Of a stretch of 64,000 nucleotides of DNA, positions 1 to 64,000 are shown piece after piece (position 1 is the stretch's first letter; each line of letters opens with the position of its first letter). Source of the stretch: Candidatus Moanibacter sp. GTDB lineage: Bacteria > Verrucomicrobiota > Verrucomicrobiia > Opitutales > UBA2987. A model generated the notes under the pieces. The model worked only from the letters and a program-made list of their open reading frames with translations, had not been told where the DNA came from and searched no databases. The DNA lies in NCBI GenBank assembly GCA_965215885.1, contig CBDCEW010000104.1:128001-192000 (forward strand). The letters run 5' to 3'. A program made the translations under genes and the position numbers.

Positions 1-1291
1 TGATCAGCACCGCTACGAAGACGCCCTGCCGTGGGCCGATCAGTATGGCCACAAGAATGGGACCTAAGGCGGTTGGAGCGAGATAGGGAAGCACGGCGGT
101 TAAATCGAACCTGCTATCGCTGATAATGCTGGCTTCTCCTACTTCGAGTATAAGACGTATGATAGCCAGATTCAGAAGTATCACCACCGCTGCGAGGAGG
201 AATTTATGGTGGTGCTCCCGGAGTTCCTGGCTGCCCACTCTGAGATAGAGAGCGGCTGACAATAGTACCGCGATGGACATCAGAAGCCGATCCCAGAGCA
301 AAGAGTTAAAAGCCAGAGAGATGTCGGACTCTACTTTCAGTTTTTGACGATAGGCATTGAGTCGCTCAATGTCTATCGGTGTAACCTTGAGCCCCGGTTC
401 AATAATTGCCTGACCCTCCGTCACACTGATAGAGACTGGATCGACCCCTTTGGCCACTTCCGCGATCTTCTTTTCACTTCTCTTCTGGTCGTATACCAGG
501 TTTGGGGTCAATCCCTTGCGCAAGAGACGATATACAGTCACGGAGAGTTCGCGTGAGATATCGAGAAACGAAAGATTGATGCGAAGAAAACGCAGGCCAT
601 CTTCCTCGGATTGAACTTCGATCTGGGCAATATGTCCCGAGTCTCTCTGTATATCAAAAAAACTGAGGCCTCCCGATTCAGCCTGTATCTTGGCATGTTC
701 ATCGTCGTATACGCCCTCTCGATAGATCTCGCGAAGAATCATTAGGCCCTCGCTCAGAATAACCGATCGCCTTTCAGAGTCCGTTTCTGTGAGCAAGACA
801 TCAATGTCTTCACTATTGAGATTATACGATCCGCGCGGTTCGAAATTGCTCACGAACTCCTGCACGAGGTTTATTCGCCCCTCCGCGGGAGCAGAGTTTA
901 GCTCCTCCTCCAACTTTTCGAGAGCGGCGCTTAGACGGTGGATATATTTCTCAAACCTCTCGTAAGGTTCGGTGTTGAGACGGTAAATCGGAGGCACTCG
1001 TTTTCGTCGCTGCTCAACGAGCTGATCAGTGAGAATTTCACTTTCGTAGGAAAAGGGGATCTCAGCTACAACCCGGGTGCGTGCAACTTGATTAGGCAGG
1101 ATCTGAGGACCTGCGGGAGATAGCCCGACGAAACAGACAAACACGAGAAGACCGCAGAATGCGAGCACCGTCAGTGAGGTTAGAACCGTCTTGATATCCA
1201 GCGTGTTCAGAGTGACTGGCTTATCACCGCGGAGACGCTTGCGCCGTGAAGCATCCGTTCTTTCCTTTTTTGTCTTCTTAAGAAAGCTCAT
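1..1291 (-). CDS. Membrane-associated HD-family phosphohydrolase (7TM-HD/PgpH-like), 5' part only; runs off the window
   Basis: Not in the ORF track because there is no stop in the window. ATG at 1291 (MSFLKKTKKE...), N-terminal hydrophobic helix, long soluble region, then hydrophobic helices ending ILVAILIGPRQGVFVAVLI at the window edge in the same frame. Directly downstream of phoH, the usual position for this family. The HD motif lies outside the window. Confidence 0.6.
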   Translation of the reverse strand, partial: MSFLKKTKKERTDASRRKRLRGDKPVTLNTLDIKTVLTSLTVLAFCGLLVFVCFVGLSPAGPQILPNQVARTRVVAEIPFSYESEILTDQLVEQRRKRVPPIYRLNTEPYERFEKYIHRLSAALEKLEEELNSAPAEGRINLVQEFVSNFEPRGSYNLNSEDIDVLLTETDSERRSVILSEGLMILREIYREGVYDDEHAKIQAESGGLSFFDIQRDSGHIAQIEVQSEEDGLRFLRINLSFLDISRELSVTVYRLLRKGLTPNLVYDQKRSEKKIAEVAKGVDPVSISVTEGQAIIEPGLKVTPIDIERLNAYRQKLKVESDISLAFNSLLWDRLLMSIAVLLSAALYLRVGSQELREHHHKFLLAAVVILLNLAIIRLILEVGEASIISDSRFDLTAVLPYLAPTALGPILVAILIGPRQGVFVAVLI

Positions 1292-1383
1292 TCTTAAAAT
1301 TGATACTACGGGAGCCTTCTACTGCCCCCAATTTCGGTTCTACTGGGACATACATCTCCGTAGATTCGAATTTGAGTACTTAG

Positions 1384-2346
1384 TTACGATTTTTCGATTC
1401 GAGAATACTCAGCGTAGGCCTCGATAATGTCCTGGACTATGGGATGACGCACGACATCGCATCCTTCGAGAAACATGAAGGTGAGATTGTTCACATTTTT
1501 AAGTACTTCTATTACATGCTTCAGCCCTGAACGCATTTTTCTCGGTAAATCAATCTGCGTGATATCTCCGGTCACCACCATTTTACTCCTGTCACCCATA
1601 CGTGTGAGGAACATCATCATCTGTTCCGGAGTTGTATTTTGCGCTTCATCAAGAATAATGAATGAATTCGAAAGTGTCCGACCTCGCATATAAGCGAGTG
1701 GTGCGATTTCTACGATATTGCGCTCAATAAGTTTCCGCGATTGTTCCCTTCCAAAAATGTCGTACATCGCGTCGTATAGAGGTCGCAAATAGGGTTGGAT
1801 CTTTTCCATGAGATCGCCCGGTAGAAATCCAAGAGCCTCTCCTGCCTCCACAGCCGGCCTCGTGAGTATGAGATTGTCCACTTCTTCCTTGAGCAGAGCA
1901 TCAATCGCACAAGCCATGGCAAGGTAGGTCTTCCCGGTGCCTGCCGGACCAATGCCGAATACGATCTCCTTTTGCTGTATGGCCTGTAGGTACTTTTTTT
2001 GATTTATGGTTTTCGGTACGACGCTCGTCTTCTTGATGTGAAGAACTACAGGTTCGGAAAAAATACTCTTTGCTTCTTCGCTGTGGCCGTTGGCAACGGC
2101 TTTTACCATGTTTCGAAAGTCGGCTATGCCAATGTTGAGGCCCTGTGATCGTCCCTCATTGAGGATATTAAAGAGAGTCTCTACTTTATCGATCGCATCC
2201 GATTCCCCCTCAACTTGAAGCCAGTCATCGCGTGTGATTATTTTGACTACAAGGGCACCCTCAACAAGGGCCAGGTTTTCGTCATTCCCGCAGTAGAGTT
2301 GATTAAGGAGACGGGGATTCTGAAAATGGAGAGTTTTTTCAGGCAT
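1384..2346 (-). CDS. phoH: PhoH-family ATPase
   Basis: GPAGTGKT Walker A, RPAVEAGEALGFLPGDL, AYMRGRTL, DEAQN and GDITQIDL motifs. Confidence 0.95.
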   Translation of the reverse strand: MPEKTLHFQNPRLLNQLYCGNDENLALVEGALVVKIITRDDWLQVEGESDAIDKVETLFNILNEGRSQGLNIGIADFRNMVKAVANGHSEEAKSIFSEPVVLHIKKTSVVPKTINQKKYLQAIQQKEIVFGIGPAGTGKTYLAMACAIDALLKEEVDNLILTRPAVEAGEALGFLPGDLMEKIQPYLRPLYDAMYDIFGREQSRKLIERNIVEIAPLAYMRGRTLSNSFIILDEAQNTTPEQMMMFLTRMGDRSKMVVTGDITQIDLPRKMRSGLKHVIEVLKNVNNLTFMFLEGCDVVRHPIVQDIIEAYAEYSRIEKS

Positions 2347-2389
2347 CGCTAGTGTAAATAGGACGAATCAGAACCACATTCGGTGCGGT

Positions 2390-2627
2390 TCAGCAGCGCG
2401 CTCTCAATTGTTTCCAGGTTTCTACGAGCGCTTGCGGTAGTATCTTCGTCTCTCCTATTACGGGCATGAAGTTTGTGTCTCCACTCCAACGGGGAACAAT
2501 TCCAGACGATCAGAGCATCTTTGTCATTATCGGTCTGAGATAGCTGTGCAAATGGATTACCCTTTCCCTCTTTCGTTTTCGGGTTCTTGATATACTCCAT
2601 TCGCCAGAATGAATGGAGAATTTCCAT
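2390..2627 (-). pseudogene. HIT-family hydrolase with internal deletion
   Basis: HIT-like N-terminus (LHSFWRMEYI...NPF...DALIVW) joined out of frame near 2500 to the HIT C-terminus IVPRWSGDTNFMPVIGETKILPQ; the histidine triad is missing. Confidence 0.8.
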
Positions 2628-2883
2628 ATAAGTATCTAGCTGGTAGCAGGGAATCTTCAGATGATCGACTTACGCCCGAAACGAAAACGGGCCGTTAATT
2701 GGTACTTTACCATATTTAATGAAAAAAGCGGCAAGCCTAAAATTTCGCCCGTTCAGTCCAGATTCTGGATTGCGACAGAGCTCAATTCTTTGGTTGCGGT
2801 CGCCGGAAGCACTGTTTTAAGCCTCTGTCCTTATTTACCTGGCCGGAGTGTATATCTTTCACGTTGAAATCTGAATATCAGAG

Positions 2884-3330
2884 ATGTTGCGATTATCTGG
2901 TAGCGACGGATTCCTGGTGGTTTCGAGTTTGATATTCATGGTCGCCGTCCTCTGCGGGCAGATTGTTCCTGATGCTCCGGTGATCGATTTCAAGTTGCCG
3001 ATGTTTGGTGAGAACGGGTACAAAATCTGGGAATTGCAGGGCGAGGAGGGGCGCTTTGTGAATCCCGAGAGAATTGATGTCGCGGGCATGACTCTTAAAG
3101 TATTCTCCGGACAGGCGGATCTCAAATTGGAGACGACTATTGAAAGTCCCATTGCGTCAATGTATATCGAGGAAAGCCGGGCAACGGGCGAATCAGCCTT
3201 GAAGATCACTGGGCCGAACTATCTCGTCGAGGGAGCAGACTGGATCTGGTATGGAACTACGCGAACCGTTTACGTGAAAAGGGCGGTCCGGGTCATTTTT
3301 GATCAAAAATTAATCGATATCTTAAAATAA
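2884..3330 (+). CDS. lptC: LPS export periplasmic protein, LptC-like
   Basis: N-terminal hydrophobic anchor, beta-rich sequence, first gene upstream of lptA/lptB. Confidence 0.65.
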   Translation: MLRLSGSDGFLVVSSLIFMVAVLCGQIVPDAPVIDFKLPMFGENGYKIWELQGEEGRFVNPERIDVAGMTLKVFSGQADLKLETTIESPIASMYIEESRATGESALKITGPNYLVEGADWIWYGTTRTVYVKRAVRVIFDQKLIDILK

Positions 3331-3332
3331 TC

Positions 3333-4007
3333 GTGGTCAGATTTTTGCATAAACGGAGTATTCTTCTTCTCCCAATCTTGATCGTAAGTGTCTCTTTTCT
3401 CCGGAGTGATGTTGGAGAAATGGATGACGCGAAAAGCAGCGAGTCCCATAAGACTGTTATTCAGAGTGAGTCTCTTGAGATGCGGAGCACACCGATAAGG
3501 AACTACTTCTATTTTCAAACAAACGTCCGAGTAGAGGGAAACAACCTCCTTGTGACTTGCAATAATCTTGAGGTGACTGCGACACGGGGTGGGGGGGGCG
3601 ATGATCCCAATGCCACCATCGGCGAGTTTGGGACGATCGAGAGCATTGTGGCTACCGGCGACGTCGAGATCCTGCAGGCCGGGCGGAGAGCTGAAGCGGG
3701 TCGGGCGCAGGTTCTGCCTCACTTGGGAAAGGTTGTACTGACGGAGAATCCGAGGGTCTTTGATGTCCACGGAGAGGTCTCCGGCTGGCGTATTACGCTT
3801 CTCAAGAATGAACGACGTGCGGTTGTGGAGAACAATCCCGAAGATGGTAGACAACGTCCAACCGTGGTTCTCAGCGAATTGCCGGATCTCGGCTTTGAAT
3901 CTGTTGAGAATTCAGACCAGGCCGAAAGTGAACCAGTTGGTTCGTTTCAGGAAACCCCGACGGGACCAACGGATACTCAGGAAATCGTCGAGCGCGAGAT
4001 GCCTTGA
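3333..4007 (+). CDS. lptA: LptA/OstA-family LPS transport protein
   Basis: Signal peptide; IESIVATGDVEILQ...AGRA...VVLTENPRV OstA-like motifs; immediately upstream of lptB. Confidence 0.75.
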   Translation: MVRFLHKRSILLLPILIVSVSFLRSDVGEMDDAKSSESHKTVIQSESLEMRSTPIRNYFYFQTNVRVEGNNLLVTCNNLEVTATRGGGGDDPNATIGEFGTIESIVATGDVEILQAGRRAEAGRAQVLPHLGKVVLTENPRVFDVHGEVSGWRITLLKNERRAVVENNPEDGRQRPTVVLSELPDLGFESVENSDQAESEPVGSFQETPTGPTDTQEIVEREMP

Positions 4008-4026
4008 CCTGGTATCTTAGACTTCA

Positions 4027-4761
4027 GTGAAAGACGCCAAATCATCGCTCAGAACAGTTGGCCTCGTCAAGGTCTTCGGTAGCCGCCGGGTCGTGGATGG
4101 CATCGACATGAGAGTTGAAGCCGGCGAAGTCGTCGGTCTACTTGGACCAAATGGCGCAGGAAAGACTACCTCCTTCTATATTATTGTCGGTCTCATGCCG
4201 GCAACGAAGGGAACCGTATTCCTTGACAGTCTCGATATTACGAAAATACCGATGTATAAGCGCGCCCGTCTTGGCATTGGTTATTTGCCTCAGGAGCCCT
4301 CCGTTTTTCGAAAATTAACCGTAGAAGAGAATCTTCGTGCGGTTGTCGAGACACTGCCTATTAGACGTCGGGAACGCATGGATATAGTCGCGCGGCACCT
4401 CCATGACTTGGGTTTGACCCATCTGAGTGGACAAAAAGCCTTCACCCTTAGTGGGGGCGAGCGTCGACGCTTGGAGATTTCTCGAGCACTCCTCACTCAA
4501 CCAAGATTCCTCCTCATGGACGAACCTTTTAGCGGGGTCGACCCGATCAGTGTCAGCGATGTGCAAGACATTATCCTTGACCTGAAAATCAAAGGGATTG
4601 GTGTGCTCGTTACCGACCACAATGTTCGCGAAACTTTGAAAATTGTCGATCGAGCTTACCTTCTGTATGAAGGCAAGGTGCTCAGCGAGGGGAGTAGCGA
4701 CTTTCTCATCAATGATCCTCAAAGTCGCCGATTTTACCTGGGTGAGAATTTTGACCTTTAA
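4027..4761 (+). CDS. lptB: LPS export ABC transporter ATP-binding protein
   Basis: GPNGAGKTT, YLPQEPSVFRKL, LSGGERRRLEI, DEPFSGVDP, TDHNVRETL, YLGENF. Confidence 0.96.
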   Translation: MKDAKSSLRTVGLVKVFGSRRVVDGIDMRVEAGEVVGLLGPNGAGKTTSFYIIVGLMPATKGTVFLDSLDITKIPMYKRARLGIGYLPQEPSVFRKLTVEENLRAVVETLPIRRRERMDIVARHLHDLGLTHLSGQKAFTLSGGERRRLEISRALLTQPRFLLMDEPFSGVDPISVSDVQDIILDLKIKGIGVLVTDHNVRETLKIVDRAYLLYEGKVLSEGSSDFLINDPQSRRFYLGENFDL

Positions 4762-4822
4762 CCCGGGTTTAACCATTGATCATTCGCGTTGATCATGTAG
4801 AAGAGATTTCCGAACTCGAAAC

Positions 4823-5776
4823 ATGAAGGGAAAACTGAAGGTTGTCGAAAGCATCTCGGTTGAGGAGTTCTATGATTCTTTCAAGGATGAGTTAAAACTC
4901 CACCTCGTCGCCGGAGAAAAGGGGCTTAAGTCCCATATTCGCGAAAAGAGTATCAATCGCCCCTCACTTGTCCTGACCGGATTCTACAAATATTTTGCCG
5001 CAAAACGAATACAACTGTTTGGCGCAGGCGAAATGGGGTATATGCGCGAATTGGTTGAAGAGAGACAGAGGGCCGTTCTTAAAGAAATGGTTGCGAGAAA
5101 AATTCCCTGTATAATCGTTTCTCGTAATTTGGTTCCCACCAGGTGTATGTTCGAAATTGCCGAAGATTCGGCCATTCCCATGATGCGCTCCCCTTTGACT
5201 TCCTGGGACTTTACGGTTATGGCTGACGTCCTGCTCGAGGAGAAGTTTGCCCCGAGCATTTCCGAACACGGTACTATGTTGGACGTTAAGGGTATTGGAA
5301 CTTTGATTCGAGGAGGAAGTGGAATCGGAAAAAGTGAGTGCGCACTCGCTTTGATTGAACAGGGTCACAGCCTCGTGGCGGACGATCTCGTCCACATAAA
5401 GCTTCTTCATGAAAGAGAGCTCATGGCCACCAGCTCGGAGCTGAATCGCGGCTACATGGAGTGCCGCGGACTCGGCATCATTAATGTAGGGGAGATTTTT
5501 GGTATCCGCTCAATCCGATTGGAGAAGCGAATTGATATGGTCATCACTTTTATTGAGTGGGCACCAGGAATGGTGGAAGAACGAACCGGACTCGAACAGA
5601 ATTACTTTGAAATCCTTAATACCAGGGTTCCGCATATTGAACTGCCGGTTCGTCCGGGTCGGGATCTCGCACATCTTGTAGAATTGGCTGCCATGGTCCA
5701 GGCACTTAAGGGTATCGGTCATGATTCCGCTCGGGAGTTTAACGACCAGCTTATTGCACACATGGCTCAGAAATGA
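4823..5776 (+). CDS. hprK: HPr(Ser) kinase/phosphorylase
   Basis: [12 protein letters not shown]alker [26 protein letters not shown]. Confidence 0.95.
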
Positions 5777-6304
5777 GCGATTTCCATCTCTCGGATCACA
5801 ATCTTTAATGATTCAGTGATTTTTTGTTACAATTCTCGTTTTCCTGGGCGAATTGAGATCGCTATTACTAACGGTGAGGAATCGGAAGTGCGCTGAGGTT
5901 CAGGGCTTTGCGCTTGTGTTAGAAAACAGTGGGATTGGCAACACTTTTCGGGGAAAAGTTATCAGCAGAGTTTTTGTGAATAAGTTGTTAGAAAGTTGAA
6001 CTTGAAAACCTTGCACCTTTGCAGGTTACTTATGCTTCTTGGGAAGGGTAAGGTGCTTGGATTAATCTCTCGAATTTGGACTCTGATAGTGCCCTTTTTT
6101 CCGTGAAGGGAACTTAATTTTCATAAGATGTTGTTAATCAATAGATTACAGATTTTGTCCGATTCTCTGAAAGTTGATTGCATCAATAAGGTAGGTAATT
6201 GCTTCGACATCCTTGGAAAAGAGACTGAGCTTACAGGTGTAGCATACAGGCCCTTTCCCGGGAGTTTGTATCAAGTGTGAATAAATAGCCGAATTTTTCA
6301 ATTC
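5777..6304. promoter_or_regulatory. AT-rich dnaA upstream region with DnaA-box-like 9-mers (dnaA autoregulation site or part of oriC)
   Basis: 528-bp non-coding, AT-rich; TGTGAATAA (reverse complement TTATTCACA) at 5975-5983 and 6276-6284; TTATCAGCA at 5959-5967. Confidence 0.5.
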
Positions 6305-7696
6305 ATGTCACAGACTGCGCTAAAAAGGGATCTCTGGAGTGTTGTAATGTCTGAGCTGAGATCTATGTTTCCTCACGATGTTTATGAGACTTGGTTCGAT
6401 ACTCTAAAGCGTATTAATGAGAGCGAAGATTCGATAGTTATCGGCACTCCCAGCGAATTCGCGGCATATTGGATTCAAGACAATTATCTCGATCTTATAA
6501 GCCAAAAAGTGCGATCGGCGGCAGGACGGCCCATGAATGTCGTAATCGAGGTTACAGACCAGAAGAATTCCGATGGTCCAGGGCAACCTTCCTCTAAAGC
6601 CGTAGACAGCGGACAAAACGGAGGGAAGACGGAGTATCGAACGAAAAGGAAGAGGAAAATCCAGGCTCCCCTTTTGAATCCGCGCAATACCTTTGAGAAC
6701 TTTGTTGTCGGTTCCAGTAATCAGCTTGCTCATGCTGCCAGTATCGCGGTGGCAAAGGCGCCGGCGAGAGCATACAATCCATTGTTCTTGTATGGTGATA
6801 CCGGCTTGGGAAAGACCCATTTGATGCATGCTGTGGCGCACTTCACTCTCGATCAGAATCCCGAGGCTCAAGTGGTTTACGTCTCATGCGAAAAATTCAC
6901 TAACGAATTCATTCGAGCAATTCAGGAGAACGACCTCGTAAACTTTCGCAAATTCTATCGCACCATCGATGTGCTGCTTATCGACGATATTCATTTCCTG
7001 GCTGGTAAGGAAAGGATACAGGAGGAGTTTTTTCATACTTTTAACGAGCTGTTTGAATCCCAGAGGCAGATATGCCTTTCCAGCGATTGCCCCGCCAGTG
7101 AAATATCCAAACTGGAGAATCGTCTCGTCTCACGGTTTCAATGGGGAATGGTGACGGACATTCAGGCGCCTGACTTTGAAACGCGTTTGGCGATTCTCAC
7201 TAAGAAAGCAGCTGCCCAGGGTTTTAGTATTCCTGACGAGATTCTTCAGTTTCTGGCTCAAAGTATTACGAGAAACGTTCGCAGGTTGGAAGGAGCACTC
7301 GTCAGCGTGGCTAGCTATACTACGCTCATCAATAAGCCCCTCGATATTGAAACTGTCGAAAAACTGCTCCAGCATATCTTACAGGAGGAGGCTAATAATC
7401 AGGTTACGATAGATCGGATTCAGAAGAAAGTCGTCGAGCACTATAACCTCCGTTCCAGCGACATGGTAAGTAAACGCCGGCCTAGTAATATCGCATTTCC
7501 CAGGCAGATAGCCATGTATTTGAGCCGCATGCTTACCAACCATAGTCTTCAGGAGATCGGGGAATCTTTTGGAGGTCGTGATCACGGTACCGTAATTCAC
7601 GCATGCAAAACGGTTGAGAATATGATGGATCAGGACGAATCTGTTAAGCGCAGCGTAGAATATTTGGGTAATCAGCTCTCCTATCAAAACGTTTGA
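6305..7696 (+). CDS. dnaA: Chromosomal replication initiator DnaA
   Basis: [48 protein letters not shown] domain IV signature. Confidence 0.98.
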
Positions 7697-8227
7697 GTGA
7701 TGGACGTCACTCCCGAACTTGGGGAAGCCGTCGCGGAGTGGGTTGGAGAGGGTTTCTCCCTCTCTGAGATTCAGCGGCTCCTCTCAGAGAAATTTGGCCG
7801 TTCCCTGACATATATGGATGTGCGGTTTCTGGTCGATGATCTTGGTCTGAGTTTACAGGATGCAGAGACGGATCAAGCGTCGGAGCAAGATTCCGCTCCT
7901 TCTTCGATTGGGCGAGCTACCGAACCTTCCTCAGGGGAGGATGCGGAATTAGAAATCTCCGGCGCCTCTTCCAATTCCTCAGCGATGGTTGGTGAAAATG
8001 ATATTCTTTCGGCGTCCGTTCGGGTAGAAGTAGATAGCTTGGTCAGGCCGGGAGCGGTAGTCAGTGGTTCTGCGGTTTTCAGCGATGGGATGAAGGCGGA
8101 TTGGTTCATTGATCAATTGGGCCGCCTCGGATTGCACCCGAAAGTTGAAGGGTATCAACCGAGCGAAGAAGATCTTCAGGCATTTCAAAGTGAATTGCAG
8201 GGCATTTTGCAGAAGAAAGGGTTTTGA
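7697..8227 (+). CDS. Hypothetical protein (N-terminal HTH-like segment, acidic linker, C-terminal domain)
   Basis: 176-aa ORF abutting the dnaA stop codon; natural protein composition. Confidence 0.7.
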   Translation: MMDVTPELGEAVAEWVGEGFSLSEIQRLLSEKFGRSLTYMDVRFLVDDLGLSLQDAETDQASEQDSAPSSIGRATEPSSGEDAELEISGASSNSSAMVGENDILSASVRVEVDSLVRPGAVVSGSAVFSDGMKADWFIDQLGRLGLHPKVEGYQPSEEDLQAFQSELQGILQKKGF

Positions 8228-8263
8228 TTCGCGCTTATTGCGGGAATTTCACCGCCTCTTCGG

Positions 8264-10282
8264 TTATTGCAGTAACCTCCGGAGTTCCGATTCCCCGATT
8301 ATTGTAATCCCGAGTTTCTCTGCTTTTACGTATTTTGAACCGGCTGTTTCCCCTGCAAGCAGATAATTCGTCTTCTTGCTCACGCTTCCGGTGACTTTTC
8401 CGCCGGCACCCTCGATGAGAGCCTTGGCCTCCTCGCGCGTCATCGAGGGAAGGGTGCCGGTAATGACAAAAGTCAAATCTGCTAAACTCGTGGAAGAGGT
8501 TTCAATACTCGTCTCCCTTTCTGTTCTTAAGCCGAAATTTGCCAGACGCTCGATGATTCGCCGGTTGGATTGCTCTTCGAAAAATTGGCATATGCAAGCA
8601 GCCATGATTTCACCCACGCCGTCAACCTCGAGGAGATTATCTTCCGTCGCCTGCGTAAGCGCATGCAGACTCTCGAAATGTCCTGCAAGATCTTTGGCAC
8701 TGGTGGCTCCGACGTGAGGTATTCCCAGTCCGTGCAGCAGTCGCCACAGATCGGCCTCTTTGCTTGCCTCGATCGCATGGATCAGATTATCCGCCGATCG
8801 CTGAGCGAATTTCTCGAGATCTATAAGATCATTGACCTTCAACTCGTAAAGATCCGACACATCATGGATGAGTCTCCGGGTTACGAGTTGATCCACTACC
8901 GCTACGCCCAGCCCCTCAATGTCCATTGCCTGGCGTGAGGCGAAATGCTGTATGCGGCGACGAATCATCGATGGATCGTCTTCGGAAACGAGCCGCCATG
9001 CCACTTCACCAGGAACCCGCTTCCCGGAGATTCCCAGCTCGATAAGGCGCTGCGCGAAGTCGAAAGGTGCACAGTTCGCGGAACGCCTCTCGGGATTCAC
9101 GCGGACCACCGCGGGTATGATCTCTCCCGCTTTTTCCACGACCACCGTATCGCCCTCACGGATGTCTTTCCGCGCAATTTCATCGGCGTTGTGAAGGGTC
9201 GCTCGAGAGACCGTGGTGCCAGCCAGTTTAACCGGTTCAAGTTCTGCCACCGGCGTAAGAATACCGGTGCGTCCAACTTGGATGCTGATGCGTTTCAGTT
9301 GAGTTTCCGTCTGCTCAGCGGCGAATTTGTAAGATATGGCCCATCTCGGCGCTTTTGCGGTACTTCCGGCCGATACTTGCCTCACAAACTCATCGACTTT
9401 GATGACCGCACCATCGGTAGCGTAAAAGAACTCGCCTCGTAGAGTGTCCAGTTCCACAATGTGTTCCCATGCTTCCTCGATTCCTCGAACTCTCCAGTAT
9501 TTCTCCACCGTCGGCAGGTTCCACTCTTTAAGCTGCTCATGATACTTGCTCTGATGAGTAAAAGTAGGGGGATCACAAAAACCGAGCCCGTAGAGGACGA
9601 TTTCGAGTTTGCGCTGGGCGGCAACCTGAGGGTCCAGAAGCTTTATTGTTCCAGCAGCGAAGTTCCGCGGATTGGCGTAGAGGGGGAGGCCCTCTTTGGC
9701 CCTTTCGGAGTTGATGCGTTCAAACTCCTCCAAAGTCATATAGACCTCACCCCGAATCTCAATTAGTGTCGGGGGATTGCTCCCTACCAGTTCTGGGGGT
9801 AATGAGGAGATCCTGTTTACATTGACGGTTACATCATCGCCCTCAGTTCCGTTTCCGCGCGTCAGTGCGCGAACCAACCTGCCGTCGATGTATGTGAGAC
9901 TAACTGCCACACCGTCAATCTTTGGCTCCACCACGAAGTCAATGAGTTCGATTTCAAGCATCTTTTTAAGCCTTCGATCGAAGTCGTAGAGTTCGTCTTT
10001 GTTGTAAGTGTTGTCCAGACTGAGCATGGGCTGTCGGTGGGCGTGTGCCGTGAATCCTTCCAGCCTGTCGTCTCCCACCTTCTGTGTCGGCGAGTCGATT
10101 CGCCGTAGATCGGCAAACTCAGCCTCAAGATCGCTGAGCTCTCGTTTTAATCGATCATACTCATGATCACTGATCTCGGGTTGGAGACCCTGATGGGCTC
10201 GCCTGTGGTAGAGTTCATTGTGCCTCTCTACTTCTCTGCGGAGATACGCGATCTTCTTCTCAGCCTCTTCTGAAGAACTCAT
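8264..10282 (-). CDS. ligA: NAD-dependent DNA ligase
   Basis: EPKIDG adenylation motif, NPRNFAAG, VGRTG, HhH repeats, BRCT domain (GSVSKKTNYL). Confidence 0.97.
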   Translation of the reverse strand: MSSSEEAEKKIAYLRREVERHNELYHRRAHQGLQPEISDHEYDRLKRELSDLEAEFADLRRIDSPTQKVGDDRLEGFTAHAHRQPMLSLDNTYNKDELYDFDRRLKKMLEIELIDFVVEPKIDGVAVSLTYIDGRLVRALTRGNGTEGDDVTVNVNRISSLPPELVGSNPPTLIEIRGEVYMTLEEFERINSERAKEGLPLYANPRNFAAGTIKLLDPQVAAQRKLEIVLYGLGFCDPPTFTHQSKYHEQLKEWNLPTVEKYWRVRGIEEAWEHIVELDTLRGEFFYATDGAVIKVDEFVRQVSAGSTAKAPRWAISYKFAAEQTETQLKRISIQVGRTGILTPVAELEPVKLAGTTVSRATLHNADEIARKDIREGDTVVVEKAGEIIPAVVRVNPERRSANCAPFDFAQRLIELGISGKRVPGEVAWRLVSEDDPSMIRRRIQHFASRQAMDIEGLGVAVVDQLVTRRLIHDVSDLYELKVNDLIDLEKFAQRSADNLIHAIEASKEADLWRLLHGLGIPHVGATSAKDLAGHFESLHALTQATEDNLLEVDGVGEIMAACICQFFEEQSNRRIIERLANFGLRTERETSIETSSTSLADLTFVITGTLPSMTREEAKALIEGAGGKVTGSVSKKTNYLLAGETAGSKYVKAEKLGITIIGESELRRLLQ

Positions 10283-10664
10283 GTTCCAATGTCTCCCGGT
10301 ATAAACTCCAACGGCTGTAAACGCTTACGGCGACTATTGCTCCGATTAAATCCGCCAGGATATCGGCCAATTCAAAATAGCGCTGTGGCGTCTGATATTG
10401 GTGCAGTTCGTCAATGAGTCCGTATACCGCCGTCACGCAGACTGCTATTAGACCCAACCTCCCCGGATTTGTGTGTCCCTCTCGGTAGCGGTAGATCAGA
10501 GTCGCGAGTAGCCCAAAGAGGAAGAAATGGGCGACTTTGTCAACTAATGGAATCCACAAGATTGGTGGCAGCTGCGGACCGCTTCTATCCGAGGCCCAGT
10601 AAATTACGGATGCGAGAAGGATGGGCCAGATAAGTCGGTATATCGATGAGTGTCCTCTTTGCAA
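10260..10664 (-). CDS. VanZ-family membrane protein
   Basis: DKVAHF...YGLIDELHQ...P.R...DILAD..G VanZ signature. Confidence 0.85.
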   Translation of the reverse strand: MQRGHSSIYRLIWPILLASVIYWASDRSGPQLPPILWIPLVDKVAHFFLFGLLATLIYRYREGHTNPGRLGLIAVCVTAVYGLIDELHQYQTPQRYFELADILADLIGAIVAVSVYSRWSLYRETLEHEFFRRG

Positions 10665-10670
10665 TTGCGT

Positions 10671-11858
10671 TCAATCTTTCCGTGCCAGGTGAAGCAAGAC
10701 CAGTGAATATATGGGACTTCCAACCGCAGTCAGCGGTAGAAACCAGTACGCTTTTCCGATGGCTGACAGCAGAAGCACGAGATAGATGAAATCTCGGTTT
10801 CCCATCGCGTCCATTATGTGAGATACTGTGGACGTTCTTGACCGTACCACGGAAGTAAAAGCTGGAGCACTGCTTCGGTTCCATCTCAAGGTCTGCCTGT
10901 AAACGATCCATGCTGTCCACATCGTGCCCGCAACCGCGATTGCAGTGACCACCAGCGGCCACGTCGATTGCGAATTTAGACACCACCCGATCCCGATGCA
11001 GGAGAACACCGCCGCATGGACAAGGTTATCCCCCCAGAAATCCAAAATCATCCCTTGGCGTGACTCTTGAAATCTCAAACGCGCCAGTTCCCCGTCGCAA
11101 CCGTCGACGATGGCGTGGGTAAGAAAAATGATCGCTCCGATGAATTGGTAGGTTGCCTCCGACGAGAGGAAAAATGGGGCGCAAAGCAGGCCTAGCCCGA
11201 AGCTGAACAGAGTGATTGCGTTTGGTGAGATGGAGGTGGGCGCAAATCGACGTGAAATGGCCAGAGAGATTCGCCTGTTGATGCGACGGCACAAGAAGGA
11301 CTCACTATCCTTTACTAATCTTTCGAGAAGCCACGTCTCAGCTCGATGCACTTCGTCAGCGGAGTCCAGCACGAACCTCCCGGTTGCATCAGCTCCGAGG
11401 GGCTTCGTTTTGAGTGCCCTATTGAATTTTACTCCGAGCCCATCGACGGATTGACAAGATGATTGTAGGGGAGATATCCTCAATGGTTCCGCCACCTCGA
11501 TGACCGCTGCGCCTTCAGCGTCGCTGTAGATTCGGTCTGGTTCAAGAGGCATCGCCAACAGCGTTTTCAACCACTTCGAGTCCGGGAGTACATTCGGCGC
11601 GAGTAACAGCACACGTCCTGGATTAGAGAGCGTCAGGGGCTCATCGGAAAAGGCGACTTCAGTCGAAGTCTCGGAGAGGACTTGCTTCATTTGAACCGGT
11701 TCGGGCGTCAAGACCACGACATGCTCGATGCCTGCGCGAGCCGCCGAGAGAACACTCCGTCGGATCAAAGGAAGGCCGAGAAGTGGCAGCTCAGGCGAAA
11801 CCGCGTCGCCCGATTCGGGTCGTGAGGGTAGGATAACTAACTGTAGAGAGGCGTCCAT
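10671..11858 (-). CDS. CDP-alcohol phosphatidyltransferase with degenerate N-terminal NTP-transferase-like domain
   Basis: ISPNAIT and DGCDGELARL...G..LD...D signature; N-terminal LLGLPLIRR segment. Confidence 0.85.
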   Translation of the reverse strand: MDASLQLVILPSRPESGDAVSPELPLLGLPLIRRSVLSAARAGIEHVVVLTPEPVQMKQVLSETSTEVAFSDEPLTLSNPGRVLLLAPNVLPDSKWLKTLLAMPLEPDRIYSDAEGAAVIEVAEPLRISPLQSSCQSVDGLGVKFNRALKTKPLGADATGRFVLDSADEVHRAETWLLERLVKDSESFLCRRINRRISLAISRRFAPTSISPNAITLFSFGLGLLCAPFFLSSEATYQFIGAIIFLTHAIVDGCDGELARLRFQESRQGMILDFWGDNLVHAAVFSCIGIGWCLNSQSTWPLVVTAIAVAGTMWTAWIVYRQTLRWNRSSAPAFTSVVRSRTSTVSHIMDAMGNRDFIYLVLLLSAIGKAYWFLPLTAVGSPIYSLVLLHLARKD

Positions 11859-11925
11859 CTTACGAATCTACCGGAATGAAATCGATTAAATCTTCCGAAC
11901 GAGGTATAAAGTCCGGCAGGCTGCT

Positions 11926-12175
11926 AGGAATCTGTCGGACTTGATTTCCGACAGATTCCTTTGAAGAAAATGAAACTGAGTTTTGGGACCAGTTGACTCA
12001 CACTATCGGTATCTGATGTTGAATCTGGCAAGGATAGCGAATGCCTTTTTCAGTGACTGTGACATAGTTGCCCCTATTTCGGCATTTGGAGTATTCTTGA
12101 ACCTTTTTCTGCCAAAACTCAGTTTCATTTTCTTGTTTCTAGAAGCCAGTCGGACGAAGTCCGACTGGCTTCTAG
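11926..12175. repeat. Cluster of inverted-repeat elements: AGGAATCTGTCGGA hairpin, 171-bp MITE with 23-bp TIRs, 17-bp perfect hairpin
   Basis: AGGAATCTGTCGGA-n7-TCCGACAGATTCCT (11926-11960); AAGAAAATGAAACTGAGTTTTGG (11964-11986) and its exact reverse complement (12112-12134); CTAGAAGCCAGTCGGAC-GAA-GTCCGACTGGCTTCTAG (12139-12175). Confidence 0.85.
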
Positions 12176-13200
12176 CCCGACCCTTCCCGACGTCCGATGT
12201 ATCCGGAGGTCTGAAACCAATCGACGCAATCCTTGATCGCCTTGCGGCAATCGCGCATTGGATGCAGTCCGAGTTCAATGGCCGAGTCCCTTCCGTCGAA
12301 GTGAAAAGACCGCTGGGTGAGTTTGACTCCAGTGACCGTGGCCATAGGAGGATGTCCCGTGGTGAGGTGGGTACGGAACCACTCTTCTATGTGGGCGAAC
12401 ACAAGCGCCAGTGAATAGGGAACGCGCCAGGCCGGTGCCGGGCGACTGACTAGCTCGGAAAGAAAGCGAAATAGTTCGAGAATCGTCCAGTTCTCGTGGA
12501 CGATTAGATAGCAGCGGCCGATTTCGCCGCTCTGTGCCGCCGTCCAGATCCCGGCGGCGACGTCCTTGACATCGACGAGATTCAAGTCTCCGTCCAGGTA
12601 GGCTTTGATCCGGCCGTTGCAGAAGTCGCAGATCATGCGAGACGGTGGCCCCATGTTTCGGTCACCTGGACCCATTGGGATACTCGGGCGGACGATGATG
12701 ACAGGATCACCGGCCTCAGCGGCTTCGCGTGCAGCCTGCTCCGCCAGCCATTTGCTGCGACAGTAAGGGCCGATCATCTCGTCCAGAGTGGTTTGGGTTT
12801 GTTCCGTAATGACACCCCTGAGTTCAGATGGAGAGAGAATTGATTCGGTTGAGACGTGCACCACGCGGCGTGCGCCGGCTTTCCGGGCGGCGCACAGCAC
12901 CCGTCGCGTGCCTTGGTGATTAACCTGTTCGAATTCGTCCGGGTCCCGAGCCCAGAGATTAGGGTTCGCAGCCAGATGTAGAACTACGTCGCAGCCGGCC
13001 ACTGCTTCCTCGACTGCATTCGCGTCGCGGAGGTCCGCGAAGACGATTTCTACATCGGCTTCGGGCAGGTGGGAAGTCGCGACTCCTGGTTTCTCCAGTA
13101 CCCGTACCGCTCGCTTTTCGGCTACAAGCCGCTGCACCAGGTGCGCGCCTACGAACCCAGCGCCTCCTGTCACCATGACCTTTCCTGGGTCTTCCTTCAT
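12172..13200 (-). CDS. NAD-dependent epimerase/dehydratase, HpnA (dihydroflavonol reductase)-like
   Basis: TGGAGFVG, YCRSKWLAE (YxxSK), PMGPGD, LNLVDVKDVA. Confidence 0.85.
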   Translation of the reverse strand: MKEDPGKVMVTGGAGFVGAHLVQRLVAEKRAVRVLEKPGVATSHLPEADVEIVFADLRDANAVEEAVAGCDVVLHLAANPNLWARDPDEFEQVNHQGTRRVLCAARKAGARRVVHVSTESILSPSELRGVITEQTQTTLDEMIGPYCRSKWLAEQAAREAAEAGDPVIIVRPSIPMGPGDRNMGPPSRMICDFCNGRIKAYLDGDLNLVDVKDVAAGIWTAAQSGEIGRCYLIVHENWTILELFRFLSELVSRPAPAWRVPYSLALVFAHIEEWFRTHLTTGHPPMATVTGVKLTQRSFHFDGRDSAIELGLHPMRDCRKAIKDCVDWFQTSGYIGRREGSG

Positions 13201-13203
13201 AAG

Positions 13204-14229
13204 TCAGTTCATTGAGGCGGGTGCGTTCACAACCGGAGCCACCACCAGTTCGTCGAGCCAGTGTCGAGAAGGTGTCGCCCGAATCGCTTCCATTCGCTTG
13301 ACCAGGGCATATACAAGGCGGTTCAGAGGTATAGCACGGTCGCCGGCGAGTTCGATCAGGTGGCCGTTGAAGTAATCGATCTCTGTGATGCCCCTGGAAA
13401 TGTCGCCCGACATGGAGCAGTAGGTATTCCGCAACGACAGTGAGAAGGGCCAGGCCATGATCCGCGCAAACAAAGGCAGCCGCAGTATCCTGTCTACCGT
13501 GTCGGGGTGGAATGGTCCGACAGTGCCCAGCGCTACCCCTGCTGCCTTCAGGATACCGTAATTCTCCCGCAAGATCCGGAAAAACAGTTTGCGTGCTTTA
13601 CTGATCGTCAAGAGTTGACCGTTGTCCAGTCCCGCTACTGCCGCGAGCGGACTGATCGCGGCATTGTACATCACTTTCGAGTATTTGTAAGGAAGGACGT
13701 CGGAAACTCTCTTCACCAGAAAGGTTCCGTGTCGTTCCAGTAACTCGATTATTTGCTCCACTTTAGGAGGCGCCGCACCTTCCTCGTTCCCACCCCATCG
13801 GCCGATGTGAAGATCGCCGCCCCTCGTGATCTCGGTGTGGGTTCGTTCTGGAAGACACTCGGAGACGAATGAGGATATACCTTCAAGGGCACTGCGTTTT
13901 ATTAGGGTTTGATCGAAGCCGTTCTGAAATGGAATGATGCTAACTGATGACGGGAGCCGATCGAGAACGGTCGCATTGGTGAAACATTTCGTGCAGAGGA
14001 TAATGATTGCCTCCTCGGAAGGGTACCATTCTTCAAAGTGCAGAAACGGCGCAGGCAGCAATGGACGGCGATCCAGTCCCACACCATGACGGTTTCCCCA
14101 ATCAACTTTCTGTGTGTTCGACTCGACGAAGGTGACATCGAGACCGCCTGCCAGCAGGGCATAGCCCACCGCGCATCCAATGCCCCCCGCTCCTACTACG
14201 AAGACGTCTGCGGAATGGCCATTTGGCAC
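13204..14229 (-). CDS. Ketopantoate reductase (PanE/ApbA)-family protein
   Basis: GAGGIG, LCTK, FQNG, KVMYNAAISPL, SM..D...G.TEIDYFNG. Confidence 0.8.
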   Translation of the reverse strand: MPNGHSADVFVVGAGGIGCAVGYALLAGGLDVTFVESNTQKVDWGNRHGVGLDRRPLLPAPFLHFEEWYPSEEAIIILCTKCFTNATVLDRLPSSVSIIPFQNGFDQTLIKRSALEGISSFVSECLPERTHTEITRGGDLHIGRWGGNEEGAAPPKVEQIIELLERHGTFLVKRVSDVLPYKYSKVMYNAAISPLAAVAGLDNGQLLTISKARKLFFRILRENYGILKAAGVALGTVGPFHPDTVDRILRLPLFARIMAWPFSLSLRNTYCSMSGDISRGITEIDYFNGHLIELAGDRAIPLNRLVYALVKRMEAIRATPSRHWLDELVVAPVVNAPASMN

Positions 14230-14547
14230 TGAACGGGCCTTTCTCCCGGAATTTCACCCAGCTGTCTCCCATATGCCAGGGTGCTGCGCTCTGAGAAAGC
14301 CATCAGATTCCTGTCATCCAGGCTCCCGGGGAATTCCGGGTATTTACCTGCCGGTTTCGAATTCATTTCATTTCTTCGCCTTTCCTACAGAATTTTACAT
14401 CCATTACAGCGAATTATATCTTTCCTTTTGAAATTTGAACCGAAGATACAATTTTTTTCGAGCCTAATTCAGCATATAACAGTAATAAGGGACAGTCTTA
14501 AAGTTTCATCTCGACATCACACTCGATGTTTGATAGCAGAGCGCACA

Positions 14548-15549
14548 ATGAGAAAGAAACGATTGAAGATATCAGGTCGTTGCGCTGTATATCATTGCGT
14601 GACGCGAACGGTGAATAAGGAACGGCTCATTGATGATGTCGCTAAGGAAGTGCTGCGAAAGCAACTGTGGCAGATTGCTGATTTCAGCGGAGTTGAGGTG
14701 ATTACTTACTGCGTTATGAGTAGTCATTTTCACGTTCAAATTCGGGTGCCGGATCGGGAGCGAGTGAAGGTTTCGGACCAGGAACTGATGCGCAGGTATC
14801 GGGTGCTGTATCCGAGGCCCACACCATACCAACAGGCTGACGCCAAGGTATTGGAGATGAAACTGTTAGAGAACGGAGACGAGGCAGCCGCATTGAGGAA
14901 ACAGCTCCTGGAACGTATGCACGACGTCTCGCAGTTTATGAAGACGCTGAAGCAGCGGTTCTCAATCTGGTATAATCGCACCCACAATCGCGTTGGGACG
15001 CTTTGGAGCGAGCGATTCAAGAGCACATTGGTGGAGGGAACGGACGCGGCGATACGGATTACAGCAGCCTACATCGATTTGAATCCGATCCGCGCGAAGA
15101 TCGTAAGCGACCCTAAGGATTACCGATGGAGTGGGTATGGCGAGGCGATGGGAGGTTCAGTAAGAGCGCGCCATGGGATCGAAGAGAGCATACGGCGCAA
15201 CCAAAGCGAGGAGTTGAACTGGAGAAAAGCATCGAGCGAGTACCGCAAGCTCCTCTACTGCAAAGGAGCTTCACCGTCTTCGAGTGGAGGGACGACGATA
15301 CCAGACGAGAAATGGAGAAATGTGATACAGAAAGGTGGAAAAGTGCCAGTGGCGGCCGCTTTGCGCTGTCGGGTACGCTATTTCACCGATGGGGCGGTGC
15401 TCGGGTCAGAGGAGTTCGTGCAGGAAATATTTCAGGAATTCAAGAGTCAGTTCGGAACCAAGCGAAAGAGCGGACCAAGGCGAATGAAGGGGAGTGACTG
15501 GGAAGGCTTGACGGTGTTGAGGGACTTGAGGCGGGAAGTGTTTGGATAG
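14548..15549 (+). mobile_element. HUH (Y1) transposase, REP-associated tyrosine transposase (RAYT)-like, long form
   Basis: YHCVTR, YCVMSSHFHV (HUH), LWSERFKS, AYIDLNPIRA, DPKDYRWSGY; probable start ATG at 14548 rather than 14281. Confidence 0.85.
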
Positions 15550-15858
15550 GAGCGCCAGACTGCGAATCAGATCGCTGTTTCGCGATGTGATGTGGGATAG
15601 TGAGGGATTGGGCAGAATCTCCTCTTTTTCTTTTGTTGGAAAATTCGGTCAGGAAATGCCGGGAATCTGAGTCGGTGTATCTTGTTTTGTAATTGTGCAT
15701 TGGACTCGGGATCGATTTGCGAGCGGTTGCGGGGAGGAAAGAGGAGAACTGGCCTGCACAGCATGGTTAATGGGGCCGCCCGCTAGAACTCGATGATGGG
15801 GGAAAAGACGTAGTCGATTAATTGGGTATGATTACGAAATAAGGCGCCTACGGCCGGT

Positions 15859-16065
15859 TTGCCGATACTGAGGGGTGCCGTAGAGGCACAACAATGGCTT
15901 TGCGGACCACCAGAGTTGATCGTTGAAAAGATGATGAAGATTCAGGAACGCTATCCGGGACTTGAAGAAGTGCACCTAAGCAGCTGCATAGGCACTCCCA
16001 AGAGTGTGATTTTGGAGCAACTGGAATGGGTGGGCAAAGATGTCATGCCGGCGTTTAAAAGCTAG
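15859..16065 (+). pseudogene. C-terminal fragment of an LLM-class flavin-dependent oxidoreductase
   Basis: WLCGPPE...EQLEWVGKDVMPAF resembles luciferase-like monooxygenase C-termini; no upstream coding part. Confidence 0.6.
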
Positions 16066-17957
16066 AAACTGTACTTAATACCGATTCGTGCGCGGATGCC
16101 GGTAGCGGGAAACCCAACTGCTTCCTCAAAGTCCTCGTCGAGGAGATTTTCAATGGCGATTCGCACGACAATATTCTCCCGGGGTCGGTGCGTCAGGGCT
16201 GCATCGAGTCGTGTGTAGCCATCGAGGAACAAACCCCCGGTAGGGATGGACGATTCATAGAACTCGTCCAGCACGAGCGCACTTGTCACCAGGTTCCACT
16301 TATCATTCATTTTCCAATCGACGACGGCGCCACCGCGCCATTTCGGACGACCACGCAATTTGGCATCGCTATCCACAATCTCGGTATCGGTATAGGATAA
16401 ATGACCGCGCAGTTGCAGACTCCTGTTCAGCGGCAGTCGGACAGTGAATTCTGCTCCCTTTGTGAAGACATTCGAGCGATTGACCGTTCTGAAAAGCTCG
16501 GGGTCGAAATCAACCAGGTTCTCATATTCATTGCGAAAAACGCTTATCCCGATCTGACCGTTTGAATCGCCTAACCGTCGCGTAATGTTGAAGTCTACGC
16601 TGGTGGCTGTTTCGGAAATCAGAGCGGGATTGCCAACCAATGGATGTGCCAGGGCAAAGAAGCTCGGTGCTTTGAAGCCCTGCCCCCAATTTGCGCGAAT
16701 TTCGGTACGTTCATCTGTGAACTTGTACAAGGCGCCGACCCGAGCACTCGTTTCGCCGGCAATTTTATCGGGGTTATCCCAGCGCAATCCACCCTGTAGC
16801 ACGAGCGGGCCCCGGCTCAGGCTGATCTCAGAAAAGGCGCTTATCGTATCTCGTTTAAGCTCAAAACTTGCCGACAGTGGGAATCCAATATTCAGAATGC
16901 CAGTGCTTTCTCCGTCTTCCCTTTGCCATTCTGCTCCGGCCAGAAAGGAGAATCCGCGTTCACTTTTCACACCGATACTGGTAACGATTTGATTGCGACT
17001 GAATGCGGTATCTGCCGAATTTGGGGGCACGCCGTTGAATACACCTGGCACGATTCCCGGCGAGGTGCTGGTCTCTCCGCGTTTGTAATGAATGCCGGCA
17101 ATATCGAATTTCCAGCTGGCGGCGAATTCGTGTTCGAGAAAGACGCGCACATGCGACTCCTCAATTGTCTTATCGTCGACCTCACGGATAACGGCGAAGC
17201 GGGGGCCTCCACTGTCCTCCGGGAAGCTGGTGCTCTCGGAATGCTGATACCGAAATGTAAGACCAACCTGCGTCCGATCGGATAAGCGGGCCGTCATTCT
17301 CCCGGTTGTACCCCATCCCTCGTAGTCAGCACCTTCCACATCTCCTTCGTCCTTGAGGGCGTGCAACTCAAATCCGGCGGCGACTTTGCCGCGTTGACCT
17401 GCGACCGTCAATTGCGCGGACGCGTATCCGTAGGAGCCGACATCAAAGGCGAATTTGTCGAGGGGTGCATCATACTGCGTAATGATATTGATAACACCGG
17501 CCAGCGCATCGGAACCGTAAATGGCGGACATGGGTCCCCGGACGATCTCAATGCGTTCGATGCCGGCCAGGTCGAGACTTGAGAAGTCGTAAGAACCTCC
17601 GCGTGTGTTCGTAGGATCGTTCACCTTAACGCCGTCAATCAACACAACTGTGAAGTTTGGCTCGCCCCCGCGTAGCAGGAGGCTGGTGACGCCACCGCGC
17701 CCTCCCTGCTGGATGATGTTGATGCCGGCAACTTGCACAACTTGCCGTAGAAGCTCGGTTACACTGGACGCGTTTCGACTGTTAATCCGGTCTCGTGAGA
17801 TGACTTCGATGGATGGCGTCAACTCATCGGCCGATGAATCCAGGCGAGACGCTGTTACGATCAACGTCTCCAGCAATTCGGTGTCCTCTTCGGCCCTCAC
17901 CGACAATGAGGACAGAACCAGGAGCGACAAGGAGGCATGTAGGAGTTTTTCCCTCAC
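16062..17957 (-). CDS. TonB-dependent outer-membrane receptor (BtuB-like architecture)
   Basis: Signal peptide, TonB box ETLIVTASR, VLIDG, IERIEIVRGPMSAIYGSDALAGVINIIT, ENLLDEDF, C-terminal Phe. Confidence 0.92.
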   Translation of the reverse strand: MREKLLHASLSLLVLSSLSVRAEEDTELLETLIVTASRLDSSADELTPSIEVISRDRINSRNASSVTELLRQVVQVAGINIIQQGGRGGVTSLLLRGGEPNFTVVLIDGVKVNDPTNTRGGSYDFSSLDLAGIERIEIVRGPMSAIYGSDALAGVINIITQYDAPLDKFAFDVGSYGYASAQLTVAGQRGKVAAGFELHALKDEGDVEGADYEGWGTTGRMTARLSDRTQVGLTFRYQHSESTSFPEDSGGPRFAVIREVDDKTIEESHVRVFLEHEFAASWKFDIAGIHYKRGETSTSPGIVPGVFNGVPPNSADTAFSRNQIVTSIGVKSERGFSFLAGAEWQREDGESTGILNIGFPLSASFELKRDTISAFSEISLSRGPLVLQGGLRWDNPDKIAGETSARVGALYKFTDERTEIRANWGQGFKAPSFFALAHPLVGNPALISETATSVDFNITRRLGDSNGQIGISVFRNEYENLVDFDPELFRTVNRSNVFTKGAEFTVRLPLNRSLQLRGHLSYTDTEIVDSDAKLRGRPKWRGGAVVDWKMNDKWNLVTSALVLDEFYESSIPTGGLFLDGYTRLDAALTHRPRENIVVRIAIENLLDEDFEEAVGFPATGIRARIGIKYSF

Positions 17958-17977
17958 ACCATTCTGTTTAGGGAGGA

Positions 17978-19046
17978 TTACTTACCCGGAAAACCCGGAT
18001 TCTGCTTCCGGCAGACTCCGAGTACACGCATCATCTCCCGGACCTGGCGGGGATCGATCGGAAATCTCCTGCGATGTTTGAGAGTGGCGTGGACAGCGTC
18101 GTAGAACTCGCTGCGAGATTTACCTGCGAACTCAAAACCCTCCTCTTTCCAGGGCAGCTTATCGGAGTTTCCATAGACGCGCCCCTCGACGCGAGGGTCT
18201 TCGATGACTTTGATTTTCGGCGCTTTTTTCGGATCATCCTCCTCTTTAGTATCTGAGGCGCGCAGTGCTATTTGTAAGTGTCATCGCGCCACAGGTGCCG
18301 AGAAGCGTCCATTCCGGCGCGTGTTGCGTCGTAGCCGCTGAAGTTGAATCTTCCATATCTATGGTGACTCCACTCTCTGTGCGGAGGAGCAATTTTACGT
18401 GATCTTCAACATCGCCGGTGTCTGAGATGTGTTTCAAGTCGCAAAGAATGTCCTTAACCGGTGAGTCAACGAGAGATAGGGCCTGATCGAGAGGGTGGGT
18501 GATTTTGTTGTTTAACTGTCCGCCACTAAACTTCCGTAGACATTGCCAGTCGTTACGCCGCTTGTAACTGTGCGAGCAGTAACCGATATGGGTGAGAGCG
18601 CCGATCTTCCTGCTCTTAAGGACCTCCTGGAAGAGGTTGTAGGCCCCGGAAAATCGATAATTCTGATGGACAAACAGGTGCACCCCCTCCTCCTCGGCAG
18701 TGCGAATCATGCGGTCGGCTTCTCTCAGGGTGGCCGACATCGGTTTTTCGACCACGACGTGGCGTCCTGACTTCATCACACGAATTGCCTGAGCGGCGTG
18801 AAGCACGGTTGGAGTCGCCACGATCACGAGTTCCGCGGGAGATTCTTTCAGCAGCTTCCCCAGGTCTGTGTAGGAATCGCAACCAAGCTCTTCCTCCGCC
18901 TGCCGTCGCCGTTCTTCATCGAGATCGAGAACGGATACGATTTCGTAACGGGGGTCGCCGCGCATTCCGAAGACGTGGATTTTCCACCCGGATCTTCCGA
19001 GTGCCAGGACGGCCGCTTTAATGGGTTTTCCTCTCCTTTTTGCCAT
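17978..19046 (-). pseudogene. Gfo/Idh/MocA oxidoreductase interrupted by a 10-nt insertion
   Basis: LGRSG, HVVVEKPM, HQNYRF; stop at 18246-18248 caused by the insert; the natural frame continues YDPKKAPK...LPWKEE...EFYDAV to TAA at 17978. Confidence 0.8.
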
Positions 19047-19092
19047 ATTGTTTCTTCGTATAACAAGAATCCGTCATTCGAATCAATAAGAA

Positions 19093-19180
19093 AGGAATCT
19101 GTCGGTCTCATCTGCGTTGGAATGTCGATCTGTGACTCCCGGCGTGCCGGGATTAGGAATTCTAAGTCCGACAGATTCCT
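19093..19180. mobile_element. 88-bp MITE-like element with AGGAATCTGTCGG TIRs
   Basis: AGGAATCTGTCGG...CCGACAGATTCCT; related ends at 11926, 21007, 29070 and 32413. Confidence 0.75.
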
Positions 19181-19287
19181 AGCTGATTGCAGATAATATT
19201 CTCGTCTGGGACGCTGCGGGCTTCATAAAGTCTGATAGAGTAGGTTCAAGATGAGTTTGCTCATTATAATCGCGAGACGTACAGATT

Positions 19288-20922
19288 ATGACAGTTACTG
19301 ATGCTATAGCCAGTGTTCTAAAAGCGGAAGGGGTCGAAAATCTCTTCGCCTATCCCGTAAATCACTTAATAGAAGGGGCGGCGAAACTCGATATCCGTCC
19401 CATCATCGTTCGCCAGGAACGAATAGGGCTTCACATGGCGGATGCCATGAGCCGCCTCTCATCCGGAAAGCGTATCGGCGTCTTTTGCATGCAGCATGGA
19501 CCGGGTACCGAGAACGCTTTTGGAGGCGTCGCCCAGGCATTCGGCGAATCTTCACCAGTGTTGGTATTGCCGGCCGGGTTCCCGCGGTCCCTGGCCCATA
19601 TTCGACCGAATTTCAACGCTTACTTAAACTTTCAGTACGTCACCAAGTCCTGTGAGACGTTGAGCAGCGCCAGCGTGGTGGCTGAAGTCATGCGCCGTGC
19701 ATTTACGCAAGTGCGAAACGGTCGGCCCGGACCAGTAATGGTTGAAATTCCCTTCGATCTCTTCGGGGAGGAAGTGCCCGAGCCATTCAATTACACCGCA
19801 GTCCCTGTCACAAGAACAGCTCCCGATCCGTTGGCAGTCGACGAAGTCGCGGCCGCAATCCTGGAGGCAGAGCGTCCCGTTATCTATGCCGGGCAGGGTG
19901 TCCATTACGCTGAAGCGTGGAGTTCCTTGCGGGCGCTTGCGGAGCTGCTCGAGGCTCCTGTCGCGACCACTTTGGATGGTAAAAGCGCTTTTCCCGAAAG
20001 TCATCCTCTCTCGCTGGGATCGGGAGGCATTGGCGTGCCGAAAACTGTATCCGAGTTTGTGAGGAAAGCGGATCTGATCTTTGGTATTGGTTGCAGTTTC
20101 ACTCGATCTTCCTTCGCAATCGATATACCGGAAGATAAAACTATTGTCCACGGAACTCTCGACCCGGCCGATATCAACAAGGATGTCGAGGTGACGCACG
20201 CCTTGGTGGGTGACGCGGACCTGATTCTCAAGGCTCTTGTCGAATGTGTAACGGATCGCCTTGGAGGGAAGCCGCGCGGCCGCATTGCGGATGTGACCGG
20301 TGAGATCGAGACGATGAAGGGCGAATGGCTGGACGACTGGTTGCCGAAATTGACGGATAATTCGACTCCTTTCTCACCCTACCGGGTCATATGGGATCTT
20401 CTGCACACGGTTGATGTTGCCAACACAATCATCACCCACGACGCGGGAAGTCCAAGAGACCAGCTTTCACCTTTCTGGGCGTGCACGACCCCTCTCTCTT
20501 ACATCGGATGGGGCAAGACCACCCAACTCGGTTACGGTCTGGGCCTGGCCATGGGAGCAAAGCTGGCCTGTCCGGACAAACTTTGCATAAACGTCTGGGG
20601 CGATGCAGCGATCGGCTTTACTGGCATGGATTTTGAGACGGCGGTTCGAGAACGCATTCCGATTCTCTCGGTATTGTTTAATAATTTCTCAATGGCGATC
20701 GAACTGAATATCATGCCCGTCTCCACCGAGAAGTATCGCAGCACCGACATCTCTGGGAATTATTCGAAAATGGCTGAAGCTTTCGGCGGTTATGGGGAGC
20801 GGGTGGAATCTCCAAATGAGATTGTTCCCGCCATCAACCGCGGTATACGGAAAACGGAAGAGGGCGTGCCTGCGCTCCTCGAGTTCATGACCTCCAAGGA
20901 GGTCGATGTCTCCCGTTTCTGA
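19288..20922 (+). CDS. Thiamine pyrophosphate-requiring enzyme (acetolactate synthase-like family)
   Basis: RQERIGLHMADA, GPGTEN, GRPGPV, GDAAIG...LFNN TPP-binding motif. Confidence 0.9.
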   Translation: MTVTDAIASVLKAEGVENLFAYPVNHLIEGAAKLDIRPIIVRQERIGLHMADAMSRLSSGKRIGVFCMQHGPGTENAFGGVAQAFGESSPVLVLPAGFPRSLAHIRPNFNAYLNFQYVTKSCETLSSASVVAEVMRRAFTQVRNGRPGPVMVEIPFDLFGEEVPEPFNYTAVPVTRTAPDPLAVDEVAAAILEAERPVIYAGQGVHYAEAWSSLRALAELLEAPVATTLDGKSAFPESHPLSLGSGGIGVPKTVSEFVRKADLIFGIGCSFTRSSFAIDIPEDKTIVHGTLDPADINKDVEVTHALVGDADLILKALVECVTDRLGGKPRGRIADVTGEIETMKGEWLDDWLPKLTDNSTPFSPYRVIWDLLHTVDVANTIITHDAGSPRDQLSPFWACTTPLSYIGWGKTTQLGYGLGLAMGAKLACPDKLCINVWGDAAIGFTGMDFETAVRERIPILSVLFNNFSMAIELNIMPVSTEKYRSTDISGNYSKMAEAFGGYGERVESPNEIVPAINRGIRKTEEGVPALLEFMTSKEVDVSRF

Positions 20923-21017
20923 GAGTACGACTGAGTCAAAGGAACTGAACCGGAACCCACTTCGCCCTATGGGTTGCGAAATTGCCGCGACTTCAGAATG
21001 CCAGGTCCGACAGATTC

Positions 21018-21986
21018 CTAAAACCAATTCGCCTTATCCACGATATTGACGAGTTCCTCTCCGTCAGCGAACCGTTTTGCATTTTTTGCCATGAGCGCGA
21101 CTCGTCTTCCATGCAAATGAGGACCGGAGGCAGCGACGTGAGGCGTCATAAGGAAGTTTGGCGCCGTCCATAGGGGGTGTTCTTTTGGGAGCGGCTCCTC
21201 TTCAAAGACATCGAGAGCGGCACCGGCAATCTGATTCTCCCGGAGAGCCCGATCGAGGTCGGCCAGCACTACATTAGATCCCCTTCCGATATTGATGAAA
21301 AAGGCACTCTGTTTCATTCGCTCGAATTTCGCCGAGTTGAAAAGCCCTTCGGTCGAGGGTGTCTGCGGCGCTGTTAGAATGACAAAATCCGCGCTGGGCA
21401 GGAGCGATTCGAGGTCTTCGGGCCGGTGGAGTTCATCAACGCCGTCTGGAGCCGTCGTGACGCGGGGGTCGACGCCAATCACCTTCATGCCCCAATGCTT
21501 ACAATGGCGGGCAGTTTCGCCACCGATACCGCCGACACCGATGATAAGCGCGGTCGATTCGGGCAGGTAAGTGGAGGTTCTCGACTCACCGCCTTCTTGC
21601 CAGCGACCTTCGAACTGATCGCGAAAGTATTGATGCATTTCCCGCGAAAATACGAGGATGAAGGCCATAATATGGGTCGAGATGTGGTCGTTGAAGATAC
21701 CACGGAAATTGGTTACAACGACGTCGCTTCGGATCAGTTCGTTGAAATAGTAACCCTTGGGAGGACCTGCCGCGGGAGCGGCCAGCCACTTCAGGTTGGT
21801 GCCCGCCGTGAGCAACTCCGGATCGAGGGTGCCGAAACAGGCGTCGGCCCCGGGCAGGGCGGCAAGGGCCTCCTGTCGGTTCGAGCAATGATTGATCTCC
21901 AAATTCGGAACAGCTTTCCGCATTGCTTCCGCAAAGAGGTTTTCTCGTCTACTCGGAGGCGGAAGGAACACGAATTTGTATGACAT
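21018..21986 (-). CDS. D-2-hydroxyacid dehydrogenase
   Basis: GVGGIG, INIGRG, AALDVFEEEPL, TPHVA. Confidence 0.92.
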   Translation of the reverse strand: MSYKFVFLPPPSRRENLFAEAMRKAVPNLEINHCSNRQEALAALPGADACFGTLDPELLTAGTNLKWLAAPAAGPPKGYYFNELIRSDVVVTNFRGIFNDHISTHIMAFILVFSREMHQYFRDQFEGRWQEGGESRTSTYLPESTALIIGVGGIGGETARHCKHWGMKVIGVDPRVTTAPDGVDELHRPEDLESLLPSADFVILTAPQTPSTEGLFNSAKFERMKQSAFFINIGRGSNVVLADLDRALRENQIAGAALDVFEEEPLPKEHPLWTAPNFLMTPHVAASGPHLHGRRVALMAKNAKRFADGEELVNIVDKANWF

Positions 21987-22205
21987 TATTTTCGTTACCT
22001 CATCACGAATTCTATCGCAAACCCTTTTCTCCGGAAATTCTCCACGAATCTTACCGGTTCTTCAATGGCGAGGTTCACACTGGGCAATCAACAACTGCTG
22101 TGTCAAAGATACAGGATGAAACAGTGTTGCTTGTTTCAGACTCGACACGTATTCTCCGATAGAAAGGGATGATCGAAGCATTAAAGAGCCCAACCGACTG
22201 AATGC

Positions 22206-23144
22206 ATGCGGACGGTCCTCGACGAAATCGGCAATACCGCGCTGGTGGAATTGCAAAGCCTCGGACGTGGATTACCACAACCCGTCTTAGCAAAGTGTGA
22301 GCACCTCAATCCTGGCGGTAGCGTCAAAGATCGTATAGCCCTCGCGATCGTCGACGACGCTGAGGAACGTGGATTGCTGCGACCTGGGATGACGCTGGTC
22401 GAAGCGACGGCGGGAAACACCGGGGTGGGTCTCGCGCTCGTCGCGGGCCTGCGCGGATACGACCTTGTCTGCGTCATGCCTGAGAAAATGAGCCACGACA
22501 AACGTCGGGCTCTCGCATCGTTGGGAGCGCGGGTAGTCATCACTCCGAACGCGCCGCCGAGCAGCCAGGACAATTTTCAGAACGCGGCCCGTTCCATGGC
22601 GGCTGAGGAGGGCTGGTTCCTGACGGATCAGTTCGAGAATCCGGTCAATGTACAAGTCCACAAGGAGACGACTGGTGCCGAGATCCTCGAACAGTGCGGC
22701 GGGTGCTTGGGCGCATTCGTCTCGGGTGCGGGAACCGGGGGAACGATAAGTGGCGTTGGGCGGGCCCTCAAACATGCAAATCCGGATTTGGTTATCGTCC
22801 TCGCGGACCCGGTCGGTTCGGGTCTTGCCGGATGGGTCGAAACCGGTGAAATCGGGCCGGACGGCCCCTATTCAGTTGAAGGCATCGGCGCGAGCAAGCC
22901 GCCAGGGAACCTGCACCGTGATTTCATTGACGCCGCCGAGAGCATCAGGGACGAGGAGAGCTTCGAAATAACGCGCCGACTGATCGTCGAGGAGGGGCTT
23001 CTCGTGGGAGGTTCCTCTGGCACAAATGTCGCCGCTGCTCTTCGAATTGCGTCCCGCAACGAAGTGAAGGGCCCCGTGGTTACAGTTCTTCCTGACTAAT
23101 GGGATCGCTACTTTGATACCGATTGGATGAAAGCCTGGAGGTGA
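22206..23144 (+). CDS. Cysteine synthase/cystathionine beta-synthase-family PLP enzyme, with nonsense codon 15 codons before the natural end
   Basis: NPGGSVKDR (PLP lysine), EATAGNTG, GAGTGGT, GGSSG; VLPD-TAA-WDRY continues in frame to TGA at 23142-23144. Confidence 0.88.
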
Positions 23145-23345
23145 CGAAGCTCTCTCCATTTGTCAGCGATACGAGAAACGATTGAATGTGGGCCTGTAAG
23201 AATCCTTATGATATTGACCAATGCTCGACGTAATTTGATAACCTAACCCGGAAATTTGTGAGGAAAGCTGGCTATGTCCGCAGGAAACCAAAGGACGTTT
23301 AGTCGGAAAATATTCCTGGAAATCTGAAAAAAGGAAAGCAAGGAC

Positions 23346-24728
23346 ATGTCAAAGAAAAAGCGGTATGCCCAAGTAGGTCTCGGTGGACGCCATCTTCTCT
23401 GGCGAAACTCCGTCCTGGATTCGCACTCAGAGTATTGTGAGCTGGTAGGTTTGTGTGACATCAATGAAGGGCGTCTGCGATTGGCGCAGCGGCAGGTCGA
23501 AGAGAAATCGGAGCAACGCATACCCGGATACGGTGGTGAGGAGTTTGACCGAATGATAGAGGAGACACGGCCCGATTGCGTGATTGTGACCACGATAGAC
23601 CGGACACACGACTTTTTCATCTGTCGTGCCATGGAACTCGGTTGCGATGTCATCACAGAAAAACCGATTACGATCGATGAGAATCGTTGTCAGCGAATCC
23701 TCGATACGCAGAAGAGGACGGGAAGAGAAATACGAGTGACCTTTAACTATCGCTATTCTCCGCCCCGTACTCAGATAAAGGAGTTGCTTATGTCGGGGCT
23801 GATCGGCGAGATCCTTTCGGTTGATTTTCATTGGATGCTCGATACCCGTCACGGTGCGGATTACTTTCGCCGTTGGCATCGAAAGAAGGAGAATTCCGGC
23901 GGTCTGCTCGTCCATAAGGCGACGCATCATTTCGATCTGGTAAACTGGTGGCTATCGTCCGTTCCGGATTCAGTTTTTGCAGTAGGGCATCTCAGATTCT
24001 ACAAACCTGAAACGGCCGAGCGATACGGATTGGTGGACCGGGGGGAGCGTTGTCATGATTGCGGTTCGGCGGGCAGGTGTCCGTTTTTTCTCGATCTCAG
24101 TGGCGGAAAGTCGACTAACGGCAAGAGCGAGCTCGCGGGACTGTATCTTGAATGCGAAGAATACGACGGCTACTATCGTGACCGTTGCGTCTTCAGCGGA
24201 GAGATTGATATTGAGGATTCGATGAATGTGATCGTCTCCTATCGCAGCGGCGTAAAGATGACTTATTCGCTGAATGCATTCAGTCCCTGGGAGGGCCATA
24301 CCGTTGCTTTCAACGGGACGCGAGGACGCATCGAACACAAATGCGAGGAGTCAGTTTACATCAGCGGGGACGGGTCGGTTCCGGGAGCGTTGAAACGCGA
24401 GGGAACATGGACGAGAATCTATCCGCATTGGAAGGAAGCCTACGAAGTGGATATCTGGGTCGCTGAAGGGGGCCACGGGGGAGGGGATCAGCCTCTCGTG
24501 GAGGACGTATTCAGCCCTTCTCCACCAAAAGACAAGTATCTGCGAACCGCGGACCACCGAGCCGGGATATGGTCAGTCATCACGGGAGCGGCTGCCAATC
24601 GCTCGATCGAAACCGGTGAAGCCGTATCCATCGACTCAATTATCACGGGTTTGGAGATGCCGGATTATCCACCCATGCCGGACGGTTCAGAACCACTTTC
24701 GGTCCCGGAGGAAGCGGTCGCCGGCTAA
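23346..24728 (+). CDS. Gfo/Idh/MocA oxidoreductase
   Basis: VGLGGR, ITEKP, FNYRY, HGADYFRRWHR, HKATHHFD, GHGGGD. Confidence 0.92.
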   Translation: MSKKKRYAQVGLGGRHLLWRNSVLDSHSEYCELVGLCDINEGRLRLAQRQVEEKSEQRIPGYGGEEFDRMIEETRPDCVIVTTIDRTHDFFICRAMELGCDVITEKPITIDENRCQRILDTQKRTGREIRVTFNYRYSPPRTQIKELLMSGLIGEILSVDFHWMLDTRHGADYFRRWHRKKENSGGLLVHKATHHFDLVNWWLSSVPDSVFAVGHLRFYKPETAERYGLVDRGERCHDCGSAGRCPFFLDLSGGKSTNGKSELAGLYLECEEYDGYYRDRCVFSGEIDIEDSMNVIVSYRSGVKMTYSLNAFSPWEGHTVAFNGTRGRIEHKCEESVYISGDGSVPGALKREGTWTRIYPHWKEAYEVDIWVAEGGHGGGDQPLVEDVFSPSPPKDKYLRTADHRAGIWSVITGAAANRSIETGEAVSIDSIITGLEMPDYPPMPDGSEPLSVPEEAVAG

Positions 24729-24806
24729 GCATGCGGTGCGAACACAGGTATGAATTCGAAGATCATGCGGCGAACGCTTCTTGAAGCTGGGAATCGGCTC
24801 GGGATT

Positions 24807-24954
24807 AACCCACCCCTGCCCCTCCCGGGAGGGAATAACCCACCCCTAACCCCTCCGCGGGAGGGGAACTTAATAAGCGAACAACGAATTGAAAAGATCC
24901 CCTCCTGCGGAGGGGTGGGCCCGTTCAGCGGGACCGGGGTGGCTGTAGGGCGGA
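24807..24954. repeat. REP-like CCCACCCCT..CCCCTCC..GGAGGG element (two direct units plus an inverted partner)
   Basis: AACCCACCCCTGCCCCTCCCGGGAGGGAA, AACCCACCCCTAACCCCTCCGCGGGAGGGGAA, then TCCCCTCCTGCGGAGGGG...GGGGTGG. Confidence 0.7.
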
Positions 24955-25089
24955 ATGGGTGGAGTCAAAGGTTCATCCATGTTTGATCCGGCCTGGCGTG
25001 GGCGAGTCGAACCGACAAATCGTAACGTGACCAGGGGTCCGATGATCAGCAGGTAGCTCGCTGATCAAGGAAGAGCTACCAATAATCCA

Positions 25090-26013
25090 TTGAGTCATCC
25101 TGAGCAGGGTTTTCTGGGAATAGAGATCGGGGGAAGTAAACTCCAGATCGTTTATGGTAAAGGCGCCGGCGACATCCAGAAACGGCGTAGATTTGAAGTC
25201 GATCAGGAGCTTGGCGGAGACGGCATTCGCAATCAGATAAAGGGTGCCGTTTTTGAAATGATTCGTGAATGCTCCCCGGTTGGTATTGGCGTTGGTTTTG
25301 GCGGGCCCGTAGATTGGCGTAACGGTCGAATCAGCCGGTCTCATCAGATTGAAGGCTGGTCTGGGTTTGAACTGGCGGATTGGTTGTCCGAACTGGCCCG
25401 GTTGCCTGTTTGCGTGGAAAACGATACCAACCTCGCGGCCCTCGCGGAAGCGCACCGTGGCAGCGGTCAGGGGAAATCGCCTGTGTTCTACGTGACTCTT
25501 GGCAGTGGTGTCGGGGGTGGACTGATTGTGAAAGGCGAGATCTATCACGGTGTCGCTCCTGGAGAATCTGAAATTGGACATATCCGGTTGGACCAACAGG
25601 GTGCCATCGTCGAAGATCGATGCTCCGGCTGGGCCGTCGATCGAAAGATCAGAGACGTCTGCCGTGAACAGCCGGAATCTCTGTTAGCGAAGTTGGCCCG
25701 GGAATCTCCAGGAAGTGACGCGAGGCATTTAAGCCGGGCTCTGCAGGAAAATGATCCAGTGGCCCAGGAGGTGCTTGCGGAAACTGTGAATGACCTTGCT
25801 CTTGGATTGTCCCACGTCGTTCACCTCTTTCATCCTGAAGTGATTGCCATTGGAGGTGGATTGTCTCTCCTGGGCGAGCCTCTACGCGAGGCCCTGATGA
25901 GAGTGTTACCGCGATTTGTTATGGGAGTTTTTCGAGACAGAATGGACGTTAGGTTAGCTTCCTTGGGGGAGGATTCCGTCCCCGCCGGAGCCCTGATTCT
26001 GGCGGGACGATAA
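25090..26013 (+). CDS. ROK-family sugar kinase
   Basis: GIEIGGSK, VENDTN.AALAE, TLGSGVGGG, EIGH, IGGG. Confidence 0.9.
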   Translation: MSHPEQGFLGIEIGGSKLQIVYGKGAGDIQKRRRFEVDQELGGDGIRNQIKGAVFEMIRECSPVGIGVGFGGPVDWRNGRISRSHQIEGWSGFELADWLSELARLPVCVENDTNLAALAEAHRGSGQGKSPVFYVTLGSGVGGGLIVKGEIYHGVAPGESEIGHIRLDQQGAIVEDRCSGWAVDRKIRDVCREQPESLLAKLARESPGSDARHLSRALQENDPVAQEVLAETVNDLALGLSHVVHLFHPEVIAIGGGLSLLGEPLREALMRVLPRFVMGVFRDRMDVRLASLGEDSVPAGALILAGR

Positions 26014-26050
26014 CTAATCGTTGAGACTCCAGCAATAAAATGCTGCGGAA

Positions 26051-26085
26051 TCTCATTTCACATTTAACAGAAATGTGAAATGAGA
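26051..26085. terminator. 15-bp perfect hairpin between convergent genes (bidirectional terminator or collapsed MITE)
   Basis: TCTCATTTCACATTT-AACAG-AAATGTGAAATGAGA. Confidence 0.5.
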
Positions 26086-26092
26086 GGCGTTT

Positions 26093-26187
26093 GTCATTGC
26101 GAGGTCTGCGGCACAGCAGACCGTGGCAATCTAGTGTTACAGATGGTCGAATGCGTGGATTGCTTCGTCATTCTTCCTCGCAATGAC
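26093..26187. repeat. GTCATTGCGAG-type palindromic repeat (CGTC-type REP doublet)
   Basis: GTCATTGCGAGG...GCAATC-spacer-GATTGCTTCG...CCTCGCAATGAC. Confidence 0.8.
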
Positions 26188-26235
26188 GAGCTTCAAATGG
26201 GGCGGGGAGTCGACTCAATCCTCCATGCCGTTACA

Positions 26236-27198
26236 CTATTTCATCACACCGAGTGATTTCTCCCCCGCGCTGATGAATTCTACGGCGGGACTCTCGATGC
26301 GTCCGTAGGCGTTCCACACCTTGAAGCCGAGGAGGGCGAGAAGGTCTTCGTCGACTTCATCGATGACCTCCTTGTGTGTACCCACCGTGAAGTTTGTCTG
26401 CGGTCTGAATTGGGGTCCGCAAAAGGTCGACAGAATGGCCAGTCGATCATGAGCTCCGGTGTGTGCGCCGGTACCATGCCATGTGCGCGCGTCCAGAACA
26501 AGCGCGGTGCCGGCCGAGGCCTCGGGTTGAACGGTTTCGGACTCGCCCGCTTCGTTGGGTTGGAACCCCCGAAGATGACTTCCAGGGACGAGTCGCGTCG
26601 CTCCGGTCTCGGTCGTGAAATCCACCAGCATCCAGATGACATTGACGGCGGCGAGCGGCGCAATCATGGGAAGTTCGGTGGAATCGTCCGTATCAAATCG
26701 CTCTCGTGTCATCGACCCGATCGGCAAGGGATCGCGGTCGCGCCGGGTCGGCGCCGGCATCCACCATTGATCGGTGTGGAGCGGCATCGCGACTCCGCCT
26801 GGTTTAGCGATATTTGCGGAATAACTGGAGAGGAGGTATTCCTCCCCGAGGAATCGATCGACCATGGCCCGGACGGATCTGACCTTGAATATCTCATGAA
26901 AGACGCGACCCTTGTTGATGAGGTTCCAAACACGTTGGTTCCGTCCACCGGCTGCTTCCTTAAATGCTTCCGGCCGAATGCGTCCGTCCTCGTCACGAAA
27001 TGCACCCCAGTTCTGTTGGGAGCCCCCGTCTCTGAAATCCAACTGGTGCGCGATCTCCGCCGCTGCCTGTTCAACGAGCCTTTCCGACATCGCCTCAACC
27101 TGCTCCGAAGACAGAGCATTCGCGATCAAGCAGAAGCCCGCCTCCTTAAAATCGCGTTTCGCAATTTGCAGGTTTTCTGTAGGATCAGGATTAGTCAT
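26236..27198 (-). CDS. Phytanoyl-CoA dioxygenase (PhyH)-family Fe(II)/2-oxoglutarate oxygenase
   Basis: LHTD (HxD), GATRLVPGSH, WHGTG, R of the 2OG-binding strand. Confidence 0.88.
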   Translation of the reverse strand: MTNPDPTENLQIAKRDFKEAGFCLIANALSSEQVEAMSERLVEQAAAEIAHQLDFRDGGSQQNWGAFRDEDGRIRPEAFKEAAGGRNQRVWNLINKGRVFHEIFKVRSVRAMVDRFLGEEYLLSSYSANIAKPGGVAMPLHTDQWWMPAPTRRDRDPLPIGSMTRERFDTDDSTELPMIAPLAAVNVIWMLVDFTTETGATRLVPGSHLRGFQPNEAGESETVQPEASAGTALVLDARTWHGTGAHTGAHDRLAILSTFCGPQFRPQTNFTVGTHKEVIDEVDEDLLALLGFKVWNAYGRIESPAVEFISAGEKSLGVMK

Positions 27199-27217
27199 TG
27201 ATTCTTGTGGAAATCTC

Positions 27218-27294
27218 CCACGTTCTTGCGAACACGGCTACTGTGCTCCGTAGGTCGTTGATATTTGTAGCCGCCCTGCCGTACGGCAGGGTGG
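27218..27294. repeat. Two back-to-back GTAG-tagged REP hairpins
   Basis: Minus strand GTAGCCGTGTTCGCAAGAACGTGG (27218-27241); plus strand GTAGCCGCCCTGCCGTACGGCAGGGTGG (27267-27294). Confidence 0.65.
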
Positions 27295-27354
27295 TCTCCA
27301 ATTCCAAGACGATGACTTTTTCACTGGCATCTCCATTTAAAGGATTCCACGATT

Positions 27355-29034
27355 CTAATCCGGCAACCATACGCTCGGAGCGATTCCGGCGATGTCCGTC
27401 TTTACATCGACTATAGCCGGTTTTCCAGACGCAAAGGCCTGGTCGATGGCGCCTGCGATCTCGGCCGGTTTATCCACGCGGATGCCGCATCCACCCATCG
27501 ACTCCGCCATAGCGGCAAAATCCGCATCTTCGAATACCCAGAGTTCGTCTGACCCCACAGTCTGCTCGCCGTATATCCTCTCATTGACGCTCTTTTCCTG
27601 ATTGAGAGAATGATTATTGTTGATGACGGTAACTGTTTGAATTCCGCAGCGCACCGCCGTCTCGAGTTCAGTCATGTGATACCAGATCCCCCCATCCCCA
27701 GAAAAGCAGACAACGGGCCGATCGCCGACGGCACATTTTGCACCCAAGGCTGCGGGAAATCCCCAGCCGAGCGACCCTGCGCACCGAAGGTAGTTCTGCT
27801 CCGGGTACTTGAGATCAATCATCGTTCCGGTCCATATGCCCGCGTGTCCTGTGTCCGATACAAAAACCGCGTCAGAAGGGAGACAATCAGTCAATTCCTT
27901 GCATAAGCGTTCCGGTCTAATCGGAATCGTATCCGCCTGAAAAAGTGGATCCATCTCGTCGCGCCACTCCTTTACGATCCGTTCAACTCTCTGGTTCCAG
28001 GCCGGATGCGTATTTTCCGCCCCTGCACCCGAGGCATCGAGCAATCTACGCAGCGCCGCCCCTGCATCGGCCTGCATCGCAACTTCAGCGGGATAGCTTC
28101 TTCCCAACTCCGTTGGGTCGATATCGATCTGCACGACTCGTGTTCCGGGCGCCGGAATGCGCCAGTGGTGGGTTACCTGGCCGCCGGTATGACTGCCGAT
28201 GAAAATTACGAGGTCCGCTTCAAAGACGACACGGTTGGCACACGCGCGTGAGTATTCGCCAGGTACTCCAACCGAAAGCGGATGATCGTGCGGCATTGTG
28301 GTCTTCGCGTTGAGGGCTGTTGCCACGGGTATCGAATGCCGCTCCGCGAAGGCCAACAGCTCATCGCGGGCGCCTGAAGCGGTCACTCCTCCACCGGCCA
28401 CGATGACGGGACGCTCCGCGGAACCGATCGCGGCGAGCGCATCCCGCACGCTCTCATCTCCAGGCTCCGGCCGAAAGGGGGGCAGACTTGCGAAAATCTT
28501 CTCTTGCACGACCTCGAGGTCCGCAGCCGCATCCGCAATTTCGTCACCGATGAATCCTTCAATATCGAGGTGGGTTGGCCCGGGACACCCTACCACCGCC
28601 TCACGAAAAGCCTGCCGCAGCCGAAACGGAAGCTGATCTAGTCCCGTGACGAGGACATTGTACTTCGTCACTGCTTCGAAAGGGGCGAGATGATCGACTT
28701 CCTGGTAGGCATGCCGGTGCTGTTCGAGCTCTCTGCAACGCCCGGTTATGGCGATGACTGGCGAGCACGCGAGATAGGCATCCTGTAGTCCTGCCGCCAG
28801 ATTAACCGCACCGACGGATTGAGACATGCAGAGACCCGGCCCCCTCGAGATTCGCGCATAGCCGTCAGCCATATAGGCAGCAGCCTTCTCCCCGTGTGTC
28901 ATGACGCGGCGGATACCGCGCTTTTCCATTTCCATGAGCGCTCGCGGCGCGATCACAGGCATAAAAAATACATGCGTAATTCCGTAACCCTGGGCGGATT
29001 CCGCAATGAATTCTCCACCTTTCATTCTTGCCAT
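27355..29034 (-). CDS. Thiamine pyrophosphate-binding enzyme (acetolactate synthase large subunit-like)
   Basis: HGEKAAAYMADGYAR, GSLGWGFPAALG, GDGG...NN. Confidence 0.9.
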   Translation of the reverse strand: MARMKGGEFIAESAQGYGITHVFFMPVIAPRALMEMEKRGIRRVMTHGEKAAAYMADGYARISRGPGLCMSQSVGAVNLAAGLQDAYLACSPVIAITGRCRELEQHRHAYQEVDHLAPFEAVTKYNVLVTGLDQLPFRLRQAFREAVVGCPGPTHLDIEGFIGDEIADAAADLEVVQEKIFASLPPFRPEPGDESVRDALAAIGSAERPVIVAGGGVTASGARDELLAFAERHSIPVATALNAKTTMPHDHPLSVGVPGEYSRACANRVVFEADLVIFIGSHTGGQVTHHWRIPAPGTRVVQIDIDPTELGRSYPAEVAMQADAGAALRRLLDASGAGAENTHPAWNQRVERIVKEWRDEMDPLFQADTIPIRPERLCKELTDCLPSDAVFVSDTGHAGIWTGTMIDLKYPEQNYLRCAGSLGWGFPAALGAKCAVGDRPVVCFSGDGGIWYHMTELETAVRCGIQTVTVINNNHSLNQEKSVNERIYGEQTVGSDELWVFEDADFAAMAESMGGCGIRVDKPAEIAGAIDQAFASGKPAIVDVKTDIAGIAPSVWLPD

Positions 29035-29127
29035 CGTTACTTCTTCAGAACAGTTAGGAATTAGTGTTAGAGGAATCTGCCGGAGTTTGAGTCCAACAGA
29101 TCTCTACCGCGAAGATTCCGAAAAATC

Positions 29128-30402
29128 TTGGACAAATGCAAGAATTCTGACGAAATTGTGCGAGTATTAGCCCAGTTCACCGGAATGCTTGGAGTCCTGC
29201 GGGTATCTTCATTTCGCTACTTGTTTCTCGGTAGCGCTCTCTGGTGGTTTGCGTTGTGGATGGAATTTTTGGGGGTCGGGTGGATCGCCCTCGAGTTAAC
29301 CGATTCACCATTTTACGTCGGCCTTGTCGGATTTTTTCGGATGATCCCGTTGCTTCTGGCCGGTTTATTCTCGGGATTCATCATCGATCGAATTGGAAGG
29401 CGACGAATCGTTGTTTTCGCACAGGTCTTGCATTTCTCGGTAGCGGTGACCATGGCCCTTCTGTTTTTCTCAGAGAACGCGGAATACTGGCACATCGCGA
29501 CGGCCGCATTCGCCTTTGGAACGATATGGTCAATTGACTTTCCTGCCCGCCGCTCCCTGATTCCTGATCTCGTAGGGAAAAAGATGACGGCCGATGCCGT
29601 CATTTGTGAGGGATTTGCCATGAACGCAGGTCGGCTGTTTGGACCACTTGCAGCAGGGTTTGTCCTTCAAATAGCGGGCGCACTGGGATGCTACATTCTC
29701 TTGTGCGCCGTTTCGCTGTCGTCCCTCATCTTTTTGCGGCGATTGCCTTCCGGCTTCATCCCGCGCGATGCCATGCCGGCGGCTGATTCACCTTGGAAGC
29801 ATCTGCGCGATGGATTAACCTATGCGCGGCGGCACCGGGTCATCCTTGCCGTTCTTCTGATAACGATGGTGGCAAATTATCTCGCGTTTCCCTATGTGGC
29901 CCTGCTGCCGGTTTTTGCGCGGGATGTATTTCACCAGGGTCCAAGTGGGCTTGGACTCATTGGAATGGCGGCTGGTCTGGGAGCTCTGCCAGGGATACTG
30001 ATCATTTACCGTATGAAGAAGAAGATTCCGGAAGGTGTGATCTACTCGGTCGGCACCTTCGGCTTTTGCGTGGCGCTCGCCGTTTTCGCAATGTCCTCGT
30101 CGTTCTCGCTCTCTTTTCTCGTGCTTCTTATCGCCGGCATCGGCCATGCATGCTTTGGATTGATGCAGACCACTCTTATACTCGGTTCGGCAAGTGACGA
30201 GATGAGAAGCCGGGCCATGGGATTAATTGTCCTGGCCATCGGAGTCGGTCCTATTGGGACGCTTCAGATGGGCGCACTGGCTTCTGAGTTCGGGGCTCCC
30301 TTTGCAGTTCGGGTATCGGCGTTGTTGGGGGCAATTCTCATAATTATCATAGTAGTCCTGCTGCCTCAGATATGGAGAGCTGGGAAACAACTCACCTCAT
30401 AA
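29128..30402 (+). CDS. MFS transporter
   Basis: About 12 hydrophobic helices, GFIIDRIGRRR motif A, DFPARRSLIPDLV; true start may be ATG 29185. Confidence 0.9.
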   Translation: MDKCKNSDEIVRVLAQFTGMLGVLRVSSFRYLFLGSALWWFALWMEFLGVGWIALELTDSPFYVGLVGFFRMIPLLLAGLFSGFIIDRIGRRRIVVFAQVLHFSVAVTMALLFFSENAEYWHIATAAFAFGTIWSIDFPARRSLIPDLVGKKMTADAVICEGFAMNAGRLFGPLAAGFVLQIAGALGCYILLCAVSLSSLIFLRRLPSGFIPRDAMPAADSPWKHLRDGLTYARRHRVILAVLLITMVANYLAFPYVALLPVFARDVFHQGPSGLGLIGMAAGLGALPGILIIYRMKKKIPEGVIYSVGTFGFCVALAVFAMSSSFSLSFLVLLIAGIGHACFGLMQTTLILGSASDEMRSRAMGLIVLAIGVGPIGTLQMGALASEFGAPFAVRVSALLGAILIIIIVVLLPQIWRAGKQLTS

Positions 30403-30497
30403 AGGCTTGTCCTGAAAGACGCCTAAACTTACTTTCCATATTTCATAGCGAGTAGCTATTCTCGATAAGTGGGTAAGAGATTCAAAAGGGCTCTAAA

Positions 30498-30956
30498 ATG
30501 AGACTAAATCTGAACTGGGATACTGTTTCTCAGGAGACCGTCAGGCAGTTTGATGAAGAAGGATATTTGATTGTCCGCGAGGCGCTCGATGCGGACGCGG
30601 TTGACCCCCTCACGGAGGCCGCCGACCGGCTTGTTGCCAGTGATAATTTGGAAAACCGTCAGACTCGAGATAATGGCCAGTATGATGGATTTCGCAACTG
30701 CATTGCTCTGGATGACGCCTTCCTTCCGCTTCTCATGCATGAAACTGTCTTCCCGATGGTAATTCAGTTCCTGGGCGCCTACCTTCATCTCGTGACTTCG
30801 CATCTCATCTACAAACACCCCGATCCTCCAGGCACTCATCCGGGAACCAGGCATCCGAGTTGGCATCGCGACTACGGGCGTTTTACCAGCGATCTGGGTC
30901 AGGCCGCCGATGTGGAAAGAACATTTGATAAATTCGTGACGAGTGGATGGTTTTAG
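30498..30956 (+). pseudogene. PhyH-family dioxygenase, truncated or internally deleted
   Basis: QFDEEGYLIVREAL and WHRD (HxD) present, but the protein ends at 152 aa without the GSH strand or distal His. Confidence 0.7.
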
Positions 30957-31057
30957 GGTGTCGTTCAATCGGCTTTAACTTGGTAATACCCCGTACGCGG
31001 CAAGCCGGGACGGGGAAGAATCATCTTGGATAATGAAACGCAATAGAACTTACTAAT

Positions 31058-32236
31058 ATGATGGATAAGAAAACCATTCATAGCGGTATCATTGGGGCCG
31101 GATTTTCGGCGAGTTTTCACTTCGAATCGTTGCGACGAATTAACGACACGGACGTGGAATGTGTCGGTGTTTATTCGCCGAATCGAGCGAAGGATTTTGC
31201 CGGGGAGCGAAATATTCGCGCCTTTGACAGCCTCGAAGCTTTGATCGACGCTTGCGACGTGCTGCATGTCTGCGTCCCTCCTGCGGTCCACGAATCGGTC
31301 ACTCTGGAGACGCTCAGGCGTGGCAAACATGCGATTGTCGAGAAGCCCTTCACCGGTTATTTCGGAGACGGCGATGAAGATTTTGATGCGCGCCATTGTT
31401 CCAGAGAGACCATGCGAGACGGCGCCATGTCCAGCGTACGCCGTCTCGCCGAGGCCGAGGCTGCCAGTGATGGACAGATCCTTTATGCCGAGAACTGGGT
31501 CTACGCACCCTCGATTCGGAAGGAGTGCGAAATAATCAGAAAGACGGGAGCACAGATTCTTTGGATGCACGGCGAGGAGGCTCACCACGGGTCGCACGCG
31601 CATTTTTACGGGTTCTGGAAGCACAATGGGGGTGGGGCGCTTATAGGAAAGGGTTGCCACCCGCTGACTGCCGCCCTCTATCTCAAGCGCGTCGAGGGTA
31701 TCTGCCGGAAGGGAAAGGCGATACGTCCCGCCGCCATCAGTTGCCGCACCCATTCGATTACTCGACTTCCCGAATTCGTCGATCGGGGCCATCTGCGCAC
31801 CGAGTACTTCGATGTCGAGGATTTCGTTATGACACACATCATATTTGAAGACGGTACCATCGCGGACGTCTGTGCTTCCGAAATCATACACGGTGGAATT
31901 CACAACTGGCTGGAAGTAAACGCCAACAACCATCGCACCCTCTGTAATATTAATCCAAATACAGCCATGTTGACTTACAATCCGAAGGAAGAGTACTTCG
32001 AGGATATCTACACAGTCGAAAAGACCGGCACGAAACAGGGTTGGCAGTTTACTTCGGTGGACGAGGATTTCTTCACCGGCTACCCGCAGGAAATGGAGGC
32101 CTTCTACAAGACCATTGATGAGGGAAGCGATCCGGAATCGGGAATGGAGCTGGGGGCGGATACGATTTCGGCAATTTACAGCGGCTACTTTTCGGCGGAG
32201 CGAAAAGGAGCGGAGGTCGAGATTGAGCATGTATAG
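31058..32236 (+). CDS. Gfo/Idh/MocA oxidoreductase
   Basis: GIIGAGF, HAIVEKP, YAENWVYAP, GGGALIGKGCHP. Confidence 0.9.
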   Translation: MMDKKTIHSGIIGAGFSASFHFESLRRINDTDVECVGVYSPNRAKDFAGERNIRAFDSLEALIDACDVLHVCVPPAVHESVTLETLRRGKHAIVEKPFTGYFGDGDEDFDARHCSRETMRDGAMSSVRRLAEAEAASDGQILYAENWVYAPSIRKECEIIRKTGAQILWMHGEEAHHGSHAHFYGFWKHNGGGALIGKGCHPLTAALYLKRVEGICRKGKAIRPAAISCRTHSITRLPEFVDRGHLRTEYFDVEDFVMTHIIFEDGTIADVCASEIIHGGIHNWLEVNANNHRTLCNINPNTAMLTYNPKEEYFEDIYTVEKTGTKQGWQFTSVDEDFFTGYPQEMEAFYKTIDEGSDPESGMELGADTISAIYSGYFSAERKGAEVEIEHV

Positions 32237-32296
32237 CCCAAACATATCACAAACCTTCTACTACTACGACGGATTTCACCGCGTGTCAAAGCCTAC

Positions 32297-32509
32297 CCTT
32301 GCCCGGCGACCTCAGAGGGTCATTACACACTTTCGTCCGCCGTGCTACGGAAAGGCAATGACACGCAGCGATCTACGCCGTCTCGCTACGAAGTGTGTGA
32401 AATGTCCGGGCAAGGAATCTGTCGGTTATGGCGTTTGGAATTCGCGGATTCTCCCAGTTATTCAGATGTGAATTTACATTGCGGCGGGTTCGACCACCGA
32501 CATCTTCCT
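32297..32509. mobile_element. Two abutting degenerate MITE-like elements
   Basis: CCTTGCCCGG..CATTACACACTTTCG / CGAAGTGTGTGAAATGTCCGGGCAAGG (32297-32415), then AGGAATCTGTCGGT...ACCGACATCTTCCT (32413-32509). Confidence 0.6.
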
Positions 32510-32564
32510 AGTCGCTCTGCCAGAGGGCAGAGCGGGTAATCGAATCGAAGATAAGCTCCTTCCA

Positions 32565-33575
32565 GTGATGAAAATCAAGCAGCTTGTTTTCCCTGAGAAA
32601 TTGACCGTTGAGGTCGAGGAGTCCGAACTGCCGGACGAACCGGGCCGCAATGAAGTTCTTCTCGAAAATAGCCATAGCCTGATCTCTCCGGGCACGGAAT
32701 TGGCGATGTTCACTGAAACGCACATCGGTTTTCCCGATCCCGATTTCGCTTACGCCAAGTTTCCTTTTCGTCCGGGGTATGCTGCGGTGGGCCGCGCCGT
32801 CCGGGTGGGCGAGGATGTCGAAGGAGTAGAGGAAGGTGATATCATTTTCCATCGAGGTAAACATGCCTCTCATTCTCTCGTTTCAACAGGACATCCGCTC
32901 ATCAGATTGCCGGAGGGCCTTTCCCCTCAACATGCTCCGTTCGCCTCTTTACTCCAGATCGCTCTCACTTCGGTGCGGCTTTCAGAGGTTCGGCTCGGGC
33001 ACACTGTAGTCGTGTTTGGTTTGGGGGTAATTGGCAATTTTGCCGCCCAGTTGATGCGCGTTTCCGGGGCGCTGCGCGTCATCGGGGTGGATACCGTTAC
33101 CGAGCGGCTGGACATCGCCTGCGCATGCGACGTTGATATACAAATCAACACGGCGGAAGAAGATGCAGTCCAATGTATCATGGAGATCACCGGCGGAAAG
33201 GGCGCACAGGTTGTCGTGGAAGCGACGGGCAATCCGCAAGTCGCTTCTTCTGCCATGCGCTCCGCCGCTCAGATGGGCAAGGTGATTCTACTGGGTTCAC
33301 CTCGGAGCACAGCCGAGGTCAACCTCTACTTCGACCTTCACCGCCCCGGCGTCTCCCTGATCGGCGCTCACGCCGGGCGACAGGAAAATGCCGCGCAATA
33401 TGGCGACCCGGATCCGTATGAACTCGCTCTCGAATTCATGGCGCGGAATCGCATCGAAGTCTCGCCTGTGCACACCCACACCCTCCCTGTATTCGAAGCG
33501 GACCGCGCCTATCGCGGGCTACTCGAAGAAAAGCAGAACTACATGGGGGTGCTGTTTGATCTGAAGCAGTGGTGA
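32565..33575 (+). CDS. Medium-chain (zinc-binding family) alcohol dehydrogenase-like protein
   Basis: SLISPGTEL, FPFRPGY..VG, GLGVIG, VEATG. Confidence 0.88.
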   Translation: MMKIKQLVFPEKLTVEVEESELPDEPGRNEVLLENSHSLISPGTELAMFTETHIGFPDPDFAYAKFPFRPGYAAVGRAVRVGEDVEGVEEGDIIFHRGKHASHSLVSTGHPLIRLPEGLSPQHAPFASLLQIALTSVRLSEVRLGHTVVVFGLGVIGNFAAQLMRVSGALRVIGVDTVTERLDIACACDVDIQINTAEEDAVQCIMEITGGKGAQVVVEATGNPQVASSAMRSAAQMGKVILLGSPRSTAEVNLYFDLHRPGVSLIGAHAGRQENAAQYGDPDPYELALEFMARNRIEVSPVHTHTLPVFEADRAYRGLLEEKQNYMGVLFDLKQW

Positions 33576-33761
33576 TTCCTGCGTGTCTCTACTGTTGTTT
33601 ATTCGCGGAATTCCGGCAGTATGCTGCATGTCGCCTATTACAATATTGACGACATGTTGCATATGACCTGCCGTTAAACGCTGTTTTAAACGGGTTAACG
33701 ATCAGATAGTCAAAGGCTTACAACTCATCGGGTCCATCGGCCGTTCAGTAAAAAGCAACTG

Positions 33762-34470
33762 GTGTACGATTGTATGTTCGCCATATACATGAGACTTCGA
33801 AAAATCGCATATGCCGGAATAATGTTGGCGATGATAGTTTGGCTCACATTAAAGTGTGCCATACCCGCCGTTCATGATAGGTGCCAGAATTTGTCTTTCT
33901 GCTACTATCAGAAGATCGCGAAACAGATTAAAGATGCGACCGGTCTCGTACTCTATGAAGGATTGCCCCACCCGACTTTCAAATCGGGGCTGTATGAGGT
34001 TGAGAGCAGTCGATCAGACATTGTCGAAATGGATGGAGAGCTGTTCTACAAACAAATTTTACCGCTTACCACTAGTAATGTGGATTCGTTAAAAGAAGTG
34101 CTATTGAAGTCGGAGAATCTCAAAACATTTGGTGGCCTGAATGTGTGCGGATGATACTACCCGGATTTTTCTATTTTGTGATTCGTCGGTAAACGAGAAT
34201 TCCGAACGCAGCTGAGTTTCGGTTGTAACGAAATGAAAGGCTTTGGTACCGGATCTAATGATCCAGAAATATGCTATTGACTGCGACTCGAATAAACCAG
34301 GATTAATTCTATCCCCCCGCCCTCATCGTAGAGTGCTGCGTGTAAATATCTATTACTGCGACTCGAATAAACCAGGATTAATTCGATTTGAGAAGATCCT
34401 ATCAAAGTATCGCCAGGAGAAGCCCGAATTCGAGCTCGAATCTCCGCCACTCCCACCTCTGCATTTACAC
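33762..34470 (+). pseudogene. Decayed hypothetical gene, possible integron cassette ORF
   Basis: 130-aa ORF (LYEGLPHP) continues in frame through stops (CG*YYPDFSIL*...SFGCNEMK) and carries a 30-bp duplication; the end coordinate is approximate. Confidence 0.55.
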
Positions 34471-34477
34471 TACGAAT

Positions 34478-34539
34478 CGGCGCACAATGGCCTTCACACA
34501 ACTCCGCTACCGCTCCGTACGTGAGGCCTAGCATTAGGT
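34478..34539 (+). other. Degenerate attC-like site
   Basis: GGCCTTCAC / GTGAGGCC inverted pair with one extra base, central ACAACTCCGCTACCGCTCCG, outer boxes GGCGCAC and ATTAGGT (imperfect RYYYAAC/GTTRRRY). Confidence 0.45.
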
Positions 34540-34664
34540 AGTTTGATATGAATGGAAAGTAAACTTTCGCAGGATAAATCGGAGGAAGAATAAAATACCA
34601 CTATTTTTCGGTAAAAACCTGATAAGTCGGATATAAGCTACTTTATTTTGCGGTAAAAGTTGGT

Positions 34665-35880
34665 CTAGTACCTTGTATCTTTCATAATTTCGGATATAAC
34701 CGTCTTAGTTTTATCCGTGCATCCTGAGTGGTAGACTGCCAATCAACCTTGGCATTTCGGTTATTTCGATCGTGTTGCCAAGCTGCCACTTCGTTACCCA
34801 TCTGTTTGATTTCCGGGATTCTGTGATTGAGGCATTGGATTTGGAGTGTGCTTAGTTCAATCTCTGCGATATTGAGCCAGCTTCCGTGTTTTGGGGTGTA
34901 GTGGATCTCTAGACGCTCAGCCAATCTTCTCGCTTCGGATGGTTCGAAGGTTTCGTAAAATGAGGCCACACTATGAGTATTGAGGTTGTCCATGACCAGC
35001 TTGATCCTGGTTGCTTGAGGATATTCTTCTTCGAGCAGGTACTTGATAAATTGAGCCCATTCGCATCGTCTTCGCCGTTTTGTGATGAGCACATAGCGTT
35101 TGCCCCCGAGCGGTTCGACGGCCATGAAAATTTCGGCTACTCCTTTGCGCACGTATTCATGATCGACGAGTTGAACTCGCCCAAGGGCAGCCGCAACAGC
35201 CTGATGGACTTCTCCAACCAGCTGCTTGCACGATTCATCCATGCAGACCAGAGGATACTCCGCATCATAGGGCAGATGGTAGAGTTCCAGAATGTCTTCC
35301 ATGCAAGCCACAAAAGCCGCATTGTGCTTAGGAGGTATCTTCCAATATTTGCTCAGGTGAGGCTTAAATTCGTTTTTTTAGCGTTCGTTGAACGGTCATC
35401 GCCGAAACTTTCGGTGCAATCTTTAGTTCGACCACTTTTTCAGCCAGGAGCCGCACCGTCCATCGGCTCCTGCCTTTAGGGGGCGCAGAGCACGCCAGTG
35501 CCGTAAGGCGCGCCTCAAAGGCTCCGTCGAAGGTGACTTTGGGTGGTCTCGATCTGGGCCTCGGACCCAGCGCAGCCTCCAGGCCCTCTTCTACAAAATG
35601 CTTCTTGATGTGCTCAATGCTTCGCGATGTCACCCCAAGGCCCTGGGCTACATCGGCTACTCTCCAGGGGGATCGCTCCCCGACGCTGTCGCATAAAAGC
35701 AATGCTCGCGCGTGAATATACTTGCGCGCGGTACCTTTGCCCTTTTTCGTCAAAGTCTCCAGCTCCTCACGCTCCTGATCAGTTAAGGTTACTCGATATC
35801 GATTTGCCATCCCAATAAGATGGAAAAACACAATTGGAACGTCAACTAGATACGAAATACTTTCTGTTACAAGATACTAG
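34665..35880 (-). mobile_element. IS630-family element; transposase split in two ORFs (35364-35810 and 34682-35311) joined by a -1 frameshift
   Basis: HTH ORF (WTVRLLA) plus DDE ORF (MDE, MDN, HYTPKHGSWLNIAEIE); A7C slippery site at 35372-35379; ends CTAGTACCTTGTA / TACAAGATACTAG. Confidence 0.92.
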
Positions 35881-35883
35881 CTT

Positions 35884-37800
35884 GACCTTATCCGAAAAGC
35901 TACTGATTGGCCGCAAAGAGGCGCAAAAGGCGCAAGAAAAACTTGAGAAAAATCATTTTTTGGCTTGATAAAAAGTGTCGCAACATGCTAGTGTTTAACA
36001 ACCTAAGATTAAGAAAGGAGTTAAACATGCCAACATGTGCGACAGAGGAGAACAAAAGCGATAAGACGCCCCTTAGCAACCTCATTCTGCCGGTTCCAGA
36101 CACGGATTTCCGTGATTTTCTGGATGAAGTTGAAGAATTGGCCGGGTTCGCGGCGCAAATCATCGAGGCGATCGAGAAGGATCTGGACGCCCATGCGCGT
36201 GAGAAGAAGAAACTTCGATTGGAAGATCGCAGGTTCTTTGAAGGGCGCACAGCGGAGCTGCCGGAGCTGGACATCGAGGAGGAGAATATTCTGGCTGCTG
36301 AATTGAATCTTGGGGCAGGCCGGCCGCGGATGCCGGCTTATGCGGTATACGTGTTCGTGATGATTCGAGGGTTTCTGGGTTCGTTGACCACGAAACCGGC
36401 ACGGCGGTTTGTGCGCGAGTCGATGAGCTTGTACGGATTTTTGCAGAGCGGGGGACTGAGAATGCCGGCGGTGACGACGATTCTGGAGAACGTGAACCTG
36501 GTCAGCCATACGACCCGCGAGTTGATCTTTGATAAACAGATTGGGTTTATCCTCCAGGAGCAATGGGACGATTTCGGGAAGCTGACGATCGACAGCACCT
36601 CGGTGAAAGCAAACAGCTGCTGGCCCACCGATGGGAAGATTCTGAGCGGTCTTTTGATGCGGGCCAATCGTTTGGGTCAGAAGTTGCATGTCTTCGGGCT
36701 GGAGGATTTTCGCAAGGGATGGGTTGGGCGTTGGCTGGAGGAAATGGACAAGCTGGAGTTTCAGATTTGTCTGGCCGCGGGCAAACCGAAGTCGAAGGGC
36801 AAGCTGAAGAAACACTACCGGCGGTTGCTCAAGCGGGGCCGCAAGGCGGCCGACTCACTAACGGGGGAACTGAGCCATCTTGAAGAGGGCCTGTCGATGG
36901 ATTCACTGCCTCCCACTCGCCGGGAGCTTCTGGAGCGGGCATTGAGCCAGATCAGGGGTGATATTGCCGACGCCAAGCGGGTTGTTGAGTATGCTCATGA
37001 TCGGGTGTTTCACGAAAAGAAGCTACCGTCCACACAGAAGGTCCTGAGCCTCTCGGACGGATCGGCGGCCTACATCAAGAAGGGCAGCCGCAATCCAGTG
37101 ATCGGGTACAAGCCACAACTGGTTCGCAGCGAAAACGGTTTTGTCACCAGCCTGATCGTACCGCAAGGCAACGCGGCAGACTCCATTGAGCTGGCGCCGG
37201 CCATCGGCGATTCGATCAAGCGCACCGGTGTCATTGCTGAACTGGTCAGCACCGATGACGGATATGCTTCGGCGAAGGGACGCAAGGAGGTGCTGAGCAT
37301 GGGGGTAAAGCAGATCAGTATCAGTGGGGCGAAGGGCAAGAAGTTGACCACCCCCGAGGACTGGGAGAGCGAGGCGTATCGCGAGGCACGCCGCGATCGC
37401 TCCGCAGTGGAGTCGCTGATGTTCACGATTAAAGATGGATTTGCCTTTGGCGAACTCGGCCGCCGCGGCATCGATGCGGTAGGCGATGAACTGCTCGAGA
37501 AGGTTCTGGCCTACAACTTCTGCCGCATCATACTGATGAAGAAACGCCGAGGGGAGGAACTGGAACAGGCAGCCTGAATCTGACCGCTTTGAAGCTCAGA
37601 GAAAAAAGCACCACGGGATGAGTATGCCTCCAGACAGCGGCAAATATACGTATTGTGCAGCAAGCCACGCCGATGGCCGCTCAATACCTGCTCATCGGCA
37701 GCGCCGGCAGCCTAAAACCCGAAACCTGCCAGCCATAGGCTGGTCCGCCCGTGGCGGAGAACCTTAAACCGCCCGCTCGAAAGGCTTTTCGAATGGGGTC
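35884..37800 (+). mobile_element. IS5/ISNCY-like element; DDE transposase 36027-37577
   Basis: GRP, TIDSTSVKAN..WPTD, DDGY, RSAVESL motifs; TIRs GACCTTATCCGAAAAGC / GCTTTTCGAATGGGGTC; AAGGAG RBS before ATG 36027; family assignment tentative. Confidence 0.8.
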
Positions 37801-37917
37801 TAGATACTGGATTTAGCTTTCGTGCTTCAACTGTTAATCACCGTAGGAAACAGTGGTATGGCTGTACGCATCAGCGAGGCCAAGCATACTTTCCTGATGT
37901 TTGAATCTCGCTGGGTT

Positions 37918-38450
37918 CAATTCCCCGAAGCTTGCTTCGGCTTTAGTGGTATATGATGATAGGGGATGGGAAGTCGTTACATCCACAAAAGTCACAATGT
38001 ATCGGTGCTGATGTATCATCTGGTGTGCGCAGCGAAGTATCGTCGAGTTGTGATGAGTGAGCGTGTGGACGAGGTTCTGAGGGCAGCCTGCATCGAGATT
38101 GAAAAGCGCTGGGAGATTGTCTTCTTGGAAATAGGATTAGATCGAGACCATGCACACTTTCTGATCCAGTCGGTGCCGGCTTACAGTCCGACGAGGATCG
38201 TTACGACGGGGAAGAGTGTAACTGCGCGCGAAGTGTTTGCGAAAGCACCGGAGGTGAAGAAGCAACTGTGGGGCGGAGAGTTCTGGGGAAAAGGGTACTT
38301 CGTAAACACGGTGGGGCAACACAGCAGCGAGAGCGTGATCGCGGCCTATATCGCGAATCAAGGTGAGGAGGCAAATTACCAGCGATTGCATAAAGGGCAG
38401 TTGGAGTTGGGATTATTTTGAAAATGCCTCGGGGCTTGCCCCGAGGATCT
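37918..38450 (+). mobile_element. tnpA: IS200/IS605-family element with TnpA only (CDS 37966-38421)
   Basis: YHLVCAAKYRR, DHAHFL (HUH), LWGGEFW..GYFV.TVG, YI; hairpins CCGAAGCTTGCTTCGG (37925-37940) and CCTCGGGGCTTGCCCCGAGG (38427-38446). Confidence 0.92.
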
Positions 38451-39021
38451 TTACTACTTGATGTATCGCGGCAGCCAGCCGAATTCTAATCGGGGAAGTA
38501 TGATCTGGTCATAATCGGATCGGGTCCGGCCGGTGAAAAGGAAGCTTCCGTCGACCATTTTCGGTGAGGATTATCATCGCCACCGGGTCCTATCCCTTCC
38601 ATCCGCCCGAGGGACCTTTGACATCGGGCAGAGATAGTCCACGACTCGGATACGATCCATTGACTTACCTGGTCCATCTGTGTGGTCGGACGGCCGGTGA
38701 AATCTGGAGGGCGAAAGCTGACGAATTTTCGACATCACGATTGGAACTGGATGACTGCCTGCCCTTTGGGATTTAGACAGTTCCCGAGTTATCAATGGTT
38801 GGACCGAGCGAGCCGCCAGGGAGAAGAACGATTATTGTACTGGCAGGGCTCAAGATCAAGGAATGAGAGCTTTAATTGTCTTCAAGCAGGAACGCAGGAA
38901 AAGAGATTATCTAATTCCTCACCTGTAATGTGTGTAGAAGATAGCTGTGTGAGTTTTCGTAGAGTAGGAGGGAATTTCATCGAATTCGGGGAAGAGATCT
39001 GATCACCTGCGCTTACCTCGA

Positions 39022-39187
39022 TAGAGTCGACTTCGCCTGGCGCGGAGCGCGCTTGTAACGCAATGATGAACATTCCCAAGAGCACTTCTAGCGGACGGCG
39101 TAGTGCGGTATGCGGCGCTTTTGGGAATACTCATCTATGCGTTACTCCACTCTGCCGATACGGCAGAGCGGGGCGAAGTGGACTTTA
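39022..39187. repeat. Structured ~160-nt repeat, copy 1 (four-way-junction fold)
   Basis: AGAGTCGACTTCGCC / GGCGAAGTGGACTTT closing stem, two short hairpins, ~31-bp central stem. Confidence 0.85.
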
Positions 39188-39862
39188 CCAACGCCCAGCT
39201 TTCAAGTTCCAATTCTCCGTGGTTCTCTGTTCTAACTCGAAGAGGCTTGAGCCTTAAGAAGGAATTTCTCTACCTGCGTATAGAACCCGTTGATGCTCAA
39301 ACAATTTCGGTGATCTTCAGAAAGCAATGTCTAACTGCGAGTTCTAATTATCACTTCCTTCTGGTCCGTTTTCTGACGGCTCCTAATCCGATGTACTGCC
39401 GAGTCCCTGCGTGCCGGGATGGGAATCCCTGGCTTCATTCAATCCGCGGTTTTCTCGGATCAGCGGGAAACTGCCTCTTCATCCGTGGTACTGCGGAGCC
39501 ATCCTGGGCTATTCTCCCTCTTCATCCGTCTCCGTTCCTGATCCGTTGCTTTCAATGCTCTCACAGTCCCCATTCGTTGTACATGCTCCATAGCTTTAGC
39601 GTAGGAGGGCCCTTCATTTCCCGGCCTGCCGGGAAACTCATTCTTTTGGTTGCGACTACGCTGCGCTAGGTGGCTCTGTGGCCCCTCTTTCCGTTTCATC
39701 TGTCAGCATTCCAGTTTGGTTTTGGCCGAAAGCTGCTGTAGTAAGAAATCATTCCTGCTTTCCTTTACATCCTGAGCAGCGTCGAAGGGCCTTCCTTATT
39801 CAAGAAAATCTTCAATCTCTTCTCCGTTTCTCTCCGTTACCTTCTGTTCAATTCTCTATTCA

Positions 39863-40541
39863 ATGACCTCAGAAACCAAGGAGGCTCTTTGTGCGCATCT
39901 CGCTCAGTTTGTGACGGAGAATAAACTCGCGCGTATGGAACGGGTAATCGGGTCGCGGACGAGAGCGGTGACGGTTGTCTGGAGGACCTGTTTCAACCTC
40001 ACAATGCGAGTGCTGCGATTCGTACCTGTGAATGCTTCGGCGTGCAGGATGTGCACATCATTGAGAATCGTTTCGCCTATCAGTTGGAATCCCGATGTGG
40101 TGATGGGGGCGAGCAAGTGGGTCGACCTTTACCGCTACAGCGGCGAAGGTGAGGAACACACCACGGCATGCTTTGAAGGGTTGAAGCGGAGTGGTTACAG
40201 GATTGTGGCGACTTCCCTCAGGGACGATTCAATTCCCCTCGAGGAGTTACCCGTCGAACAGGATATCGCGCTCTGTTTCGGCACTGAAGAAGAGGGCCTA
40301 AGTGAAAGAGCGGAGCGCCTCGCCGATGTATCCGTGAAGATCCCGATGCACGGATTCACCCAGAGTCTGAATATCTCGGTGAGTGTGGCCGTATGCCTCT
40401 ACGAACTCTGCCGGCGAATTCGGCGAGCGCGACGACTGGCAATTATCCCGGAAGGAGCGTCTCGACGTTCAGCTCTCCTGGTTGAGAAGCGCGGTGAGGA
40501 ATGCCAAGCTTGTCGAAAGGAGGTTTCTTGTGAGAGAATAA
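39863..40541 (+). pseudogene. TrmH/SpoU-family RNA methyltransferase with three frameshifts
   Basis: FGTEEEGLS and IPMHGFTQSLNISV SPOUT motifs; LEDLFQPHNASAAIRTCECFG lies in another frame (about 39979-40086), as does the natural C-terminus. Confidence 0.85.
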
Positions 40542-40966
40542 TCCTACCACGGATGGGCACGGATAAGAGAGAGAGAGTTTCCCGCTAAACACGCGAACTT
40601 GAGGTAACGACTGGATTTTTGGCCACAGAGCGACACAGAGAACCACGGAGCGGCACAGAGAGCGCTGACGCGGAGTATACGGGAAAACAGGTGAGTCGCC
40701 TTCGCCTGTCACTTCTGTACGGCAGAGTGAAAAACACTCCCGTATTTACGAGAGCGTTTTCAATTGGCTCGAGGCTCAATTTCAGGTCGGGCTCTCGCAA
40801 ATGCTGCTTTGAGCGTTTTATCCGCGCTCCGCGCGAGGCGATGGCGACTTCCTTTTTTCCCTCCCGTGACCACGGTATCTGCTTTTTCCGTTCATCCGTT
40901 GCCCTCTTATGATCCGCTGGTAATCTCCTCATCCGTGCCCATCCGTACTATAATCCGGCAGAACCT

Positions 40967-43340
40967 CAGAACTCGCTATCATGCGGGTTGGCGGGCAGGG
41001 GGCAATCGCAGATACAATTCCCGGCTTTTAAGAGCTAAAGAAAACGGTAGGCTTCATCTTCGAACCATCAAATTCGAAGAAAAATGGAGAAACCTACCGT
41101 CAAAGAAGAGACCTTCTTACAGTGCATCCTTGGAGTGGACAAGGGTAATCCCTCGATCACGGTCTATCGGGATCTGAGGGAAGGCAAACTGCACGTCTAT
41201 TACGGGCATGAGCTTTTTGAAGTCGTAGAGGACGATCGGGAGCAAGTTGAATTCAAGCTATTGGAGGGGCGCCTCTACAATGCGGGGTTGAAGAAAGGGC
41301 GCTTAGAGAAGCAATTTGAGGTTGACCCCAAAACGATGAAGCGGTGGGGGGAGGCGCTTCAAAGCGGAGATGCCGAGACCTTAGCGCGAGTGCTGGCGGG
41401 ACGCAGCGCTCATCGCAAATTGACGAGGGAAATCCGGAGTTTTGTGCGGGTGCGCTTCGGGCAGATCTATGGGGAGAGTCGGTATGGCTACAGCAAGAAG
41501 ATACGGGGGGAGATCGAGGAGGTGTTCGGAGTTAACCTCAGTGGGGAAACTTTGCGCCCTGTCTTTAAGGAGCTTAAAGAGGCCCGGGCAAAGGAGGCCG
41601 AAGCCGAGAGGGCGCAAAATCGGGAGACTCCCTGGGATTGCCCGGAGGACTCGGGGAGGGACGAACAGGAGCAAGAAGCAGAAAATAGCCCCGAAAGCGA
41701 AGGGGACAATCGCAAGGGGTCTCCCGATTTTTCGAGGGAGAGCTCCGAAGCGGTGCAATGGTATCGGCACCTGGGAGTACTTCTGTTCAGTGCCGCGCTC
41801 AGAGAAGTCGCTCAGATTGATCGCGAAGAGGGCTGGCTTTTGAAACAATGGGTGGCTTGCGGGTTGTTGGCCGCGGTCAATATCGAGCAGAGCAAACTGC
41901 TCGATCTCGAAGACCTGCAAAAACTCATCGGGCGAGTCCTGTATACCCCCTATCTGCAACGCCAAAGCCTTAGCGCCCTGGCCGATGAAGGGCTTTTAAG
42001 AGAGATCCTCAGAGTGAACGCGAGGGGCCTGAATGCTTCGGATGAAGAGAGCTTTTATTATGATCCGCACACCAAACATTACACCGGAATGAGCAAGGTG
42101 CTGGCGGGATGGTGTCCGGGTATCCGTCTGGCCGACAAAGCGCTCCACAGCGATTTTATTCATACCCTCAAGGGCTATCCGGTCTATTTTGCGAGCACTG
42201 ACAACTATGAGGATATAAGGGAACGGTTTATCCCCAACTGCGAAGCGATGCTCGAGCTGGTGCAGCTGCCGGCTGATAAAAAGGTGAGTATTTACGTGGA
42301 CCGGGCGATCGCCGCGGAGTGGTTTTACGAAGCCATCGTGGAGCACCCTCAACTCGAAATCATTACCTGGGAAAAAGGTTACAAGGCCAGCGCCCAGCCC
42401 CTCCAACGGATCGACGGGCAGTTGCGCCTGCAGCGCGCGCGCAACCATGCCGAAGATCTCCAGGAGTATCATCTTCGCTATCAGCGGGGCCCCTGGAAGA
42501 AAAATCCTCAACTGGTGCAGTGGATCGTGGAGGCGACCAATCCAAAAAATCGAACCATTACCGTGAGCATCCTGGCGACCGATCAGCAGGCCCGAAATGA
42601 AGAGGTAATCAAAGGGATGTTCAGTCGCTGGATTCAGGAGAATGACTTCAAATACCTCGATAAGCACTTTGGGATTAATCAGATCACCTCTTATCGCACC
42701 GTCCACTACAAGCGATTAGCCCAACACCTTGAGGACAAGCAGGAGAAAAGCGGTGCCGCCAAAGCCCTCCTGAAGCAAAAACAGCAATGCACCGAAGAAT
42801 TGAAAAGACTGCTCCTGGCCGAGCATGCCCACCCGGGCAAAAGCGCCTCAAGGGGCGAAAAGATCCGTCGACTCGATCAGGCCCTCAAAGCCCTCCAACT
42901 CGAACTGGAGCAAATCGACACCGAATGCTCGAGGCTGCAGCGCCTCATTGATGAAAACTATGTCCGCCTGGACACCGCTAACAAGTCCCTCATGGATGCC
43001 TTGAAAATCTTCGCCCGTAACAGCTTCTACAAGCAGCTCGAACCCTTTAAAGCTCGCTACAACAACTATCGTGACGACCACGATCTGTTTCGCAATTTGA
43101 CTCACAGTGACGGCGTTCTTATAGAGAGGGGCTGTGCGGTCGAAGCGCATTTATTCCCCACCGCAACTTATCCCCCTCGGGTGCAGGCGGTGGTGCTTGA
43201 GTATCTGCAAACTCTCAATCAGAAGCCCTTACTGATGCCCGACGGTTCAGGCCGAAGAATCATCTTCCGACTGGGCAAAAAATCGGGATTTAAACTTGCG
43301 ATTGCATAGTGCCTTTAGAGGGGCAATATAGTGAGGTCTG
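40967..43340 (+). mobile_element. 2374-bp insertion sequence with a 741-aa putative DDE transposase (41084-43309)
   Basis: TIRs CAGAACTCGCTATCATGC vs CAGACCTCACTATATTGC; 5-bp target duplication AACCT (40962-40966, 43341-43345); empty homologous site at 47121-47140; candidate catalytic motifs YYDPH, VDR, RWIQENDFK. Confidence 0.88.
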
Positions 43341-43576
43341 AACCTTGTTTTTCTAGCAAGTTTTTGCGTAGAAGAGGTTGTTGGTATTCAATAAACTGCA
43401 GTCGACCCGTCGTCGCTTCGCTTTGCCGAGGCAGGCAAGGTTTGGGACAAGGTTCGCGACCCGTCGTCGCACTGCTTTGCCGAGGCAGGCGAGGTTACCC
43501 AAGGGAAGTAGGAGTTTCCTTCTGCATTCGCGTCCATCTGCGTTCATCTGCGGTTCTCTTCTTCTTTTTTGGTTGC
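43341..43576. repeat. Dispersed ~200-nt intergenic repeat, copy carrying two 30-nt mini-insertions
   Basis: Collinear with 47131-47302; diverged inverted relatives at about 59145-59303, 46660-46730 and 55360-55386. Confidence 0.85.
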
Positions 43577-43577
43577 G

Positions 43578-44219
43578 CTAGGTCATCCGTGGTAGATTCA
43601 TTCTCTGTTTTTCTTCTTCCATAGCGGGATGCTCTGCGATCATCCCTAACGCTTTTCTCAGGAGGGTTTTTCCCGGTTCCACGCGGGGCCATGGAGAGGC
43701 CCCGGAGGGGTGGGGGAGGGGAATCGTGTCGAAAAGATGCTTGTCGTAGGTGCATCGGAAACTGCGGCCGACGATTGCATCGAGACTCGAGTATTTCATA
43801 AATTGCGTAATGGCCAGTCTGCCGACTGGAATGACTAATTCCGGTCGCAGAATTTCCATCTCGGCTTTCAGCCAGCGGGAGCAGTTGGAAATCTCTGTCC
43901 GATCCGGAACGCGGTCACCGCCCTTCGGCTTCTTGCCGGGGAAGCAGCGGCAGACAGCTGCCATGTAAATGCTGGAACGAAAATCTTCCTCACTGAGTCC
44001 ACATGATTCCTTGAACCACTGGAAGAGCGTCTTCCCCGCGGTCCAGGCAAACGGGCGTTGCAACCGGGGTTCCTTTTCACCCGGCGCCTGCCCCACCAGC
44101 AGCACCTTGCTCACGATGGCCCGTCCCGTCACCACCGGGCTCTGCATATTCGGGCATAAGGCACAGGCACGGAGGGCACTGGTGTGTTGAAGGATAGATT
44201 CTCGGCGATTCATGAACAT
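43578..44219 (-). CDS. Uracil-DNA glycosylase-superfamily protein
   Basis: C..C..C cluster, VGQAPG, VCRCFPGK, PLPHPSG. Confidence 0.88.
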   Translation of the reverse strand: MFMNRRESILQHTSALRACALCPNMQSPVVTGRAIVSKVLLVGQAPGEKEPRLQRPFAWTAGKTLFQWFKESCGLSEEDFRSSIYMAAVCRCFPGKKPKGGDRVPDRTEISNCSRWLKAEMEILRPELVIPVGRLAITQFMKYSSLDAIVGRSFRCTYDKHLFDTIPLPHPSGASPWPRVEPGKTLLRKALGMIAEHPAMEEEKQRMNLPRMT

Positions 44220-44504
44220 AAGTTAGGAAAAGGGTTCAATCATGACTGAATCGGGGCCACAGAGCGACACAGAGATGCACGGAGGCACCTAGCGCAGCAA
44301 ATCCGCAACCAAACTGGTAGGTGCTTCCGTGGAGAAGAGAATTGAACAGAAGGAAACAAAGAGAACGGAGAGGGATGATGGGTATACAATGTCTGTTTAA
44401 AACTACGTTTTCTCTCTACGTCGCTAGGGGCGTTCTCAGTCGAGTGGCAGGAACGGTTGCATCGATCGCGAAAATAGGAGTTCGAACATACGATAGAACG
44501 AATT

Positions 44505-44663
44505 AGGAGTCGACTTCGCCTCGCGCGCAGCGCGTCTGAAACGCCAAGAAGAGAATTCCCCAAAGCGCCCCCTTTCGGCGCAGAATGCAGGTGCGCTTTT
44601 GGGAATTCTCTTCTTGGCGTTTCTCCATTCTGCCAAACGGCAGATTTGGCGAAGTCGACTCCT
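44505..44663. repeat. Structured ~160-nt repeat, copy 2 (best preserved)
   Basis: Perfect 16-bp closing stem AGGAGTCGACTTCGCC; CGCGC-GCA-GCGCG; 23+7-bp central stem; TCTGCC-AAAC-GGCAGA. Confidence 0.9.
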
Positions 44664-44752
44664 TCCGACTTTCAGTCTGTGTAACTTAAGTTCTCCGTGG
44701 TCCTCTGTGGTGCTCTGTGACCCCTCTTTTGCCTTTCTACTTTCCTTATTTC

Positions 44753-45334
44753 TTATTCGTTAAATGAAAAGAAGGCTTCCTCGGTATACTGCGCTCCTTC
44801 AGAAGAGAGTTTGCTCGAGAAGAGGGTGAATCCTTCCACCTTGAACGGCGCTGTTTCGAAATTCCGGTTATCCCGAACAAACTGTTTCACCGCGCCCGGT
44901 TTTGCGCGTGCCGTCCGCGCAATCGTCACATGCGGGTGATAGGCCCGCGTCTCAGCTTCGACGCCAAGAGCTACCAGGGTGTCTTCGATCTGTTTTTGCA
45001 ATTGAAAGAGGCGAGGATGCCCCTTATCGTGTCCAACCCAAACGATTCCAGGACGGCCACGGCGCGGGAAGCAACCGACCTCCTTCACCGGCAGGATGAA
45101 GAGCTCAACTCGAATTGGCGAGAGGAGCTCAACGATTCGCTCAGCCAATTCCGCATCGACGTCGCCGATGAACCGCAGAGTGAGGTGGAGGTTATCCTCC
45201 GGAACCCAGCGAAACTCGGGAAGCTGGTGCCGTATGCGTCGGATGGACGATTTCACGTGGTTGGGGGCGGAAATCCCGATGAAGAGGCGTTTCTCTTCCC
45301 GCTCTCTTGTAACTTGGATTTTGTCGTCTGTCAT
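44753..45334 (-). CDS. thpR: RNA 2',3'-cyclic phosphodiesterase (2H phosphoesterase)
   Basis: RLFIGI, NLHLTLRFIG and YHPHVTIAR (two HxT motifs). Confidence 0.92.
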   Translation of the reverse strand: MTDDKIQVTREREEKRLFIGISAPNHVKSSIRRIRHQLPEFRWVPEDNLHLTLRFIGDVDAELAERIVELLSPIRVELFILPVKEVGCFPRRGRPGIVWVGHDKGHPRLFQLQKQIEDTLVALGVEAETRAYHPHVTIARTARAKPGAVKQFVRDNRNFETAPFKVEGFTLFSSKLSSEGAQYTEEAFFSFNE

Positions 45335-45500
45335 GGCTTCCTGGTTTTAGAACACAGAGATTGAGCTGAATAAGGAAGGCAGGAAAGCAGGAAAAGAGAA
45401 TTGAAGTCCGGCGAGCCGGGAGAAACAGAGAGCAAGGGCACGCGCAATGTTATCTGTAAGATTGCGCCCGGCCTTCTGACTCCTTTTACTCTTCTGAGCT

Positions 45501-46444
45501 ATGCTTAAGGAACTCATCGATACACCCAAAGGTTGGGATGCGAACTCGATTGATGCGCCTGAATGCTGGATTTATTCCCTCTCGCAGGAGGTTTTGTCGG
45601 AGCTTGATTCGGCCTTAGCACCGGGCACTGGAAAGGTTACTCCGATTGAAGATTTAGCATTGTCCAAGTCCAGTGCGCGGTGCTGCCACAGGAATTTTGC
45701 CCCGGTAACGGAAGCACTGGATTCCGGCCGAGGTTTCGCCATCATTGATCGTGTTCCGGTCGACCGCTATACGCTTGATGAGGCCAAAGCGGCCTACTGG
45801 CTAATCGGTCAATCGGTCGGGTTTCCGATGAAACAGAACATGCGCGGGACACTTCTGTATGACGTCCGTGATACCGGCGCCGATGTCCGAAAGGGCGTCC
45901 GATTCTCGGTTACCAACTCCGAATCGACTTTTCATAATGACAATGCATTCGGTGCGACTATTCCCGACGTCGTGGGTTTGCTCTGTATACGGACAGCCCG
46001 GTCGGGAGGCAGGAGCCAACTGGTCAGCGCTTACGCAATTCATAACGAATTGCTGAAAAATCATCTCGAGGTTCTCGAAACTCTTTACGAGGATTTCTGC
46101 TTCGACTGTCGAGGAGAACATGCTCCCGATGAACCTCCCGTTTCGCAGACACAGGTTTTCACTGGGACGGACAGGATTTGACCAACCGATACCTCCACTA
46201 CTACATCCAAATCGGTCATGAAAAGATGAAACTGCCTCTCGATTCGAGGCAGGAATATGCCTTGGAGGTACTGGAGGAATTGCTGCGTCGCCCGGAATTC
46301 TGGGTGGAGTTCGATCTTAGACCCGGCCAGATCCTGTTTGTGAACAACCGAAGAATTTTGCATAATCGGACAGCGTTTCAGGACTTTCCGGATCCCGAAC
46401 GCCGTCGCCATTACGTTCGCCTGTGGCTTAACTGGCGGCAGTGA
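45501..46444 (+). pseudogene. TauD/TfdA-family dioxygenase, frameshifted near 46158
   Basis: FHND, VVGLLCIRTARSGGRSQLVS in ORF 1; NNRRILHNRTAF..RRHYVRLWL in ORF 2; one missing T in a T-run would restore the frame, so a sequencing error is possible. Confidence 0.82.
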
Positions 46445-46908
46445 TTCCGTTTGGCGGACTCTACGAGATTGAGAGATGAATAAGGAAGGAACCGCAGATG
46501 GACGCGAATGGACCCGTCTCCGTCCTCCGGGCTTCGCCGTGGCATGCGCGAATTTGGGAGGAAGACCCCGCGGATTCGAGGACACAGCGGGTTAATTCGA
46601 GAGGGAGTAACTAACGGATCAGGAAAACAACGGATTGTGAACAATTGGACCACAATTCTTTGAATACCATCCTCTTAAAATTCACCAAACAAAATACGTG
46701 TTCAGTCAACCAAGTTCTGATGGATAGTAGTGCAAATTGCTTTTGAAAAAAGAGGGCGGCAAGAAGATGCGATAGTTAAATTTCCGTGGAAACGGCGCCA
46801 GCCAGATAGTCATCGGCGTCCCGGATCGGGGAGTGAGAAGTAACCGCGGAATGAGGTTTTAATAAGGAAGGCAGGAAAGCAGGAAACTGCCCATACTATA
46901 GGCCGAGG

Positions 46909-47070
46909 TAGGAGTCGACTTCGCCTCTCCGCCATACGGGAGAGCCTGAAACGCGATGAGGAGCTTTCCCAAGATCGCGACTGCATTTTAGTCCACGAAT
47001 AGCGCTCTTGGGAAAGTTCCTCTTCGCGTTTCTCGACTCGCATAAGCGAGTTTGCGAAGTCGACACCCTA
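46909..47070. repeat. Structured ~160-nt repeat, copy 3
   Basis: GGAGTCGACTTCGC / GCGAAGTCGACACC; CTCTCC..GGAGAG; ~31-bp central stem; ACTCGC-ATAA-GCGAGT. Confidence 0.88.
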
Positions 47071-47120
47071 TTCTCCATCCTGCGACTGTGAGACCTGACT
47101 CCTCTATCTATCCGTGCCAC

Positions 47121-47302
47121 AATCCGGCAGAACCGTGTTTTCCGAGCTATTTTTTGCGCAGAAGAGGTTGGTATTCAATAAACTGCAGTCGACAAGGTTT
47201 GGGACAAGGTTCGCGACGAGGTTACCCAAGGGAAGTAGGAGTTTCCTTCTACATTCGCGTCCATCTGCGTGCATCTGCGGTTCTCTTCTTCTTTTTTGGT
47301 TG
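47121..47302. repeat. Dispersed intergenic repeat, empty copy (no IS, no mini-insertions)
   Basis: Matches 40952-40966 joined to 43346-43576. Confidence 0.85.
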
Positions 47303-47804
47303 CCCGTTCGAGAGCCTCAGGGCCCCGAGCCTGTCGCGGGGCGGCTCTGCCACGCTAGGCCATCCGTCAAATCTCGCAGAGTCTGCTGTAAGGCAGATCC
47401 GCGGTCACGCTGATCCCGATTGACCTCAGGTCGAAAGATGTTTCCAGGTTGCGGCGCGCCGGGAGGAATCGAATTCTCTTCTCCATGTAAGGACCTACCA
47501 GTTTCCTGCTTTCCTTATTAATTCATCCCGGTACCGCGAGATCTTCAACGAACGCACCCGGATCCACCCTCCCGCAACTCGCATCCCCTCTTCCCACTGT
47601 CCACTGTTTACTGCTGAGCGCAGCGAAGTCCCGGTTTGCCGGGGTTCACTGTTTACTGACCACTGTTCACTAATTCTTCCTTCCTAACCATTTTTCTCTT
47701 GCCGGTTCGAAGTGTAGTGATAATTCTCTATCACGACGGGAGTCATTGCGTGTGAAAGGTCCTTTCGAGCGCTTGATTCCGGTCATCGACAAGCACTCTC
47801 TCTC

Positions 47805-48185
47805 ATGCAGTTTCGGTATTACCTGACCGATCGGCCGCGCTTCGAACATTGGATCGAAATGGCGGAATTCTCCGGTTACAAGGCCCGGAAAATGGCTGAA
47901 ATATACGGCGTCAGTCTCCGCACCCTGGAGCGCTATTTCGAGGAAGACCTCGCCCGAAAGCCCCAGGAATGGCTCAACGAACAGCGCATGATCACGGCCC
48001 GGGAAATGCTCGAATCCGGGAGATCAATCAAGGAGACAGCCGCTGACCTCGGCTTTAAGCAGACAACTCACTTTCACCGCGAATATAAGCGGGTGCATGG
48101 GGTAACGCCGTCGATCTTCCAAAGGCATACCGCAGTCGGTGAGCGGAGTAGGAAAAGAAGAGGAACCGCAGATGAACGCGAATGA
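47805..48185 (+). CDS. Stand-alone AraC-family HTH regulator
   Basis: GVSLRTLERYF...R...A..ML..G.SIKETAADLGFKQTTHFHREYKRVHGVTPS. Confidence 0.88.
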   Translation: MQFRYYLTDRPRFEHWIEMAEFSGYKARKMAEIYGVSLRTLERYFEEDLARKPQEWLNEQRMITAREMLESGRSIKETAADLGFKQTTHFHREYKRVHGVTPSIFQRHTAVGERSRKRRGTADERE

Positions 48186-48284
48186 ACGCGAAGCGATATT
48201 ACCGTCTATTCGCTGTTCCTACCCCATCCGAACCGCTAATGAAACCAAATTGACGCCAATACTTCTGTGTTTGTGATTTCGCGT

Positions 48285-48692
48285 TCATTCGTGTCCATTC
48301 GCCGTTCCTTCCAGCACCACTCTTTTCCACTCCAATTTTGCTCGTTTGAAATTTAGGATCAATCCGACTTTCAGCCCCGTAATCTTCAGATAATTGAGCA
48401 TTTGTCCCATTTCGTGATCTCCGATTTGCTCAAAAACTTTGGTGTCTACCACGATCTGGTCATACACGATGAGATCGGGGATGTACTCGCCGACGCTCAC
48501 GCCCTTATAAAGCACATCGTATGTCTGTTGTTGGCTGACTGGTATATCCCTGAATCCAAACTCCACAACGAGCGCATTCTCATAAGGTTTCTCCAACAAC
48601 CCATGACCGAGCTCATTTAGCACCTCCATGGCGCATCCTACAATCTGGAATGCTTCCTCCTTTAAGGGATATCCGCGTTCATTTGCGTCCAT
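48285..48692 (-). CDS. GxxExxY protein (PD-(D/E)XK nuclease-like), copy 1
   Basis: LGHGLLEKPYENAL (GxxExxY), YIPDLIV..IVVDTK, QMLNYLKITGLKVGLILNF. Confidence 0.92.
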   Translation of the reverse strand: MDANERGYPLKEEAFQIVGCAMEVLNELGHGLLEKPYENALVVEFGFRDIPVSQQQTYDVLYKGVSVGEYIPDLIVYDQIVVDTKVFEQIGDHEMGQMLNYLKITGLKVGLILNFKRAKLEWKRVVLEGTANGHE

Positions 48693-48832
48693 TCGCGGTT
48701 CCTTCCCCTTCCGAAACGCTAATCAACGCTATTCGACGCAAATATTTCTGTGCCTCTGCGTTCGCGTTCATTTGCGTTCCTTCGCGGTTCTCTTCTGTAG
48801 TGCGATCCCCAGCCCGGGCTCATACCAGGGGC

Positions 48833-49876
48833 TCAGGGGCTGAGTATTGGCCCGGTATACTGGTATCCCCCTGAGTCGAAGGGATCTTCTGCCATAAGCA
48901 GCGGTGTATCGAGATCAAGGATACTGATTCCGCCAAGCCCCAGCACCAGAGAAAACGAGCAGCCCATTGCTACTCGGGTCTCGATCATTCCACCGATCAT
49001 CAGACCGATGCCGTGCGCCTTACAGAGAGTCGCAATGTCTATCGTTTCAAACAGACCGCTCTTGGTGACCTTCAGATTTATTATATCCGCTGCCCCTTTC
49101 TGAATAACTCGCAACGCATCTTCCAGAGAAAAGACAGACTCGTCCGCTGCGACCGGAAAAGCGGAGTTTTCACGAACCTTTTTTAATCCTTTGATATCAA
49201 ACCGATCGACCGGTTGCTCGAAAGCTTCCACAGTCAGATCGATCGCCTCGATCTTTCTGGCGAATGCAATCGCCTCTGTTGGTGTATAACCTTGGTTCGC
49301 GTCGATAATCAGGGATATTCCGGGATAACGCTCCGCCAAAGCGATGACGCGAGCGGCATCCTCCTCAACATCTAATCCAACCTTTAATTTTCGAAACCCC
49401 TTTTTAGCGATCTCTAGTGATTCTTCGACGCCTCTAATCGGTATTGTGATGTCAGTCTCATAATTTCTGACATCAGCGCCACCCCAGAGCGCCCACAATG
49501 GAATCCCGCTCCCGCGACTGAACGCATCGACAATTGCTGTCTCGAACCCACAACGTACTGCCGCGAGATGAGGAATCCGGGATCGAATCTCCTTCGAAAT
49601 CTTTCGAAAGTTTGTTACCGAGCTTCCAATTACGAATTCCGCAAGGTCCTTCGCGGCGCTGAGGCTGTCCTCTCGGGTCTCTTTGGTCAGTTCGGGAAAG
49701 GGCGCTATCTCACCGTACCCGATGCACCCGTTCTCCAGTATCAAGGTAACTATTAGACTCCTCGCTACCGTTACTTCCCCTTTAGCGATTGTAAAGGCAT
49801 CGATTAGCGGCACTTCGATCGGTGAAATCTCAACATCGGCGATCGCAAATCCGCTGTCTGTACTGCGTTGTTTCAA
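48833..49876 (-). pseudogene. Dipeptide (L-Ala-D/L-Glu) epimerase, enolase superfamily, degraded copy
   Basis: DANQG, FEQP, ADES, INLK, DLD motifs; two short in-frame deletions relative to copy 2 and an 8-nt duplication creating a stop before WYEPGLG. Confidence 0.8.
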
Positions 49877-50418
49877 AACGAAATCGTCATGGAAGAAAGA
49901 GCCAATGAAAAACGGAACCGAGATTACCAGAGCGTGAACGCAATGCCAACCAGATCCTCATCGAGGTCCTGCGTGGGAGCTTGAGAGAACCAGAAATGTG
50001 AGCTGAATAAGGAAAGCAGGAATGCAGGAAAAGAGGGTGTCCCGGAGCGGAGCCATTTGGAGAATAGGGGTCGACTCTGTTGTAATCCCGCTCAGGTTCC
50101 AATTGTATCAGGTCAAATTGTAACGATTGATTCCGTTGCAAATTCCTTCTCGTCCGTAATTGCCCTGTGAAGTTGAAAGCTTTCCTGCCTTCCTGCTTTC
50201 CTTATTCATCAATCTTCTGTTCATCGATCCTCGCGTCTCGACAATATTCTTCGAACTGAAACCAGACTCATCATTCCAGAGTTCTATCATCATGTCACGG
50301 CGGAGATCCGCATCGGCGGAGAGCAGACGAATCATTCACTCACTTCCCCTCACTTTGCGTCTTAGCCGCTTTGCGTGAGGCCTCTATCACGTTACGGCGC
50401 AGTTCCGCATCGCCTAAA

Positions 50419-50736
50419 CGGAGACAGATCCACTCTTTTCCGCCGTCAGCTTTCCGCACTCTCGAGCGCCGTTTTCAGGAGGCCTCGCCCGAAAACCCCA
50501 GGAATGGCTCAACGAGACAGATCCACTCTTTTCCGCCGTCGCCTCCGCATCTCGAGCGCCGTTTTCAGGAGGGCCTCGCCCGAAAACCCCAGGAATGGCT
50601 CAACGAACAGCGCATTATGCCGGCCCGGGTGATGCTCGAAAGCGGGAAGTCAATCAAGGAGACCGCAGCCGACCTAGGTTTTAAGCAGACGACCCACTTT
50701 CACCGGGAATATAAGCGGATGCATGGGGTGACGTAG
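50419..50736 (+). pseudogene. AraC HTH remnant with internal ~94-bp tandem duplication
   Basis: 3' half nearly matches 47930-48110; GAGACAGATCCACTCTTTTCCGCCGTC...CCCCAGGAATGGCTCAAC occurs twice; premature TAG. Confidence 0.8.
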
Positions 50737-51011
50737 TCGATCTTCCAAAGGCATACCGCAGTCCGTGAGCGGAGCCGTTATAGAAGAGGAACCGCAGATG
50801 CACGCAAATGAACGCGGATTGCTTCTAAGAGAGGAGGACGAGCACAATGGAATCTCGGAAACGTGAAAAAATAGGGATGGAACCGCAAATGGACGCAGAT
50901 GAACGCGAATGAACGCGAAGCGATATTACTGTCTATTCGCTGTTCCTTCCCCATCCGAACCGCTAATGAACGCAAATTGAAGCCAATACTTCTGTGTTTC
51001 TGATTTCGCGT

Positions 51012-51455
51012 TCATTCGTGTCCATTCGCGGTTCCTTCCAATACCACTCTTTTCCACTCCAATTTTGCTCGTTTGAAATTTAGGATCAATCCGACTTTCA
51101 GCCCCGTAATCTTCAGATAATTGAGCATTTGCCCCATTTCGTGATCTCCGATCTGCTCAACAACTTTGGTGTCTACCACGATCTGGTCATACACGATGAG
51201 ATCGGGGATGTACTCGCCGACGCACACGCCCTTATAAAGCACATCGTATGTCTGTTGTTGGCTGACTGGTATATCCTTGAATCCAAACTCCACAACGAGC
51301 GCATTCTCATAAGGTTTCTCCAACAACCCATGACCGAGCTCATTTAGCACCTCCATGGCGCATCCTACAATCTGGAATGCTTCCTCCTTTAAGGGATATT
51401 CGCGTTCATTTGCGTTAATCTGCGGTTCTCTTATGGAGTCCCAGTCCGGGCTCAT
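51012..51455 (-). CDS. GxxExxY protein, copy 2
   Basis: Nearly identical to 48285-48692; the equivalent ATG is ATT, nearest upstream in-frame ATG at 51455. Confidence 0.88.
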   Translation of the reverse strand: MSPDWDSIREPQINANEREYPLKEEAFQIVGCAMEVLNELGHGLLEKPYENALVVEFGFKDIPVSQQQTYDVLYKGVCVGEYIPDLIVYDQIVVDTKVVEQIGDHEMGQMLNYLKITGLKVGLILNFKRAKLEWKRVVLEGTANGHE

Positions 51456-52797
51456 ACCATGGGCTGAGTATTGGCCCAGTATACTGATATCCCCTTGAGT
51501 CGAAGGGATCTTCTGCCAGAAGCAGCGGTGTATCCAGATCCAGGATACTGATTCCACCAAGCCCGAGAACGAGAGAGAACGAACAGCCCATCGCCACCCG
51601 GGTCTCGATCATTCCACCGATCATCAGACCGATGCCATGCGCCTTACAGAGAGTCGCAATGTCTATCGTTTCAAATAGACCGCTCTTGGTGATCTTCAGA
51701 TTGATGATATCCGCTGCCCCTTGCTCAATAACCCGCAATGCATCTTCCAGAGAAGACACAGACTCGTCGGCTGCGATTGGAAAGGCGGAGTTCTCACGAA
51801 CCTTTCTTAGCCCGTCGATATCGTAACGATCGACCGGTTGTTCGAAGGCCTCCACAGTTAAATCGATCGTCTCCAATCTTTTCGTAAAAGCAATTGCCTC
51901 GGTGGAAGTATATCCCTGGTTCGCGTCAATAATCAGGGATACGCCAGGATAACGTTCCGCCAAAGCGATGACGCGAGCGGCATCCTTCTCGATATCCAAT
52001 CCCACTTTTAACTTAAATTTGCGAAACCCCTTTTCGTGCCACTTTTCAGCGATCTGGAGTGAATCGCCAACATCCCTGATCGGAATAGTGATGTCGGTCT
52101 CGTGATCCCTGACATCAGCGCCACCCCAGAGCGCCCACAGTGGCAGCCCGCACCCGCGACTGAACGCATCAACAATTGCCGTTTCAAATCCACAGCGTAC
52201 CGCCGCAAATCGCGGAATCCGTGATCGGATCTCAGTCGAAATATTTCGAAAATAAGCTGCAATGTTCCCGATTACGAAATCCGCGATGTCGTTGGCGGCG
52301 TTGAGGCTGTCTTCCAGGGTCTCACCGGTCAGTTCGGGAAACGGCGCTATCTCACCGTACCCGATGCACCCGTTCTCCAGTTTCAGGTTAACGATTAAAT
52401 TCCGCGCCACGGTTACTTCCCCTTTTGCAACGGTAAAGGCATCCATTAGCGGCAGATCGATCGGTGATACCTCAACATTGGCGATCGTGAAGTCACGAAT
52501 CGCCGCAGATTCCCCGAATTCCGCCCTGTCTGGAGGGGAAGTTAGCTTTTTACGGGTGTCGCTCAAATTGTCCCCCACTACATCGAATTCATCATTGAAG
52601 AAAGAGCCAACCAAAAACGGGACTGAGATTGTGAGAGCGTCGTGTAAAGCTAAATGAACGTCCTGAATTTTCTGAAGGAGTCGGGCGAGGGTCATGCCGT
52701 CGATTTCGATTCTGGTGCAAAACCGCTCGATTTGAATACCGCGACTACGTTCTTGCGAACGCGGAGGGTTTTTCACCAGAATCCAATTTTTGGACAA
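51415..52797 (-). CDS. Dipeptide epimerase (enolase superfamily) with N-terminal extension; start uncertain
   Basis: FKLKVG (KxK), DANQG, FEQP, ADES, INLKITKSG, DLD, PGLG. Confidence 0.88.
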   Translation of the reverse strand: MSKNWILVKNPPRSQERSRGIQIERFCTRIEIDGMTLARLLQKIQDVHLALHDALTISVPFLVGSFFNDEFDVVGDNLSDTRKKLTSPPDRAEFGESAAIRDFTIANVEVSPIDLPLMDAFTVAKGEVTVARNLIVNLKLENGCIGYGEIAPFPELTGETLEDSLNAANDIADFVIGNIAAYFRNISTEIRSRIPRFAAVRCGFETAIVDAFSRGCGLPLWALWGGADVRDHETDITIPIRDVGDSLQIAEKWHEKGFRKFKLKVGLDIEKDAARVIALAERYPGVSLIIDANQGYTSTEAIAFTKRLETIDLTVEAFEQPVDRYDIDGLRKVRENSAFPIAADESVSSLEDALRVIEQGAADIINLKITKSGLFETIDIATLCKAHGIGLMIGGMIETRVAMGCSFSLVLGLGGISILDLDTPLLLAEDPFDSRGYQYTGPILSPWYEPGLGLHKRTAD

Positions 52798-53045
52798 ATA
52801 CAGCGGCCGGTTTGCCGAAGTAGGGCGGCAGTAGGCGGCAAATGATCGTACCGATTGCTGCTTTTTCGTCGAGACTTTCAGCTACGAGTGTCAGGTGTCG
52901 CTATACGATAGTATTTGTCGCCGATAGATACTGAATTCATGTTGTGTGGCTGGGAAATTCAGGATTCGATATCTGGATCTAAACCAGTATTCTTGGCTAC
53001 TTGAGGCCGTGGGAATGGAAAAATAGAAGCAATTAGGAAAAGGTC

Positions 53046-53876
53046 ATGGCGCGTCCAACAATGAATTGGATTCTCATAAGTACGATCAACGTGATGATCC
53101 TTGGAATCGTGTTGTTGCAGGGTGGTTGCAGGTCAATCGACAAAGTTACACCAGAACGCAGCATTCAAAAAGCCTGGCTAAAAGAGGGTCAGATCGATGC
53201 TTTTAATAAGGCTCTTCACGATGCTTTCGATGAATGGAAGAATGAGGGAGAGAATAAAAGAGAGTTCTTTGAATATGAGATTCTTGGGCCGCGCACGATC
53301 TACTCAGGGAATGATAGCGACGAATATCATTGGGAGATTTCCCACCCGGAGTATGTAAACGTGGTTTTGGCTGCACCAAGCGCAGTTGAGCCAGTAAACG
53401 AAACACTTACAAAGGTGAAGGTTGTTTCAAAAGACGTAGAAAATATCCGGCAATTCTCAATACGATTAGTTTGGACTTATGAAGTTGAAAAAAGGTTTTT
53501 TTCAGAAGTAATTCAGGTTAAGAGCGGGGAAAGGCCAGAACAAAGTGGTGATATTGAAGCTTGGTTTCAAGTGGAAGACTTTGCGAATGCAAGAAAGCAT
53601 TTTGGCTTAGTCTTTGCTGAGACGTTTTACTGTATCAAAGTCTTCCTGAAAAATGGATATGATGTCCCAGTGCGCGTTGATGCGGGTTCAATTGAGCTGC
53701 CGATATTTTATATCTCCAAAATGAGCGAGGAAACTAAGGATCCATATTCTTATCAATTCGGTTATTATCGGCAGTTTCGGAGAGGAGTATTTGCTTTTGA
53801 GTATGATAATATCATTTACAGGGTGGAGTCCGCATTTCGTGTACCTATGAATTTCACAGCAATTATTAATACATTT
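53046..53876 (+). pseudogene. Hypothetical lipoprotein truncated by ISL3
   Basis: Hydrophobic leader ending LLQGGC; the frame runs into the IS end at 53877. Confidence 0.6.
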
Positions 53877-55359
53877 GCCTCGTCAGCAGAATCTGTGGGT
53901 TATTTCGGGTTCAGGCAAGTCGCCCATGGTATGAAATAGGGCGATCTTAAGCACTTCGAAGCTCTTAAAGCCGTATGCTTTTCTGATAGTGAGATTTATA
54001 TTGCGGTTAAAGCCCTCCACAATGCCGCAGGAAAAGGCCTTTTTGGCCCGAAACCAGTTGAGGATGAGCGGCTCGTGTTTGCGCACCGAGCGCACGAACC
54101 TTTTGATCGGTTTGAGGCGCGAACGCATGGCGCGCGTGCACCATTTTTTCAGATACCATTGGGCCCAGTAGGGACTTTTATAATGCCACAAGAGCTGAAA
54201 GCTCTCCTTTAGTAGATAGGCCCGCACGCTCTTCAGATCGTATTGGAGCACCTCCTTGAGGCGGATCTGTTGGGTGGGGGTGAGATTTTGCGGATTTTTC
54301 AAGAAACAGTATTTGCTTTTGACCAGCACGTTGATGTAGCCGTCCCGTTGCAATCGCCTGGCTTCCGCAGCACGAATCTCATTGAGGGCCTTGTTCAGGT
54401 TGGCTACCAAGTGGAAGCGATCGAGGATGTGCAGCGCCTGGGGTGCCTTTTTCTTGATCACTTTGAGGTAAGGCTTCCACAGATCCGAGCAGACGTAGAG
54501 GATCTGGCTGCTCTTTTGCGCTCCCAATTCCCAGAAAAAACGCAAGAGCGATTTTACGTTGCGCTTATTGAATACGCCCAATAGCCGCCGCCGCCCCTCG
54601 TCAAGCTGGTAGACCACGGTGAGATAGTGATGGCCTCGATGATACTGCACCTCATCGACTCCGATCGCCTCAATCCCGCTCATATCGCGCCGTTTGAGCC
54701 CCCAACGCACCATCGCCTCGACCGACTCGAAGACGTTGCGCCAGTTCGTGCGAAAAACCCTTGCCGTCTCTTCCCAGCTCAAGCGCCTCGCCCACTGGGC
54801 CAGAAACCATTGCATTGGCCAACTCAGATGACTCTTGCCCTTGGCCCAGGGCACCTCTTCGACCTTCACCCCGCACCGCCGGCAATTGACCCGCCGCATG
54901 CGGTAACGAAAATACACCTTCATCCCCCACAAGGGCACAAATTCAAAATGCCTCGCCTCGCTCATGTGGTCGTAGCCGCTGGCCGTCCGGCCACACCCCG
55001 AACAGCACACCCGACTATTCTTGCGCGGCTCAATCTGCACCACAATCGCCTCCTCCGATTTCACCATTTCCATACTCGCCTTTGCGTAAACAAAGCTCTT
55101 GAGCCAATAGCACCGATTCAGTAGCGTTTTGATGAGCACTGGGTCCTCCGTGTTCAGGATGTATTTTCGGTACTACTTTCATCCTCGGAACGGCCCGGTG
55201 CTTCAACCTTTCAATCCCATATGCAAAGAAAACACCGACCAGCCCCTCCGGCTGTGGAGGAGCGGGATTCAGGGCAGCGCCCTGACTTCTCCTTGTGCTC
55301 ACCGACTCTATTTCCTCTTGTAAGCGACGTTACCCACCCACAGATTCTGCTGTAGACCC
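53877..55359 (-). mobile_element. ISL3-family element; transposase 53883-55139
   Basis: CSGCG/CRRCG zinc ribbon, IGVDE, CSDLWKPY, LDRFH, VEGFN..AYGF; 24-bp TIRs sharing CAGCAGAATCTGTGGGT. Confidence 0.95.
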
Positions 55360-55422
55360 AAAAAATTAAGTTCTGATGGATTGTAGTTCAAACAGTCCCA
55401 AACATCTACATGATTTGCTTGT

Positions 55423-55899
55423 ATGTCAGAGGATGATAAGTGTAGCGAAGTAGAGTATTTCGATCCCGCCGCAACGGTCGCCGCTGTGATGTTTGAGGAG
55501 ATGGATGGACTGACTCATGTGCTGTTAACTCGAAGGGAGGGAGAGCCTTTTCGAGACATGTGGTGTTTCCCAGGCGGCCATATCGACAAATTCGAACAGT
55601 CTGATCAAGCGATCGATCGGGAGGTCCGGGAGGAAACCGGGCTCAGTTTTAGCGGGGAAACCTTCGGATCATTTGATGAGATTTTCCCGAGTCTTGGTAT
55701 TCACAACGTGGTTATTGCCTACGCGGGGAGAGGAACCGGTGAGCTTGTTGCGCAAGAAACAGAAGTTAGTGAAATCAAATGGGTTCCGCTGTCAAAGGCG
55801 CTTGAGATGGATTTGGCGTTTACACACAAAAAGGTGCTGGATGCGTTTATTCGTTGGCACATTCAAACTGCAACGCCCTCACATGGAGAAGAGAATTGA
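55423..55899 (+). CDS. NUDIX hydrolase
   Basis: PGGHIDKFE....AIDREVREETGL Nudix box, LAFTH. Confidence 0.92.
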   Translation: MSEDDKCSEVEYFDPAATVAAVMFEEMDGLTHVLLTRREGEPFRDMWCFPGGHIDKFEQSDQAIDREVREETGLSFSGETFGSFDEIFPSLGIHNVVIAYAGRGTGELVAQETEVSEIKWVPLSKALEMDLAFTHKKVLDAFIRWHIQTATPSHGEEN

Positions 55900-55975
55900 T
55901 TAGCGTGAGAATATTCAGCCGAATGTGAAAGGAACTCAGGAAAGCGTGACAATACGGAGGGATGAAGAAAGATAG

Positions 55976-56023
55976 CCCTTCGACGGTTCGACAAGCTCAC
56001 CGCAGGCAGAGCTCAGGACAGGC
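55976..56023. repeat. Nested TTCGAC..GCTCA REP-like hairpins
   Basis: CCCTTCGAC[GGTTCGACAAGCTCACCGCAGGC]AGAGCTCAGGACAGGC; relatives near 47303, 59088 and 61884. Confidence 0.7.
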
Positions 56024-56231
56024 CGCAAAAATGCGCAAGAAAAACGCAAAAACCTGACGGTATTGTTTTGCGCCTCTTTGTGGCAAAAATGAATCCAGCC
56101 GTGGTAAACTTCAACAGTGCGAATGTGAGGTTAACGCAGCGAAACAACGGAAACTGTGAACAATTCTGCTCTACACAAGCCGGCCTGCCTGCCTCCTTTG
56201 TGAGTGCGGTGATTATCTGCGAATAGGAAAT

Positions 56232-56660
56232 TTGGCCGGAATGGGAAAAATTGAAAACCCTGAGGTTGCTGCAGTATTCGATAACTACCCGGAGCGGATG
56301 CGTGAGAGACTGATGCTCCTTCGGCGGTTGGTTATTGATACAGCATCAGAGACGGAGGGCGTCGGCAGCCTCGAGGAAACGCTGAGATGGGGTGAACCGA
56401 GTTATCTGTCTAAGGGTGGTAGCACAATCCGAATGGACTGGAAGGAGTCCAAACCGGATCAATATGCCCTGTATTTTCATTGTAGAACAAGGCTGGTTGA
56501 AACGTTCAGGGAACTCTATGGTGGCATGTTCCGGTTTGAGGACAACCGGGCAATTGTATTTGATGAAGACGAGGAGATCCCAGTTAAGGAATTGAAGCAC
56601 TGTATTTCGTTGTCCCTCACTTACCATCGTAGAAAGCACCTGCCAATGTTAGGCGTATGA
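56232..56660 (+). CDS. DUF1801-family protein
   Basis: LEETLRWGEPSY, STIRMDWK, YFHCRTRLVETFR, F.FEDNRAI, LTYH. Confidence 0.85.
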   Translation: MAGMGKIENPEVAAVFDNYPERMRERLMLLRRLVIDTASETEGVGSLEETLRWGEPSYLSKGGSTIRMDWKESKPDQYALYFHCRTRLVETFRELYGGMFRFEDNRAIVFDEDEEIPVKELKHCISLSLTYHRRKHLPMLGV

Positions 56661-56663
56661 ATC

Positions 56664-57209
56664 ATGCGAACACTGGAGGTTCGAAGACATACCATGAGGA
56701 GTAAGCCGGGTGCGCATCTATCCCAGGACGGAATAGAGCTTGCCAGGCTCGTTGGCAGCACATCCGGTCCATTCAGCCTGGTGGTAACAAGCACGATCCC
56801 ACGGGCGGTAGAAACGGCAATCTCGATGGGGTTCGAAGTCCATGAGACTCTCGACGCCCTCGGACATCCCCTTAAAGATGAAGTCTTTGATGAAGTAGGC
56901 TGGCCAAGTCCCTTCGCTCTGGTTGCGCAGGCTGTAGCCTCGGGGGGGCAAGTTGCGAATTTCGCCGAAGAGCAAGCGAGGCTGTGGTGGAGTGTGGTGG
57001 AACGGATCCCGGATTCCCAACAAGCGCTTATTGTCACCCACGGATGTTTTGTGGAGCTAGGGGCGGTGGCAAGCGCGCCCGAGGCTGACCACGGAGCGTG
57101 GGGAGACGCAATCGGATACTGCGAGGGCGTACGGCTGAGCTATGATGGCGATTCTCGACACGGCCAGATTCTACGTGTGCCCGAGGAGTATCACCTGATT
57201 GAGAATTGA
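56664..57209 (+). CDS. Histidine phosphatase-superfamily-like protein
   Basis: LEVRRH, HLS..G...A, TS..PRA.ETA, LIVTHG. Confidence 0.7.
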   Translation: MRTLEVRRHTMRSKPGAHLSQDGIELARLVGSTSGPFSLVVTSTIPRAVETAISMGFEVHETLDALGHPLKDEVFDEVGWPSPFALVAQAVASGGQVANFAEEQARLWWSVVERIPDSQQALIVTHGCFVELGAVASAPEADHGAWGDAIGYCEGVRLSYDGDSRHGQILRVPEEYHLIEN

Positions 57210-57248
57210 ATCCATAGTCTCAATCGCCTTCGAAAGGGCGGAAATAAA

Positions 57249-57935
57249 ATGATCCGCGAAATCTGCTACTTCATTCGATACGGTCCGAGGATCAAAAGAC
57301 TGCAGGTAGAATTGGGTCTTGCTGAGTTCCTGAAGAGAGTTTCGAAGGAACTCGACGCCGATGGTTTCGACGAGCTCCGGACGAGCCTCGTGGGCGATCT
57401 CGAAGGGGATATTCTGGAAATCGGAACAGGTACCGGGGCGACGTTTCCCTATTACAAAGAGAATGCCAGGGTCACTGCGATGGAACCGGATGAGGAACTC
57501 TGTGCTGCGGCAGAGGAGGCCGCGAAGAGCGGTGTCGCCCAGATAGAGGTCATTTCCGGAGTGGGGGAAGACCTCCCTTTTGAAGAGGGAACCTTCGATG
57601 TGGTATGCGCTTCGAACGTCCTCTGCAGTGTCGACTCACCATCAAAGACCCTGGAGGAGTTTAAACGGGTCCTTCGACCAGGAGGGGAAGTCCGTTTGAT
57701 CGAACACGTCCGCAGTGAACATTGGCTGGCTGGGCCGCTGATGGATCTTTCTAACCCGGTTTGGCTCCGTTTAAACAAAATAGGCTGCAATCTGAATCGC
57801 AGGACGGTGGAATATGTTGAGACCGCGGGCTTCAAGATCAGATCGGTCGAGCCGTTCAAGATATATTCCAAGGCTGCGCCGGCGGCGTTCCCGGGGCGAC
57901 TCATTAAGGCTGAGCGACCGGGAGAAGAAAACTGA
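57249..57935 (+). CDS. Class I SAM-dependent methyltransferase
   Basis: ILEIGTGTG, EDLPFEEGTFDVV, RVLRPGG, IEHVRS, GCNLNR. Confidence 0.9.
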   Translation: MIREICYFIRYGPRIKRLQVELGLAEFLKRVSKELDADGFDELRTSLVGDLEGDILEIGTGTGATFPYYKENARVTAMEPDEELCAAAEEAAKSGVAQIEVISGVGEDLPFEEGTFDVVCASNVLCSVDSPSKTLEEFKRVLRPGGEVRLIEHVRSEHWLAGPLMDLSNPVWLRLNKIGCNLNRRTVEYVETAGFKIRSVEPFKIYSKAAPAAFPGRLIKAERPGEEN

Positions 57936-58190
57936 ATCCCGGCGCGCCGGGAGAAACAGAGGGAAACGGAGAGGAATGAGCGAAGAAAAATATGCCCACG
58001 GATGGCTCCGCAGTACCACGGATCTGCCGTAGAGCAGACTCTACGAGATTTAACTTGGTAATTCCCCGTTAGATGTGTGAAGTTTGCGGGTTAACGCCCC
58101 GCTTGACGGCGATAATTGAGTTCTGCATAACAGTAGACGCTCAAACTGACCATTATTCGTCTGTGCTCCATAGCGGCAGGTGACTCGTTC

Positions 58191-58691
58191 ATGGAGAAGA
58201 GAAACGTGAAAGAGAAAGCAGAACCCTCAGGAATCGGAGGATGGCTTATCCTGCCGATGTTGGGATTGATAATCACGCCGATACGCCTGGGACGGTTGTT
58301 GCTGACTATTTATGTCCCAATCTTCACTGATGGGTCTTGGGAGGTTTTGACGACTCCAGGAAGCGAGGCATACCACCATCTTTGGGCGCCCCTGTTGATA
58401 TTTGAAGTCGCCGGGAATATAGCATTTTCACTTTTTGCGGTAATCCTTCTCATCCTTCTATTTCGGAAGCACTATACACTTCCGAAATGGATGATCGTTT
58501 TCTACGCGACGAATCTTGCATTCGTTGGGATTGATTTGTTTGCGGCTAACTTCATTCCTGTTGTTGCAGCCGCACAGGATCCTGAATCATGGAGGGATTT
58601 GTTTGGAGGGTTAGTTGCGGCCGCTATTTGGATACCCTACTTTAAGAAATCGGTCAGGGTGCGGAATACTTTTACGAAAGGAATGGAATGA
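58191..58691 (+). CDS. DUF2569-family membrane protein
   Basis: GIGGWLIL, four hydrophobic helices, IWIPYFKKSVRVRNTF. Confidence 0.88.
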   Translation: MEKRNVKEKAEPSGIGGWLILPMLGLIITPIRLGRLLLTIYVPIFTDGSWEVLTTPGSEAYHHLWAPLLIFEVAGNIAFSLFAVILLILLFRKHYTLPKWMIVFYATNLAFVGIDLFAANFIPVVAAAQDPESWRDLFGGLVAAAIWIPYFKKSVRVRNTFTKGME

Positions 58692-58891
58692 TTGCGCCCC
58701 GAAAACGACGGGAGTCGATGGAATTTATCCTGGCTGGGCGATCGTTATATACGGAACGTGGGAAGTGTGATTTCTGCGGCAGGACTAACGCTCGCGTAAG
58801 AAGAGAAATCGAGACTGAGATTCCTTCAGTGGAGGGCTCTCGACTTGCCATGATTTGTGAAAGCTGCGACAAAGTGGCGGCCGCGGGTTAA
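58688..58891 (+). CDS. Small hypothetical protein with CxxC...CxxC
   Basis: ATGA overlap with the upstream stop; CDFC and CESC pairs. Confidence 0.45.
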   Translation: MIAPRKRRESMEFILAGRSLYTERGKCDFCGRTNARVRREIETEIPSVEGSRLAMICESCDKVAAAG

Positions 58892-59620
58892 GTAACGAAA
58901 CTGCGGGACAGAAGAGGGCTGCAGAGGGTCCTCGCGCAGCAGAGCCGCAACCAAGAAAGAAAAAGAGAACCGCAAATGGACGCAAATGAACGCGAATAAA
59001 GAGGAAGGCACCACGGATTCGAGCCGTCTTCGCTGCGCTGCGCCGTGCGATGGAAAACCGCAGATTTGATGAAGAGGGATTCCCAACGGTTCGACAGGCT
59101 CACCCGAACTCATAAACAGTGAGGAGATTCTTGATCGAATCGAGAAGGTAACTCGGAATACTCTGGTAACCTTGCATGCCTCGGCAAAGCAGAGCGACGA
59201 CGGGTCCCGAACCTCGCCCCGAACCTTGTCGGCCCCACAACTTGGAATACCAACATGTTACACTCCAAAACGTGTTCAAAAAACTAAGTTCTGACGGATA
59301 GTAATACAGAGCGACACTGAGAACTACCGAGGCACACTGAGCAGACCAAGGTGGACGAAGTGGAAAGGTTGCGGTGACCAGTAATCTTTTGGGGCCGTGG
59401 GCCTATGGAAGAGAAGAGGGCCCTTGTGCAGCGTAGCCGCCCTGCGACCCGTGGAGCGGGATCAGGGCCCTAAGCCTGCCGAACGTGCAACCAAAAAGAA
59501 GAAGAGAACCGCAAAATGCATAGAAGCTACGGGAAAAGAATCTGTTCCACCCTCCAAAGGATCCAAGGACCCAAAAAATACCATAGACAGGAGGCGGCAA
59601 TTGGTTAATCGTATTGCCTC

Positions 59621-60430
59621 ATGAAAACAGTCATCATCAATGCCGTAATTTCTATAGTCGTAGTTCTGCTGGCCGTATTTTCGGTGCTCGCCCATATTGA
59701 AGGCACCTATGCGACGAAAGATGAGTTGGTGCCTTTTGCGGAGAAGGAAGGGCTCACTCAATTTCTCACGGAGAGGGCGCTGGAGCCCTATGCCCGGAAG
59801 GAACAGCTGAAAGGATTGGCGCTCGATACGAACATTGCGGAAACGCGCGAGGATCTCAATGAGGTGATTGACGCGTTTAGTCAGTTGAAGGGTGAAGTGG
59901 CCGGCCTGAAGGCGCTTGAAGAGGAGATGGCTGTTCTGGAGAAGGCGCAGGGAGCGTTAGCGGGGAAGTTTGAGCGTCTCCCGGGCGCGGAGACGTATCA
60001 ACCTCCGGTTGGGGCAGTGATCGCTTCGCTCTTTTCGGAGAAGGAATTTCAATCGCAGTACGGTGAAGGTTGGGTAACGGCCGACGGGCGCGCCGTGGAA
60101 GGGAGTCGGTATGAGAAACTCTCCGGGAAGGCAAACATTCCGGATTTACGTGGAGTCTTTCTTCGGGGCAAGAACTACGACCGCGCCAAAGACAGCGGGA
60201 ATCCGGACGGGGATCTCACAGTGGGCACGTTTCAAACCGACATGTTCCAGCAGCATACCCACAGCTTTAATCGAGGTAAGGGCAGAGAGGGACCGTTGCC
60301 GTCCGTAGGCGAGGATGTCGGTATCGACGTCGGGAAGACACTCGGGGTGGATAGGACGAAAGGCATTCGTGTCGGCTTTGAAAACCGTCCGAGGAATGTG
60401 ACGGTGAATTTCTTTGTTCGGATAAACTGA
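59621..60430 (+). CDS. Membrane-anchored coiled-coil protein with C-terminal phage tail-collar-like domain
   Basis: N-terminal TM helix, heptad region, PVGAVI...GWVTADGR...IPDLRGVFLRG...GTFQTD...H.H...ENRPRNVTVNFFVRIN. Confidence 0.75.
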   Translation: MKTVIINAVISIVVVLLAVFSVLAHIEGTYATKDELVPFAEKEGLTQFLTERALEPYARKEQLKGLALDTNIAETREDLNEVIDAFSQLKGEVAGLKALEEEMAVLEKAQGALAGKFERLPGAETYQPPVGAVIASLFSEKEFQSQYGEGWVTADGRAVEGSRYEKLSGKANIPDLRGVFLRGKNYDRAKDSGNPDGDLTVGTFQTDMFQQHTHSFNRGKGREGPLPSVGEDVGIDVGKTLGVDRTKGIRVGFENRPRNVTVNFFVRIN

Positions 60431-60651
60431 CCGCGGATGACGCGGATTTACACGTATGAGAGAGGGGAGCTTGTTCAAACTTCCCATCGTGACGCATAAT
60501 CCATTCGGCAAGCTCATGGCAGGCTGTGATCTAAATTCGAAAGAGGAAAAGATCGACTGGAGATCACGATTGAGAGGCACGATAGGAAAGGTTCTCATTT
60601 TCTCTGTGCCCCTCTGTGCTTCTCGGTGTGCTCTGTGGCCTCTCTTCTGTC

Positions 60652-60921
60652 CTATTGCTCTGCCTCGTCGAGTTTGCGTTCGATCGCCTCTTTGAACCGG
60701 TAGAGGTTGCGGTCGGATTGCGTTTTTGAAATTCGGTAGTGGATGGCGAGGAAGAGGGTGAAGATCCACAAGAGCAGGAGGGCGTGATAGGGGAGAATTC
60801 GCTCGACCGGTGCGAAGAAATCGGGAGAGAGGAAATAGGGGAAGGCGGCAATGCCGAGGATAAAGATCGCGACTGCGATGGTGAAGATGATTCGGCGGTT
60901 GTCTTGTTCGGGCATAGTCAA
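60652..60921 (-). CDS. Small membrane protein
   Basis: Two hydrophobic helices and a charged tail; directly follows the SDR gene. Confidence 0.6.
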   Translation of the reverse strand: MTMPEQDNRRIIFTIAVAIFILGIAAFPYFLSPDFFAPVERILPYHALLLLWIFTLFLAIHYRISKTQSDRNLYRFKEAIERKLDEAEQ

Positions 60922-60930
60922 TAATAGTGG

Positions 60931-61716
60931 TCAACCGGCGGTGAGCCCACCTTCGACGGGATAGAGGCTGCCGGTGACAAAGCTGGAGGCTTCGGAAGCG
61001 AGAAAGTAAACTACCTCGGCGACTTCCTCCGGTTGGCCCACGCGTTGCAAGGGGTAGCGTGCCGATTCCTCTTTCCAAAGTTCGTCGACATCGATGCCGA
61101 GCATCTCTGAAAATCGATCCACCGCGGCGACCGAGAGCGGAGTATGAATGGTTCCGGGGCAGACGGTGTTTACCCGAATATTGTGCTCGCCCAGATCGAG
61201 TGCGAGACTCTTTGTAATCTGGCCAATGGCCCCCTTGCTGGCGCCATAGGCCAGACTTATCGGCTTTCCAATAAGGGATTGGTCGGAGCCCATCAGCACA
61301 ATCGATCCGCCACCGTTTTCGACCAGTTTCGGGACGGCCTCCATGAGACTGAAGAGGGTGCCTTTAAGGTTAATGTTCATGACTTCGTCCCACTGTTCCT
61401 CAGTTATGTCGAGGATGGAATTGCTCCTGTGAATGCCGGCGCAGCTGAAGAGGATGTCGAGTTTGCCGAACTTCTCAACCGTCCTATCGACTCCATTCCT
61501 GATGTCTTCCCTCTTTGCCACATCTCCGGGCACAAAGAGGACCTTGTCAGCGCCTTGATCCTCCACGGCACTTTGACCTTGTGCGGTGTTATTGTCGAGG
61601 AAACCGACTTTAATTCCTTCGCGAACGAACTTGTCGACCGTCGCCCTGCCGATACCGGTGGCGCCGCCTGTAATGAATGCTACTTTCATATTGAACCCTA
61701 AGATTGATGATACCAA
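60931..61716 (-). CDS. SDR-family oxidoreductase
   Basis: TGGATGIG, AYGASKG (YxxxK), VNTVCPG, FVTGS...VEGG. Confidence 0.93.
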   Translation of the reverse strand: MVSSILGFNMKVAFITGGATGIGRATVDKFVREGIKVGFLDNNTAQGQSAVEDQGADKVLFVPGDVAKREDIRNGVDRTVEKFGKLDILFSCAGIHRSNSILDITEEQWDEVMNINLKGTLFSLMEAVPKLVENGGGSIVLMGSDQSLIGKPISLAYGASKGAIGQITKSLALDLGEHNIRVNTVCPGTIHTPLSVAAVDRFSEMLGIDVDELWKEESARYPLQRVGQPEEVAEVVYFLASEASSFVTGSLYPVEGGLTAG

Positions 61717-62160
61717 AGATTACCCGACGCAGAAGAGCAGACAACCAAAATTGAATAGAGAGACCGTGGGACGGAAGAGGGGGTCACAGAGCGTCACAGA
61801 GAAGCATCCCGGCTCGCCGGGACACAGAGATGAATAAGGAAAGCAGGGAAAACAGCGGATTGATTGAAGAGGAAGTTCCCAACGGGTCCGACGAGGCTCA
61901 CTGCGGGCGAATGGAGAACATAGCTTCCAACATCGAAGACTGAATCCCGGCAAGCACCGTGGTATTGGGCGAAGCCCGCAGTGGGTAAAATGGCGTGTGA
62001 TTAATAATTAATTGGGGAACTGTCGAATTTGTGAATTGTTAATGAACGCTGGGATCGTCGACTGGAGATCACGATTGAGAGCCACGATGGGAGAGTGGGA
62101 ACGGGTATGATTGATACTCGGCGCTCCTTTGTGCACCTCTATGAGTCGATTTAGTTTTGA

Positions 62161-63854
62161 ATGGACCATCTGTGGCCAGCTCGTTTCTCAGATAATCAGA
62201 CCAGACTATTGATGGAGATTCAGAGGATTCTTCTCACCGCGATAGTAGCGCTCTTGCACTGGCCCGCGCTTGGGGAGCAGTTTCCCATTATCATTGACGG
62301 TCTCTTCAATGATTGGGAAGGGGTGCCGACGGCCTACGAGGACTCAGCTGATGAGGGAGGGAGCGGCGTCGATTTTCGACGTCTCTGGATCGCCGATGAT
62401 GATCGCTTCCTGTTTCTTCGTGTGGAATTTGGAGACGAAATCGACGCGAGCGAAAACAACCAGGTACGCCTCTGCTTATCATAAATGTTCACCCTCCCTC
62501 CGGTTCAAATGATACGGGGCGCCAGTTTGAGATCGATGAGATAATGGCTTTCATGCGGGATGCTCAGAATCCGGGCGGTGGGCTCGATCTGGAGCGGAAT
62601 ACGCCCATGGTAATCACGGGCGACATGAACCTTGTGGGGCGATCTCAGCAGCTCACTTCGCTTCTTACGGGTGACATCGTCAATGAGGTGAGTTTCGGGG
62701 CTGATTTTCCCCCGGATTGGGATGGAACCGCATTCACGGATCTCATTTCCCGGCATACCGATCAACGGATGGGTTATACGTGGAGGAGTGACAGCGAGGC
62801 GAATTTCTGGCCCGGACACCTCGATTACTTCATCTATTCGGATAGTGTTCTTCGCGCTGCGAGCCATTTCATACTATATACTCCGGCGATGTCCGTAGGG
62901 CGTTTGTCAAACTACGGGCTCCAAAGTGGCGATTCTCAGGCTTCGGATCACTTTCTCATTGCAGCCGATTTTCGAGCCGCCAAGGCGGATCTGGTCGTTG
63001 CGGGAGTGGCCGAGCTGGTAGACAACGGTACGTCCTTTATGGGAAATACCTACAATGGCTTCGAACTGAGCGGGCAAAGCGCCACCTTCTCTTCAATCGC
63101 CGGTGAGATCACGCGAATTTCGTTTCTCGATCCAGGGGGTGACCTGGTGTTTGCGGAGTTTGGAAGCGATGAAGCGGCGACTACTTTGACGATAATTCTG
63201 GAGGCCTTTCAAACCGCGGTGCCATCTCCCTACAATCAGCCGACTACGAATTATGTGCAGGGTCTAGCCTCGTTTGTGATCGAGAACGCGACGGCGGGAT
63301 CATTCCTATCCCTATTTACGTTGGGCAACGATCCGACGCGTATTGATTTAGCGCTGATTAGAGATGATACATTTTCCGATGGAGTGGATGGGATAGCGGA
63401 TATCCGATCGATCACTGTGAACGCTTTGGATGGAGGCGGGGGCAGTATCGGGGGCATCAATGCGGCGAACGCGAATTTTGCGGCAGATTCGGGAGTGATC
63501 GGGATCGAAGCGGAGGATATTTCAGTGCGGCGCTTCCTTTTTGTGGGGGATTTGACGCCGTCGGGCTCGGCGCAACCCAGGCTCAGTATAAGTGGTGACT
63601 CGCCTCTGATGGAGGTCCTTATTTCGGGAGGCGATCTGGCGGAGGCGACGGGCGACTTCCAAATCGACACTAACGGAGTGGTCTACCCCTTCGACATTAC
63701 AGCCACCACCGGACAGCGTTCGATCAGCGACAGCACTCTAAGGCCGGATCTTGGCGACGGGTCGCTGGCGCCAGTCACCGATACCTTTGCGGCGGATCCG
63801 GATGCGTATTTTGTGACGGATGGGCAGAGGGGAAGAGTATCCAGTCACCAGTGA
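62161..63854 (+). pseudogene. Secreted endonuclease/exonuclease/phosphatase-family protein with internal deletion and a C-terminal extra domain
   Basis: Signal peptide plus IIIDGLFNDW domain (62161-62472) joined out of frame to LLIINVHPP..., VITGDMN, LDYFIYS, ASDH EEP motifs. Confidence 0.75.
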
Positions 63855-64000
63855 GTAGTGGTCGGTGGAAAAGTTGCAGAGTTTAAGAGAAGAGAGATGG
63901 CCACAAAAGAACGCAAAGAACACAAAGGGAGTCCCGGCCTGCCGGGAGGGAAAGGGACAAAGAGATGCCTAGCGTAGCCGCAACTACTTCGTTTCATGGA

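Follow-up and report, generated by a model that had tools for sequence, protein, structure and literature searches.

A non-coding four-way palindromic repeat of a Candidatus Moanibacter lineage, set between repeat arms of a class shared with GxxExxY nuclease genes

We describe a short, multi-copy DNA element from Candidatus Moanibacter sp., found in a 64,000-nt stretch of contig CBDCEW010000104.1 (the window). On balance we favour, with some reserve, its interpretation as a non-coding, lineage-specific repeat, likely to be passive cargo inside arm mosaics that belong to a system linked to GxxExxY nucleases. That this is a DNA-level, non-autonomous-looking repeat family, as an earlier note on the window had suggested, is supported; the family shows real covariation in its stems, DNA-type loops and, by way of its flanking arms, a link to GxxExxY genes.

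The element consists of two inverted halves, each comprising a P1 arm, a small hairpin and a 29-nt P3 arm, which flank a spacer of 25-27 nt (31 of 34 elements). Together they make up a four-way palindrome of 156-178 nt with P1 terminal inverted repeats of 15-29 bp. The three copies first reported (copies 1-3, Table 1) are present and fold as described, into a closing stem, a short hairpin, a stem of about 29-31 bp and a second short hairpin, on both strands and with RNA and DNA parameters, the exception among 12 folds being the minus strand of copy 3 as DNA, in which the P3 tip pairs otherwise. The compensatory strings quoted for them were found in the sequence; the closing stem is a perfect 15 bp in copy 2 only and has mismatches in copies 1 and 3. 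As single-stranded DNA, copy 2 folds with -67.9 kcal/mol (z = -12.8), equalled by none of 200 shuffles. The z value for copy 4 is -5.5. The c(GNA)g triloops, noticed earlier in two hairpins, are found in all 18 type-a hairpins, with all four bases represented at N, and part of PMC13037366 presents this loop as a DNA mini-hairpin motif. A mini-hairpin of about 10 nt, found free at 173 intergenic sites with a loose motif, forms part of both P1 arms at the 10 loci with a long P1. A protein-coding reading was rejected, since each frame is open in at most 19 of 38 copies and codon periodicity is absent.

Table 1. Features of the window related to the four-way element (CM, covariance model).
Feature	Position	Strand	Remark
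Copy 1 (a+b)	39022..39187	+	CM score 112 bits
Copy 1 P1	~39023-39037/39172-39186	+	
Copy 1 hairpin a	39039-39051	+	GGA loop
Copy 1 P3	39056-39084/39116-39144	+	
Copy 1 hairpin b	39150-39168	+	
Inward-pointing arm right of copy 1	39215..39231	-	two units; none found on left
Inward-pointing triple arm beside copy 4	40624..40660	+	
Copy 4 (a+b)	40692..40851	-	missed in the earlier note
Inward-pointing arm, other side of copy 4	40890..40903	-	module A, 38 nt from element
Left arms of copy-2 mosaic	44258..44370	+	all facing element
Copy-2 mosaic left triple arm	44258-44284	+	
Copy-2 mosaic terminal hairpin module	44289-44313	+	
Copy-2 mosaic inner left arm	44355-44370	+	
Copy 2 (a+b)	44505..44663	+	
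Copy 2 hairpin a	44522-44534	+	GCA loop
Copy 2 P3	44539-44567/44594-44622	+	loop inverted relative to most copies
Copy 2 hairpin b	44628-44645	+	
Copy-2 mosaic right inward-pointing triple arm	44693..44719	-	
Copy-3 mosaic left inward-pointing arm	46864..46885	+	period-8 type
Copy 3 (b+c)	46909..47070	+	
Copy 3 hairpin b	46927-46944	+	
Copy 3 P3	46949-46977/47003-47031	+	
Copy 3 hairpin c	47037-47050	+	
Copy-3 mosaic right inward-pointing triple arm	47253..47279	-	
GxxExxY gene 48285-48692 framed by same-class inward arms	48167..48697	-	PF13366, PD-(D/E)XK fold
Second GxxExxY gene, between inward-pointing arms	50961..51424	-	

The small hairpins are of three types. Copies 1, 2 and 4 carry a and b and copy 3 carries b and c, so that hairpin b, P4 in the other copies, takes the P2 position in copy 3; what had been taken for covariation of P4 between copies 1 and 2 and copy 3 is thus a different hairpin module, not substitution. 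Nor is the reported co-orientation a property of the family, since copy 4 is in minus orientation. In the window this copy has a damaged 3' P3 arm, which is intact in contig C27, an allele of the region; over the copy-4 stretch the public contigs X1 and X4 show 5 letter differences and 12 gaps relative to the window, the same totals as for C27. Hairpin pairs in 34 elements are a-b (19), b-c (14) and a-c (1), and are never matching (0/34), against 37% matching pairs expected under random pairing, an expectation to be read with the kinship, and hence non-independence, of the copies in mind. One a-b pair, in which b is deleted, had been scored a-a by the script and was reassigned by eye. With small hairpins that are always unlike, the four-way shape is forced. 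The missing matching pairs could reflect poor assembly of long palindromes.

Covariation in the stems is strong, with changes on both sides in 26 of 50 base pairs against 13.7 in shuffles, and it looks like one-step copying of one arm onto the other. The P3 arms are 90% alike within an element and 72-74% alike between elements (34 elements), and of 33 private variants (in 33 elements) 11 occur in both arms, six of these being transversions. Homogenisation is only partial, since an arm's own partner is strictly its closest relative for 12 of 68 arms (14 ties; a closer arm elsewhere for 42). The interior and the P3 loop invert independently, and among 11 loci flank, hairpin order and loop orientation are found in all four possible isomers. 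Copying of one arm onto the other can produce covarying stems in the absence of selection (PMC8794818). Of the earlier description of the element as structure-selected, what stands is the suggestion of a filter, to which the loop motif, the length of the spacer and the unlikeness of the hairpins point; the covariation itself is explainable by copying. G-T pairs are mildly in excess on one strand in the b-c class (18 versus 7 distinct, p = 0.04, in one of two classes), which fits strand-specific folding either as RNA or as DNA, and show no such excess in the a class (16 versus 20).

A covariance model search extended the family well beyond the first three copies, to 41 loci in the genome, four of them on C27. 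All 41 are intergenic, none overlapping a gene called by our own gene caller, and they represent about 33 unrelated sites with unrelated neighbours, the genes adjoining other copies varying in size and strand. At 25 tandem sites the element has the same orientation as the neighbouring genes in 11 and the opposite one in 14; 12 copies are sense and 14 antisense to incoming transcription. Convergent gene ends are not preferred (8/38 versus 23% of long gaps). There are tandem and IS-associated duplicates (C80, C100, C27), and in the split copies on C92 and C49 the interruption is an unrelated IS that has ends of its own.

As judged from sequence searches, true copies appear to be confined to one lineage. 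BLAST found the element in none of 60 relatives, and the covariance model in none of five family genomes scored deeply and none of 150 phylum genomes (19 candidates scored per genome). At this same depth, 2 of 150 order genomes gave matches, neither taken as a true copy: in G127 the match (32 bits) is to a cluster of hairpins unrelated to the element, and in G063 it falls on a contig of 23.5 kb that shares 88-97% identity with the source genome, far closer than the G063 chromosome (about 65-77% over long matches), and is therefore read as a mis-binned sister lineage. A P1-pair pattern hit three stretches with unrelated folds in genome contigs (best 36 bits) and nothing in metagenomes, and a hairpin-b pattern hit 57 metagenome loci, none above 17 bits by the covariance model. 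One small-share run carries the label of a sponge metagenome, which we do not count as evidence on habitat.

Loci without the element also exist, and they look like deletions rather than insertion targets, ending as they do at microhomologies. At C78:15373 and C105:54195 a single member of a pair of 8-bp direct repeats remains, and it belongs to the palindromic arm; the loci C103:137680 and C41:27181 end at other microhomologies. In the flank tree, a weak one with 6 of 9 inner branches open, the element-less loci fall among filled ones. The flanks of the element are shared mosaic DNA, not unique targets; one mosaic end is sharp, and no clean mosaic insertion with target duplication was found.

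The element is linked to the GxxExxY gene family through its flanking arms, which accompany these genes both in this genome and across relatives. Inward-pointing arms made of 9-10-nt repeats are present at 39 of the 41 loci; the nearest arm modules (within 330 nt) face inward on both sides at 25 loci and on one side at 14, are missing at 2 and point outward at none. Intergenic DNA holds 233 arms, against 0, 0 and 0 in shuffles. Arms lie upstream of 7 of 9 GxxExxY genes and on both sides of 5, and no element part (P1, P3, a, b or c) adjoins any of the nine. Among 60 relatives, PF13366 occurs in 27 of 29 genomes with at least five arms and in 1 of 26 without arms; Y1_Tnp co-occurs with arms too (24/29 versus 4/26), and genome size confounds both associations. 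With a strict regular expression, 30 GxxExxY loci of relatives showed arms on both sides at 7, upstream at 9 and downstream at 11, the outward-arm controls giving 0 and 2. In GxxExxY arm cassettes, arrays of inward 9-10-nt units enclose a PF13366 gene or an interior without genes; the element mosaics have like arms, and differ in having the four-way palindrome as their interior. Other genomes contributed 177 kb from 59 loci with arms or GxxExxY genes, and none of the four long stems there has a four-way fold.

From the element's anatomy and its roughly 40 intergenic copies, the heterology of the hairpins, the isomers, the shared arms and the element-less derivatives, we infer the following course of events. 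The element would fold when single-stranded at the replication fork, where polymerase template switching may copy one arm onto the other, yielding 'compensatory' changes in one step, and may likewise invert the interior or the P3 loop. Copying that equalises the small hairpins would create a near-perfect palindrome of 65-85 bp, liable to be cut or deleted, so that only unlike pairs would survive and the four-way shape would be that of the survivors. Slippage between short direct repeats at the hairpin foot would delete the element. New copies would be made as complete mosaics, arms included, probably by the joint action of a GxxExxY nuclease on the arms and of host recombination, and halves would be reshuffled between mosaics at shared P1 and P3 arms. 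On this view GxxExxY would mobilise the element mosaics, the gene at 48285-48692 being a candidate trans-acting gene. Its protein has a predicted fold of the generic PD-(D/E)XK kind, and a sequence search found no relative of solved structure. A role as junction resolvase was considered and set aside: Hjc appears among the structural matches (Z 5.9, rmsd 3.4, 85 aligned), but folds of Cas4, restriction enzymes and exonucleases match equally well (Z 7.4, rmsd 4.3, 104 aligned for the best of them), which leaves no specific resolvase link. In a bolder and decidedly tentative version, GxxExxY would be the engine of an undescribed class of mobile DNA, its nuclease recognising the arms and cutting or resolving the folded interior, and the four-way element, DNA mini-hairpins included, would have evolved as its non-autonomous substrate, playing for a PD-(D/E)XK enzyme the part that a REPIN plays for an HUH transposase.

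Other origins have to be weighed against this. The element might be an enzyme-free by-product, born once when palindromes became nested and spread solely by ectopic recombination, segmental duplication and IS activity in a genome rich in repeats, with the GxxExxY arms as bystanders; the restricted range, the ordinary microhomology deletions, the tandem and IS-associated duplicates and the failure to find a clean target duplication agree with this, but the dispersal over so many unrelated sites, the sharp mosaic end, and a spacer length and GNA loop that arm copying does not repair make us consider it unlikely, if a real possibility. More doubtful is a degenerate REPIN or BIME moved by a resident RAYT, in which P1 or the small hairpins would act as REPs. 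In its favour, the genome contains GTAG-REP families of its own along with some 17 RAYT-like genes; of 214 REP-like sites, four have hairpin b behind GTAG; and among 79 arms P1 follows GTAG directly in 16, with GTAG no more than 20 nt away in 30. Against it, GTAG is missing from that place in the other 63 arms, hairpins a, b and c being preceded by the P1 arm instead. Also against the earlier idea of a RAYT substrate are the Y1/RAYT genes, none of which (0/18) is framed by arms or has an element part or arm within 250 nt (18 genes from 29 Pfam matches, using one of nine IS200 copies and excluding fragments and second matches to the same gene), and the arm-rich relatives G019 and G055, which have no Y1 match. 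The family is BIME/REPIN-like, sharing with REP, BIME and REPIN repeats an inverted doublet that folds together over a conserved spacer and many extragenic copies, yet it fails on GTAG and RAYT.

That a structured ncRNA or cis-regulatory RNA is under selection for its fold, an option raised in the earlier note, seems to us very improbable. Both the double-sided changes and the b-c G-T excess would suit it; nevertheless, orientation to genes and to incoming transcription is random, the interior inverts freely, the GNA triloop is a DNA motif in the part of PMC13037366 concerned, and no copies were found in the 150 order and 150 phylum genomes beyond the one mis-binned contig. Comparison with Rfam matched no curated family: the window gave no hit at gathering score, and at E <= 1 ten loci gave 20 matches below threshold, almost all of them to miRNA hairpins. 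In RNA run X12 no contig piece is listed over the elements and depth at copy 1 is 0, in contigs that can show neither level nor absence. An integron attC site or a retron msr-msd is scarcely credible and largely refuted. There is a long stem with conserved AAC/GTT-like ends, and closing stem and long hairpin are reminiscent of retron a1/a2, but judged by eye the ends do not fit the attC core consensus with its R boxes and the stems lack extrahelical bases, polarity after genes is not fixed, and none of 53 window proteins is a reverse transcriptase or integrase.

Passages of PMC8266576 and PMC3733652 describe E. coli BIMEs (REP pairs y-z1 and y-z2) as unlike inverted hairpins with a linker, extragenic and mosaic, and report a proposal that REP heterodimers escape cleavage by SbcCD and deletion. 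The element resembles them in having two unlike inverted hairpins and in being extragenic and mosaic, but it lacks a conserved GTAG, a flanked RAYT and a preference for convergent ends, and its hairpins are enclosed by the closing stem on one side and the 29-bp inner stem on the other. With the REPINs of Pseudomonas fluorescens SBW25, as covered in part of PMC3116915, it shares the inverted doublet, constant spacer length, compensatory hairpin changes and half-elements as decay products; its fold is instead a branched four-way one rather than a single hairpin, it has GxxExxY arms rather than a RAYT, and its losses are symmetric microhomology deletions, where SBW25 excisions are asymmetric. One-step double stem changes and spacer inversion recall the template-switch homogenisation of inverted repeats described in part of PMC8794818, from which the element differs in its two nested levels, P1 and P3, with four isomers as the result. 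Neither the repeat nor the GxxExxY arms were described in the texts reached by our literature search, although the family tables of PMC3733652 could hold a related motif. Among texts that mention GxxExxY, one deals with a gene beside a reverse transcriptase and another with a virus genome.

With its arms and four-way core, the element makes a well-defined DNA substrate, present in many copies, for probing the uncharacterised and widespread GxxExxY nucleases, and it offers a testable reason for the frequent pairing of unlike hairpins in bacterial palindromic repeats. It is also a clean natural example of textbook 'compensatory covariation' in a four-way fold that is likely to come from DNA-level arm copying, which is a warning for ncRNA screens. 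MITEs of the Correia, RUP and ERIC types are short, non-coding and dispersed, with inverted ends. The element is like them in all these respects and seems unlike them in that neither a target duplication separate from the arm nor a transposase sharing its ends was seen, the latter as judged from the split copies and, by eye, from the other half-elements. The terminal hairpin module, considered as a possible MITE end, was discarded, as it brackets both sides at 1 of 41 loci. A true MITE does occur in this genome, at C96, within a gene and with a 4-bp duplication.

The element is a real, DNA-level, REP/BIME-like repeat. The three stretches described in the earlier note as four-way-junction elements reproduce that fold on either strand, whether RNA or DNA parameters are applied, and for copy 2 the folding reaches z = -12.8 against 200 shuffles. 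The three copies had been presented as co-oriented; all are present, and a fourth found in the window (copy 4) lies on the minus strand. A profile built from the three copies, with one iteration, gave 48 matches in the 6.36-Mb genome, 41 of them near full length, and a covariance model from 24 copies returned the same set. Two partial copies and one deletion form are among the 41 loci kept for analysis, of which four lie in the window and four more on contig C27, an allele of the window region lacking the insertion sequence (IS) at 40967-43340. With our own gene caller, none of the 41 loci overlaps a called gene; the flanking genes are tandem at 25, convergent at 8 and divergent at 5, with 3 loci at contig edges, as compared with 54/23/24% tandem/convergent/divergent among gaps of at least 300 nt. 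Relative to incoming transcription, 12 elements are sense and 14 antisense.

Each element consists of two inverted halves. In every half, a P1 arm (15 nt long, though 10 loci have a 25-nt version) and a small hairpin are followed by a linker of 4-5 nt and a P3 arm of 29 nt; the spacer measures 25-27 nt in 31 of the 34 parsed elements (37 loci fetched, 3 dropped as tandem or partial). The small hairpins are of three types, which combine as a-b in 19 elements (one, with a deleted b, assigned by eye), b-c in 14 and a-c in 1, like pairs being absent. It is because unlike hairpins are unable to pair across that the four-way fold arises, and we infer that elements with unlike pairs are those that survive. 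The hairpin a loop is c(GNA)g in 18/18 cases, leaving out two window duplicates of C27 loci, with N being G in 11, C in 5, A in 1 and T in 1; PMC13037366 describes a DNA mini-hairpin formed only by GNA, its RNA counterparts being much weaker. A further 109 intergenic sites carry hairpin b outside the element, while P3 arms are nearly restricted to the element. A structure-only scan of intergenic DNA returned 364 long stems, 46 with an element-like fold, of which 34 were copies already known, 3 were diverged relatives whose P3 loop has collapsed (contigs C83, C98 and C105) and 9 were others.

Among the 24 short-P1 copies, 93.9% of cells are paired versus 84.8% after shuffling, and 26 of 50 pairs have changed on both sides versus 13.7 in shuffles (20 of the 26 in P3), counts of a kind that kinship inflates. 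The arms are 90% alike within one element and 72-74% between elements. Private variants, those confined to a single element, number 33; both arms carry the change in 11 of these, 6 being transversions, which have no wobble path. In the long P1, both arms carry a mini-hairpin plentiful elsewhere in the genome. Parts of the element flip: the 11 loci whose flank is polar show every one of the four possible arrangements of flank, hairpin order and loop orientation. Template switching is known to homogenise arms and to invert spacers (PMC8604942, PMC8794818), and this process may well be the source of the arm likeness. P3 mismatches number 37 G-T versus 30 A-C overall; by distinct events, they are 16 versus 20 in a-bearing elements; b-c elements, with 18 versus 7 (p = 0.04, uncorrected), show a mild strand bias, one that fits RNA and ssDNA alike.

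Like BIMEs and REPINs (PMC8266576, PMC3733652, PMC3116915), the element has unlike hairpins in inverted arrangement, a fixed spacer and a compensated stem. Unlike them, it departs in two defining features: GTAG precedes P1 in just 16 of 79 element arms, and no RAYT gene carries the element. The 214 GTAG-hairpin sites of the genome belong to several other families.

A larger mosaic has the element at its core, with flanking arms that are arrays of three units of a 7-mer with a period of 9-10, or of an alternative period-8 type. Intergenic DNA holds 233 arms, versus 0 in three shuffles. Within 330 nt of the element, the nearest arm modules face it from both sides at 25 loci and from one side at 14; they are absent at 2 and face outward at 0. 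Inward arm pairs number 53; the element lies inside 24 of them and a GxxExxY gene (PF13366) inside 2. The arms link the element with these genes, 7/9 of which have an inward arm upstream and 5/9 on both sides (two-unit test); arms or element parts were found at 0/18 Y1 genes. At 30 GxxExxY loci of relatives (strict regex), inward arms lie upstream at 9, downstream at 11 and on both sides at 7, the controls giving 0 and 2 outward arms (upstream and downstream) and 1/58 distant windows. At least five arms occur in 29/60 relatives (PF13366 in 27, Y1_Tnp in 24) and none in 26/60 (PF13366 in 1, Y1_Tnp in 4), in a comparison where kin are not independent and size is confounded; the 5/60 with one or two arms have PF13366 in 2 and Y1_Tnp in 1. 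Despite the size confound, PF13366 is present in 4/4 arm-rich genomes of at most 2.6 Mb and 1/7 arm-free ones of at least 2.6 Mb. The GxxExxY protein is predicted to adopt a generic PD-(D/E)XK fold (pLDDT 91.8) and might drive the spread of the element. Our literature search found no report on repeats at GxxExxY genes.

The same mosaic exists without the element at two loci, each retaining one of two 8-bp direct repeats contained in the palindromic P1 arms, and at two further loci the element has been lost at other microhomologies. The simpler explanation is loss by slippage at the foot of the hairpin; less probably, the two precise cases reflect insertion of the element into a palindromic target. 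In a one-flank tree with 6/9 branches open, element-less loci fall among filled ones, contig C105 grouping with C103 (100/100) and C41 inside the C19/C66/C80/C92 group (100/100). A sister-lineage contig binned in a related genome, G063, has a copy-3-type mosaic where contig C12 of the source genome has none, with ragged junctions. Mosaic ends are sharp on one side, and paired ends are rare.

Apart from that contig, the element was absent from the relatives searched, and a pattern search of public collections found none. The window stretch is present in public runs of several studies. Two public runs match C27 across copy 4, and therefore its damaged arm and the nearby window frameshifts are probably consensus errors or a strain variant.

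Coordinates of the element copies and neighbouring features (window positions unless a contig is named; G000, source genome)
Feature	Location	Observation
Copy 1	39022-39187	
Copy 2	44505-44663	
Copy 3	46909-47070	
Copy 4	40692-40851	
Second family with hairpin b	G000:C89:5367-5435; C101:86454-86522; C68:48260	Small; three-way fold, other closing stem
Mini-hairpin		13 nt; inserted in many other repeats and both long-variant P1 arms; about 110-200 G000 sites by motif
Terminal hairpin module	39645-39669; 44289-44313	158 sites genome-wide; outer end sharp; inward-pointing at all 15 element loci with one within 450 nt
IS, Transposase_29-like gene (741 aa)	40967-43340	Target duplication of 5 bp; C27 has the empty site; strong in RNA run contigs
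Second copy of this IS	C92:38785-41267	Within P3 loop of an element
High-copy DDE IS	35874-37822	Also inserted into element at C49
IS200	37900-38456	Complete; nine in genome
Long Y1 gene (about 330 aa)	14281-15549	About ten paralogues; no flanking hairpin repeats; upstream, a short motif in common; G063 has dozens of relatives
Short RAYT-like gene (185 aa)	G000:C105:427749-428054	GTAG-led hairpins on both sides
High-copy MITE of a different kind	G000:C96:15590-15775	Long inverted ends, 4-bp target duplication; within GxxExxY gene
Copy of this MITE	C10:1415-1605	Four-way-junction fold as well
Enolase-like gene, GxxExxY cassette, AraC remnant	48160-52800	Duplicated in tandem
Sister-lineage contig	G063:C2 (L080, L081)	23.5 kb, 88-97% identical to G000, in genome of another family; likely mis-binned
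SpoU methylase gene	39978, 40086, 40422, 40533	Frameshifted by small indels versus public contigs and C27; probably assembly errors
TauD gene	46155	Small indel versus public contigs, one run only; probably assembly error
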